A stretch of 32,000 nt of DNA. Source: Candidatus Saccharimonadota bacterium. Its GTDB lineage: Bacteria; Bacteroidota; Bacteroidia; Cytophagales; Amoebophilaceae. The position numbers were made by a program, and so were the translations under genes. Positions 1-32,000 of this stretch are shown here, piece by piece. Location: NCBI RefSeq assembly GCF_964030745.1, contig NZ_OZ034918.1, positions 510,001 through 542,000 on the forward strand. The letters are read 5' to 3'. Within the stretch, counting starts at the first letter, position 1. Every line of letters begins with the position of its first letter. A model generated the notes under the pieces. It saw nothing but the letters and a program-made list of their open reading frames with translations, was not told where the DNA came from and did no database searches.

Positions 1-142
1 AAACGCAAAAAGTGGAACAGACAAAAACTCCTCTACAATTCTACAAAGGATAAAAGATTTTTGCAAAAAAAAATACAATAAAAAAAGTAAAAAAAATGAG
101 GGTTTAGATGGTCAAGAAAGGTATGAATTTGGGCAGATAAAA

Positions 143-1432
143 ATGAGTGATGCCCCGTTCAGTCAGGCTATGCCACATCCTGTAGCACCTATCGCTGATG
201 ATAAAAAAAGCGAGATGCTGCTAGATGCATATGAAACAATCAAAACATTTTATGCTTATGACCCTATTGGGCAAGCATGGGTACAAATCCAATCTTTTAA
301 AATTGTAAATGGTACGCATAGTGATGAGCCATTAGATGCAGCCATTGACAGTAGTACTTATATGAACTTTTGGGCATACGATTTGTCCAATCAAACATGG
401 CATAAAGTTAGCCTTACACCTTATTTGCAACAAACCAACACCCAGATAAATAGCCATTCCCCTGCTATTGTTATAAACAAATCAGTTCGGCCTAATCAAA
501 ACAATCCGTTGCATGATGTAGCTGCAGATGCGTTATTGGAAGAATTGCTGGGTGTTCACACATTGATGAAGCTCGATAACCCTGAGCAAAAGCAAAGCAT
601 CTGGTCCAATTTTTCATTGGATTTCAGTATAGGATCTGGTGCTGTTTTTTACAGAAACCGGTTGGAGCAGATGCGTTTGCTCCAAAGGCAAAATCACGAT
701 TACTTTTTTATAACCAACACGAATGAGGTATACAGGCCTAATTGGTTCCACCATACGCTTGACAAAGTGATTGGTTTTGATCAATTTGATCATATAGCGG
801 ATGGCAGTAGCCAAAATGCATCATTTCGAGGCATAGGGTTTGGGATGCCTATTACATTAGGGTTACAATACGTGCTCTGGCAACAATTGCTTATAGGCTT
901 GGGTGCAGAAATAGTCGTTAACGCTACCAACCAACTGGTCCATAATGACGGCCATATTACACATAAGACATACCTTATTGATAAAAAATGGTCCACTCAG
1001 GGAAGATGGTTTGCTAAATGTGGATGGTATGCCTTTAATAATGCAAAACATAGATTTTTTACCGACATACGTTTATGCTATGTCCATCACTCGGGTAATA
1101 AATTTCCTTGGTTGATAACCCTTGGCCCCTATTTATATCACACATTAGCCTATAATTTCGGTTTAGGGTATGAGCAGCAGCTTACAGATTACCTTTCATG
1201 TACTGTGCGTCTTGCTATGGAGCAGCAGAAGTTTAAACAGTTTCCTGATCAACAATCCTATAATATCCATTATAAACAGCCCGCTATTTATTTGCAAGTA
1301 GGGCTCTCTATGCGATTTGCCAAGGACAACCCATCTAATCATTTGAAAAATAAAGAATGCCACGGTAAAAATCATGAACTAGATAGCATAAGCAATCTAG
1401 AAGGCTTACAAGATTTACTAAGTTCAGATTAA
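143..1432 (+). CDS. hypothetical protein; no obvious signal peptide, C-terminal half rich in alternating-hydrophobic beta-strand-like segments
   Basis: 429-aa ATG-initiated ORF and the only long ORF in this stretch. Two similar N-terminal motifs (FYAYDPIGQAW / FWAYDLSNQTW). C-terminal segments such as IGFGMPITLGLQYV, YNFGLGYEQQL and IYLQVGLSMRF. No family recognised. Confidence 0.5.
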   Translation: MSDAPFSQAMPHPVAPIADDKKSEMLLDAYETIKTFYAYDPIGQAWVQIQSFKIVNGTHSDEPLDAAIDSSTYMNFWAYDLSNQTWHKVSLTPYLQQTNTQINSHSPAIVINKSVRPNQNNPLHDVAADALLEELLGVHTLMKLDNPEQKQSIWSNFSLDFSIGSGAVFYRNRLEQMRLLQRQNHDYFFITNTNEVYRPNWFHHTLDKVIGFDQFDHIADGSSQNASFRGIGFGMPITLGLQYVLWQQLLIGLGAEIVVNATNQLVHNDGHITHKTYLIDKKWSTQGRWFAKCGWYAFNNAKHRFFTDIRLCYVHHSGNKFPWLITLGPYLYHTLAYNFGLGYEQQLTDYLSCTVRLAMEQQKFKQFPDQQSYNIHYKQPAIYLQVGLSMRFAKDNPSNHLKNKECHGKNHELDSISNLEGLQDLLSSD

Positions 1433-1621
1433 ATTGTCCTCCATATATATTGCTTATCATTACATTATTTATTATAATTAGATCTAGTTATCTGATATTT
1501 CAGTTTTTCTAACCGTAAGCCTACTGGTTAGGCAAATAATTGGCTTTTTAGTCTCTTTATGTAAAGAGGGATTGGGCAAGGCTGTAACTTTTAAATTATA
1601 TAATTTTTAACCTATTTTGCT

Positions 1622-2896
1622 ATGAAAATTAAAATCGCGTTACTTGGCTTATTTTTTGCCAATAGCATCATACATCCTACATATGCTGACCCATATGCGT
1701 TTGAATTAGAAGAAGACGACCTAGACATATCATCAAGCGTAGAGAAAGATGATCTAACAGCAAAGGAAGCAGAAAAGGATAACCCCAAAGCTGAAAATTT
1801 AATAAAATTAGGCGCTGCTATTACAATGAGCCCTGCTATTGTATACCAAGATAAGGCACTTACGACTAAGAATGGTGTGGGCGCACAGTTAAAATTCACT
1901 GCAGCTGTGCCAAAAGCTTTGTGTAACAAAGATGCAGCAGTCGATATAGGTGCTGGTTGGAATGAGAAAAGTTTCACCATTAAAAATGCTACTGTAGCGA
2001 TTGGAGAGCGGGTAACAATGGGCTATACTTCTAGTATCTTTGGTTACGAAAAAGCAGATCCTTCTTTACTTATATCTGCTACAGCAAGTACGTTACAAAT
2101 AAAGTATGAGTATACTTTTGATTGGTTCCGCTTTGGGTATGCCCTTGAAAGAGCCATGCCACTACACCCAGGATTGTTTAACAAAAACAATGTCAATGGA
2201 CAACAATACAATACAAAAGAAGAAGGTGCAAACAGTGCCATTCAATTGGATGATTTAAAAAATAAAGACCGTCCTTTTAAAGCCAAGAATAGTTTTCCAG
2301 CCTTTGGTATTAATCTAGGTGTGGTGATGGATGAGTTGAATATTGGCCTAAGTGCTTTAGGGCGTTGCACCGATTATACACATAGCAGTCATTCTAATGA
2401 GAAAAACTTGCCAAATATTCATTATGTTACCTATGGCGGACATTTTGGCGTTCAGTATCAAGTGGTTCCCAAAAAATTTACAGCTACAGGGCAGGGTGTT
2501 TATGTACATGGTTTAGGTGATTACCTATCAGGTCTTTCAGCCATTCAAAGTGATGAAACACGTAAAGAAATGTGTGCAGTCTACTATATAGACCAGGACA
2601 AAGATAGGTTATATGCTATAGATGCTTGGGGATTTGGAGGTACGTTAGAGTACTGCGCAACGCCTAAATGGACACTATCCATCAGGGGCTCTTTCCTTAC
2701 AACTGGAGATGATCTACACAAACCAGCTCAAGCCTTTCATAGTCAGTGGAATTTAGTTCCGAAAGTTGCCTATGCAATCAATAAATATTTGACCCTTTCT
2801 GGTGGATATAGCCTGGTAAAAGAGTTGAAGGTAGAGGAACAACAAAATAAAGGCATGGAGCATAAGTTTTCTGGAGGTATAAAATTTAGCTTATAA
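1622..2896 (+). CDS. putative outer-membrane beta-barrel (porin-like) protein with signal peptide
   Basis: N-terminal signal peptide MKIKIALLGLFFANSIIHPTYA, followed by an acidic linker (EEDDLDISSSVEKDD). Repeated amphipathic strands and an aromatic C-terminal strand (GGIKFSL) typical of OM barrels. A strong hairpin follows the gene. Confidence 0.6.
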   Translation: MKIKIALLGLFFANSIIHPTYADPYAFELEEDDLDISSSVEKDDLTAKEAEKDNPKAENLIKLGAAITMSPAIVYQDKALTTKNGVGAQLKFTAAVPKALCNKDAAVDIGAGWNEKSFTIKNATVAIGERVTMGYTSSIFGYEKADPSLLISATASTLQIKYEYTFDWFRFGYALERAMPLHPGLFNKNNVNGQQYNTKEEGANSAIQLDDLKNKDRPFKAKNSFPAFGINLGVVMDELNIGLSALGRCTDYTHSSHSNEKNLPNIHYVTYGGHFGVQYQVVPKKFTATGQGVYVHGLGDYLSGLSAIQSDETRKEMCAVYYIDQDKDRLYAIDAWGFGGTLEYCATPKWTLSIRGSFLTTGDDLHKPAQAFHSQWNLVPKVAYAINKYLTLSGGYSLVKELKVEEQQNKGMEHKFSGGIKFSL

Positions 2897-2944
2897 AATT
2901 TGCTTAGACTAGATATTTTTCAAAATATTGTTTACATTCAACTG

Positions 2945-2986
2945 CCCCTAGCTGCAATGTATGGTTAAACACCATTGCAGTAGGGG
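2945..2986 (+). terminator. stem-loop, likely intrinsic terminator of the porin-like gene
   Basis: cccctagctgcaatg / ccattgcagtagggg form 14 bp with one bulge and a 12-nt loop. It lies 49 nt after the stop and is followed by a T-rich stretch (tattgtataataattt). Confidence 0.5.
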
Positions 2987-3053
2987 TATTGTATAATAAT
3001 TTAGACAGCTTCTACCTATATTGGGAAGAAGTTGAATTTGAATAAATAACTAG

Positions 3054-3752
3054 ATGAACATGCATGAAAAAAAAGTAAAAGCAGCTATTGTTTTGAGTCT
3101 CGGCTTAATAGCCAGTAGTATTATTTTTAGTTTAGCTTTTTGGTATACCCGTTCAGGAGCGACAACATATATTAATGTAAAAGGGCTTGCAGAAAGAGAG
3201 GTGGATGCCACTATAGGCATATGGTCTGTTAAGTTTGAGTCATCGGGTAATGATTTAAATCAGGTAAATGCACAAATTAAAAAGCAAACAACTACCTTAA
3301 TTAACTTTCTTAGCGAGCAGGGATTTACAGATAAAGAAATCATATATGGTCATGCTTACTTGGATGACCGTTCGAAGTACAATGACGCAGACAAGCGTCT
3401 AAAGTACTCAGCAGAAATGGAAGTGACCATCCATTCGCCAAAGGTTTCTTTACTATATGCAACAGTACAAAAGTCACAAGAAATTATACAAAAAGGTGTT
3501 TTCTTAGTTGGTAGTAGATGGGATCGTGGGTTGCGATTTATCTTTACAGATTTAAATACTATTAAGCCATCTATGATTCAAGAGGCTACTATAAATGCAA
3601 AAAAGGCTGCTCAACAATTGGCTAGCGACTCAGCTGTACGTTTAGGCATGTTGCGTAAAGCCTCTCAAGGCTCTTTTTCCATAGAAGATACCGATGTACC
3701 TACTAGAAAAAAGGTTCGTGTAGTCACTCAAATGGAGTATGCTATTCAATAA
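3054..3752 (+). CDS. SIMPL (DUF541/YggE-like) domain protein with N-terminal membrane anchor
   Basis: 232 aa with an N-terminal TM segment (AAIVLSLGLIASSIIFSLAFW). The layout resembles SIMPL/YggE proteins: INVKGLAEREVDATIGIWSVKFES early, and a C-terminal INAKKAAQQLASDSAVRLGML...SFSIED. Recognised by pattern only. Confidence 0.65.
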   Translation: MNMHEKKVKAAIVLSLGLIASSIIFSLAFWYTRSGATTYINVKGLAEREVDATIGIWSVKFESSGNDLNQVNAQIKKQTTTLINFLSEQGFTDKEIIYGHAYLDDRSKYNDADKRLKYSAEMEVTIHSPKVSLLYATVQKSQEIIQKGVFLVGSRWDRGLRFIFTDLNTIKPSMIQEATINAKKAAQQLASDSAVRLGMLRKASQGSFSIEDTDVPTRKKVRVVTQMEYAIQ

Positions 3753-3764
3753 GCGTATAGAGCC

Positions 3765-3950
3765 CATCCCTTGCAAATGATTAGGAAAAACAGATTCCTT
3801 TGCAGCCTGCACAACGGGCGACTTCTTTTTTTCCATCTGTAAGGGGTAGGCTCCCCCAAATTTTTACCGAAGGCTTGATGTTTTGTCCACTTTCTTATCA
3901 AGAATAAAGTAGGATAAAATCCATTATTAACCAGTGACGCGAACAGATAC
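3765..3950. repeat. ~186-bp structured intergenic repeat, copy A (degenerate hairpins)
   Basis: Aligns end to end with 18253..18437 in the same orientation, with scattered substitutions and a few 1-2-nt indels (identity not counted). It fills the gap between the SIMPL stop and the cvpA start. Confidence 0.85.
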
Positions 3951-3987
3951 GTTTCAAAAGAGGTTTATTGATGCTAATCAAATTCAT

Positions 3988-4530
3988 ATGAATGGACTTG
4001 ACATTTTACTGATGATACCACTTATTTGGGGGGGCTATAATGGCCTTAAAAAGGGCTTTGTTGTGGAGCTGATTTCATCTTTACTATTGATATTGGGCTG
4101 TATCAAAGGAGTAACCTTATTTTACACCCTACTACCTATTGTAGAGCACAAACTACCTGCCTTAGCTGCTATTCTGCCCACTTCCTTGGCACTGCTCATG
4201 CTTTTCATAGGGGGCTTGGTGATTTATTTTTTAACAAAACTGATTAGAGAAGTTGTAGTGATTAGCTTTCTAGGCATATTTGATAACATGCTAGGAGGGC
4301 TATTTGGGCTATGCAAAGTGGCATTTTTTATCAGTTTATTGATTTATTTTTGGGGGTGTGTAGGGCTGAGTGCCTTTTCCAGTATCTATACAGACCATAG
4401 TCTTCTATTTCCGCTTCTAGAGCCTATTGTTCCAAAAATTTTACAATCCTGCACCTCCATGCATAGCCTTTATCCATTCAAACAGTGGTGTCAGCTTAAG
4501 GGTGATAGCCTGACCAAATCCAAGCCATAA
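3988..4530 (+). CDS. cvpA: CvpA-family (colicin V production) integral membrane protein
   Basis: Starting at ATG 3988 gives MNGLDILLMIPLIWGGYNGLKKGFVVELISSL, a typical CvpA N-terminus, followed by 4 TM segments. The GTG at 3934 in the ORF track lies inside the repeat and is unlikely to be the start. Confidence 0.75.
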   Translation: MNGLDILLMIPLIWGGYNGLKKGFVVELISSLLLILGCIKGVTLFYTLLPIVEHKLPALAAILPTSLALLMLFIGGLVIYFLTKLIREVVVISFLGIFDNMLGGLFGLCKVAFFISLLIYFWGCVGLSAFSSIYTDHSLLFPLLEPIVPKILQSCTSMHSLYPFKQWCQLKGDSLTKSKP

Positions 4531-4532
4531 AG

Positions 4533-6350
4533 TTAATAATGCGATTTAGCCGCCCTCTTACGCGCATTGGGATCTAATACCGCTTTGCGTAAGCGAATCG
4601 ATTGTGGAGTCACTTCTACCCGCTCATCATCCTTGATATAAGTAATGGCTTCTTCTAATGTCATCACAACAGGAGGGCTTAACCGAATGGATTCGTCTGA
4701 GCTTGACGCACGCATATTGGTAAGCTGTTTCCCTTTTAACAAGTTCACTTCTAAGTCATTATCTCTATTGTGCTCTCCCACAATCATTCCACCATAAACC
4801 TTTTCGCCTGCACCGATAAACATTTTACCCCGGTCGGCTAAATTAAATAGTGCATATGCCACTGCATCACCCATTCCCATAGCAATCAGCACCCCATTGC
4901 GCCGCCCAGCAATCGTGCCACGATAAGTACCGTAACTATGAAAGCTCCTGTTCATAATACCTGTACCCCTAGTTTCAGTAAGAAAAGCGCCATAATAACC
5001 AATTAAACCACGTGATGGACCAACAAAAATGATACGTGTTTTGCCACCTCCCATTGGACGGAGGTCCCTCATTTCTGCTTTACGCAAACTCATGGATTCA
5101 ATGACAGATCCTGAAAATGCATCATCTACTTCTATCTGAATTTCTTCTAGTGGTTCTAGCTTTTCACCATTATCCCCTAGCTTAATCAATACACGCGGCC
5201 TGCTAATGGAAAGCTCAAACCCTTCTCTTCTCATTGTTTCTATTAATACACCCAACTGTAATTCACCCCGTCCAGCTACTTCAAAAGAATCCTTATTAGG
5301 ACTTTCGGTTACTTGAATAGATACATTTGATTCCAACTCACGCATGAGCCTATCCCGTATGGCATTAAAGGTAACTTTACTACCTTCTGTTCCAGCTAGT
5401 GGAGAATCATTAACGGAAAAGTTAATGGCCAATGTAGGTGGGTCTATAGGAAGGGCAGGTAGGGATTGCATCACAGTAGGCGCGCAAATGGTGTCTGCTA
5501 CGTTAGCCCGTTGCATGCCTGCAATAGCAACAATATCACCAGCATATGCCGTGTCAATGGGTACATGTTCCATACCACGGAAAGCCATAATTTTTGTCAC
5601 CTTGCCATTTTCGATTACCGAATTGTCCTTGTTGAGCGCTTTGATAGCTTGTTGGACCTTTACACTCCCTGTGAAGATTCGCCCTGTCAACATCCGACCT
5701 AGATAAGAATCATATTCCCTTGCCGTTATAAGCATTGAAAAATCACTATCTAAGTCAACGGTTGGAGCCGGTACATGTTCTAGGATTAGATCAAATAAAG
5801 GAGATAGATCTTTCCGTTCTCCGTCTAATGTTCTACTAGCCCAACCTGACCGTCCAGAAGCATAGACAATAGGAAAGTTAAATTGTGCTTCTGTAGCGTC
5901 AAGTGCCATAAACAGCTCTAAGACTTCATCTTCCACTTCAGCTACACGCGCATCTGCACGATCAATTTTATTGATTACTACAATAGGCCGTAATCCCAAA
6001 TTTAATGCTTTACTTAAAACAAATTTGGTTTGGGGCATCGTCCCTTCTGCTGCGTCTACTAATAAGACCACGCCATCTACCATGCTTAGGATGCGCTCTA
6101 CCTCCCCACCAAAGTCAGCATGACCAGGTGTATCAACAATGTTGATACGGGTCTCTTTCCAAATTAAAGAGGTACACTTGGCTAGAATCGTAATGCCACG
6201 TTCTCTCTCTAAATCATTGGAATCCATAACCCGTTCTGCTACTTCTTGATGGGCTCTAAAGGTTCCACTTTGCTTTAATAAATTGTCTAATAAGGTTGTT
6301 TTTCCGTGGTCTACGTGTGCTATAATGGCAATATTACGTAATGGTTGCAT
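4533..6350 (-). CDS. typA: translational GTPase TypA/BipA
   Basis: 605 aa. G1 motif [15 protein letters not shown], plus [12 protein letters not shown] and NKIDR. The full-length EF-G-like architecture and C-terminal domain are typical of BipA. Confidence 0.97.
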
Positions 6351-6395
6351 GAAATATGTTAATTTAACGAAGCTATTATTTTGGAACTTATGGCA

Positions 6396-7103
6396 TTACA
6401 GCATTCCTGCATCGGAAAAACTGAAGTATTTTCTGTCTGTAAATATAATATGATCTAACACCGCTACATCAAGTAGCTCCCCAGCTCTTATAAGTGTTTT
6501 GGTTAATTCAATATCAGTAGTGCTTGGAGTAGTATTGCCCGAAGGATGGTTATGCGCTAATATAATGGAAACAGCCTGATGGTCCAGCACCAGTCTAAAT
6601 AGAAATCTAGCATCTACAATGGTTCTACTTGTACCCCCACTACTAATTTTTAATTTTTTGATTAAATAATTTGCTCTATTGAGCAATAAGACCCAAAACT
6701 CTTCTACTGATTTATCGGTTAGATCTGGCTGCAATACCCTATAGGCTTTAGCAGAGCTGTTAATCAATTCTTTTTTATGGACAGGCTCATAGGCCCGCCT
6801 ACGTGTAAGCTCCATAGCACAGACAATAGCAATCGCTTTTGCTTCCCCTATCCCTCTAAATCGCTGCAATTCCTGGACAGAACGTTTGGCCAGTTCTTGT
6901 AGACTATTGCCATAGGCTTTTAAGATATGCTGTGCCAATACTACAACACTCATGTTGCGCGTACCAGATCCTATAAGCACAGCTAAAAGTTCTGCATCGG
7001 TTAAATTAGAGGCTCCTTGGCGCAATAGTTTTTCTCTTGGCCGGTCCTCTGGTGCCCAGTCTTGGATTTTTAGCGGAGCGGTTGCATATATCTCCCGTGC
7101 CAT
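6396..7103 (-). CDS. radC: RadC-family JAB/MPN domain protein
   Basis: 235 aa. Helix-hairpin-helix motif (FRGIGEAKAIAI) and JAMM motif (ILAHNHPSGNTTPSTTD). Confidence 0.92.
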   Translation of the reverse strand: MAREIYATAPLKIQDWAPEDRPREKLLRQGASNLTDAELLAVLIGSGTRNMSVVVLAQHILKAYGNSLQELAKRSVQELQRFRGIGEAKAIAIVCAMELTRRRAYEPVHKKELINSSAKAYRVLQPDLTDKSVEEFWVLLLNRANYLIKKLKISSGGTSRTIVDARFLFRLVLDHQAVSIILAHNHPSGNTTPSTTDIELTKTLIRAGELLDVAVLDHIIFTDRKYFSFSDAGML

Positions 7104-7119
7104 ATCACTTATGCTATTT

Positions 7120-7386
7120 TTAGGCCACAGCTATAGTGAGCCGATTTACATGCTTGGCAAGCTTAGCTTTACTGTTGGCACTTTTATTTTTGTGCACTAT
7201 GTTTTTTGCTGCAAGCTTATCTAACATAGAAAAAACCTTAGGTAGTAACTGTTCTGCAGCGGCTTTATCTGTACACTTACTAACCTTTTTCATAAAAGTT
7301 CTACATGTTTTTAACTGATAACGATTGCGAAGGTACTTGGTACGGTTCGATCTTATGCGTTTTTCAGCGGATGGATGGTTTGCCAT
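7120..7386 (-). CDS. rpsT: 30S ribosomal protein S20
   Basis: The internal ATG at 7386 gives an 88-aa protein beginning MANHPSAEKRIRSNRTKYLRNR, the canonical S20 N-terminus. The longer ORF-track start at 7512 adds 42 non-homologous residues. Confidence 0.93.
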   Translation of the reverse strand: MANHPSAEKRIRSNRTKYLRNRYQLKTCRTFMKKVSKCTDKAAAEQLLPKVFSMLDKLAAKNIVHKNKSANSKAKLAKHVNRLTIAVA

Positions 7387-7406
7387 GTAAATATAATTGA
7401 ATGAAG

Positions 7407-7414
7407 CAAATATA
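7407..7414 (-). promoter_or_regulatory. candidate Bacteroidota-type -7 promoter box (TAnnTTTG) for rpsT
   Basis: An exact TATATTTG on the minus strand ends 20 nt upstream of the rpsT ATG. No convincing -33 TTG was seen, so support is weak. Confidence 0.3.
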
Positions 7415-7617
7415 AAATTTAATTGTATTGAACAGGCTTCTTTTGAAGCGCGCTTATGCTCAGGAATTTGTAGGAGGCACAACGGGCAAAAGCGTAGCGT
7501 ATTGGTATACACAAGGCTTTAAACACCAGGGCAGTATACAAATTGCCATCAGCAGCAGCGTTTAAAAAGAGACCTAATGCAAGATACTACTTTTTTATAT
7601 ACTATTCAATCATTGGA

Positions 7618-8910
7618 TTACCATGATAGGCCCAACCGAAGTCCTGGTATTTCTTGAGAGCGAGCGCTGATACCTACAAAGAAACGCTCTGTAAGCATAT
7701 ACTGTAGATTTATAGAAAAACTCCCCCTTTTTTTCAACAGATTGGATAGTCCACCCTTATTGGGGATTTGTATGGCGGGTTTTTTTGACTCAGTAATTGC
7801 ACAGCCTAGCTGTAGCTGCAACAAGCAACATCCATAACGTATCTCATAGCCTAATAAGGCGGTAGCTTCTACACCTCCTCCTGCTAGCATGTTGGTTAAC
7901 AACGCTTTTTTATACCAGCTGTAGCCTAGCTCTATGGAGGATAATAGGGCATTATTATGGTTAATAGCAAAACTAAATAATGAAGATCCCCTAAAAATCA
8001 AATGGTATTTTTTGGTTGATGGTAGATACCTACTGCTGCCACCTATACTACAATCTACTCTACTGCTTTTCCGTTTTCTATAATGGATCGGACGATCAAC
8101 CAATTTCCAAAAAGGTTGTGTATGGATCACATATCGTATACCTATAGTGACTATAGGTGCCAATTTGAATATAATGGAAGCATTGTCTAACTCCCTGAAA
8201 GGTTGCCTATTGCCATGCAGCTGATCGGTTTCATTGGTTTGATGCTGCTTAGACCTATGTTGTCCCTTGTTAGGCCAGCCATTGATCAACAGCCCCATAC
8301 AAAGGTTAAGTTGCCAAGAGGGGGTACATGCCCAATGATAGGTAACTTCTTCTATAGATAAAAAACTATAGTTGGGCTGATCCTTTTTTTGTGTACATAT
8401 ACTGCCCTTTATGGCACCCATACTGATCCTGTTCCCCCATGTAGACAGAGTGGGATGGGTCTGATATAGCTCCATATAAGCCAAAATCCCCCATATGCTA
8501 GGAAATCTAACCTGCTTTCCTTTGTGAAACCCATAGGGCATGAAAAAGGATAAGCCAATTCTTGGATAGGATTCAAGTTGAGTAGCAAAAAAGGCATTGA
8601 CATATAAAATATCTATATCAATGGTAGTGGGGATAACTATTAATGGCTTTTCATTAGAAGCAGGTTGTATTGTATCAGTGGTATGGCGATCCATATCCTT
8701 ATGCACCATCCCTCCAGTACGTAACTGTATAGAGCGTGGATAGGGATACCAAGTCGGGTCCATAGCAGTTGGCAATGTGGCCATATGACTGTTAGCTTGC
8801 CCAGCAGCTTTTGTTACAAAAGGCAATAACCAAGTTATAAACAAAAAAAAACGTAATATATATTGGTTCGTTGGGTTCAAAGGAATATACATTAAAAATG
8901 AATGGAGCAA
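7618..8910 (-). CDS. hypothetical secreted/outer-membrane protein
   Basis: 430-aa ORF. Hydrophobic N-terminus (ILRFFLFITWLLPFVTKAAGQ) consistent with a signal peptide. Beta-strand-like segments and a C-terminal ...GLRLGLSW. The start may be the second Met at 8892. Family not recognised. Confidence 0.5.
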   Translation of the reverse strand: MLHSFLMYIPLNPTNQYILRFFLFITWLLPFVTKAAGQANSHMATLPTAMDPTWYPYPRSIQLRTGGMVHKDMDRHTTDTIQPASNEKPLIVIPTTIDIDILYVNAFFATQLESYPRIGLSFFMPYGFHKGKQVRFPSIWGILAYMELYQTHPTLSTWGNRISMGAIKGSICTQKKDQPNYSFLSIEEVTYHWACTPSWQLNLCMGLLINGWPNKGQHRSKQHQTNETDQLHGNRQPFRELDNASIIFKLAPIVTIGIRYVIHTQPFWKLVDRPIHYRKRKSSRVDCSIGGSSRYLPSTKKYHLIFRGSSLFSFAINHNNALLSSIELGYSWYKKALLTNMLAGGGVEATALLGYEIRYGCCLLQLQLGCAITESKKPAIQIPNKGGLSNLLKKRGSFSINLQYMLTERFFVGISARSQEIPGLRLGLSW

Positions 8911-8985
8911 CTGCCTTATAAAAAATATGTTCCTGATATGCTCCTGACATCAAAGCAATATAGGAAGATTTTTTTTGTTCAAAAA

Positions 8986-9960
8986 ATGAAACATTATCTT
9001 TTGGTCTATATTAAGACAGTTTATTGGTTGACCTTGTGCTACCTTCCTTTAGAGGCTTGGTCTTGGGGGTTCTTTGCACACAAACAGATTCATCGGTGTG
9101 CTATAACCACCTTACCACCCACTATGTTTCCCTTTTATAAAGCACACCTTACCTTCTTAGTAGAAAAATCTATAACGCCGGATAAACGCAGATATGTAGT
9201 CAAAGATGAAGCATCAAAACACTTTATAGACCTTGAAGTCTACCATGCTAGCCAGGTGAAGGATCCAAAACTTTTGTTGCACCAGGCTGTAGCAAAACAT
9301 GGCGCTAAGGCAGTAGCAACACATGGCACGCTCCCTTGGGCGATACTAGATGTACAACAACAATTAACAAAAGCTTTCATAAGTAAAAATACAGCTAAAA
9401 TTCTACAATATTCAGCAGATTTAGGTCATTACATTGCTGATGCACACGTTCCTTTGCATACTACACAAAACTACAATGGGCAAATGACAGGTCAGGAGGG
9501 TATTCATGCTTTATGGGAGACAAGACTGCCTGTTGTATTTTTCGACACCTATAATCTTTTTGTAGGGCAGGCTGTTTATATCGAGGATCCATTAACCCAT
9601 ATATGGGATATTATACTACAGTCCCACGCCTTAGTGGCCAACCTACTGGATTTGGAAAAGCAACTTTCCAAGCAGTATCCGGCAAAATATAGTTTTGAAC
9701 AAGAAGGAAATCTATTAAAAAAACAATATTCCATTGCATTTTCTACTGCTTACCATCACGCCCTACAAGGGCAGGTTGAAGCCCGTTTGCAGCAATCCAT
9801 TAGGGCAGTAGGAAGTTTTTGGTTAACCGCTTGGGTCAACGCCGGCTCACCTAATTTGAATGATTTGCATACCGCCCCAATGGATCAAGATAAAGAAAAG
9901 CAGCTGCTCCAAGAAGGCATCATTTTAGAAGGCATTCGGGCATGTGGGGAGGAGCATTAG
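8986..9960 (+). CDS. zinc-dependent phospholipase C / S1-P1 nuclease-like superfamily protein
   Basis: Starting at ATG 8986 gives a signal peptide (MKHYLLVYIKTVYWLTLCYLPLEAWS) followed by WGFFAHKQIHRCAITTLPP, PDKRRYV, KHFIDLE and LGHYIADAHVPLHTT. These motifs are remembered from the Bacteroidota 'zinc dependent phospholipase C family protein' group. Confidence 0.7.
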   Translation: MKHYLLVYIKTVYWLTLCYLPLEAWSWGFFAHKQIHRCAITTLPPTMFPFYKAHLTFLVEKSITPDKRRYVVKDEASKHFIDLEVYHASQVKDPKLLLHQAVAKHGAKAVATHGTLPWAILDVQQQLTKAFISKNTAKILQYSADLGHYIADAHVPLHTTQNYNGQMTGQEGIHALWETRLPVVFFDTYNLFVGQAVYIEDPLTHIWDIILQSHALVANLLDLEKQLSKQYPAKYSFEQEGNLLKKQYSIAFSTAYHHALQGQVEARLQQSIRAVGSFWLTAWVNAGSPNLNDLHTAPMDQDKEKQLLQEGIILEGIRACGEEH

Positions 9961-10511
9961 TTTGTATTGCCATAGATTTGGCTGCTTTTTTGGTAGCATC
10001 GATCCATCAATAACCCTATACAGCATCCTACCATAGCACCTGACAAAACATCGAGTGGGTAGTGCATCCCACCATATATGCGTCCATATGAAACAATCGT
10101 AGCCCAAATAAAAAATAGCCCACTGAACTTGTAGTTGGTTTTAAAAATTCGCCAAAAAAGCATCGCAAAGGCATATGTATTGCTGGCATGAGATGATGGG
10201 AGCCCATATATACCGTTATATGTACCTACAAGATGCAGCTGGGACATAGCATAGCAGGGCCGATATCTTGCAAAAAGTGGTTTAAGCCATGTAGCAGAAC
10301 ATTGATCTGAGATGATAATGGTTAGAGAAAAAAGCATAACACCATGCCAACCCAATGTTTTTTTAAAAAAAGCTATAAGTAAAATATATAGAGGGATATA
10401 AAATAATGTACTGGTTATCAATTCAAAAAAAACATCTGTGGTCGAATGATGCCATTTATTAATCGCAAGAAACAGTATTTGGTCAAGTCTATAAACAATG
10501 GTATTGGTCAT
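9957..10511 (-). CDS. PAP2-family lipid phosphatase (membrane bound)
   Basis: All three acid-phosphatase motifs are present: KPLFARYRP (KX6RP), PSSHAS (PSGH) and GRIYGGMHYPLD (SRX5HX3D). Multiple TM segments. Confidence 0.85.
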   Translation of the reverse strand: MTNTIVYRLDQILFLAINKWHHSTTDVFFELITSTLFYIPLYILLIAFFKKTLGWHGVMLFSLTIIISDQCSATWLKPLFARYRPCYAMSQLHLVGTYNGIYGLPSSHASNTYAFAMLFWRIFKTNYKFSGLFFIWATIVSYGRIYGGMHYPLDVLSGAMVGCCIGLLMDRCYQKSSQIYGNTN

Positions 10512-10670
10512 GGGTAGATGGTTTGCTTAGTAGATAAAGATAATTAGAAAAGAGGATTAGACCGCTCACAAATCGGTTTTAACAGAGGTTTATTGTTTTT
10601 ATCATGTAAAATACCTAGAATGAAGTTTGCTCCAGCTTAGTAATGACTTTCTATATATCTATATCTATTT

Positions 10671-12128
10671 ATGCTATCCTTATATATACCACTTTTGATG
10701 GTGGCAGCTTTTTTATTATTTGAGTGGATTTTTGTATCCTGCTTGTCTATTATCCCCACTACATTTCGGGACTATAGTGTAAGCACCAAGCAGCATGACA
10801 CCCCTCTTTTGGTTTACATTTTACTATTTACTTTTTTTGAAAGTGGATTAATAGTACGTACCATACAAGAAGTGCATCACCTTGGTCTTCCTTGGATCAT
10901 TTTCGAATTTTTGAGTGGTTGCATACCCTTTTGGATTGTCAGTTGTTTGGCATTACGTATGGGCCCCTTTATGCATAACTTGTCTATGTCAGAGACAATA
11001 GGGAATGTCTATGGTAGATATCCGATGATTATTACATCATTATCCAATATTTGCTGCGCTACTGTGGTGGTCGCTATTCAAATGAATATCATCTCTTTAG
11101 CAATCAATATCTGTTTAGATTGGGTTGATCCAAGAATAGTGACTTTTTTGACCATTTTGCTCCTTGGTTGCTATACAGTCATTGGGCGGATGCGTGTGTT
11201 TAGCTTAACAAATATTGGGCAACTGGTTGCCTTTTTAATTACGCCCTTAATTTTGTCTTGTTGGATGTCTATGCGCATGGACGAGCCGCTCTTAGAACTA
11301 CTGGGTAGGTTATTTATGAGTCAAGCAAAAAATCATTTGAACAACCTATCCCATTCAGACTTTAATGCACCGGCCATCTTATCATTATTTTTGGCCAATC
11401 AAGTTTCCTGTATACAACCCTTGATGATGCAAAAAGTATATATGTCTTCTGATCACTTTCAAGCGCGCAGTGTCTTCTTCTATACTGGTATTTTTGGCGC
11501 TATTATGAAGTTTTTTATTTTACTATTTTCTTTGATTCTCCTTTCAGCTGCTCCAACGTTATCTTTAACAGAAATTTGGAGCTATATAGTAACCGGCATG
11601 CCACCCGCTTTAAAAGGGCTTGTCGCCATTAGCCTGCTTTCTGCAGCGATGTCTGTAGCGGACACTTATTTAAATACGCCTGCTGTCCTGTTTAGTCATG
11701 ATATAGTAGAAGGTATGATGGATCAAAAATGGATACCCTATCGTTATCAGATTCGATTGGCTAAACTAATAGCTTTGTTGATGGGGCTGGTTGCTATGTT
11801 ACTCAACACCCACTGCAGTGATTTAATGGAGTTATGCAAATTACATTTGGATTGTTTTATACCTATAGCAATCGCCCCTTTTATTTTAGCTGTTTTGGGT
11901 TTTCGTGGTACCTCCCGAACTGCTTTGATGGGTATGGCCGCAGGCATATTGGCTATTTGGAGCTGGAATAAATGGGTAGAGCCTATTACACACATCAATG
12001 GTGCTTTCCCTAGTATGGTAGCCAATTGTCTAGCTATGATGGTGGCCCATTATTTTTTTCCACGACCGAAGAAGGAGCTAAAGCAGACAAAACAATCAAA
12101 TGAAAACCATCAACCAAAGTTATATTAG
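10671..12128 (+). CDS. sodium/solute symporter (SSS/SLC5) family paralogue, stand-alone, with degenerate signature motifs
   Basis: 485 aa and polytopic. Collinear with residues 1-470 of the 13015..16608 product, for example LALRMGPFMHNLSMSETIGNVYGRYP vs LALRMGPFLKHLSMAETIGSIYGKYP, and IAPFILAVLGFRGTSRTALMGMA vs IAPFILAVFGFRGSARTALIGMA. Confidence 0.75.
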   Translation: MLSLYIPLLMVAAFLLFEWIFVSCLSIIPTTFRDYSVSTKQHDTPLLVYILLFTFFESGLIVRTIQEVHHLGLPWIIFEFLSGCIPFWIVSCLALRMGPFMHNLSMSETIGNVYGRYPMIITSLSNICCATVVVAIQMNIISLAINICLDWVDPRIVTFLTILLLGCYTVIGRMRVFSLTNIGQLVAFLITPLILSCWMSMRMDEPLLELLGRLFMSQAKNHLNNLSHSDFNAPAILSLFLANQVSCIQPLMMQKVYMSSDHFQARSVFFYTGIFGAIMKFFILLFSLILLSAAPTLSLTEIWSYIVTGMPPALKGLVAISLLSAAMSVADTYLNTPAVLFSHDIVEGMMDQKWIPYRYQIRLAKLIALLMGLVAMLLNTHCSDLMELCKLHLDCFIPIAIAPFILAVLGFRGTSRTALMGMAAGILAIWSWNKWVEPITHINGAFPSMVANCLAMMVAHYFFPRPKKELKQTKQSNENHQPKLY

Positions 12129-12176
12129 TAGAAAGGATAGCATTATACGTATAGCCATTTAAACCTAAACAAATCT

Positions 12177-12785
12177 ATGGAAGATGATTTTAAAAAAATA
12201 TTGCAAGGTTACAAAGCATTTAGAAATAAATATGTTGATGCTGATCCATCTATTATGCATAGTTTACATCGCAATGGACAACAGCCTAAAATTATGGTGA
12301 TCGCCTGTTGTGATGCTAGAGTAGATCCCGCTTTAATATTACAATGTGATCCGGGAGATTTATTTGTGGTGCGTAATGTAGCCAATATTGTACCTCCTTA
12401 TGAGCAAGACAAAGGACATCATGGCACAAGTGCTGCTTTAGAGTTTGGTATTTGTCTCCTTGACATAGCTCATTTAATTATACTGGGCCATAGCCAGTGT
12501 GGAGGAATAAAGGCTTTATTAGAAAATGGAGATGTAAAGCAAGATGATTTCATTACCAATTGGGTTTCTTTAATCAAAACGCCTAATTTTAAAAACCATC
12601 AAGCAGATGATTATGCTAAATTGTCCTTAGCGCAATCCTATGAAAACTGCATCACCTTTCCCTGGATTAAAGCAAGAACACAAACCGGAAAACTTACAAT
12701 TCATTTATGGTTCTTTGATATTCAAACAGGACAAATTTATACTTACACTAAGGATACCCAATCCTATCAAACACTATTGGTTTGA
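12177..12785 (+). CDS. beta-class carbonic anhydrase
   Basis: 202 aa. Zinc ligand motifs CCDARVDP and GHSQCGG at canonical spacing, and the length is typical of Can/CynT-type beta-CA. Confidence 0.92.
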   Translation: MEDDFKKILQGYKAFRNKYVDADPSIMHSLHRNGQQPKIMVIACCDARVDPALILQCDPGDLFVVRNVANIVPPYEQDKGHHGTSAALEFGICLLDIAHLIILGHSQCGGIKALLENGDVKQDDFITNWVSLIKTPNFKNHQADDYAKLSLAQSYENCITFPWIKARTQTGKLTIHLWFFDIQTGQIYTYTKDTQSYQTLLV

Positions 12786-13014
12786 TACATTTGATACAGC
12801 ATAGAAAAAAATAATAGATCCATTGTATATATTCAATATATACATATCTATATACAATCTATAAATTTTACACTCTAAATCAGAACAAAAAAAATTATTA
12901 CCAACCAACAACCAGTTCACTTACCTTTCTTTTTTTGATTTTCATATAAAAATTTGTACTATACAATTTGTGTTTCTTGTATAAATATTCTTCACTGATT
13001 TAACACTATGTTTT

Positions 13015-16000
13015 ATGACATGCTTTAACATACCACTGATTATAGTAGGGGCTTTTTTAGTATTAACCTTAGTAGTAGGCATCTATTTTAGTAGAAGAAA
13101 AACCACCTTTCGAGAACATGCTGTTGGGAATAAAGAGTTTGCTACAGCTACTCTAGTAGCCACGGTATTGGCTACTGCTTATAGTGGAGGAGGATTACTA
13201 CGTACTGTAGAATGTGTGTATAACCTTGGCCTGTGGTGGATAGTCATTACTTTTTTAACTTGCTTTGATGCATATCTTATTGGGAAATTAGCCTTACGAA
13301 TGGGGCCATTTTTGAAGCATCTCTCTATGGCAGAAACGATAGGTTCCATTTATGGTAAATATCCAAGGATTATGGTCGCCCTGGTTAGCGTGGTTGGCTC
13401 TGTAATTGCTATTACTATGCAGATTAGTGCAATGTCCAAGGCTATTACTATGTGTATAGATACAGCTGACGATCGTATGGCAGCTATCATCTCTACTTTA
13501 GTGCTTATTTTTTATTCCGCCTTTGGAGGTGTGCGTGCGGTTACCTTCACTGATGTATTACAGTTTATAACCTTTGCAATCATTATTCCGCTACTTGCTT
13601 GGTTTATGTTTATTAAAACTGGAAAGTCAACTGTAGAAATCATTTCATTTTTACATAACCATACTACTAAATTTCAATTTAGTAGCTTGTTTCAGTGTAA
13701 TAAGAAGCTTATGAGCATGTTGTCATTGATTCTATCTTTTTTAATAGCTCGCATGTACCCATCTATTATACAACGCGTCTACATGGCTTCCGGTCCACTC
13801 CAAGCTCAAAAAGTTTTTACTTATGTGACTATTTGTAGTGCCATTATATGGAGCTTTATACTCCTAGTAGGCGTATTGGCTTTTGTAGGAGCACCTAACT
13901 TAGTAGGTAAAGAGATCTGGATTTATATAGTGAATGGTGTGCCGCCTATCTTTAAATCGTTTCTGGCTATCAGCTTATTGGCTATGGCTATGTCTACAGC
14001 TGACTCTAATTTAAACTCCTCTGCGGTGATGATTAGCCATGACATCCTAAAGCATATAGGTAGAGGCAAAAAACTTGCCCAGGTTAACCAACTTAAGTTG
14101 GCCAAATGGGCCACATTAGTGATAGGGTTATTGGCCATGGTATTGACTTTTTACTGTAATGATTTATTGATATTGATGTACTGGGCCCTGAATTGCTATG
14201 TTCCGATAGTGATTGCTCCTTTTATCCTAGCTGTTTTTGGATTTCGAGGTAGTGCCCGTACCGCCTTAATCGGTATGGCTGTAGGTGTGCTGACGATTTT
14301 ATCCTGGAATAAGTGGGTCGAACCGTCTACATCCATGGATGGTTCCTTTATTGCTATGTTAGCCAATGCTTTAGCCATGATGGCTGCCCATTATTTATTG
14401 AAACAACCGAAAAATACTGGCTGGACTCGGCCTCAGCAGGATCATATGGTTCATCAAATGCAACAAGAAAATGCCCGTAAGCAAGCAGAACGAAAAGAAA
14501 CAATGAAAAACGCTTGGACCAATAAAAAAGATACCCTAGCTAAGTTACAACCCAAGCATGCCACGTTAACTTGCGTGGGATTCTATATTATCATCAGTAA
14601 TTTACTGGCTTATTTTATAGCCTCTATTACCGAGCATAGTGGTTGGCTTATCGCGCAGCTCTTAGTAGGCATTTGTTTTTTAGGGTATAGTACCTTTATA
14701 TCAGAAAAAACAAAACCGATTCAGGATTGGGTTATTGGCCTATTTTGGCTAATTGGCTTATCTTTCTGCTTTCCCATTAACGTGCTATGGCATTGGTGGC
14801 ATGGCACCAATCTATTCTTAACCCTAGGCTTATCTTTGGCCCATTTGGCAGTTGCCTTGTTGACGCTGCCACTATATCTGGGTGTGGGATTTTTAATGGT
14901 TACCCTATTCATGATGATCTACCTTAGTGCTATTTATTGTACCAAACCACTGGTGCTGGTATTGTCACCAGCAGGTGTGGTATTGCTACTGTTGCTCTGT
15001 TTGGGATTGGGCTTACTTATCTTTACCATTTTTGTTTACCTTAAAGCCAAGAATAATCGTTACGCCAACCAAGTAACCTACTTAAGGCGTAGAGAAAAAA
15101 TGCACACATCCCGTAAGTTCAAGGAATCGCTCTATAATTCAGCTATACTTGCTACTGCTGGCACCCAGCCTAACGGCAACGGTTCTATTTTAGCGAAAGT
15201 AGTAGGAAAAGTAGAGGAATCCATCTCCTTTTTAGATGACAACATGCCCCTTTATAAAAAGGATTTTCAAAGTATTATCAATAAGTTTTATGATTGGGTA
15301 GCCTATTTCAATAAAAAAGAAAAGGCCAAAGACCATGCATTGTTGCAGCCTACTAAAATTACCTTAGATAAACTGATTCGAAAAGTAGAGGTTGCGTTGT
15401 CTCAAGAGGTTACACACCGACCTAGGCTGTTTCTAGAGTGCATCAAGAAGGCTGGTGATCCGGTTGTTTCCTATATAGTATGTGATATCCATCAAGTAGT
15501 CTATTCCTTGGTTAAGGCTGTTTTACAAGTTGGTGGTAGGTTGGATGGAACCAACGCACCACTTATTCGTATACAGCTCCATGCCACCTCTTTGCGGTTT
15601 AAACAGGTTGATCCTTTTAATAATCGCCCTCCTTCTTGCATCTCGTTCGAAGCTATTGCGCTAGTGATAAGCGACCTTAGTATGCCTCCTGAAACACTTC
15701 CAACCATCAAAGCAGTCTACGATGATGTGGTAGATGGTATGGGCGTACAAAGCAAACAAGAAATGCCACCATCGTTAGACCTTCAGCGGGAAACAATAGC
15801 CAGTATTGTGGCTTCCCATTACGGTTATATGGAATATGGGGCTGATGCTAAGGAAAAAGCTATATTATTGGTATTGCCTACTGATGTCACAGCCATTCGT
15901 GATAAAATGATGATCAAACTACCTATAGATTACTTAACCTCCGAAACGCCTATCACCCCTAAGGAGCAAGCCGATTCAATGATGATCCTGATGCAGTTCC

Positions 16001-16608
16001 ATGACTATGTCTGTAAGTCTTCGCATCGATCAGATCCTATTGATGTAGCCACAATTTCTGGTTTGCTTTTATTATTGCGGAAACATTTTCGCTTTAGACG
16101 ACATAGCTCTGGCCAATTGTTTTATGTACGAGCGGTAGGCATTGCCGCATTGGTGGTAGAATGGTTTTTTCACTCCCCTAAAGTGATTTATGCTGCTTTA
16201 CTTTATGGATTGGTTCGTCGTACCTGTTTGCCTCTTTCTTACATCAAGGAACATTATAACTTGGGCGTTTATGCCTTTGTATTGAATGTAGTGGGTATAG
16301 ACAAACGGGAAAAGCTAGACCATCCTTCTTTGCTCTATGTTAAGAATCGTTTGAAGGAAGCGCTTAAGGAAGATCATGTACAGCTTTCCGTGCTCTTTAT
16401 AAAACTGGCTGAACGGCTCTATGATTTGCGCCATGCAGCAGGTTATATGTGCCTAACAGAGGTTAAGTATATGGCGCAAGAAACCTTAACCATAGATGTG
16501 CAGATAGCTCATACACACTTAGGCCCAGAGATAGGGATGGCATTAGAACAAGCAGCCAAACAGGCATTAGAAATTTGTAAAAGTAAGGAAGAAAAGGTGG
16601 TGAACTAA
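13015..16608 (+). CDS. multidomain membrane protein: SSS/SLC5 domain + extra TM block + degenerate histidine-kinase-like core + degenerate SpoT/Rel HD-like domain
   Basis: 1197-aa uninterrupted ORF. Residues 1-~470 form the SSS domain (GGVRAVTFTDVLQ signature). Residues ~470-515 form a charged helical linker and ~515-679 about six TM helices. Residues ~780-958 follow HATPase_c-like spacing and ~1022-1185 align with the Rel/SpoT hydrolase domain. See findings. Confidence 0.85.
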   Translation: MTCFNIPLIIVGAFLVLTLVVGIYFSRRKTTFREHAVGNKEFATATLVATVLATAYSGGGLLRTVECVYNLGLWWIVITFLTCFDAYLIGKLALRMGPFLKHLSMAETIGSIYGKYPRIMVALVSVVGSVIAITMQISAMSKAITMCIDTADDRMAAIISTLVLIFYSAFGGVRAVTFTDVLQFITFAIIIPLLAWFMFIKTGKSTVEIISFLHNHTTKFQFSSLFQCNKKLMSMLSLILSFLIARMYPSIIQRVYMASGPLQAQKVFTYVTICSAIIWSFILLVGVLAFVGAPNLVGKEIWIYIVNGVPPIFKSFLAISLLAMAMSTADSNLNSSAVMISHDILKHIGRGKKLAQVNQLKLAKWATLVIGLLAMVLTFYCNDLLILMYWALNCYVPIVIAPFILAVFGFRGSARTALIGMAVGVLTILSWNKWVEPSTSMDGSFIAMLANALAMMAAHYLLKQPKNTGWTRPQQDHMVHQMQQENARKQAERKETMKNAWTNKKDTLAKLQPKHATLTCVGFYIIISNLLAYFIASITEHSGWLIAQLLVGICFLGYSTFISEKTKPIQDWVIGLFWLIGLSFCFPINVLWHWWHGTNLFLTLGLSLAHLAVALLTLPLYLGVGFLMVTLFMMIYLSAIYCTKPLVLVLSPAGVVLLLLLCLGLGLLIFTIFVYLKAKNNRYANQVTYLRRREKMHTSRKFKESLYNSAILATAGTQPNGNGSILAKVVGKVEESISFLDDNMPLYKKDFQSIINKFYDWVAYFNKKEKAKDHALLQPTKITLDKLIRKVEVALSQEVTHRPRLFLECIKKAGDPVVSYIVCDIHQVVYSLVKAVLQVGGRLDGTNAPLIRIQLHATSLRFKQVDPFNNRPPSCISFEAIALVISDLSMPPETLPTIKAVYDDVVDGMGVQSKQEMPPSLDLQRETIASIVASHYGYMEYGADAKEKAILLVLPTDVTAIRDKMMIKLPIDYLTSETPITPKEQADSMMILMQFHDYVCKSSHRSDPIDVATISGLLLLLRKHFRFRRHSSGQLFYVRAVGIAALVVEWFFHSPKVIYAALLYGLVRRTCLPLSYIKEHYNLGVYAFVLNVVGIDKREKLDHPSLLYVKNRLKEALKEDHVQLSVLFIKLAERLYDLRHAAGYMCLTEVKYMAQETLTIDVQIAHTHLGPEIGMALEQAAKQALEICKSKEEKVVN

Positions 16609-16640
16609 TCTTATTGGTATCCATTCACGCCTCTGGCTGG

Positions 16641-16814
16641 CCGCCTTATCTCCTTCGATAAAAAGTCTGGCCCGATAGTAAATAGCTGAATCGATACATT
16701 TTTCAGCGGGAAAATCGTGAACTCAGCCCGCAAGCGGGCTTCAAACAGACGATTTTCTAATCCGCTGAAAAAATATATCGCTCAGGTGTTAGTGTTTTAC
16801 TAGAGCGCCATTTT
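16641..16814. repeat. long imperfect palindromic intergenic element (left arm, central hairpin, part of right arm), interrupted by the IS
   Basis: Central hairpin 16691..16780: cgatacatttttcagcgg...gcccgc aa gcgggc...ccgctgaaaaaatatatcg. The outer arm tctccttcgataaaaa (16649..16664) matches the reverse complement of 18123..18138 at 15/16 positions. Confidence 0.7.
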
Positions 16815-18119
16815 GAGGCCGTTGCAATAGACCTTTACGATTTGCCATAAAAAGTATCTTTTTATTTTTTAGAAGAAGGTAAAAAAAGGTTAAATTCTAT
16901 TGATTTTTTTAGGTATTGATGCTTAAAACTTTTAATAATATTGTGTATGTCGCTCAAGCAAACTAAGCAATTAAGTTTTTCAGATATTTCCGCCAATAAG
17001 CGTAAGTGCAAACACACTTTCTTTGATCAAATCAACAAGCTAGTTAATTGGTCAGTAGTAGAAAAAGCACTCCGATTACATTATCCTAAAGGTTTACGTT
17101 TATCAGGCAAACCGGCCTATAGTCCTCTGCTTCTATTCAAAATGCTATTGCTACAGACGTGGTATGGCTTGAGCGACTATGCAGTCGAAGAAGAAGTGAA
17201 TGATCGTATCACTTTTAGCAGATTTTGTGGTATTTCGATGGATAGTTCTGTTCCAGATCATAGTGTACTAAGTAGATTTAGAACTACCCTTACAGAGAAG
17301 AATGCTTTAGAAAAGTTATTGCATATCATTAATAATCAGCTATCTGATCATGGTGTATTGGTTCAAAACGGTTCAGCAGCTGTAGATGCTTCTATTACCC
17401 CTACCCCTAGACGCCCTAAAGGTAAAAAAAGCTACGATCTGCATGAAGATGGAACCATAACCACAGCTGAAAGTTATCAAAAAGGAGTAGATCCAGAAGC
17501 AAGTTGGATAAAAAAAGGCCATCATCTCTACTATGGCTATAAGCGGCATGTTCTTGTGGAAAGCAAAGAGGGGTTGGTGCTAGCCGTAGGTACCACAAAA
17601 GCATCTAGTCATGATAGTGGGCATTTACAGGTATTATTGGATAAAGTAAGGCTAAAATCAGGCAGCAGACTCTATGCAGATAAAGGCTATAGCGGGTCGC
17701 CCAACGAAAATTTACTAAAGAAAAAGAAGTTAAAATCAGCTATTCAGAAAAAAGGGGCTAGAAACAATCCTTTATCACCCACTGCTAAACGGTTTAATAA
17801 ATTAGTATCTAAAACGCGCTATAAAGTAGAACGGGTATTTGGAAGTATTAAAAGTTGGTTCCGTAGCTCAGGAGCCAGATATATAGGCCTTGCTAAAACC
17901 CATACGCAACATGTTATGGAGGCAATAGCCTATAACTTATATAGGTCCCCAAACATCATATTAAGAGGTATCTAGGGGAATGGTGTGTCCAAAATAGATT
18001 GAAAATGACTAAAAAATCAGTAAATAAATAGTTTTATACCACTATAACATCAAATATGGCAAGGAAATAACCCTGGAAGATTAATCAAAATTATACCTTC
18101 AACCTATCACAACGGCCTC
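16815..18119 (+). mobile_element. IS5-family insertion sequence (about 1.3 kb), apparently intact
   Basis: Terminal inverted repeats GAGGCCGTTGCAATAG (16815-) and the reverse complement of 18119- (GAGGCCGTTGTGATAG) match at 14/16. Flanked by ATTTT on both sides (16810..16814 and 18120..18124). Single DDE transposase ORF inside. Confidence 0.85.
16947..17975 (+). CDS. IS5-family DDE transposase (DUF772 N-terminal + DDE_Tnp_1)
   Basis: 342 aa from ATG 16947. N-terminal LLFKMLLLQTWYGLSDYAVEEEVNDRITFSRFCGI is typical of IS5-group transposases. Candidate DDE residues lie in AAVDASITPTP, LYADKGYSG and RYKVERVFGSIK. Confidence 0.9.
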   Translation: MSLKQTKQLSFSDISANKRKCKHTFFDQINKLVNWSVVEKALRLHYPKGLRLSGKPAYSPLLLFKMLLLQTWYGLSDYAVEEEVNDRITFSRFCGISMDSSVPDHSVLSRFRTTLTEKNALEKLLHIINNQLSDHGVLVQNGSAAVDASITPTPRRPKGKKSYDLHEDGTITTAESYQKGVDPEASWIKKGHHLYYGYKRHVLVESKEGLVLAVGTTKASSHDSGHLQVLLDKVRLKSGSRLYADKGYSGSPNENLLKKKKLKSAIQKKGARNNPLSPTAKRFNKLVSKTRYKVERVFGSIKSWFRSSGARYIGLAKTHTQHVMEAIAYNLYRSPNIILRGI

Positions 18120-18144
18120 ATTTTTTTATCGAAAGAGACGCGGG
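18120..18144. repeat. displaced right terminal arm of the palindromic element split by the IS
   Basis: tttttatcgaaagaga (18123..18138) is the inverted partner of 16649..16664. After removing the IS and one ATTTT copy, the two arms lie nearly symmetric around the 16735 hairpin centre. Confidence 0.6.
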
Positions 18145-18252
18145 GGCTGGTAATGGACTAGCCACTTGCTTTTTCAGCCAAACGTAGCGTATGCGTTTAA
18201 CGCTATGGCCATAGTAGAAAAATGCCCCTGTAAAAAGTGGGGAAATAGGCCT

Positions 18253-18437
18253 CATCCCTTGCAGATGATTAGGAAAAACAGATTCCTTTGAAGCCCGCGC
18301 AGCGGGCGACTTCTGTTTTTCCATCTGTAAGGGGTGAGGTCCCCCACTTTTTACCGAGGGCTTGATTTTTTGTCCACTTTTTTATCAAGAAAAAAGTGGA
18401 ACACAATTCATTATTAACCAGTGACGTGAATAGATAC
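18253..18437. repeat. ~186-bp structured intergenic repeat, copy B (better preserved hairpins)
   Basis: Aligns with 3765..3950. Contains a nested hairpin, ggaaaaacaga...gcccgc gca gcgggc...tctgtttttcc (18272..18322), and a second one, tgtccactttttt atcaag aaaaaagtggaaca (18371..18403). Confidence 0.85.
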
Positions 18438-18439
18438 TC

Positions 18440-19951
18440 TTATTGTTTTGTAAGGCCAATAGACTTTTTCCATCTAATGGTCAAGATATAAAAGGTGGCT
18501 AAAATGATTATATGTAGGAAAATATAGGCCCATCCTGCTCCTAAAAACGCTAGTTTAGCCCGCCATAAGGAAACTTTATCCAATGCTAAAAAGGTAGCCA
18601 AAAGCAATAAAAAACCATGCTTATGATAAGGTATTGGATAACATTTTTGACCAATATAGTATCCCAGTAACCCCATAGCAACTGCACCACTCATAGAGGC
18701 ATATACACACCCCCAATGGCCCAGTGTCGGTATCAATAGTAATGCCGTACACCAAATCACCAAAGTACCCAATGCACTGATCCAAGTGTTATATCGTGGA
18801 TGGGCACTCAATTTAAAAGCAGCACTCAAGTTGTAATAAACACCTAAAAGGATATGCGCAAATGCTAAATAGGGCACAGTGTCAATGGTATGACGATAAT
18901 CTGCATTTGGAATCAGGATCTTAGCCACCCAGTTTATATTTACACTAAAAAGCAATAGACAGCAGCAGGATGCTAATATAAATAGGTGCATCGTTTGACT
19001 ATATAATTTTAGTGCCTCCCTGCGTGCTGAGTTGGCAAAAAAGAATGGTTCTGCAGCATGTTTAAAGGCTTGAATCCCTAGTGTAATACATAAAGTCAGC
19101 TTACAAGAAGTGCCAAAGTTACCTAATATTGCTTCCTTTGTATGGGTGACATAAAAATTACTAGGAACCAATTTTCGAAACAACAAGAGCGGAAGTGTTT
19201 CATTCATTCTAAAAAATAGCGTTGTTAAAAAAGACGTGGCTGCATAACCTCCTATCGTTTGAATGGTACGGTTGTTCCAAATCAAATGAAATCCCTTAAA
19301 ATTTGGCAATAGAAGGGTTAAAGCGGTTAGGCTAGACAACAAATTAGCTATAAAAACGGCATCTAATCCATTGAAACTTACCTTTATGTTCAAATAACTA
19401 TCCAATAAATATTCTATACATCTCAAACATAGAGGACAGCAAAGCAAAAGAAAAGAAAAGAAAAGACTAGCAAAAGCTTGTAAACATTTCACCAACAGCA
19501 ACCACAAGGTTTTTTTTGCTACACGTAAACGGGCATAGGGAATCATCAGTAGCGTATCAAGCATAAGAATACCAGTCATATAATAGAAATAACGTATATG
19601 GGCTAGGTGGTTGGTGATTCTTGCAATTTGTGGCGTATATATAATCAGTAGGGTTGATAAAATAATACTAGTAACCAACAATATAGTTACAATTATATTA
19701 AAGGTATATTGTTTGCCTAATATATGTACATACCTAAAATAGGTCATATCCATGGCCAAGTCATAGATGACATGACCCAAAGCAATATAACTTCCATAGA
19801 ATTCTATAACGATACTGTATGCACTGGGTGTCAGCACATTGGTTTGAAGTAGTAAAGCAAAATAGGCACATCCGCGTACAATAATGTTGCTTATGCTATA
19901 TATAATGGTTTCTTTACCAAGTGTTTTAACTGTGTTGTGCATCGTAGCCAT
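18440..19951 (-). CDS. MOP-superfamily oligosaccharide/polysaccharide flippase (Wzx-like)
   Basis: 503 aa with about 12-14 TM segments. The N-terminus GKETIIYSISNIIVRGCAYFALLLQTNVLTPSAYSIVIEFYGSYIAL...MDMTYFRY resembles Bacteroidota 'polysaccharide biosynthesis / flippase family' proteins. The last gene of an apparent adk-obg-flippase co-directional unit. Confidence 0.65.
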   Translation of the reverse strand: MATMHNTVKTLGKETIIYSISNIIVRGCAYFALLLQTNVLTPSAYSIVIEFYGSYIALGHVIYDLAMDMTYFRYVHILGKQYTFNIIVTILLVTSIILSTLLIIYTPQIARITNHLAHIRYFYYMTGILMLDTLLMIPYARLRVAKKTLWLLLVKCLQAFASLFFSFLLLCCPLCLRCIEYLLDSYLNIKVSFNGLDAVFIANLLSSLTALTLLLPNFKGFHLIWNNRTIQTIGGYAATSFLTTLFFRMNETLPLLLFRKLVPSNFYVTHTKEAILGNFGTSCKLTLCITLGIQAFKHAAEPFFFANSARREALKLYSQTMHLFILASCCCLLLFSVNINWVAKILIPNADYRHTIDTVPYLAFAHILLGVYYNLSAAFKLSAHPRYNTWISALGTLVIWCTALLLIPTLGHWGCVYASMSGAVAMGLLGYYIGQKCYPIPYHKHGFLLLLATFLALDKVSLWRAKLAFLGAGWAYIFLHIIILATFYILTIRWKKSIGLTKQ

Positions 19952-19991
19952 TAGATATTCAACGTCCTGCTTTCGTAACGCATTACATGCG

Positions 19992-21008
19992 TTACGTGGA
20001 CAGCCCTTGGGCTACTCCACCAGCAAGTTTTTCCCAGATGAGGTCTTTAAGGCGCGCAATACCCTCGCCCGTACTAGCAGAAATAGGGCAACATGTTATT
20101 TCTTTAGGTAAGTTTTCGAATAAGGTTTTACGTGCTGTTTGGTCTAGTAAGTCTATTTTTGACACAACCAATAACCTTGGTTTGGCTAATAATAAAGGAT
20201 TATGCGCTTCCAGCTCACTGAGCAACAGTTCATAGTTTGCATGGATATCGTTAGATTCTACACTAACCATAAATAGTAAAATGGCATTGCGTTCAATATG
20301 GCGTAGAAAACGTGTGCCCAAACCCCTTCCAGTAGCTGCTCCTTCTATAATCCCTGGAATATCTGCCATTACAAAAGAATAATCCTCCCGATAGGCTACC
20401 ACACCAAGATTAGGTACTAAAGTGGTAAAAGGATAACTATCAATGCGGGGTTTAGCTGCTGATACAACCGAAAGCAACGTAGATTTACCTGCATTCGGTA
20501 ACCCTACAAGGCCTACATCGGCCAATAATTTCAGCTCCAATACCATCCAGTCTTCCATACCCGCTTCTCCCGGATAAGCGATACGGGGCGTTTGGTGGGT
20601 AGGCGCTTTAAAGTGGGTATTTCCCCAGCCACCTTTCCCCCCTTCCATTAAAATATATTTTTTTTTGTCTTCCAACACCTCTACCAGTACTTCTTCATGA
20701 TCTGCTCTTTTGGCTACTGTACCTAATGGTACATCTATGATCACATCCTTGCCACTTGCACCTGTTTTGCAGCTATCACCACCGGGCTCCCCGTTGGATG
20801 CGATGATATGCTTTCGGTATTTAAGATGGAGTAAAGTACCATATTGTTTGGCACCACGCAAAATGATGTGGCCCCCTCGACCACCATCACCTCCATCTGG
20901 CCCACCTTTTGGAACAAATTTGGCACGTATAAAATGGACAAGCCCAGCCCCTCCCTTTCCAGCGCGCAGGTAAAGCTTCACATGATCAATAAAGTTGGGT
21001 AATGACAT
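19992..21008 (-). CDS. obg: GTPase Obg/CgtA
   Basis: 338 aa. Glycine-rich Obg fold (GKGGAGLVHF...PDGGDGGRGGHIIL) and G motifs GLVGLPNAGKST, DIPGIIEGA and SKID. Confidence 0.96.
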   Translation of the reverse strand: MSLPNFIDHVKLYLRAGKGGAGLVHFIRAKFVPKGGPDGGDGGRGGHIILRGAKQYGTLLHLKYRKHIIASNGEPGGDSCKTGASGKDVIIDVPLGTVAKRADHEEVLVEVLEDKKKYILMEGGKGGWGNTHFKAPTHQTPRIAYPGEAGMEDWMVLELKLLADVGLVGLPNAGKSTLLSVVSAAKPRIDSYPFTTLVPNLGVVAYREDYSFVMADIPGIIEGAATGRGLGTRFLRHIERNAILLFMVSVESNDIHANYELLLSELEAHNPLLLAKPRLLVVSKIDLLDQTARKTLFENLPKEITCCPISASTGEGIARLKDLIWEKLAGGVAQGLST

Positions 21009-21013
21009 AGTCG

Positions 21014-21592
21014 TTATGGTCTTAGACCATCAATAATGGTTTCAATCGCCTTTGTGACGGTATCTACATTTTGTGTACCATCTATGCTATGCAACTTCCC
21101 TTGAGATTTGTAATAGTGGACAATGGGTAATGTTTCTTCTTCGTATATGCGCATACGTGTTTTAATTTTTATATCGTCCTGGTCATCAGGCCTTTCCTCA
21201 ATTGTTGCACGGTTCTTAAGCCGTTGTATCAAAATATTTCTGGGTACATCTAAAAAAATCACCCCATCTATTTGGGCATGGCATTGCTTTAAAAAATGCT
21301 CTAAGAAGGTTACTTGTGCAATGGTCCTAGGAAAGCCATCAAATAAAAAAGAAGTGTCAGAAGGATGTGCTTGTACCAATTGGGTTGCCAATTCAAAGGA
21401 GAGATGGTCTGGTACCAATTGTCCACTGTTGATGTATCCTTCAATTAATGATTTATTGGCCCCATTTTCTGCCATTTGTTGGCGCAACAAAGCCCCCAAA
21501 GCGATAGGTATAAAGCGATATTTTTGAACCATCCTTTCAGCTTGTGTGCCTTTTCCTGATCCAGGAGGACCCACTAGAATAATGTTAAACAT
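21014..21592 (-). CDS. adk: adenylate kinase (short-lid type)
   Basis: 192 aa. P-loop GPPGSGKGTQ and LFDGFPRT. Short LID region without a Cys4 zinc knuckle. Confidence 0.96.
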   Translation of the reverse strand: MFNIILVGPPGSGKGTQAERMVQKYRFIPIALGALLRQQMAENGANKSLIEGYINSGQLVPDHLSFELATQLVQAHPSDTSFLFDGFPRTIAQVTFLEHFLKQCHAQIDGVIFLDVPRNILIQRLKNRATIEERPDDQDDIKIKTRMRIYEEETLPIVHYYKSQGKLHSIDGTQNVDTVTKAIETIIDGLRP

Positions 21593-21853
21593 AAATCAGA
21601 ATGCGTTTTGATTAAAAATGTAAATAAAATTAATACAAAGTTACGCATAATGGTTTTTCGGTGCTTGAAAATAGCACTTAAAAACTTTCCATAGAAAAGA
21701 TATGGATATCCGTTGGACCCTACTCGATTGCTATTATAATAGGGGCATAGCAAAGCAGATCATATGGGAAAGTGGTAAAAAGGCAAAAAGCATACTATAA
21801 CACTGGATTAAATATTTTATCAGCAGCTTGTTTACCTAAAAAGCGAATACCCC

Positions 21854-22885
21854 TTAATTCATCAGTACACTGCGATAGGTCTCTATATCTTTTAATGCAG
21901 TACCGGTACCCCGCACCACTGCTTGTAAGGGTTCGTCTGCCACATGAACGGGAAGCTTCGTGATCTTATGCAAACGTTTATCTAAACCACGCAATAAGGC
22001 CCCTCCTCCTGTCAAATGAATCCCATTTTTGTATATATCAGAAGCCAATTCAGGTGGAGCCATTTCCAATGCTTTTAACACCGCATCATCAATTTTTAGA
22101 GCCGATTCTTCTAAAGCAACAGCTATCTCCTTGTAGCTTACCGATATAATCTTAGGAATACCGGTCATAAGGTCTTTTCCATGTACTTCGTAATCAGCTG
22201 GTGGTTCACCTAAATCCATCCAAACTGCTCCTACAGCTATTTTAATTTGTTCTGCAGTACGCTCTCCAATCACTAGGTTATGCTGCTTGCGCATATAATC
22301 CAGTATATCCTTGTTGAAAGCGTTACCTGCTACTTTAATCGATTGATCGCATGCAATGCCAGATAAGGATATAACCGCTATTTCTGTTGTGCCTCCACCA
22401 ATGTCCACAATCATACAGCCAATAGGCTCTCCAATTTTAACGCCTATGCCTATAGCAGCGGCAATAGGCTCATAAATCATATAGACTTCTTTGGCACCTG
22501 TATGGGCAGCGGAGTCCCGAACCGCCCTTTTTTCCACATCAGTGGTACCAGATGGAATGCAGATGATAATTCTATTAAATAATGGGGGGAAAAACGACAA
22601 CTTTTTTTTAGATAACATCTTGATCATCCCTTGAATCATCAGCTCTGCTGCATGATAATCTGCAATTACACCATCTCTGAGCGGTTTAATGGTTCTGATT
22701 GTATCATGCGTTTTTTCATGCATTTGCATGGCAGCTTTTCCCACTGCTATCATTTTATTTGTGTTCCGATCTATTGCTATAATAGATGGCTCATCTACAA
22801 CGATTTTATCGTTGTAGATGATTAAAGTATTAGCCGTTCCTAGATCGACCGCAATATCCATGTAAAAATAACTCCAAATTCCCAT
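21854..22885 (-). CDS. mreB: rod-shape determining actin homologue MreB
   Basis: 343 aa. DIAVDLGTANTLI, VICIPSGTTDVEKRA, MIVDIGGGTTEIAVISL and GIHLTGGGALLRGLD. Confidence 0.96.
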   Translation of the reverse strand: MGIWSYFYMDIAVDLGTANTLIIYNDKIVVDEPSIIAIDRNTNKMIAVGKAAMQMHEKTHDTIRTIKPLRDGVIADYHAAELMIQGMIKMLSKKKLSFFPPLFNRIIICIPSGTTDVEKRAVRDSAAHTGAKEVYMIYEPIAAAIGIGVKIGEPIGCMIVDIGGGTTEIAVISLSGIACDQSIKVAGNAFNKDILDYMRKQHNLVIGERTAEQIKIAVGAVWMDLGEPPADYEVHGKDLMTGIPKIISVSYKEIAVALEESALKIDDAVLKALEMAPPELASDIYKNGIHLTGGGALLRGLDKRLHKITKLPVHVADEPLQAVVRGTGTALKDIETYRSVLMN

Positions 22886-23007
22886 GTATGATAAACGTGA
22901 TAGATTGATGCGCCAGACTTCCTTGGAAACGCCACTGCTCGAAAGAAGTCTATTAAAAATTTCAATAAAAGATTACCAAACCTAATATCACCCACGCCAT
23001 TATGTTC

Positions 23008-23799
23008 TTAAAACTTAAGCAGTGAAAGTGTTACACCATCAAAACAAGCATAGGTATCATGAAAGAGCCAGTCCCCAAGGTTACAATAACTGCTTGAATG
23101 GTTCAACGCCTTTATATATGGACAATGTGTATGGCCAAATATATAAAATTCGTGGTGATTAAAAGGTTCTATCTTATCTTTACAATAATGAAATATACGG
23201 TCCTTTTCTTGTAAAAACGAGGGGTTCGTCCGTTTTTTTTTTGCAAGATAACGGTATACCCTATTATACACCCAATCAGGCGGCAAAGCGCGCACAAAAG
23301 ATTGGAGCCAACTACTATGATATAATCTACGGAGTAGGGTATAACGTATGGTGGCATGAAAAGTATCGCCATGACCCACCAAAAACCGCTTATCAGCAAT
23401 GGTAATAGATGCTGGTTCTCTAAACAACTGAACACCACATTCTTGTGTTAAATAATCTATGGCCCACCCATCATGGTTCCCTAAAAAAAAATAAACAGCT
23501 ATCCCTGCTTTGTAAAATTCCCAAAGTTTTGCTTGAAATCGAATGGCACCTTTGGGAACAAGATGCTTATACTCAAACCAAAAATCAAAAATATCTCCTA
23601 GTAAAAATAGCGCTTGTGCTTGTGGTTGTATATAATCCAACCAGTCTAGGACTTTATCCTCTAACTGGGGAGATATGGCTACCCCACTGGGCCGAAGAGG
23701 TAAATGCAAATCTGATATAAAAAAGATTTTCTGCTCTAGTTTTTGTATCTGTATCAAAGCTGTAAAATAAAGAATATATATTTTTAAGCTTAAGCTCAA
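23008..23799 (-). CDS. lpxH: UDP-2,3-diacylglucosamine diphosphatase LpxH (calcineurin-like metallophosphoesterase)
   Basis: FFISDLHL, LLGDIFDFWFEY, GNHD, GHGD and GHTH motifs, with size typical of LpxH. The start is uncertain: 23799 is a TTG, and another in-frame TTG lies at 23757. Confidence 0.8.
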   Translation of the reverse strand: MSLSLKIYILYFTALIQIQKLEQKIFFISDLHLPLRPSGVAISPQLEDKVLDWLDYIQPQAQALFLLGDIFDFWFEYKHLVPKGAIRFQAKLWEFYKAGIAVYFFLGNHDGWAIDYLTQECGVQLFREPASITIADKRFLVGHGDTFHATIRYTLLRRLYHSSWLQSFVRALPPDWVYNRVYRYLAKKKRTNPSFLQEKDRIFHYCKDKIEPFNHHEFYIFGHTHCPYIKALNHSSSYCNLGDWLFHDTYACFDGVTLSLLKF

Positions 23800-23976
23800 C
23801 TAAATAATATATTTAAATGGGCAAATTGCTTAAGTGGCAGCAGCCTAGGTTTTAAATTTATTTAAAAAAAATATTAGCTTTGGATTGCAGCAATAAAGGT
23901 CATCAGAAGGCCTACTTTAGCAAGCCTAGCAAAAGCTTTCTATGAAGCGCTCAATCAATCCTAACCAAATAGATAA

Positions 23977-25470
23977 ATGTCTACTACAGATCCTGCTTTA
24001 GATCAACTCAATTTAGATGATGCCAACCATACACTCAAAGAGTTGATTGCACATGCACAAGCCTATGGCTTTATCTATCCATCCAGTGAAATTTATGATG
24101 GCCTGCAATCGATTTATGATTATGGCCCTTATGGCGTAGCGCTAAAGCGAAATCTACAAAACTTTTGGTGGCAAAGCATGACCCAATTGCATCAAAATAT
24201 TGTAGGGATTGATGCGGCCATTATGATGCACCCTACTACCTGGCAGGCTTCTGGCCATATAGATGGGTTTACAGATCCAATGGTAGACAATAAGGATTCT
24301 CAAAAGCGGTATCGGGTCGATATACTGATAGAGGAACATGCCGCGCAATTAATCGCCAAAGGTCAGGCTACGCAAGCACAAGCTTTAATAGAAGAGATGG
24401 AGGCCTGTTTACAGGCTGGCAACCTAACTGGGTTAGATCAACTACTGGAGACATTCGCTATCGCATGCCCCCTATCTAAGACTACTGATTGGACGCCTGT
24501 ACGTCAATTTAACCTTATGTTTTCCACTCAAGTAGGTGCACAAAATGACGCGACAACTATTTATTTGCGTCCAGAAACGGCCCAGGGTATTTTTGTCAAT
24601 TTTTTAAATGTGCAAAAAACAGCACGGATGAAGATTCCTTTTGGCATCGCCCAAGTTGGAAAAGCATTTCGCAATGAGATTGTAGCACGTCAATTTACTT
24701 TCCGTATGCGTGAGTTTGAGCAAATGGAAATGCAGTTTTTTATTCAACCGGGAACAGAAAAAAGGTGGTTTGAATATTGGCAAGAAACACGTAAAAATTG
24801 GTATAGTAGCCTAGGCATTGAGCCACAAAAACTCAACCTACATCCCCACAAGCAATTGGCACATTATGCAACAGCTGCGGTTGACATTGAATATGCATTC
24901 CCATTTGGCTATAAAGAAGTAGAAGGCATTCATTCTAGAACAGACTTTGACCTAAAGCGCCATGCACATTATGCTAAAAAGCGATTACAATACTTTGACC
25001 CTGATTTGCAAGAGCATTATACACCATATGTGATAGAGACTTCTGCAGGTCTTGACCGATTGGTTTTAATGGTGTTGAGCAATGCTTTAACCAAAACGAA
25101 TAACCCAACAGAGGAAAAAGAGCACAGAACCTACTTAAAGCTACCACCTCCTCTAGCACCTATTAAAGCAGCTATTTTTCCACTGGTTAAAAAGGATGGC
25201 TTAGCCGAGAAGGCCCTAGCGCTCTTCCATCAGCTCAAATATGACTTTCCGCTGATTTATGAAGAAGCACAATCGATTGGCAAACGATATACCAGACAAG
25301 ATCTCATCGGCACACCTTACTGTATTACCATTGACTACCAAACACTAGAAGATGAAACCGTGACCATACGGGAACGAGATTCCATGACGCAACGTCGCTG
25401 TAACATTGCTGAAATAGCGGACCACTTGCATGCCACAACCAGTATAAAATCACTACTAGCCCGATTTTGA
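23977..25470 (+). CDS. glyQS: glycine--tRNA ligase (homodimeric class II type)
   Basis: 497 aa. YGFIYPSSEIYDGL, LRPETAQGIFVNF and GKAFRNEIVARQFTFRMREFEQMEMQFF (motif 2), plus a C-terminal anticodon-binding domain. Confidence 0.96.
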   Translation: MSTTDPALDQLNLDDANHTLKELIAHAQAYGFIYPSSEIYDGLQSIYDYGPYGVALKRNLQNFWWQSMTQLHQNIVGIDAAIMMHPTTWQASGHIDGFTDPMVDNKDSQKRYRVDILIEEHAAQLIAKGQATQAQALIEEMEACLQAGNLTGLDQLLETFAIACPLSKTTDWTPVRQFNLMFSTQVGAQNDATTIYLRPETAQGIFVNFLNVQKTARMKIPFGIAQVGKAFRNEIVARQFTFRMREFEQMEMQFFIQPGTEKRWFEYWQETRKNWYSSLGIEPQKLNLHPHKQLAHYATAAVDIEYAFPFGYKEVEGIHSRTDFDLKRHAHYAKKRLQYFDPDLQEHYTPYVIETSAGLDRLVLMVLSNALTKTNNPTEEKEHRTYLKLPPPLAPIKAAIFPLVKKDGLAEKALALFHQLKYDFPLIYEEAQSIGKRYTRQDLIGTPYCITIDYQTLEDETVTIRERDSMTQRRCNIAEIADHLHATTSIKSLLARF

Positions 25471-25576
25471 AAGCCATTAGAAATAGGTTTCAGAAGAGGG
25501 CTAATATAGTTAAAAAACTAGACTACACTTGATTTATTTAAGAAATATTGGTATCGTTGTATGATTTCTATTGCTA

Positions 25577-25650
25577 GGGGGATTAGCTCAGTTGGCTAGA
25601 GCGTCTCGATGGCATCGAGAAGGCCGGGGGTTCGAGTCCCCCATTCTCCA
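25577..25650 (+). tRNA. tRNA-Ala (anticodon GGC), CCA not encoded
   Basis: Hand-folded cloverleaf. Acceptor gggggat/attctcc with the G3:U70 alanine identity pair. D arm gctc-agttggcta-gagc. Anticodon arm tctcg-atGGCat-cgaga. T arm ggggg-ttcgagt-ccccc. Discriminator A, 74 nt. Confidence 0.9.
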
Positions 25651-25658
25651 CTGGACTT

Positions 25659-25697
25659 CTTTTGAGGGGTGCTTATACAGGCGTAACACCTCAAAAG
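25659..25697 (+). terminator. stem-loop immediately downstream of tRNA-Ala (termination or processing structure)
   Basis: cttttgaggggt / acacctcaaaag pair at 11 of 12 positions with a 15-nt loop. There is no downstream T-run, so an intrinsic-terminator call is tentative. Confidence 0.35.
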
Positions 25698-25729
25698 CAG
25701 CCTACCAGATAAAGCTTATACCTTTAACG

Positions 25730-27451
25730 ATGTTTAAACGGATTCCTACCTTTTCGCAGCTGTTTCATTACAGCTATCTATTACTTATTTCTATATTTTC
25801 CTGCGTTGCAGTACAGGAGCCAGAAGGCGGTCCTCCTGATGAGACACCACCTAAGCTCGTTCGCTCGGTTCCAGAAAACAGTGCATTAAACTTTAAGGGT
25901 AAAACCATTCGGTTGACATTCAATAAAGATATTGCTTTTTCAAATAACAACTTGGTGATCATGCCCAAATTGGATCAACCAAAAGGCAAACAACCCTACA
26001 GCTATACTGTAAATGGAAAAACGCTACAACTTAAGCTACATGTTCCGCTAAAAGAAGAGACGACCTATGCCATCCATTTTAATAACGCAGTTAAAGATAC
26101 CCATGAAGGCACTAAGGCAACAGGTGCAGCATTAACTTTTAGTACAGGTTCTTTTATAGATCCCATTACCATTAAGGGAACCACAAAAGCATTACTAACC
26201 AATAAGCCAGTAGGCAATGTTAGTGTTTACCTCTATAGTGCAACACGAGACCCTAAAGAATGGCAAGAAAAAGGCACACCCGATTATTATACTACAGCTG
26301 ATCAAGATGGTAATTTTACCATAGGTTGCATACGCTTAGGCAAGTATTACATTCGAGCTACCACTGGGCAAAACAATACCTATAAGATTGATTATGAAAA
26401 GGATAAATATGGGTTTTTTAAGAACCCTATTGATTTAAGCGATTCCCGAGAAGATGTTGTACTCCCGCTTGTGGCAGCTGACGTACGTGATTTAAAATTA
26501 TTACGCGGCACACCCCAAAAAGGTTTTTTTGAAATCATCTTTAACAAAGCGATAACCAATTACCAACTGATACCACTGCAAACGGTAGGGATAAAGGGCA
26601 AGCCACAGCTCTATAGTTGCGCTTTAGAACAATCACCTAACGTAGTCACTATTTACAATACTTTTGGCCTTCTCGAGGGAGATACCTTTAAGATTCAGTT
26701 AAAAGCCCAGGATGCTTTACATAGGCCATTAGAAGAAAATATATCTATTAGCTTCAAAGAAGGAAAAGCAGAAACTGCCAAAACAAGCCTAAGCTATAGG
26801 CTAGCATCACGTCCCCTACCTTCGATAGTGGCTGATTTTTCAGAATCGATCTCATTTAACAAGCCCATTAAAACATTTAACGAAGCGTTAATCTATTTTG
26901 AGTGTAAAAACCAACAGAAAATTGCTCTAAAAGAAGACGAATGGTCCTGGAACGGAGATCGAACCAAACTGACCATACGCAAACATTTCATGCCAGAAGA
27001 GATTAGCCAGTTTCTTCTAAAAGAGCAAGAAAGAGACGATAAAAGTAAAATTATAGATCAGATGGTTACCTTACAAATAGAACCGGGTGCTTGTACTGCC
27101 TTTGATCAATCGACCCATAAAAAGATCAGCCAAACTTATTTACTTAGAAAAAAAGAAGCAACGGGGACCATTTCAGGAAGCATAACAACCACAACGCCCT
27201 ATTTCATTATTGAGCTACTGAATCAAAAAGATGTATGCGTAGATGCTATTCGGAATAAAAAAAGTTATCAATTCAAAATGGTTCCACCTGGCTCCTATAG
27301 AATGCGCATATTGGTGCTCAATGAAGGGGAAGAGGAGTGGTCACCTGGAGATATACTTAAAAACATTGAGCCCAACCCAGTAATCTTTTACGAAAAAGAA
27401 ATCAATATGGTAGAAAACTGGGATGTAACCGGTATCGACTTTAAATTTTAA
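25730..27451 (+). CDS. Ig-like (Big_5/SbsA-type) domain lipoprotein with carboxypeptidase-regulatory-like domain
   Basis: The ATG at 25730 gives MFKRIPTFSQLFHYSYLLLISIFSC, a lipoprotein signal with Cys. It is followed by DETPPKLVRSVPENSALNFKGKTIRLTFNKDI (Big_5-like) and DQDGNFTIGCIRLGKYYIRA (CarboxypepD_reg-like). The upstream part of the tracked ORF overlaps the tRNA. Confidence 0.65.
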   Translation: MFKRIPTFSQLFHYSYLLLISIFSCVAVQEPEGGPPDETPPKLVRSVPENSALNFKGKTIRLTFNKDIAFSNNNLVIMPKLDQPKGKQPYSYTVNGKTLQLKLHVPLKEETTYAIHFNNAVKDTHEGTKATGAALTFSTGSFIDPITIKGTTKALLTNKPVGNVSVYLYSATRDPKEWQEKGTPDYYTTADQDGNFTIGCIRLGKYYIRATTGQNNTYKIDYEKDKYGFFKNPIDLSDSREDVVLPLVAADVRDLKLLRGTPQKGFFEIIFNKAITNYQLIPLQTVGIKGKPQLYSCALEQSPNVVTIYNTFGLLEGDTFKIQLKAQDALHRPLEENISISFKEGKAETAKTSLSYRLASRPLPSIVADFSESISFNKPIKTFNEALIYFECKNQQKIALKEDEWSWNGDRTKLTIRKHFMPEEISQFLLKEQERDDKSKIIDQMVTLQIEPGACTAFDQSTHKKISQTYLLRKKEATGTISGSITTTTPYFIIELLNQKDVCVDAIRNKKSYQFKMVPPGSYRMRILVLNEGEEEWSPGDILKNIEPNPVIFYEKEINMVENWDVTGIDFKF

Positions 27452-27468
27452 GAGGATAATTAGTTTAG

Positions 27469-27918
27469 ATGATTGATATCTATACAGATGGTGCTGCTAG
27501 AGGCAATCCAGGTCCGGGTGGGTATGGGATTATTTTAAAGCACAATGGTCATACCAAAGAATTATCCCAAGGCTATAGAAGAACAACCAATAATCGAATG
27601 GAGCTATTGGCTGTTATCATAGGCTTAGAAGCCCTAAAACAAGGGGGACAAAAAGTTACGATCTACTCTGATTCAAGGTATGTAATCAATGCAGTAGAAA
27701 AAGGATGGCTTAAAAACTGGATTAAAATAGATTTTAAGCATAAGAAAAACCCCGATCTCTGGAAACGTTTTTGGGTAGTTTATCAAAAACATCTGGTTCA
27801 CTTTTGTTGGATAAAGGGCCATGCTGGCCACTACGAGAATGAACGTTGCGACCAACTAGCTGTAGCCAGTAGCCATACCAATCTGCTGGTAGATACCTAT
27901 TACGAAAAACAGCTTTAG
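27469..27918 (+). CDS. rnhA: ribonuclease HI
   Basis: 149 aa. IYTDGAARGNPGPGGYG, NNRMEL, YSDSRYV and KGHAGHYENERCDQLA cover the DEDD catalytic positions. Confidence 0.93.
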   Translation: MIDIYTDGAARGNPGPGGYGIILKHNGHTKELSQGYRRTTNNRMELLAVIIGLEALKQGGQKVTIYSDSRYVINAVEKGWLKNWIKIDFKHKKNPDLWKRFWVVYQKHLVHFCWIKGHAGHYENERCDQLAVASSHTNLLVDTYYEKQL

Positions 27919-27948
27919 ATCCAAAAAGTGCCAGATATTGGTTTCCGA

Positions 27949-29364
27949 TTAAGCCTTGCCTACATTCGATCTAACGTGACAACTATTGTTATTTTTATTC
28001 TGGTTCAATAAATTGTTAACGTCATCAATAAGCTCCTTAACCTTGCTATTGACCTGATCAAAACCAGTTTCATTTCCTTGAATAAAATTAGCAAGATATA
28101 CCTGAGTGATAACTAACTGAACATCTTCTCTTCCTATTACTTCTACAAGTTCTTCTTTCTTCAAATGATTTCTAGCAAAATAAAATGATACGATGTTACT
28201 AAAGGTAGATATTAAATCGATTATGCCTAAACTATAAGCAATATTATAAAACATTGTAAGACTACCAATGACATTGTCTTTAAGGCTAGAATCATCGCTA
28301 TATTCAATCTCATTAATTAATTCACTAAGATTAGCATACATATCTTGAATAGGTTTCAAACTAGATTTAATTAGCTTATTAATGATTTTTATAAAGCTAT
28401 AACGATTCTCATATGGACCATATTCTATAATGTTTTTCGATTCAGTACGGAAACACTTTACAAGCGCTTGACTATACTCTGCGCTGTACATACGCTTAAC
28501 AGTGTTACACACTGTTTGATATCGTTCTTTAGCTTCCTTGGTACGAATTTTTCCTTGCACAACACTAGTATTAAGCGCATGAAATATGAACAGTTCAACT
28601 ATTTTACCCCAATAGGATAAAAGATCCAGATATAAGAAATCTGAAACTCCATATAAAAATACCTCAGCAGTGTCCTTGTAAGAAGAAACATAATTGTAGC
28701 CTTGTTGCTTGTTCGTGCAGTTACAAAAGTGATCCGGGACATTTTTGTCTTTAGCAGTACTAATCTGAGTTTGACTTATTTTATCAATTGCAAATTGTAC
28801 AAGACTATTAACGGTGTTAGTGAAATTTTCTGGTTTCATACATGAATCATCACACAGATCTTTTAAGCGCTTAGAAGCCGCTTCGTTCCAAAACTTTAAA
28901 TAACACAACGCATAGAACGTATGCGAGAAAGTTTCAAGATTTTTAAGCTTTGGGGAAGTTTCAAAATTTTTAAGCGTTATCCTATTGTCTTGAGAAACTC
29001 TAGTATAATCAATAGCATTCATTTCATTATACTGCATAAGAGAATAGCACTTTTGACCACCCCTATCCTGCTGTTTGGAGTGAAATGCCCCATCGGTTCT
29101 AGCAATGCTATTAAGCGTATAGTCACCTCTATGCGTATCAATGTATGCACAACATTGTTTAAAGGTTTCAAGTAAGGTATTTACCTTTTTCAGTACATCA
29201 CTAAATTCATATGGCTTCGAAGTAGAAGCCTGGGCAACTACACTTTGTTCTTCTAAAGGTGGGGTATCCATCCTATTATTTTTCGAATGGTAGCTGCATC
29301 CAACTAATAATGCCATTAAATTAGCGGACACAATAGAACAATAGTACCTGCCTGTTTTTCTCAT
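27949..29364 (-). CDS. orphan Cys-rich predicted lipoprotein, function unknown
   Basis: 471-aa ORF. Lipobox-like N-terminus (ANLMALLVGCSY). Rich in N, K, S and Y with many Cys, and predicted mostly helical. No family recognised. Flanked by an AT-rich 160-nt upstream region. Confidence 0.6.
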   Translation of the reverse strand: MRKTGRYYCSIVSANLMALLVGCSYHSKNNRMDTPPLEEQSVVAQASTSKPYEFSDVLKKVNTLLETFKQCCAYIDTHRGDYTLNSIARTDGAFHSKQQDRGGQKCYSLMQYNEMNAIDYTRVSQDNRITLKNFETSPKLKNLETFSHTFYALCYLKFWNEAASKRLKDLCDDSCMKPENFTNTVNSLVQFAIDKISQTQISTAKDKNVPDHFCNCTNKQQGYNYVSSYKDTAEVFLYGVSDFLYLDLLSYWGKIVELFIFHALNTSVVQGKIRTKEAKERYQTVCNTVKRMYSAEYSQALVKCFRTESKNIIEYGPYENRYSFIKIINKLIKSSLKPIQDMYANLSELINEIEYSDDSSLKDNVIGSLTMFYNIAYSLGIIDLISTFSNIVSFYFARNHLKKEELVEVIGREDVQLVITQVYLANFIQGNETGFDQVNSKVKELIDDVNNLLNQNKNNNSCHVRSNVGKA

Positions 29365-29524
29365 ATGTTTAAAACAAAAATTAAATAATATTTAGTAAGA
29401 TTGCTTACTTATATAAGTAATTTCATATTATAAAATTTTTGTTATAAAACAAATATTGAAAAAGCATAAAAGGAATTTATATGCTGCTATTTTATCGAAA
29501 CTTTTTAGAGGAACGTGATTTTTA

Positions 29525-30994
29525 TTACTTTGCTTTTGTATCACATAAGGCTTCCTGAACAATTTTTTCTTCACAAAAATAGTGTCGGGTGCCTTTGATT
29601 TCTTCGTAATATTGATGGCCCTTTCCTGCTATTAAGATAAGGTCGGGTGCATGAGCGATGCAACAAGCTGTTTTAATAGCCATAGCCCTATCTATGATAT
29701 GGAGTACCTTTGGTAAGGCTGCTTCAGGGACGCCTTGTTGCATGGCATCAATAATTTCCTTTGGGTCTTCCTCTCTTGGATTATCACTGGTAAATATAGC
29801 TATATCACTATTTTGCGATAGGATTTTTCCAATCATAGCCCGTTTTTGTGGATCACGGTTGCCACCACAGCCCATAATGGTAATGAGTCTACCGCCAGTA
29901 GGAAACATAGAACGTAGTGTAGCGATTACCTTTTGAATGGCATCTGGCGTATGGGCGTAATCTATGATAACCTGCTGTGGTTTGCCATGAGGGACCCTAT
30001 TCATTCTTCCTAGAATAGGAGGAATAGCTGAAAGGGCTACCAAGCTTTCTTGGCTATTCAATCCTAATAACTGTGCTGCGCCATAAGCAGCCAATAGGTT
30101 GCTGGCATTGAAGGCACCAATAAGCTGGAACCAAACCGATTGATGCGCTATGTCTAGTTCTAATCCATGCAATGTATTGGTCACTATTCTTGCTCTAAAA
30201 TCAGCAGCGTCCCGAAGTGAAAAAGTAAACTTTTTAGCCTTGCAGTTCTGAAGCAGAATGGAACTATTTTTATCTTCCTGATTCACAAGGGCAAAAGCTG
30301 TAGCAGGCAAGCGATCAAAGAGCTTTTTTTTAGCCTGAATATAATGTGCAAAGTCAAGATGGTAGTCTAAGTGTTCATGGGTAATATTGGTAAATATAGC
30401 ACCTGTAAAATGTATACCTGCCAATCTTTCTTGCACGATAGCATGGGAACTGGCTTCCATAAAACAATACCTACAACCTGCTGCTACCATACGGTGTAAA
30501 AGTGACTGGACTTGCAATGGATCTGGAGTGGTATGGCTGGCCGAGTAGGTTTCATCTAAAACTTTATTGTACATCGTGGAAAACATACCAGCTTTATAGC
30601 CCATTTTCATTACCATATTATACAGTAGGTGTACAACAGTAGTTTTGCCATTTGTACCAGTAACTGCTACTACTTTTAGTTTTTTGCTAGGTTGGTCATA
30701 AAAATTGGAAGCCATCATACCCAGTGTGTTAGGTGTGGATACAACCACTACATAGGTGACAGTTTCTTGTATCGACTCAGGCAAACGTTCACATACAACA
30801 ACGCTACTACCTGCTGCGGTAGCCATTGATATATAGTGATGGCCATCTACTTGGCTACCATTGATTGCAACAAAACAAGAATGGGCTACCGCTTTACGGC
30901 TGTCAAAACACAGGGTTTGTATAGGTAGATCGACCAGACCCACTATTTTTTGTACAGGTATATCTACCAGCAATTGTTGAAGGTTTTTCATCAT
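29525..30994 (-). CDS. murE: UDP-N-acetylmuramoyl-L-alanyl-D-glutamate--2,6-diaminopimelate ligase
   Basis: 489 aa. VTGTNGKTT P-loop, the DNPR motif (TSDNPREEDP) characteristic of meso-DAP-adding MurE, and the Mur ligase C-terminal domain. Confidence 0.96.
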   Translation of the reverse strand: MMKNLQQLLVDIPVQKIVGLVDLPIQTLCFDSRKAVAHSCFVAINGSQVDGHHYISMATAAGSSVVVCERLPESIQETVTYVVVVSTPNTLGMMASNFYDQPSKKLKVVAVTGTNGKTTVVHLLYNMVMKMGYKAGMFSTMYNKVLDETYSASHTTPDPLQVQSLLHRMVAAGCRYCFMEASSHAIVQERLAGIHFTGAIFTNITHEHLDYHLDFAHYIQAKKKLFDRLPATAFALVNQEDKNSSILLQNCKAKKFTFSLRDAADFRARIVTNTLHGLELDIAHQSVWFQLIGAFNASNLLAAYGAAQLLGLNSQESLVALSAIPPILGRMNRVPHGKPQQVIIDYAHTPDAIQKVIATLRSMFPTGGRLITIMGCGGNRDPQKRAMIGKILSQNSDIAIFTSDNPREEDPKEIIDAMQQGVPEAALPKVLHIIDRAMAIKTACCIAHAPDLILIAGKGHQYYEEIKGTRHYFCEEKIVQEALCDTKAK

Positions 30995-32000
30995 TATTTT
31001 AATAGGATAATAATTTGGTTAGCAGCTACTTTAGATTGTTTGCATACCACACCATGTATGTTTCCTTCTATGGTAACTTTTAGGCCATTATTTTCTAATA
31101 AAAAGAGGGCATCACGTAATTTCATATGCAATACATTAGGTACTTCCTTTGGAGTTTGGGGTGTAGATGGTTGAAAGCTACTTTCTTGAGCATTGACCTC
31201 CAGCCGTCCCCAACTTGCCCCTGCATGAATATTTTCAGGTATAGGAAATCCAAGGGATTGATACAAAAAGCTTAATTCATTGGTATGGCCCATATTAGAA
31301 AGCAGGGTTGCATGAACCCCTACTTTAGACCTATTTAGAAACTCGATTGCTAATGGCAATTTTGGTGTCGAATCTGGTCTATGCTCCTCAAATACACCCA
31401 AGTATCTTGCGGCGCTCGACTGAGCTTCTCCTAAAAACTGCTCACCACAAATAGATTTTGCAAAAGAGCTATTAATGGGTTTTCTTGCATGTAAATCTTT
31501 TCCAGCTATTCTATCCACAATATCTTTAAATATAGGCGCAGGCACCTCTGAACCAAACCGAAAGCTTGCTCCTTGTGGGCTGTCTACCACAATGATGCAA
31601 CTATAGCGAGGATGATCAGCTGGAAAATAGCCAGCAAACGAAGTGAGGTGATTATCTGTATACTTTCCACTGACCAATTTTTGAGCAGTACCTGTTTTAC
31701 CAGCTATTTTATAAAATCCATGCTTAATGCGTTGTGCCAACCCCTTTTCTACTGTACCTTCCAGCATCGCTTTGAGTTTAGATAAAGTTTCATTTGAGCA
31801 GATCTTTTCTTTTAAAATAGTAGTCGGAAAATTTTTAACCACGCCATTAGCTGACTGTATATGCTGCACAAACATAGGTTTCACCATTGTACCATTATTG
31901 GCCACAGCATTATACAGCACCAACATCTGAAGGGGGGTGATCTGTAAGTTGTAGCCAATAGAAAGCCATGGGAGTGCTACACCACTCCACATTTTGCTAT
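30994..32000 (-). CDS. ftsI: penicillin-binding protein (FtsI/PBP3-like transpeptidase), 3' part only, with C-terminal PASTA-like extension
   Basis: The frame is open to the window edge. GYNLQITPLQ and the KTG motif (IAGKTGTAQ) are present, with a C-terminal PNVLHMKLRDALFLLENNGLKVTIEG (PASTA-like). The stop overlaps the murE start (TAATG). Confidence 0.9.
   Translation of the reverse strand, partial: SKMWSGVALPWLSIGYNLQITPLQMLVLYNAVANNGTMVKPMFVQHIQSANGVVKNFPTTILKEKICSNETLSKLKAMLEGTVEKGLAQRIKHGFYKIAGKTGTAQKLVSGKYTDNHLTSFAGYFPADHPRYSCIIVVDSPQGASFRFGSEVPAPIFKDIVDRIAGKDLHARKPINSSFAKSICGEQFLGEAQSSAARYLGVFEEHRPDSTPKLPLAIEFLNRSKVGVHATLLSNMGHTNELSFLYQSLGFPIPENIHAGASWGRLEVNAQESSFQPSTPQTPKEVPNVLHMKLRDALFLLENNGLKVTIEGNIHGVVCKQSKVAANQIIILLK

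Follow-up and report, generated by a model that had tools for sequence, protein, structure and literature searches.

In CbrA and CrbS of Proteobacteria, an N-terminal SLC5/SSS transporter is coupled to a DHp-CA module in the cytoplasm, and the transporter serves as the sensor (a transceptor). The histidine kinase folds of the pseudo-histidine kinases RetS and DivL and of the plant phytochrome HKRD signal by conformation or protein contacts, not by autophosphorylation. The Rsd-HPr-SpoT system of E. coli and the DarB-Rel system of B. subtilis inform an alarmone hydrolase or synthetase about the status of nutrient or ion uptake.

The SLC5sbd+HK proteins belong to the family studied here and were named by Driscoll et al. 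(2017, mBio, PMC5615194). They proliferated in intracellular bacteria, and lateral exchange with Amoebophilus and Cardinium was described. The family has also been entered as 'putative sodium/solute symporters' (PMC5698495, PMC8831229) and labelled 'spoT .../sodium glucose cotransporter' (PMC6232779). It appears as the 'rickSpo' expansion in the study of small alarmone hydrolases (SAHs) by Atkinson et al. (2011, PMC3153485). In that study SAHs are single-domain enzymes; 'transmembrane' and 'symporter' have 0 occurrences in it, and a membrane fusion is absent from that paper. The literature lists the family without dissecting it.

The window, the whole stretch of 32,000 nucleotides that was analysed, carries an open reading frame at 13015..16608 (+) with an ATG start and 1197 codons for amino acids. 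The protein is 100% identical to RefSeq WP_342265741.1 of the Cardinium endosymbiont of Philonthus spinipes, an obligate insect endosymbiont, and is encoded on a 1.09-Mb contig. The search for homologues gave 328 proteins at E ≤ 1e-3, and nearly all of the best 120 of the 328 were full length. A chance reading frame was considered and was excluded by the 328 homologues, nearly all full length among the matches listed. The gene at 13015-16608 is a real gene. The order of parts in the protein is SSS (13 TM helices), six TM helices, DHp-like, CA-like, and Rel/SpoT HD, with 19 TM helices in total. The features are as follows.

13015..16608, + strand: complete gene for the SSS, 6TM, HK-like, and pseudo-HD protein (open reading frame listing and the identical RefSeq protein)
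13015..14424, + strand: sodium:solute symporter (SSS/SLC5) domain, aa 1-470, about 13 TM helices (Pfam, NCBIfam, hydropathy, profile of relatives, motifs)
14425..14556, + strand: charged Lys/Arg-rich linker, aa 471-514, predicted cytoplasmic (read from the sequence)
14557..15054, + strand: family-specific six-TM block, aa 515-680 (hydropathy, AlphaFold2, invariant columns)
15055..15339, + strand: DHp-like helical hairpin, aa 681-775, continuous with the last TM helix (models, Foldseek, alignment with Megaera)
15340..15894, + strand: degenerate CA (Bergerat/HATPase_c-like) alpha/beta domain, aa 776-960 (Foldseek, PDB profile matches, motif alignment)
15895..16044, + strand: linker and helix between the CA-like and HD domains, aa 961-1010 (model, alignment)
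16045..16569, + strand: Rel/SpoT-type HD_4 fold with a destroyed catalytic site, aa 1011-1185 (Pfam, PDB profile, Foldseek, residue mapping)

Pfam detected SSF and HD_4 and no other domain in the protein. SSF (PF00474) matched aa 37-424 (E 2.5e-17, 63.3 bits vs a gathering score of 22.8) and was covered from position 3 to 406 of 406, which assigned the domain to SSS/SLC5 (TC 2.A.21). The NCBIfam superfamily model sss matched with E 1.3e-20 and 73.9 bits, the model's own cut-off being 184. PanF (E 7e-14, 51.7 bits vs a cut-off of 328) and PutP (E 2e-11, 43.3 bits vs 515) were also matched, and none of the NCBIfam equivalog models reached its cut-off on this domain. Hydropathy of aa 1-465 was consistent with about 13 TM helices. 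The profile of relatives matched the solved SLC5 transporters CHT1, SiaT, SMCT1, and vSGLT in the PDB; the single-sequence search gave no PDB match, the matches to solved SSS structures coming from the relatives' profile. The motifs GG(V/I)RAVTFTD and AMSTADSNLN were strongly conserved SSS core motifs across the family. The 'MST' motif of TM8/9 is taken by us as a Na+-site/core motif (S340/T341 in PutP). The conserved core motifs suggested that the SSS domain is likely transport-competent.

The linker follows an odd number (13) of TM helices, as given by SSS topology, and was therefore predicted to be cytoplasmic. Its charged sequence QQENARKQAERKETMKNAW was read at aa 483-501. The TM block had no Pfam family over aa 515-680. 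Hydropathy showed six hydrophobic segments from aa 516 to 679, and AlphaFold2 placed helices at aa 515-536, 542-561, 571-596, 600-617, 620-649, and 652-714. Y524 and P619 were nearly invariant columns of the block. The last TM helix (TM19) ran on into the DHp-like helix as one helix of aa 652-714, and this modelled continuity is the wiring typical of membrane sensor kinases. A preliminary description made from the letters of the DNA had given the same 1197-aa reading frame at exactly these positions, in a genome that looked reduced. It had also read the first ~470 aa as a complete SSS/SLC5 domain, followed by a charged helical linker and about six further TM helices at aa ~515-679. These readings were borne out by the contig size, the profile matches, and the segments above.

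The C-terminal part was modelled with AlphaFold2 as aa 684-1197 and aa 505-975, with mean pLDDT of 73 and 76 (moderate confidence). In Foldseek, both models matched DHp-CA structures such as ZraS, CckA, HK853, and RetS with E 3.6e-8 to 1e-5 and probability 1.0, the top matches lying at about 1e-8 to 1e-6. The TM-scores were low because the domains differ in relative orientation. The top 50 PDB matches of aa 505-975 were all histidine kinase or kinase-related chains, nearly all of them DHp-CA, with ZraS at 3.6e-8. Against the PDB, the family profile matched ThkA (E 2e-5) and ZraS (E 9e-4), both histidine kinases. Pfam HisKA and HATPase_c had no match at E ≤ 1 in the 1197-aa protein and 21 relatives. 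In the alignment, no conserved phospho-acceptor histidine was found in the DHp-like helices of the paralogues from Cardinium or other Amoebophilaceae; the H-box of the Megaera orthologue at the corresponding place was NHEYHAPMTG. The N, G1 (DxGxG), F, and G2 boxes were absent from the CA-like domain when aligned with Megaera L068, 'CD' (D824) and 'AHYG' (aa 935-937) being its sole remaining motifs, and the ATP-lid region became a low-confidence loop in the model.

Megaera L068 carried SSF, HisKA (27.1 bits), and HATPase_c (78.8 bits). The Megaera orthologues kept the H, N, G1, F, and G2 boxes in the columns that are degenerate in the 1197-aa protein. The comparison indicated that the kinase-like core is descended from a true kinase and that, by its motifs, the module is catalytically dead. 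The DHp and CA folds of a sensor histidine kinase were found; the H-box, the ATP-binding boxes, and a HATPase_c match were not. Like CbrA and CrbS, the protein joins an SLC5/SSS transporter to a cytoplasmic DHp-CA fold. Unlike them, it has no phospho-acceptor histidine or ATP-binding motifs, and its output would be a Rel/SpoT HD domain and not phosphotransfer to a response regulator. Pfam gave no STAC or PAS match between the SLC5 and kinase-like parts, where the extra six-TM block is found instead, and none of the Pfam-annotated open reading frames of the window was recognised as a response regulator. RetS, DivL, and the phytochrome HKRD were among the Foldseek matches of the core. Their sequence and context are unrelated, more CA motifs survive in them, and they are joined to neither a transporter nor an HD domain.

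Pfam HD_4 (PF13328) matched aa 1021-1166 with 30.4 bits vs a gathering score of 27.2. It was matched in 22/22 members of an alignment of the protein and 21 relatives, with a best E of 7.6e-31. The family profile matched the RelSeq hydrolase in the PDB at E 4e-42, and Foldseek matched SpoT 7qpr and Rel 8acu and 6s2v with rmsd of about 3 Å over about 200 columns. The DarB-Rel complex 8acu was among both the PDB-profile and the Foldseek matches. In RelSeq numbering, the Mn ligands were replaced as H53 to R1039, H77 to Y1064, D78 to G1065, and D144 to E1133, and the catalytic ED pair as E81 to R1068 and D82 to R1069; H147 and N148 were replaced by Y1136 and D1137. The HD_4 profile and fold of a Rel/SpoT hydrolase were found, and its Mn2+ ligands and catalytic E81-D82 were not. 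In HD-intact relatives, H77/D78 and E81/D82 were kept in 14/14 and D144 in 13/14. From these residues, (p)ppGpp hydrolase activity was predicted to be absent in the 1197-aa protein and present in the HD-intact relatives. The HD_4 fold is common to the protein and the rickSpo SAHs; the Cardinium HD differs from those in being without the metal-binding and catalytic residues of the hydrolase.

The preliminary description had proposed histidine-kinase DHp/HATPase_c spacing at aa ~690-958, a Rel/SpoT-type HD fold at aa ~1022-1185, and degeneracy of both modules. The structure predictions and Foldseek matches of the C-terminal part agreed with both folds, as did the ThkA, ZraS, and RelSeq profile matches, and the residue-by-residue comparison agreed with the degeneracy. 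Of the four Pfam profiles that it had named, SSF and HD_4 were matched, and HisKA and HATPase_c were not. It is highly improbable that the protein is an active CbrA/CrbS-type sensor kinase or an active (p)ppGpp hydrolase, or both, with non-canonical residues. The DHp-CA and HD folds are present, the Megaera orthologues are canonical kinases, and E1133 could in principle still bind metal. However, the histidine, the N-box Asn, and the G1, F, and G2 boxes are missing, a low-confidence loop replaces the ATP lid, and HisKA and HATPase_c failed even at E ≤ 1. R, Y, and G stand in place of three of the four Mn ligands, and R and R in place of the ED pair.

The HD was compared among 82 full-length Cardinium-group paralogues. 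At RelSeq positions 77, 144, and 148, all 82 had Y, E, and D, respectively, and 80/82 had R at position 81. The HD was the most conserved domain of these paralogues, with a mean pairwise identity of 67.5% vs 55.8% for the SSS domain. The one fixed set of active-site replacements in the domain that is still the most conserved is, as read from the alignment, that of a pseudoenzyme under constraint. The protein could instead be a plain nutrient transporter, the HK-like and HD parts being functionless leftovers or at most a passive dimerisation scaffold. The destruction of both catalytic sites and the recurrence of SSS-only paralogues, one of them 0.9 kb upstream in the window, fit such a transporter, and published papers treat the family solely as transporters. 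A leftover would decay, yet at least 82 paralogues of many Cardinium strains keep an open frame over these roughly 520 residues, the dead HD is better conserved than the transporter, and 80-82 of the 82 sequences have the same replacement residues. This explanation is unlikely.

The protein is one of at least eight paralogues in the source genome, and expansion of the family is seen in Amoebophilaceae. The family is large, uncharacterised, and almost only in obligate intracellular bacteria. With family domain HMMs, 76 loci showed the order SSS-TMB(-HKL)(-HD); they belong to Amoebophilaceae, Rickettsiaceae, and one Francisellaceae MAG. In an exhaustive search of 1.84 billion cluster representatives, the profile of the TM block and HK-like part matched 733, of which the best 150 were all collinear with the profile; most of these 150 matches covered about residues 500-950 of a full-length protein. 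The collinear homology over SSS, six-TM block, and HK(-like) core placed the 1197-aa protein in the SLC5-6TM-HK(-like)(-SpoT) family. The combination of a symporter and a Rel/SpoT-like domain is not unprecedented; it belongs to a heavily duplicated Amoebophilaceae/Rickettsiaceae family already in public databases. Split versions in some relatives (e.g., L040, L044, L052) would fit an artefactual fusion of separate genes by sequencing or assembly error. Against this, more than 90 full-length homologues share the uninterrupted architecture of about 1150-1200 aa. They come from many separate assemblies, some of them complete chromosomes, and the source genome alone has eight paralogues; such an artefact has almost no probability.

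The SLC5sbd+HK proteins of Rickettsiaceae were homologous to the 1197-aa protein over the SSS domain, the six-TM block, and the HK(-like) core. They shared 31-37% identity (best segment) with HD-intact Amoebophilaceae relatives, mostly from residue 9 to about 800-1000. Unlike the 1197-aa protein, they are about 930-1020 aa long, with the HK(-like) domain at the end and no HD, and some, such as those of Megaera, are true kinases by their motifs. In non-Cardinium Amoebophilaceae the HD was mostly intact by motifs: the fused domain carried R..SGEPFYLHP, LLHDTVEDT, and KLADRxHNMRT in P0107-P0120 and at most Amoebophilaceae loci. An intact small alarmone hydrolase gene lay directly next to the family gene in several loci without an HD, mostly of Rickettsiaceae. 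Separate SAH open reading frames of 207-223 aa with intact catalytic motifs adjoined the HD-less genes in L049, L051, L052, and L038. In L056 the neighbouring SAH had the HD/ED motifs and failed the DRxHN pattern, and in L057 it had HL instead of HP. In L059 a small alarmone synthetase adjoined the family gene. The intact fused HDs were 40-49% identical to the stand-alone SAHs beside HD-less relatives. The alarmone hydrolase, where present, is a separate neighbour gene in Rickettsiaceae, whereas that of Cardinium is fused and appears dead.

The favoured explanation, for which the chances seem about even, is that the protein is a 19-TM Na+/solute symporter or transceptor with pseudoenzyme output domains, derived from a transporter-coupled alarmone-hydrolase system. 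The family probably links host-nutrient uptake to alarmone signalling. That it is confined almost entirely to intracellular lineages, for which PMC5615194 also speaks, counts in favour of this explanation. In the ancestral system, the TM block and a dimeric DHp-like stalk would relay the symporter's occupancy or transport cycle, and the relayed signal would switch a (p)ppGpp hydrolase, so that the alarmone level would fall with the supply of host-derived solute. In Cardinium, hydrolysis would have been lost once, and the module would persist in a regulatory, non-catalytic role, binding a ligand or partner and either tuning transport or reporting the transporter state. The protein would still import a host solute together with Na+. 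A transceptor or scaffold function is plausible, the grounds being the fusion, the neighbourhood, and the conservation. By analogy, the functional logic of Rsd-HPr-SpoT and DarB-Rel would be shared; there, soluble partner proteins make the coupling, whereas this family would use one polypeptide, or adjacent genes in Rickettsiaceae. If Cardinium were without any (p)ppGpp synthetase, an alarmone-related role of the dead HD would be unlikely.

The signal could also flow in reverse, from the cytoplasmic module as sensor to the symporter as output, which is possible but rather doubtful. The protein would then be an alarmone- or nucleotide-gated importer, in which the HD, on binding (p)ppGpp or a related nucleotide, gates uptake by way of the DHp-like stalk and TM block. 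The nucleotide handling of the HD would be catalytic in relatives and non-catalytic in Cardinium. The non-catalytic Rel-conserved positions K141, R145, T83, and R150 (K1130, R1134, T1070, and R1139) were kept in the dead HD while all metal and catalytic residues were replaced, and from Rel structures we take these four to be putative ligand contacts. The pseudo-HD is the most conserved domain, and signals could pass either way along the continuous TM19-DHp helix. However, a reverse flow leaves the pairing of HD-less relatives with separate soluble SAH genes unexplained. For the favoured transceptor explanation, this SAH adjacency is in turn a point of weakness, since it could partly reflect the abundance of spoT paralogues and mobile-element cargo; both are general in Rickettsiaceae (PMC4316617).

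Two neighbouring genes of the window were recorded.

10671..12128, + strand: SSS-only paralogue of 485 aa, WP_342265739.1, upstream of the main gene and 40% identical to its aa 1-492
16941..17975, + strand: IS5-type DDE transposase, context only (Pfam DDE_Tnp_1 E 2.8e-27, DUF772 E 5e-24)

The transposase lies directly downstream of the main gene. The core SSS motifs of WP_342265739.1 were altered. L016, L035, L043, and L048 likewise had an SSS-only gene immediately before a full-length one. In L028 another full-length paralogue lay between the two, and in L040 the gene downstream of the SSS-only gene was without its own SSS domain. SSS-only paralogues arise repeatedly, and the cytoplasmic module is therefore dispensable in at least some copies, which speaks against the favoured explanation.

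The gene at 13015–16608 on the forward strand was an ATG-started, uninterrupted open reading frame of 1197 aa in the ORF listing of the window, as the preliminary description had stated. Its product matched RefSeq WP_342265741.1 at 100% identity. That entry is annotated "sodium:solute symporter family transporter" and comes from a 1.09-Mb contig of the Cardinium endosymbiont of Philonthus spinipes. A chance ORF and an assembly artefact were both excluded. A database search with this protein (the query) returned 328 homologues at E ≤ 1e-3. Since nearly all of the 120 homologues listed shared the same long architecture (1150–1200 aa, 97–100% query coverage), an artefactual fusion of separate genes was ruled out, its probability being negligible.

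The preliminary description knew of no symporter joined to a Rel/SpoT module and left novelty open. The fusion is already catalogued as a family with many paralogues in Amoebophilaceae. The published count of family genes in Cardinium cEper1 is 12, and A. asiaticus has 19, which are regulated over the life cycle (PMC8831229). The orthogroup "spoT ... /sodium glucose cotransporter" has 18 copies in Amoebophilus (PMC6232779). The "SLC5sbd" and "SLC5sbd+HK" proteins of Rickettsia proliferated in Orientia and Occidentia, and were laterally exchanged with Amoebophilus and Cardinium (PMC5615194). Rel and 14 rickSpo proteins, a subgroup of small alarmone hydrolases (SAHs), were described in A. asiaticus in a paper that makes no mention of a membrane fusion (PMC3153485). 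Fragments of family genes in a mite Cardinium were catalogued as MITE-like repeats (PMC12039267). The query architecture is thus neither unique nor categorically new, and belongs to a catalogued, functionally unexplored family. No paper was found in the literature that analyses in detail the four-part architecture, the pseudo-kinase or, for Cardinium, the fixed loss of the HD active site.

In the database search, at least 8 full-length paralogues came from the source genome and at least 14 from C. hertigii DK880. In a scan of one genome per species, relatives were found in Amoebophilaceae and in reduced "Cytophagales"/"Bacteroidota" MAGs of 0.9–1.45 Mb, with many paralogues each, and also in Rickettsiaceae (Rickettsia, Megaera) and one Francisellaceae MAG. 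The query contained the following parts:

aa 1–470, sodium:solute symporter (SSS/SLC5) domain; Pfam SSF at aa 37–424 over the full model length, E 2.5e-17; NCBIfam "sss", E 1.3e-20
aa 471–514, Lys/Arg-rich linker, containing QQENARKQAERKETMKNAW at aa 483–501
aa 515–680, TM block of six further helices; hydropathy and an AlphaFold2 model of aa 505–975 with mean pLDDT 75.6
aa 681–960, kinase-like core; modelled as a helical hairpin followed by an alpha/beta sandwich
aa 1011–1185, Rel/SpoT-type HD domain; Pfam HD_4 above the gathering score; family profile to the RelSeq hydrolase, 4e-42

The preliminary description had read the protein as a complete N-terminal SSS/SLC5 domain, a charged linker, six additional TM helices, a region with the DHp/HATPase_c layout of histidine kinases and a Rel/SpoT-type HD fold. 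This structural interpretation was supported part by part by Pfam, profile searches, hydropathy, AlphaFold2 and Foldseek.

The hydropathy of the SSS domain was compatible with about 13 TM helices. Its similarity to the PanF and PutP models of NCBIfam was weak and below threshold. A PDB search with the single SSS-domain sequence gave zero matches, and a profile of relatives was needed to match the solved SLC5 transporters CHT1, SiaT, SMCT1, SMVT and vSGLT. The core motifs GG(V/I)RAVTFTD and AMSTADSNLN were nearly invariant across the family, which is an indication, not proof, that transport function is retained. The six-helix block matched no Pfam family when the whole query was searched. In the AlphaFold2 model its sixth helix was a single 63-residue helix (aa 652–714), which left the membrane as the first cytoplasmic helix. 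With 13 and 6 TM helices, the entire C-terminal half would be cytoplasmic. The wiring of the protein runs from transporter through TM block, continuous helix, DHp-like and CA-like parts to the HD domain.

Single sequences of the query and its relatives gave no match to HisKA or HATPase_c in Pfam, even at E ≤ 1. HisKA, HATPase_c, STAC and PAS were also absent from Pfam and NCBIfam searches of the whole protein and from Pfam searches of 22 C-terminal fragments, which likewise assigned no family to the six-helix block. The kinase ancestry was therefore traced through profile, fold and an orthologue from Candidatus Megaera. The family sequence profile matched ThkA (2e-5) and ZraS (9e-4). With the model of aa 505–975, all of the top 50 Foldseek matches in the PDB were histidine-kinase or kinase-related chains, nearly all DHp-CA; these included ZraS (3.6e-8), HK853 and CckA, and also the pseudo-kinases RetS and DivL and a phytochrome HKRD. 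The model of aa 684–1197 returned the same set.

Two Megaera loci of the scan (L068 and L070) encode family orthologues at about 5965–8760. The 932-aa orthologue of Candidatus Megaera polyxenophila (L068) scored 27.1 bits for HisKA and 78.8 bits for HATPase_c, and carried the H (NHEYHAPMTG), N (DNLIINTISY), G1 (DEGIGI), F (FEPF) and G2 (GRGVGL...HGG) boxes. It is itself a canonical SLC5-6TM-histidine kinase, both scores being above the Pfam thresholds. The alignment showed the same five boxes in L070. In the alignment with L068, the query lacked all five, as did every Amoebophilaceae member and most members from Rickettsia. All that remained was the Asp that precedes the N box ("CD"), and "HYG" where L068 has "HGG". 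The kinase module is thus degenerate, as had been proposed, and this comparison identifies the query core as the fossil of a genuine kinase.

The query HD model matched SpoT and Rel hydrolase domains in Foldseek at an rmsd of about 3 Å. Residues were mapped to RelSeq, the reference Rel for numbering, by HMMER alignment and family alignments.

Table. RelSeq hydrolase-site residues, with their roles, and their counterparts in the query.
H53, Mn2+ ligand: R1039
H77, Mn2+ ligand: Y1064
D78, Mn2+ ligand: G1065
E81, catalytic: R1068
D82, catalytic: R1069
D144, Mn2+ ligand: E1133
H147, conserved site residue: Y1136
N148, conserved site residue: D1137

All Mn2+ ligands and the catalytic pair were substituted, in agreement with the degeneracy noted earlier. 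The replacements were fixed among full-length Cardinium-group paralogues: Y77, E144 and D148 (RelSeq numbering) occurred in 82/82 and R81 in 80/82, and K141, R145, T83 and mostly R150 were kept. The 14 more distant full-length homologues (P0107–P0120) had all canonical motifs (R..SGEPFYLHP, LLHDTVEDT, THL and KLADRxHNMRT). A kinase or hydrolase that is still active is very improbable in the query, as the motifs speak against it.

The dead HD domain was also the most conserved domain among the Cardinium-group paralogues, with a mean pairwise identity of 67.5%, followed by SSS (55.8%), the CA-like part (43%) and the TM block (35%). Fixed replacements together with the highest domain identity mark a pseudoenzyme under constraint rather than one in decay, and the Cardinium HD domain is read as such from these alignments. 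The same conservation speaks against a plain transporter with a vestigial tail, which is improbable. The Cardinium branch is a double-pseudoenzyme variant of the catalogued family. Three proteins from ENA contigs of about 80 kb (P0102, P0103 and P0106) formed a divergent clade, 31–34% identical to the query, with a 15–20-residue insertion after the "AHYG" motif. They already had the Cardinium-type residues Y77, E144, Y147 and D148, so HD catalysis may have been lost before the sampled Cardinium strains diverged.

Domain HMMs showed that most non-Cardinium Amoebophilaceae copies had the SSS-TM-HK-like-HD order with intact HD motifs, and a few were degenerate. Rickettsiaceae members were HD-less and 930–1020 aa long. 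A profile of the TM block and HK-like core found only 733 cluster representatives in an exhaustive search of 1.84 billion; the best 150 of the 733 were all collinear with the profile, mostly at about residues 500–950 of full-length proteins. The module is essentially private to these lineages.

Several HD-less genes had a separate SAH ORF of 207–223 aa as their immediate neighbour; it was convergent in loci L049, L051 and L057, divergent in L038 and L056, and on the same strand in L052. Both catalytic-motif checks were passed by the SAH ORFs of L049, L051, L038 and L052; that of L056 failed the DRxHN pattern, and that of L057 had HL for HP. The intact fused HD domain was 40–49% identical to these stand-alone SAHs. 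A domain fused in some members and encoded adjacently in others is classical evidence for a functional link, and the family is tied to alarmone hydrolases. The adjacency argument is tempered by the abundance of spoT paralogues as mobile-element cargo in Rickettsia (PMC4316617). In L052, a TraD/VirD4-like coupling-protein ORF at 7165–8871 (−) adjoined the pair of split SLC5-HK-like gene and SAH, which suggests that this pair lies within a conjugative (RAGE-like) element. A motif scan of all family loci retrieved for small alarmone synthetases (SASs) found only one, in a Rickettsia locus. This 193-aa SAS-like ORF, with EIQIRT and YQSLH motifs, was at 5059–5637 (−) in L059, from the Rickettsia endosymbiont of Polydrusus tereticollis, divergent from the SLC5-TM-HK-like gene and about 330 bp upstream of it. 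Literature on ppGpp, the stringent response and relA in Cardinium contained nothing decisive on a (p)ppGpp synthetase in these bacteria.

Cardinium, Amoebophilus, Rickettsia and Orientia are obligate intracellular symbionts or pathogens without axenic growth. To our knowledge, host nutrient sensing by obligate intracellular bacteria is largely obscure. The family is among the most duplicated in these genomes, yet its members carry no annotation beyond "sodium:solute symporter". In the best explanation, the transport cycle of a host-solute symporter would ancestrally have governed a (p)ppGpp hydrolase via a dimeric fossil-kinase stalk. That hydrolase would have become a non-catalytic regulatory domain in Cardinium, where the protein would act as a regulated importer or transceptor. 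We give this chain as a whole an even chance. Signalling in the reverse direction, with uptake gated by a nucleotide, is a rather unlikely alternative.

A wider reading joins these proteins into one previously unrecognised signalling device, a transporter-coupled alarmone switch used by obligate intracellular bacteria. The hydrolase would be controlled directly, via the fossil histidine-kinase stalk, by a Na+/solute symporter that takes up a host metabolite. It is part of the same protein in Amoebophilaceae and a neighbouring gene in several loci, mostly of Rickettsiaceae. In Cardinium the hydrolase would have turned into a conserved non-catalytic receptor for alarmone, another nucleotide or a partner. 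This joint reading is less likely than not. If the receptor part were true, the Cardinium protein, with its two pseudoenzyme domains, would qualify as a true nutrient transceptor. Were a host-solute importer linked to an alarmone hydrolase, physically or genomically, host nutrients would be connected with the stringent response along a concrete, testable path. The Cardinium proteins would further be a clean, strongly constrained natural double pseudoenzyme, with dead kinase and dead hydrolase. If the tail were a mere scaffold, the result would be a useful annotation correction of modest importance. The transporter–alarmone link and the conserved dead hydrolase are the most worthwhile aspects.

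The surroundings of the gene in the window contained the following features:

10671–12128 (+), SSS-only paralogue upstream of the query gene, 485 aa, RefSeq WP_342265739.1, 40% identical to the query N-terminal domain
12177–12785 (+), beta-class carbonic anhydrase between the two SSS paralogues, without evident link; Pro_CA, E 4.8e-40
16941–17975 (+), IS5-type DDE transposase, 330 bp downstream of the query gene; DDE_Tnp_1 and DUF772
143–1432, 1622–2896, 7618–8910, 8902–9960, 18440–19951 and 27949–29364, six uncharacterised Cardinium ORFs of 352–503 aa; no Pfam family at E ≤ 1e-5

No functionally linked neighbours of the query gene were found within the window, the rest being hypothetical ORFs and housekeeping-type genes (bipA, radC, rpsT, a PAP2 protein, the beta-carbonic anhydrase, obg, adk and mreB). 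The transposase is in keeping with the way the family duplicates and moves. In WP_342265739.1, which lies on a long branch, the family-invariant motifs GGVRAVTFTD and MSTADSNLN were changed to GRMRVFSLTN and MSVADTYLN. This copy may be in decay or may have neofunctionalised.

In L016, L035, L043 and L048, a full-length SSS-TM-HK-like-HD gene was directly preceded by an SSS-only ORF of about 480–515 aa. In L028 a further full-length paralogue intervened, and in L040 the gene downstream of the SSS-only ORF had no SSS domain of its own. The SSS-only ORF of L043 was 88% identical to its neighbour, and L048 also had four tandem SSS-only ORFs downstream, the last cut by the locus end. An ancient conserved partner role for the upstream ORF was rejected, as a neighbour-joining tree of SSS domains did not place the SSS-only genes in one clade; in L028, L035 and L043 they grouped with full-length genes from the same locus or genome. 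This polyphyly points to repeated origin by duplication with truncation. The layout of the loci suggests that tandem duplication has recurred, with the cytoplasmic half being lost.

Between 12700 and 17000, promoter-like sites numbered 16 against 14.4 expected, which is uninformative; the scan models do not represent Bacteroidota promoters. The 10 terminator-like sites in this region (3.4 ± 2.4 expected) all lay inside the coding sequence of the 1197-aa gene, and their excess is probably compositional.

Follow-up and report, generated by a model that had tools for sequence, protein, structure and literature searches.

A symporter-like membrane protein of the Amoebophilaceae that ends in a conserved Rel/SpoT-type domain with a substituted hydrolase site

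The window, that is, the whole stretch of 32,000 nucleotides that was analysed, contains a single member of the protein family described here, the gene ORF 13015-16608 (Table 1). Four parts follow one another along the predicted protein of 1197 amino acids: a symporter, a block of six transmembrane helices (6TM), a pseudo-histidine kinase and a pseudo-(p)ppGpp hydrolase. Relatives at full length have 1165-1237 amino acids. The next gene, directly on the 3' side, is an IS transposase, and mreB is present both in the window and in Cardinium strain cBtQ1. The carbonic anhydrase gene that adjoins the ORF is not a kept neighbour at the Cardinium loci, where one weak match was found, and scans for promoters and terminators around the gene gave no useful excess over the shuffled expectation.

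Table 1. Features of the gene and of the protein that it is predicted to encode (positions are those of the window)
Feature	Position	Strand	Basis
Whole gene, predicted 1197-aa multidomain inner-membrane protein	13015..16608, including stop codon	+	ORF list; ORF intact
Sodium:solute symporter (SSS/SLC5) domain, aa 37-424 by Pfam	13123..14286	+	PF00474 match
Charged helical linker QMQQENARKQAERKETMKNAW..., joining the symporter to the second membrane block	14455..14559	+	Helix 2-30 of structure model, pLDDT ~87-91
Second membrane block, six hydrophobic helices, aa 520-673	14572..15033	+	Hydropathy scan, 6 segments; model helices pLDDT 74-91
Degenerate histidine-kinase module: DHp-like hairpin ~aa 722-769, CA-like alpha/beta domain ~aa 780-960	15178..15894	+	Foldseek, family profiles
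RSH-type HD_4 pseudo-hydrolase domain, aa 1021-1197	16075..16605	+	Sequence and fold matches
First signature block: H1030 (Rel R44), F1036 (Y50), R1039 (Rel H53, Mn ligand)	16102..16131	+	Alignments
Former HDxxED motif, Y1064 G1065 L V R1068 R1069	16204..16221	+	Alignments
KLAERLYDLRH block: E1133 (Rel D144, Mn ligand), Y1136 (H147), D1137 (N148), H1140 (T151); K1130 and R1134 kept	16402..16434	+	Alignments

By domain-level homology, a sodium:solute symporter forms the N-terminus: the PF00474 match reaches 63.3 bits (Pfam cut-off 22.8), TIGR00813 matches with an E value of 1.3e-20, and the hydrophobic segments of this part span residues 6-410. The structure nearest to the family profile is the choline transporter CHT1 (8j74; E 4e-41), and SiaT and vSGLT were also matched. 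The SSS domain is 80.6% identical to that of one copy in Cardinium cBcalN2, and the MSTADS motif of the symporter is conserved in A2, a wide family alignment. Between the transporter and the kinase module no STAC or PAS domain was matched by Pfam, even at E values up to 10. The 6TM block is kept in long paralogues as well as in those that lack the SSS domain.

The middle domain is, on the strength of a structure model and family alignments, a degenerate DHp-CA histidine-kinase module with kinase boxes that are dead family-wide. Searches of Pfam and the PDB with the single sequence of this region returned nothing, with no match to HisKA or HATPase_c of Pfam in the module, and the kinase homology becomes visible only through the model, for which Foldseek matched ZraS, CckA, HK853 and RetS (E 4e-5 to 1e-3), and through family profiles, which matched the kinase sequences ThkA (3a0r; E 3.9e-8) and ZraS (4e-6). 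Aligned with ZraS and ThkA, the module is without the conserved phospho-acceptor histidine of the H-box, has a residue other than asparagine at the Asn position of the N-box, and is without the G1 and G2 boxes (no DxGxG, no GxGLG).

In a first-pass annotation, the C-terminal segment had been read by eye as collinear with the (p)ppGpp hydrolase domain, and the database matches bear this out. HD_4 (PF13328) covers residues 1021-1166 above its gathering score of 27.2, at 30.4 bits when the complete protein is searched and at 34.2 bits (E 2.6e-8) for the fragment alone, and Rel proteins are the best phmmer matches among PDB sequences (B. subtilis Rel, 8acu, E 1e-4; RelSeq, 1vj7, E 4e-4). The 36 top PDB matches that Foldseek returned for an AlphaFold model of residues 993-1197 (pLDDT 85, pTM 0.83) are all Rel, SpoT, RelA, SAH, Mesh1 or (p)ppApp hydrolase, and against Rel/SpoT structures the TM scores are 0.65-0.73, with best rmsd values of 3.1-3.6 A. 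Sequence matches and model together show that residues 1021-1197 keep what is predicted to be the all-helical Rel/SpoT hydrolase fold. The peptides quoted in the annotation were all found in the plus-strand translation of the ORF: SGQLFYVRAVGIA at residues 1032-1044 (nucleotides 16108-16146), AALLYGLVRRT at 1060-1070 (16192-16224), IKLAERLYDLRHA at 1129-1141 (16399-16437) and AQETLTIDVQIAHTHLG at 1154-1170 (16474-16524).

The annotated segment ends at nucleotide 16560, and the ORF stops 31 codons further on and is followed by the transposase, in agreement with the statement that no synthetase domain comes after it. With no match in Pfam or NCBIfam to a synthetase (PF04607), TGS or ACT/RRM domain after the HD domain of the 1197-residue protein, the predicted domain content places the protein outside the long RSH class (Rel, RelA and SpoT). 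Neither is the domain a single-domain SAH, which would stand alone with ~180-200 residues; it is predicted to form the C-terminus of a membrane protein. The segment, judged from the translated ORF, is not free-standing and is instead the last domain of a symporter/6TM/pseudo-histidine-kinase protein.

Active-site residues were mapped from HMMER alignments and are given in RelSeq numbering. All four Mn ligands are replaced (H53 by R1039, H77 by Y1064, D78 by G1065 and D144 by E1133), as is the ED pair that activates the catalytic water (E81 by R1068, D82 by R1069); the reading of HD as YG, with the codons TAT GGA at 16204-16209, and of ED as RR was thus correct. Contacts to guanine and ribose are replaced as well (R44 by H1030, Y50 by F1036, N148 by D1137 and T151 by H1140), and H147 has become Y1136. 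K141 (K1130) and the phosphate contact R145 (R1134) are kept. The annotation had allowed that a proper alignment might place intact catalytic residues elsewhere in the domain or find no homology to HD_4, but neither profile nor structure alignments placed an intact H, HD or ED anywhere else in it, and the HD_4 homology is present; the fold is retained while the metal and catalytic residues are lost, as the annotation had stated. In Rel_Tt, where roles towards guanosine, ribose and phosphates have been assigned to the residues of the site and R147 (the equivalent of R145) accommodates phosphates, each of the substitutions R43A, Y49F, E80Q, D81N/E, N150A and R147G abolishes hydrolysis, and removal of Mn2+ blocks the closed ppGpp-bound state (bioRxiv 10.1101/670703). 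From its residues, the window domain would be unable to hydrolyse (p)ppGpp by the HD mechanism.

Proteins with an intact signature and an identical architecture exist among the relatives. They (for example MBX9890476.1, MBX9889935.1, MEM9738141.1 and OJW73679.1; ~1110-1250 aa) share with the window protein the order SSS, 6TM, pseudo-histidine kinase and HD_4, the type of symporter, and a degenerate kinase module with conserved AH[YG]GY and YVLP motifs. Unlike the window protein, they have the complete set R44, K45, E48, P49, H53, H77, D78, E81, D82, D144, N148 and T151. Intact relatives carry the Rel signature RKEP[FY]H..HD..ED..KxxDRxHNxxT and score 83-106 bits with HD_4, against 30 bits for the window protein. 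Those outside Cardinium come from Amoebophilaceae and Bacteroidota MAGs, under the names Amoebophilaceae bacterium, Ca. Amoebophilus sp. 36-38 and Bacteroidota bacterium, and intact paralogues are also encoded in Cardinium genomes (ORFs in loci L004 and L052, the former in Cardinium sp. TP). The genes around one intact relative (the GTPases Der and Era, EamA, rhodanese and NACHT) gave no functional clue.

Relatives with the dead site were assembled into a set of 76 sequences selected on positions 53, 77 and 144, where R, Y and E are present in 76/76 by construction. A single bipartition, recovered in 100/100 bootstraps of a distance-based neighbour-joining (NJ) tree, separates this dead-site clade from the intact proteins. 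The clade branched off from proteins of the same architecture with a fully canonical hydrolase signature; it then multiplied and in part lost the symporter. Among the sequences searched, it was seen only in the Amoebophilaceae (Cardinium species and one MAG of the family), and catalytic loss has occurred elsewhere in the wider family several times independently (P0119, P0125, P0131, P0163, P0172 and P0202). A contig scan with alignment A1, chosen so that the dead-site clade alone is picked up, located 70 loci, 14 of them within one chromosome of 1.16 Mb. Complete Cardinium chromosomes (~1.1-1.4 Mb) carry 5-14 dead-site loci each, of up to ~3.6 kb, and draft assemblies are similar. The 23 loci without a match to the symporter domain comprise true full-length copies that lack SSS and some fragmentary or contig-edge loci, and the core that the dead-site family always keeps consists of the 6TM block, the pseudo-kinase and the pseudo-HD domain. 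Several Cardinium copies are frameshifted or split, and part of the expansion is therefore decaying and single copies are dispensable.

Such broken copies, together with the IS transposase directly downstream of the window gene, might suggest that the window domain is itself a decaying pseudogene fragment, for which a dN/dS near 1 had been named in the annotation as the sign. Pairwise dN/dS of the HD domain is 0.11-0.17 between the window copy and Cardinium orthologues, far from 1, and 0.08-0.20 among the orthologues, values that are approximate because dS is ~0.75-1.4 in most pairs, near saturation. In most of the 36 listed pairs, the HD domain has a lower omega than either of the other two C-terminal domains in the comparison. 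These ratios show the HD_4 domain to be under apparent purifying selection, the strongest among the C-terminal domains compared. The ORF of 1197 codons is uninterrupted and of the length usual for the family, and chance similarity is opposed by a Pfam score above the gathering score and a fold match with a TM of ~0.7. Decay and chance similarity, the least probable of the readings, were rejected on the intact ORF, the HD_4 score, the omega values and the fold match. By the measures of sequence conservation used here, the window domain is a conserved dead domain and not a decaying remnant. The first-pass claim that a pseudoenzyme has been kept for binding or regulation can accordingly be divided: the retained pseudoenzyme holds, because the alignments show no intact site and dN/dS is far from 1, whereas binding of (p)ppGpp appears as the weaker half, because R44, Y50, N148 and T151 are replaced along with the catalytic residues.

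Within the dead-site set, the former pocket is more conserved than the rest of the domain. At five pocket positions that played no part in the selection, a single state is found in 74-76 of the 76 sequences (R44 replaced by H, in 74/76; P49 by L; N148 by D; K141 and R145 kept), H147 is replaced by Y in 73/76, and the KLAERLYDLRH block is invariant across alignment A1. Columns conserved at 95% or more make up 9/16 of the pocket and 28/188 of the other columns of the domain (Fisher p 3.8e-4), a p value that overstates the enrichment because positions 53, 77 and 144, which count among those nine, served to define the set. Replacements that are fixed rather than random, in a pocket conserved above the rest of the domain on which selection is strongest, would be expected if H1030, R1039, Y1064, E1133, R1134, Y1136, D1137 and H1140 formed a metal-independent catalytic site, or a ligand site, for a different molecule. 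However, enzymes of the HD superfamily need metal for catalysis, and none of the four ligands remains; the positions of D78 (G/D/E), E81 (R/V/H/C/I) and D82 (Y/H/R) vary inside the clade, and the middle of the former active site is therefore not fixed; and the occurrence of H53R and D144E in the non-catalytic domain of RelA as well suggests a structural rather than a chemical role for these two replacements. A neo-enzyme or new-ligand pocket is for these reasons considered unlikely as the main explanation.

The same conservation, with the retained fold and with K141 and R145 in place (the latter corresponding to the phosphate-accommodating R147 of Rel_Tt), could instead mean that the dead domain binds the alarmone without cleaving it, and that transport or signalling responds to the stringent response. 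For the relative Ca. Amoebophilus asiaticus, one full Rel[HS] has been catalogued (PMC3153485), and the alarmone therefore probably exists in the family. Against a (p)ppGpp sensor, the residues that stack on or hydrogen-bond to guanine and those that contact ribose (R44, Y50, N148 and T151) have all been replaced, the Mn2+ around which the 3' part of the site is organised has been lost and metal-free Rel_Tt has no closed ppGpp-bound state, and a synthetase was not found among the Cardinium matches examined in a non-exhaustive search. Judged from the residues that remain, canonical (p)ppGpp binding by the window domain is doubtful, and a sensor of this kind has a low probability.

Pseudo-domains are often retained as scaffolds, and the neighbouring kinase module is also dead family-wide. 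The domain might on these grounds be an inert structural tail, kept only so that the transporter or pseudo-kinase folds, forms stable dimers or inserts into the membrane, and without any part in signalling, and the independent catalytic losses in the wider family would fit such a tail. One would not expect such a tail, however, to be under tighter constraint than the other domains or to conserve its former active-site positions above its surface, and the family has moreover diversified to 5-14 loci on each complete Cardinium chromosome although these genomes are strongly reduced; this explanation is quite improbable.

The reading that is preferred, and that probably applies, is that the dead HD_4 domain has a regulatory or scaffolding role, without catalysis, in a transporter-like sensor, by analogy with the pseudo-hydrolase domain of RelA. 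It would sit on a dimeric, membrane-anchored pseudo-kinase stalk and relay or receive conformational signals that run between a partner and the sensor/transporter part in the membrane. The invariant polar residues of the pocket (H, R, Y, E, R, Y, D, H) could form a side-chain network that replaces the metal site and holds the fold together, or could bind a different small ligand. RetS acts by binding the paralogous kinase GacS, and a RetS-like mechanism might by analogy operate in the window family. The most plausible partner of the dead copies, on that analogy, would be an intact-hydrolase paralogue, contacted through the common 6TM/DHp module as RetS contacts GacS, and the dead copies would then tune the activity of the alarmone hydrolase according to what their membrane parts sense.

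More tentatively, these proteins could form a class of membrane signalling proteins not described before, with an alarmone-hydrolase domain under the control of a solute symporter and a dead histidine-kinase stalk. The dead offshoot of this class would then count among the largest paralogous families in the reduced genomes of intracellular Amoebophilaceae. Its members might sense a new ligand in a rebuilt pocket, or might switch a single active hydrolase paralogue on and off in the manner of RetS, depending on the host metabolites that the membrane part of each copy detects; this wider proposal is possible but less likely to be right than wrong. An architecture of symporter, 6TM block, pseudo-kinase and alarmone hydrolase would physically couple the uptake or sensing of nutrients to (p)ppGpp turnover. 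Strongly reduced genomes normally shed regulators, and because 5-14 loci have nevertheless been kept, the dead-site clade offers candidate sensors of host metabolites; the Cardinium-type bacteria that carry it are symbionts that manipulate arthropod reproduction.

Several known systems share parts of this arrangement. Counts published for Ca. Amoebophilus asiaticus, 14 rickSpo and 1 Rel (Atkinson et al. 2011, PMC3153485) and 18 'spoT' homologues in a group named 'spoT / sodium glucose cotransporter' (Brown et al. 2018, PMC6232779), and the 2-7 copies of SpoT-like HD proteins reported in Cardinium strains (PMC3153485, PMC6232779), describe an expansion of the rickSpo[H] SAH subgroup or 'spoT' group that fits the window family, an agreement that is circumstantial. 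Both papers label the proteins as hydrolases ([H]) or bifunctional SpoT, with no mention of a catalytic loss or of a pseudo-kinase module. Existing annotations ('HD domain-containing protein', 'Bifunctional (p)ppGpp synthase/hydrolase RelA', 'PutP' and rickSpo[H]) likewise miss the loss of the hydrolase site, and no description of a symporter-alarmone-hydrolase fusion was found in the transporter and RSH literature searched. SAHs and Mesh1 (PDB 5VXA, 6YVC and 7QOC) have the HD_4 fold in common with the window domain (TM to target 0.64-0.73) but are soluble enzymes of ~180 residues with intact metal and ED sites, and the family profile matches long Rel (E 6e-48) more closely than it does Mesh1 (E 1e-21).

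Sensor histidine kinases of the SLC5/STAC type (CbrA, CrbS/MxtR and RpuS, or 'transceptors'; PMC7918813, PMC7096432) resemble the window protein in joining an N-terminal SSS domain and a cytoplasmic DHp-CA module in one polypeptide. In contrast to the CbrA/CrbS type, the window protein has six additional transmembrane helices after the symporter and no detected STAC or PAS domain, its kinase module lacks the phospho-acceptor histidine and the ATP-binding boxes, and its output domain is of the RSH hydrolase type in place of phosphotransfer to a response regulator. RetS of Pseudomonas (PDB 6DK7/6DK8), which ranks high among the structures matched by the middle domain, is likewise a membrane sensor with a kinase module that is not a normal autokinase; it differs in having a periplasmic sensor and receiver domains and neither a symporter nor an HD domain.

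The closest parallel to the dead domain is the pseudo-HD domain of gamma-proteobacterial RelA (PDB 5IQR; PMC8012599), in which the HD_4 fold is likewise kept, hydrolysis lost and the domain retained under selection. E. coli RelA and the window protein have made the identical replacements H53 to R and D144 to E, the latter within a KLAER motif, whereas HD and ED have become FP and DA in RelA but YG and RR in the window. The RelA domain is N-terminal and acts as a regulatory switch on its neighbour, in E. coli the adjacent (p)ppGpp synthetase, on the ribosome (PMC8012599). The window domain, for which a like role is proposed, is C-terminal, has no synthetase, TGS or ACT domain beside it, and adjoins a membrane pseudo-kinase/transporter. 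The window family would thus provide a second, independent RSH pseudo-hydrolase that has been retained in a different protein context with the same H53R and D144E replacements, and with two independent dead HD domains the role of such a domain becomes testable by comparison.

The segment at 16078-16560 lies inside one unbroken plus-strand ORF of 1197 codons, the translation of which contains, at the expected positions, all four peptides that the first-pass annotation had aligned with Rel/SpoT hydrolases, together with the TAT GGA codons at 16204-16209. No synthetase domain follows, as had been claimed, because the ORF stops 31 codons past the end of the segment and the next gene encodes an IS5-type transposase, which is consistent with the IS-rich genomes of Amoebophilus and Cardinium. 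The intergenic hairpin (-38.1 kcal/mol; z-score -5.9 against shuffles, 0 of 200 being as stable) had no match in an Rfam search and may represent a small repeat element, one end of an IS or a terminator acting in both directions. The stand-alone symporter upstream shares 41% identity with the symporter domain of the window gene and ~41-46% with the corresponding domains of Cardinium family members; it resembles a transporter related to the family but lacking the C-terminal signalling half. The carbonic anhydrase is not conserved beside the family genes in the Cardinium loci. The downstream membrane protein shares 76% identity over 141 aligned residues with a neighbour of the copy at L002, a locus of the genome scan described below. 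The tRNA gene occupies the beginning of an ORF (25571-27451, TTG) that was called mechanically; if this ORF is a gene, its real start must be further downstream.

Features of the window and intact-signature paralogues beside dead-site copies
Feature	Position	Strand	Remarks
Sodium:solute symporter, 485 aa	10671-12128	+	directly upstream of the window gene, with carbonic anhydrase
Beta-class carbonic anhydrase	12177-12785	+	Pro_CA, E 5e-40
Window gene	13015-16608	+
Sodium:solute symporter domain of window gene	aa 37-424		PF00474, 63 bits
Long nested hairpin	16692-16780	+	intergenic, window gene to transposase; TTTTTCAGCGGGAAAATCGTG ... GCCCGCAAGCGGGC ... CGATTTTC..CCGCTGAAAAA
IS5-type DDE transposase	16941-17975	+	DDE_Tnp_1 and DUF772, TTG start; directly downstream of window gene
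Membrane protein	18440-19951	-	downstream of window gene
tRNA gene	25577-25650	+	Rfam RF00005, 63 bits
Intact-signature paralogue	L004 (Cardinium sp. TP), right-hand locus end	-	convergent with long-form dead-site copy
Intact-signature paralogue	L052 (Cardinium cBcalN2), right-hand locus end	-	convergent with short-form dead-site copy

The resemblance to the Rel/SpoT hydrolase domain is real. Pfam HD_4 (PF13328) matches aa 1021-1166 at profile positions 5-151 of 156, scoring 30.4 bits when the whole protein is searched and 34.2 bits (E 2.6e-8) for the fragment alone, both above the gathering score of 27.2 bits, and phmmer searches of PDB sequences returned Bacillus subtilis Rel (E 1e-4), RelSeq (E 4e-4) and human MESH1 (E 9e-3). 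For aa 993-1197, AlphaFold gave a confident model from 39 family sequences (pLDDT 85.3, pTM 0.83), and the model's Foldseek matches at PDB ranks 1-36 were without exception Rel, SpoT, RelA, small alarmone hydrolases, Mesh1 and a (p)ppApp hydrolase, those to Rel/SpoT having query-normalised TM scores of 0.65-0.73 and a best rmsd of 3.1-3.6 Å. The window domain thus keeps the Rel hydrolase fold.

The active site within this fold has been dismantled. In HMMER alignments (RelSeq numbering), the Mn2+ ligands H53, H77, D78 and D144 correspond to R1039, Y1064, G1065 and E1133, and the E81/D82 pair to R1068/R1069, bearing out the reported substitution of the catalytic signatures; R44, Y50, N148 and T151 correspond to H1030, F1036, D1137 and H1140, and K141 and R145 are retained. 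In Thermus thermophilus Rel, R43 makes a stacking contact with guanine, the ribose is bonded by Y49 and the base by N150 and T153, and R147 accommodates phosphates; E80, D81 and N150 have catalytic roles, hydrolysis is abolished by substituting any of R43, Y49, E80, D81, N150 and R147, and no closed substrate-bound state forms without Mn2+ (bioRxiv 10.1101/670703). The window domain therefore has many changes, each inactivating on its own, and along with the chemistry it has lost most canonical substrate-recognition residues.

Selection was estimated per domain (Nei-Gojobori) for the window gene and twelve intact Cardinium orthologues taken from genome loci. The pseudo-hydrolase domain has dN/dS of 0.08-0.20 over all listed pairs and 0.11-0.17 between the window and each orthologue, nowhere near the value of 1 expected of decay; the pseudo-kinase region has 0.15-0.34 and the six-helix membrane block 0.14-0.58. 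These values are approximate because dS is ~0.75-1.4 in most pairs, the closest pair having dS of 0.2 and a hydrolase-domain ratio of 0.20. Replacements are fixed across 76 dead-site sequences, defined by R, Y and E at H53, H77 and D144: R44 to H (74/76), P49 to L (74/76), H147 to Y (73/76), N148 to D (76/76) and T151 to H (64/76). The changes at H53, H77 and D144 are each found in 76/76, but these three positions defined the set; the D78 position varies (D/E/G), as do those of E81 and D82. Conservation of at least 95% is found at 9 of 16 former active-site positions versus 28 of 188 other columns (Fisher p 3.8e-4, which overstates the effect because three of the nine are selection positions). 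The former pocket has been rebuilt and constrained, not relaxed, and it is there that the strong constraint is concentrated. Decay or chance similarity is very hard to credit as an explanation, and an inert structural tail is improbable. With the chemistry lost, the fold kept and dN/dS far from 1, the reading as a retained pseudoenzyme is supported, and the identity and pseudoenzyme status of the domain are near certain. The earlier proposal that it is kept for binding or regulation stands as regards retention and is weakened as regards (p)ppGpp: a sensor that binds the alarmone without cleaving it is unlikely, the base and ribose contacts and the metal having been lost. A rebuilt pocket with a new ligand or new chemistry is equally unlikely.

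Elsewhere in the protein, the kinase module is degenerate too. In a model of aa 481-1197 (pLDDT 72), read alongside a hydropathy scan, a charged helix precedes six transmembrane helices (aa 520-673). Beyond these lie a long helix, then a helical hairpin and an alpha/beta domain (together ~aa 722-960), and last the HD domain. Pfam detected no kinase domain in the window protein; Foldseek aligned the central region with DHp-CA structures of histidine kinases (ZraS, CckA, HK853 and RetS, E 4e-5 to 1e-3), and family profiles matched ThkA (E 7e-9 and 3.9e-8), ZraS, AdeS and RetS by sequence. The kinase module is judged degenerate because the H-box histidine, N-box asparagine and G1/G2 glycine boxes have no conserved counterparts in the family-profile alignments, where only the framework CD..I..LL and AHYGY...YVLP survives; this degeneracy spans the whole family, not the window protein alone. 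No match exceeds 82% identity, short segments included; together with the similarities to Cardinium copies and their neighbours, this marks the source as an Amoebophilaceae symbiont near to the genomes searched but distinct from each of them. Compared with a copy in Cardinium cBcalN2 (L010), the symporter part (13015-14454) is 80.6% identical and the C-terminal 717 aa (14455-16605) only 66%, reflecting either very uneven constraint along the protein or domain exchange between paralogues.

With aa 700-1197 as query, a word-indexed search returned 68 proteins, many per genome, with best identities of 65-69%; all source-named entries were Cardinium. An exhaustive HMMER search of 1.84 billion representatives gave 431 matches, including, beside Cardinium-type proteins, many of ~1110-1250 aa that align with the profile over their full length and contain Pfam SSF and HD_4 (83-106 bits). 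The active-site signature of these intact relatives equals that of RelSeq at all 16 positions examined except Y50 (F in most); the entries among them that carry names are 'Amoebophilaceae bacterium', 'Candidatus Amoebophilus sp. 36-38' and 'Bacteroidota bacterium' MAGs. Cardinium genomes also keep an intact-signature paralogue of the same architecture as the dead copies. In L004 and L052, where its motifs include LLHDTVEDT/LLHDVVEDT and KLADRLHNLRTL, it adjoins a dead copy; such adjacency was not observed in the other loci. A search with it found copies from at least five Cardinium lineages, none with a synthetase domain. In a neighbour-joining tree (C-terminal 520 residues, 43 sequences), the dead-site clade split from all intact-signature proteins, Cardinium ones included, in 100 of 100 bootstraps, which fits a single loss followed by expansion. 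Six proteins within the intact group (P0119, P0125, P0131, P0163, P0172 and P0202) represent independent, differently degenerate HD lineages, four clustering together in this tree and several having R at H53; loss of catalysis is recurrent in this architecture. One dead-site copy (L016, C. hertigii cEhis1; signature HAQLFHYGRR...) has His at the otherwise invariant Arg of the H53 position, either a reversion or a retained ancestral state.

A scan for dead-site motifs in one genome per GTDB species found 70 loci. The Cardinium of Nabis limbatus has 14 in its 1.16-Mb chromosome, seven other Cardinium genomes have 5-12 each, and an Amoebophilaceae MAG has one. Two subtypes occur, a long form with the symporter, like the window gene, and a short form of ~650-740 aa that starts at the six-helix block. 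The 23 loci without a match to the symporter domain include full-length short forms (e.g. L042-L056, with 3 kb of upstream flank) and some fragmentary or contig-edge loci; the conserved core is the six-helix block, pseudo-kinase and pseudo-hydrolase. Some dead-site copies are frameshifted (L024, L032, L033 and L036), and one on plasmid p_B of the Dermatophagoides farinae Cardinium (CP101108.1, 27192-30732) is split into 'symporter' and 'HD domain-containing protein' CDS; the expanded family therefore includes pseudogenes as well as constrained copies.

The explanation that we consider probable is that the dead, constrained HD domain is a non-catalytic regulatory or scaffold module of a membrane sensor; the regulatory-scaffold mechanism itself is moderately likely. 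Inference is guided by E. coli RelA, the one well-studied RSH pseudo-hydrolase, which shares the H53 to R and D144 to E changes and in which the dead domain is a conformational switch for its neighbour (PMC8012599). With an Arg and a longer acidic residue in place of two former metal ligands, a pair of side chains may fill the metal site. By analogy, the window domain would lie at the cytoplasmic end of a dimeric membrane sensor and play a non-catalytic part there. Because short-form copies do without the symporter, regulating the protein's own transporter cannot be the whole output, and a partner is needed. RetS acts by binding the paralogous kinase GacS; similarly, the obvious candidate partner is the intact-hydrolase paralogue, which shares the membrane/DHp stalk, and a dead/intact heterodimer may be entertained as a speculative idea.

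The expansion itself appears to have been noticed already: one Rel[HS] was listed for 'Ca. Amoebophilus asiaticus' beside 14 'rickSpo[H]' proteins (Atkinson et al. 2011, PMC3153485), and 'spoT ... /sodium glucose cotransporter' homologues were counted as 18 in Amoebophilus and 2-7 in Cardinium strains (Brown et al. 2018, PMC6232779), being treated as hydrolases in both studies. The literature searched yielded no account of the dead active site, of the pseudo-kinase module or of paired intact and dead paralogues, and a review of prokaryotic symporters, in which symporter-kinase fusions are treated, mentions none with an HD or (p)ppGpp-related domain (PMC7918813). What matters more than the domain itself is its context, a symporter/pseudo-kinase/alarmone-hydrolase architecture with a dead, expanded offshoot in intracellular Amoebophilaceae. 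It joins, in a combination undescribed in the literature available to search, two elements that are each known: the RelA-type pseudo-hydrolase and the symporter-kinase transceptor.
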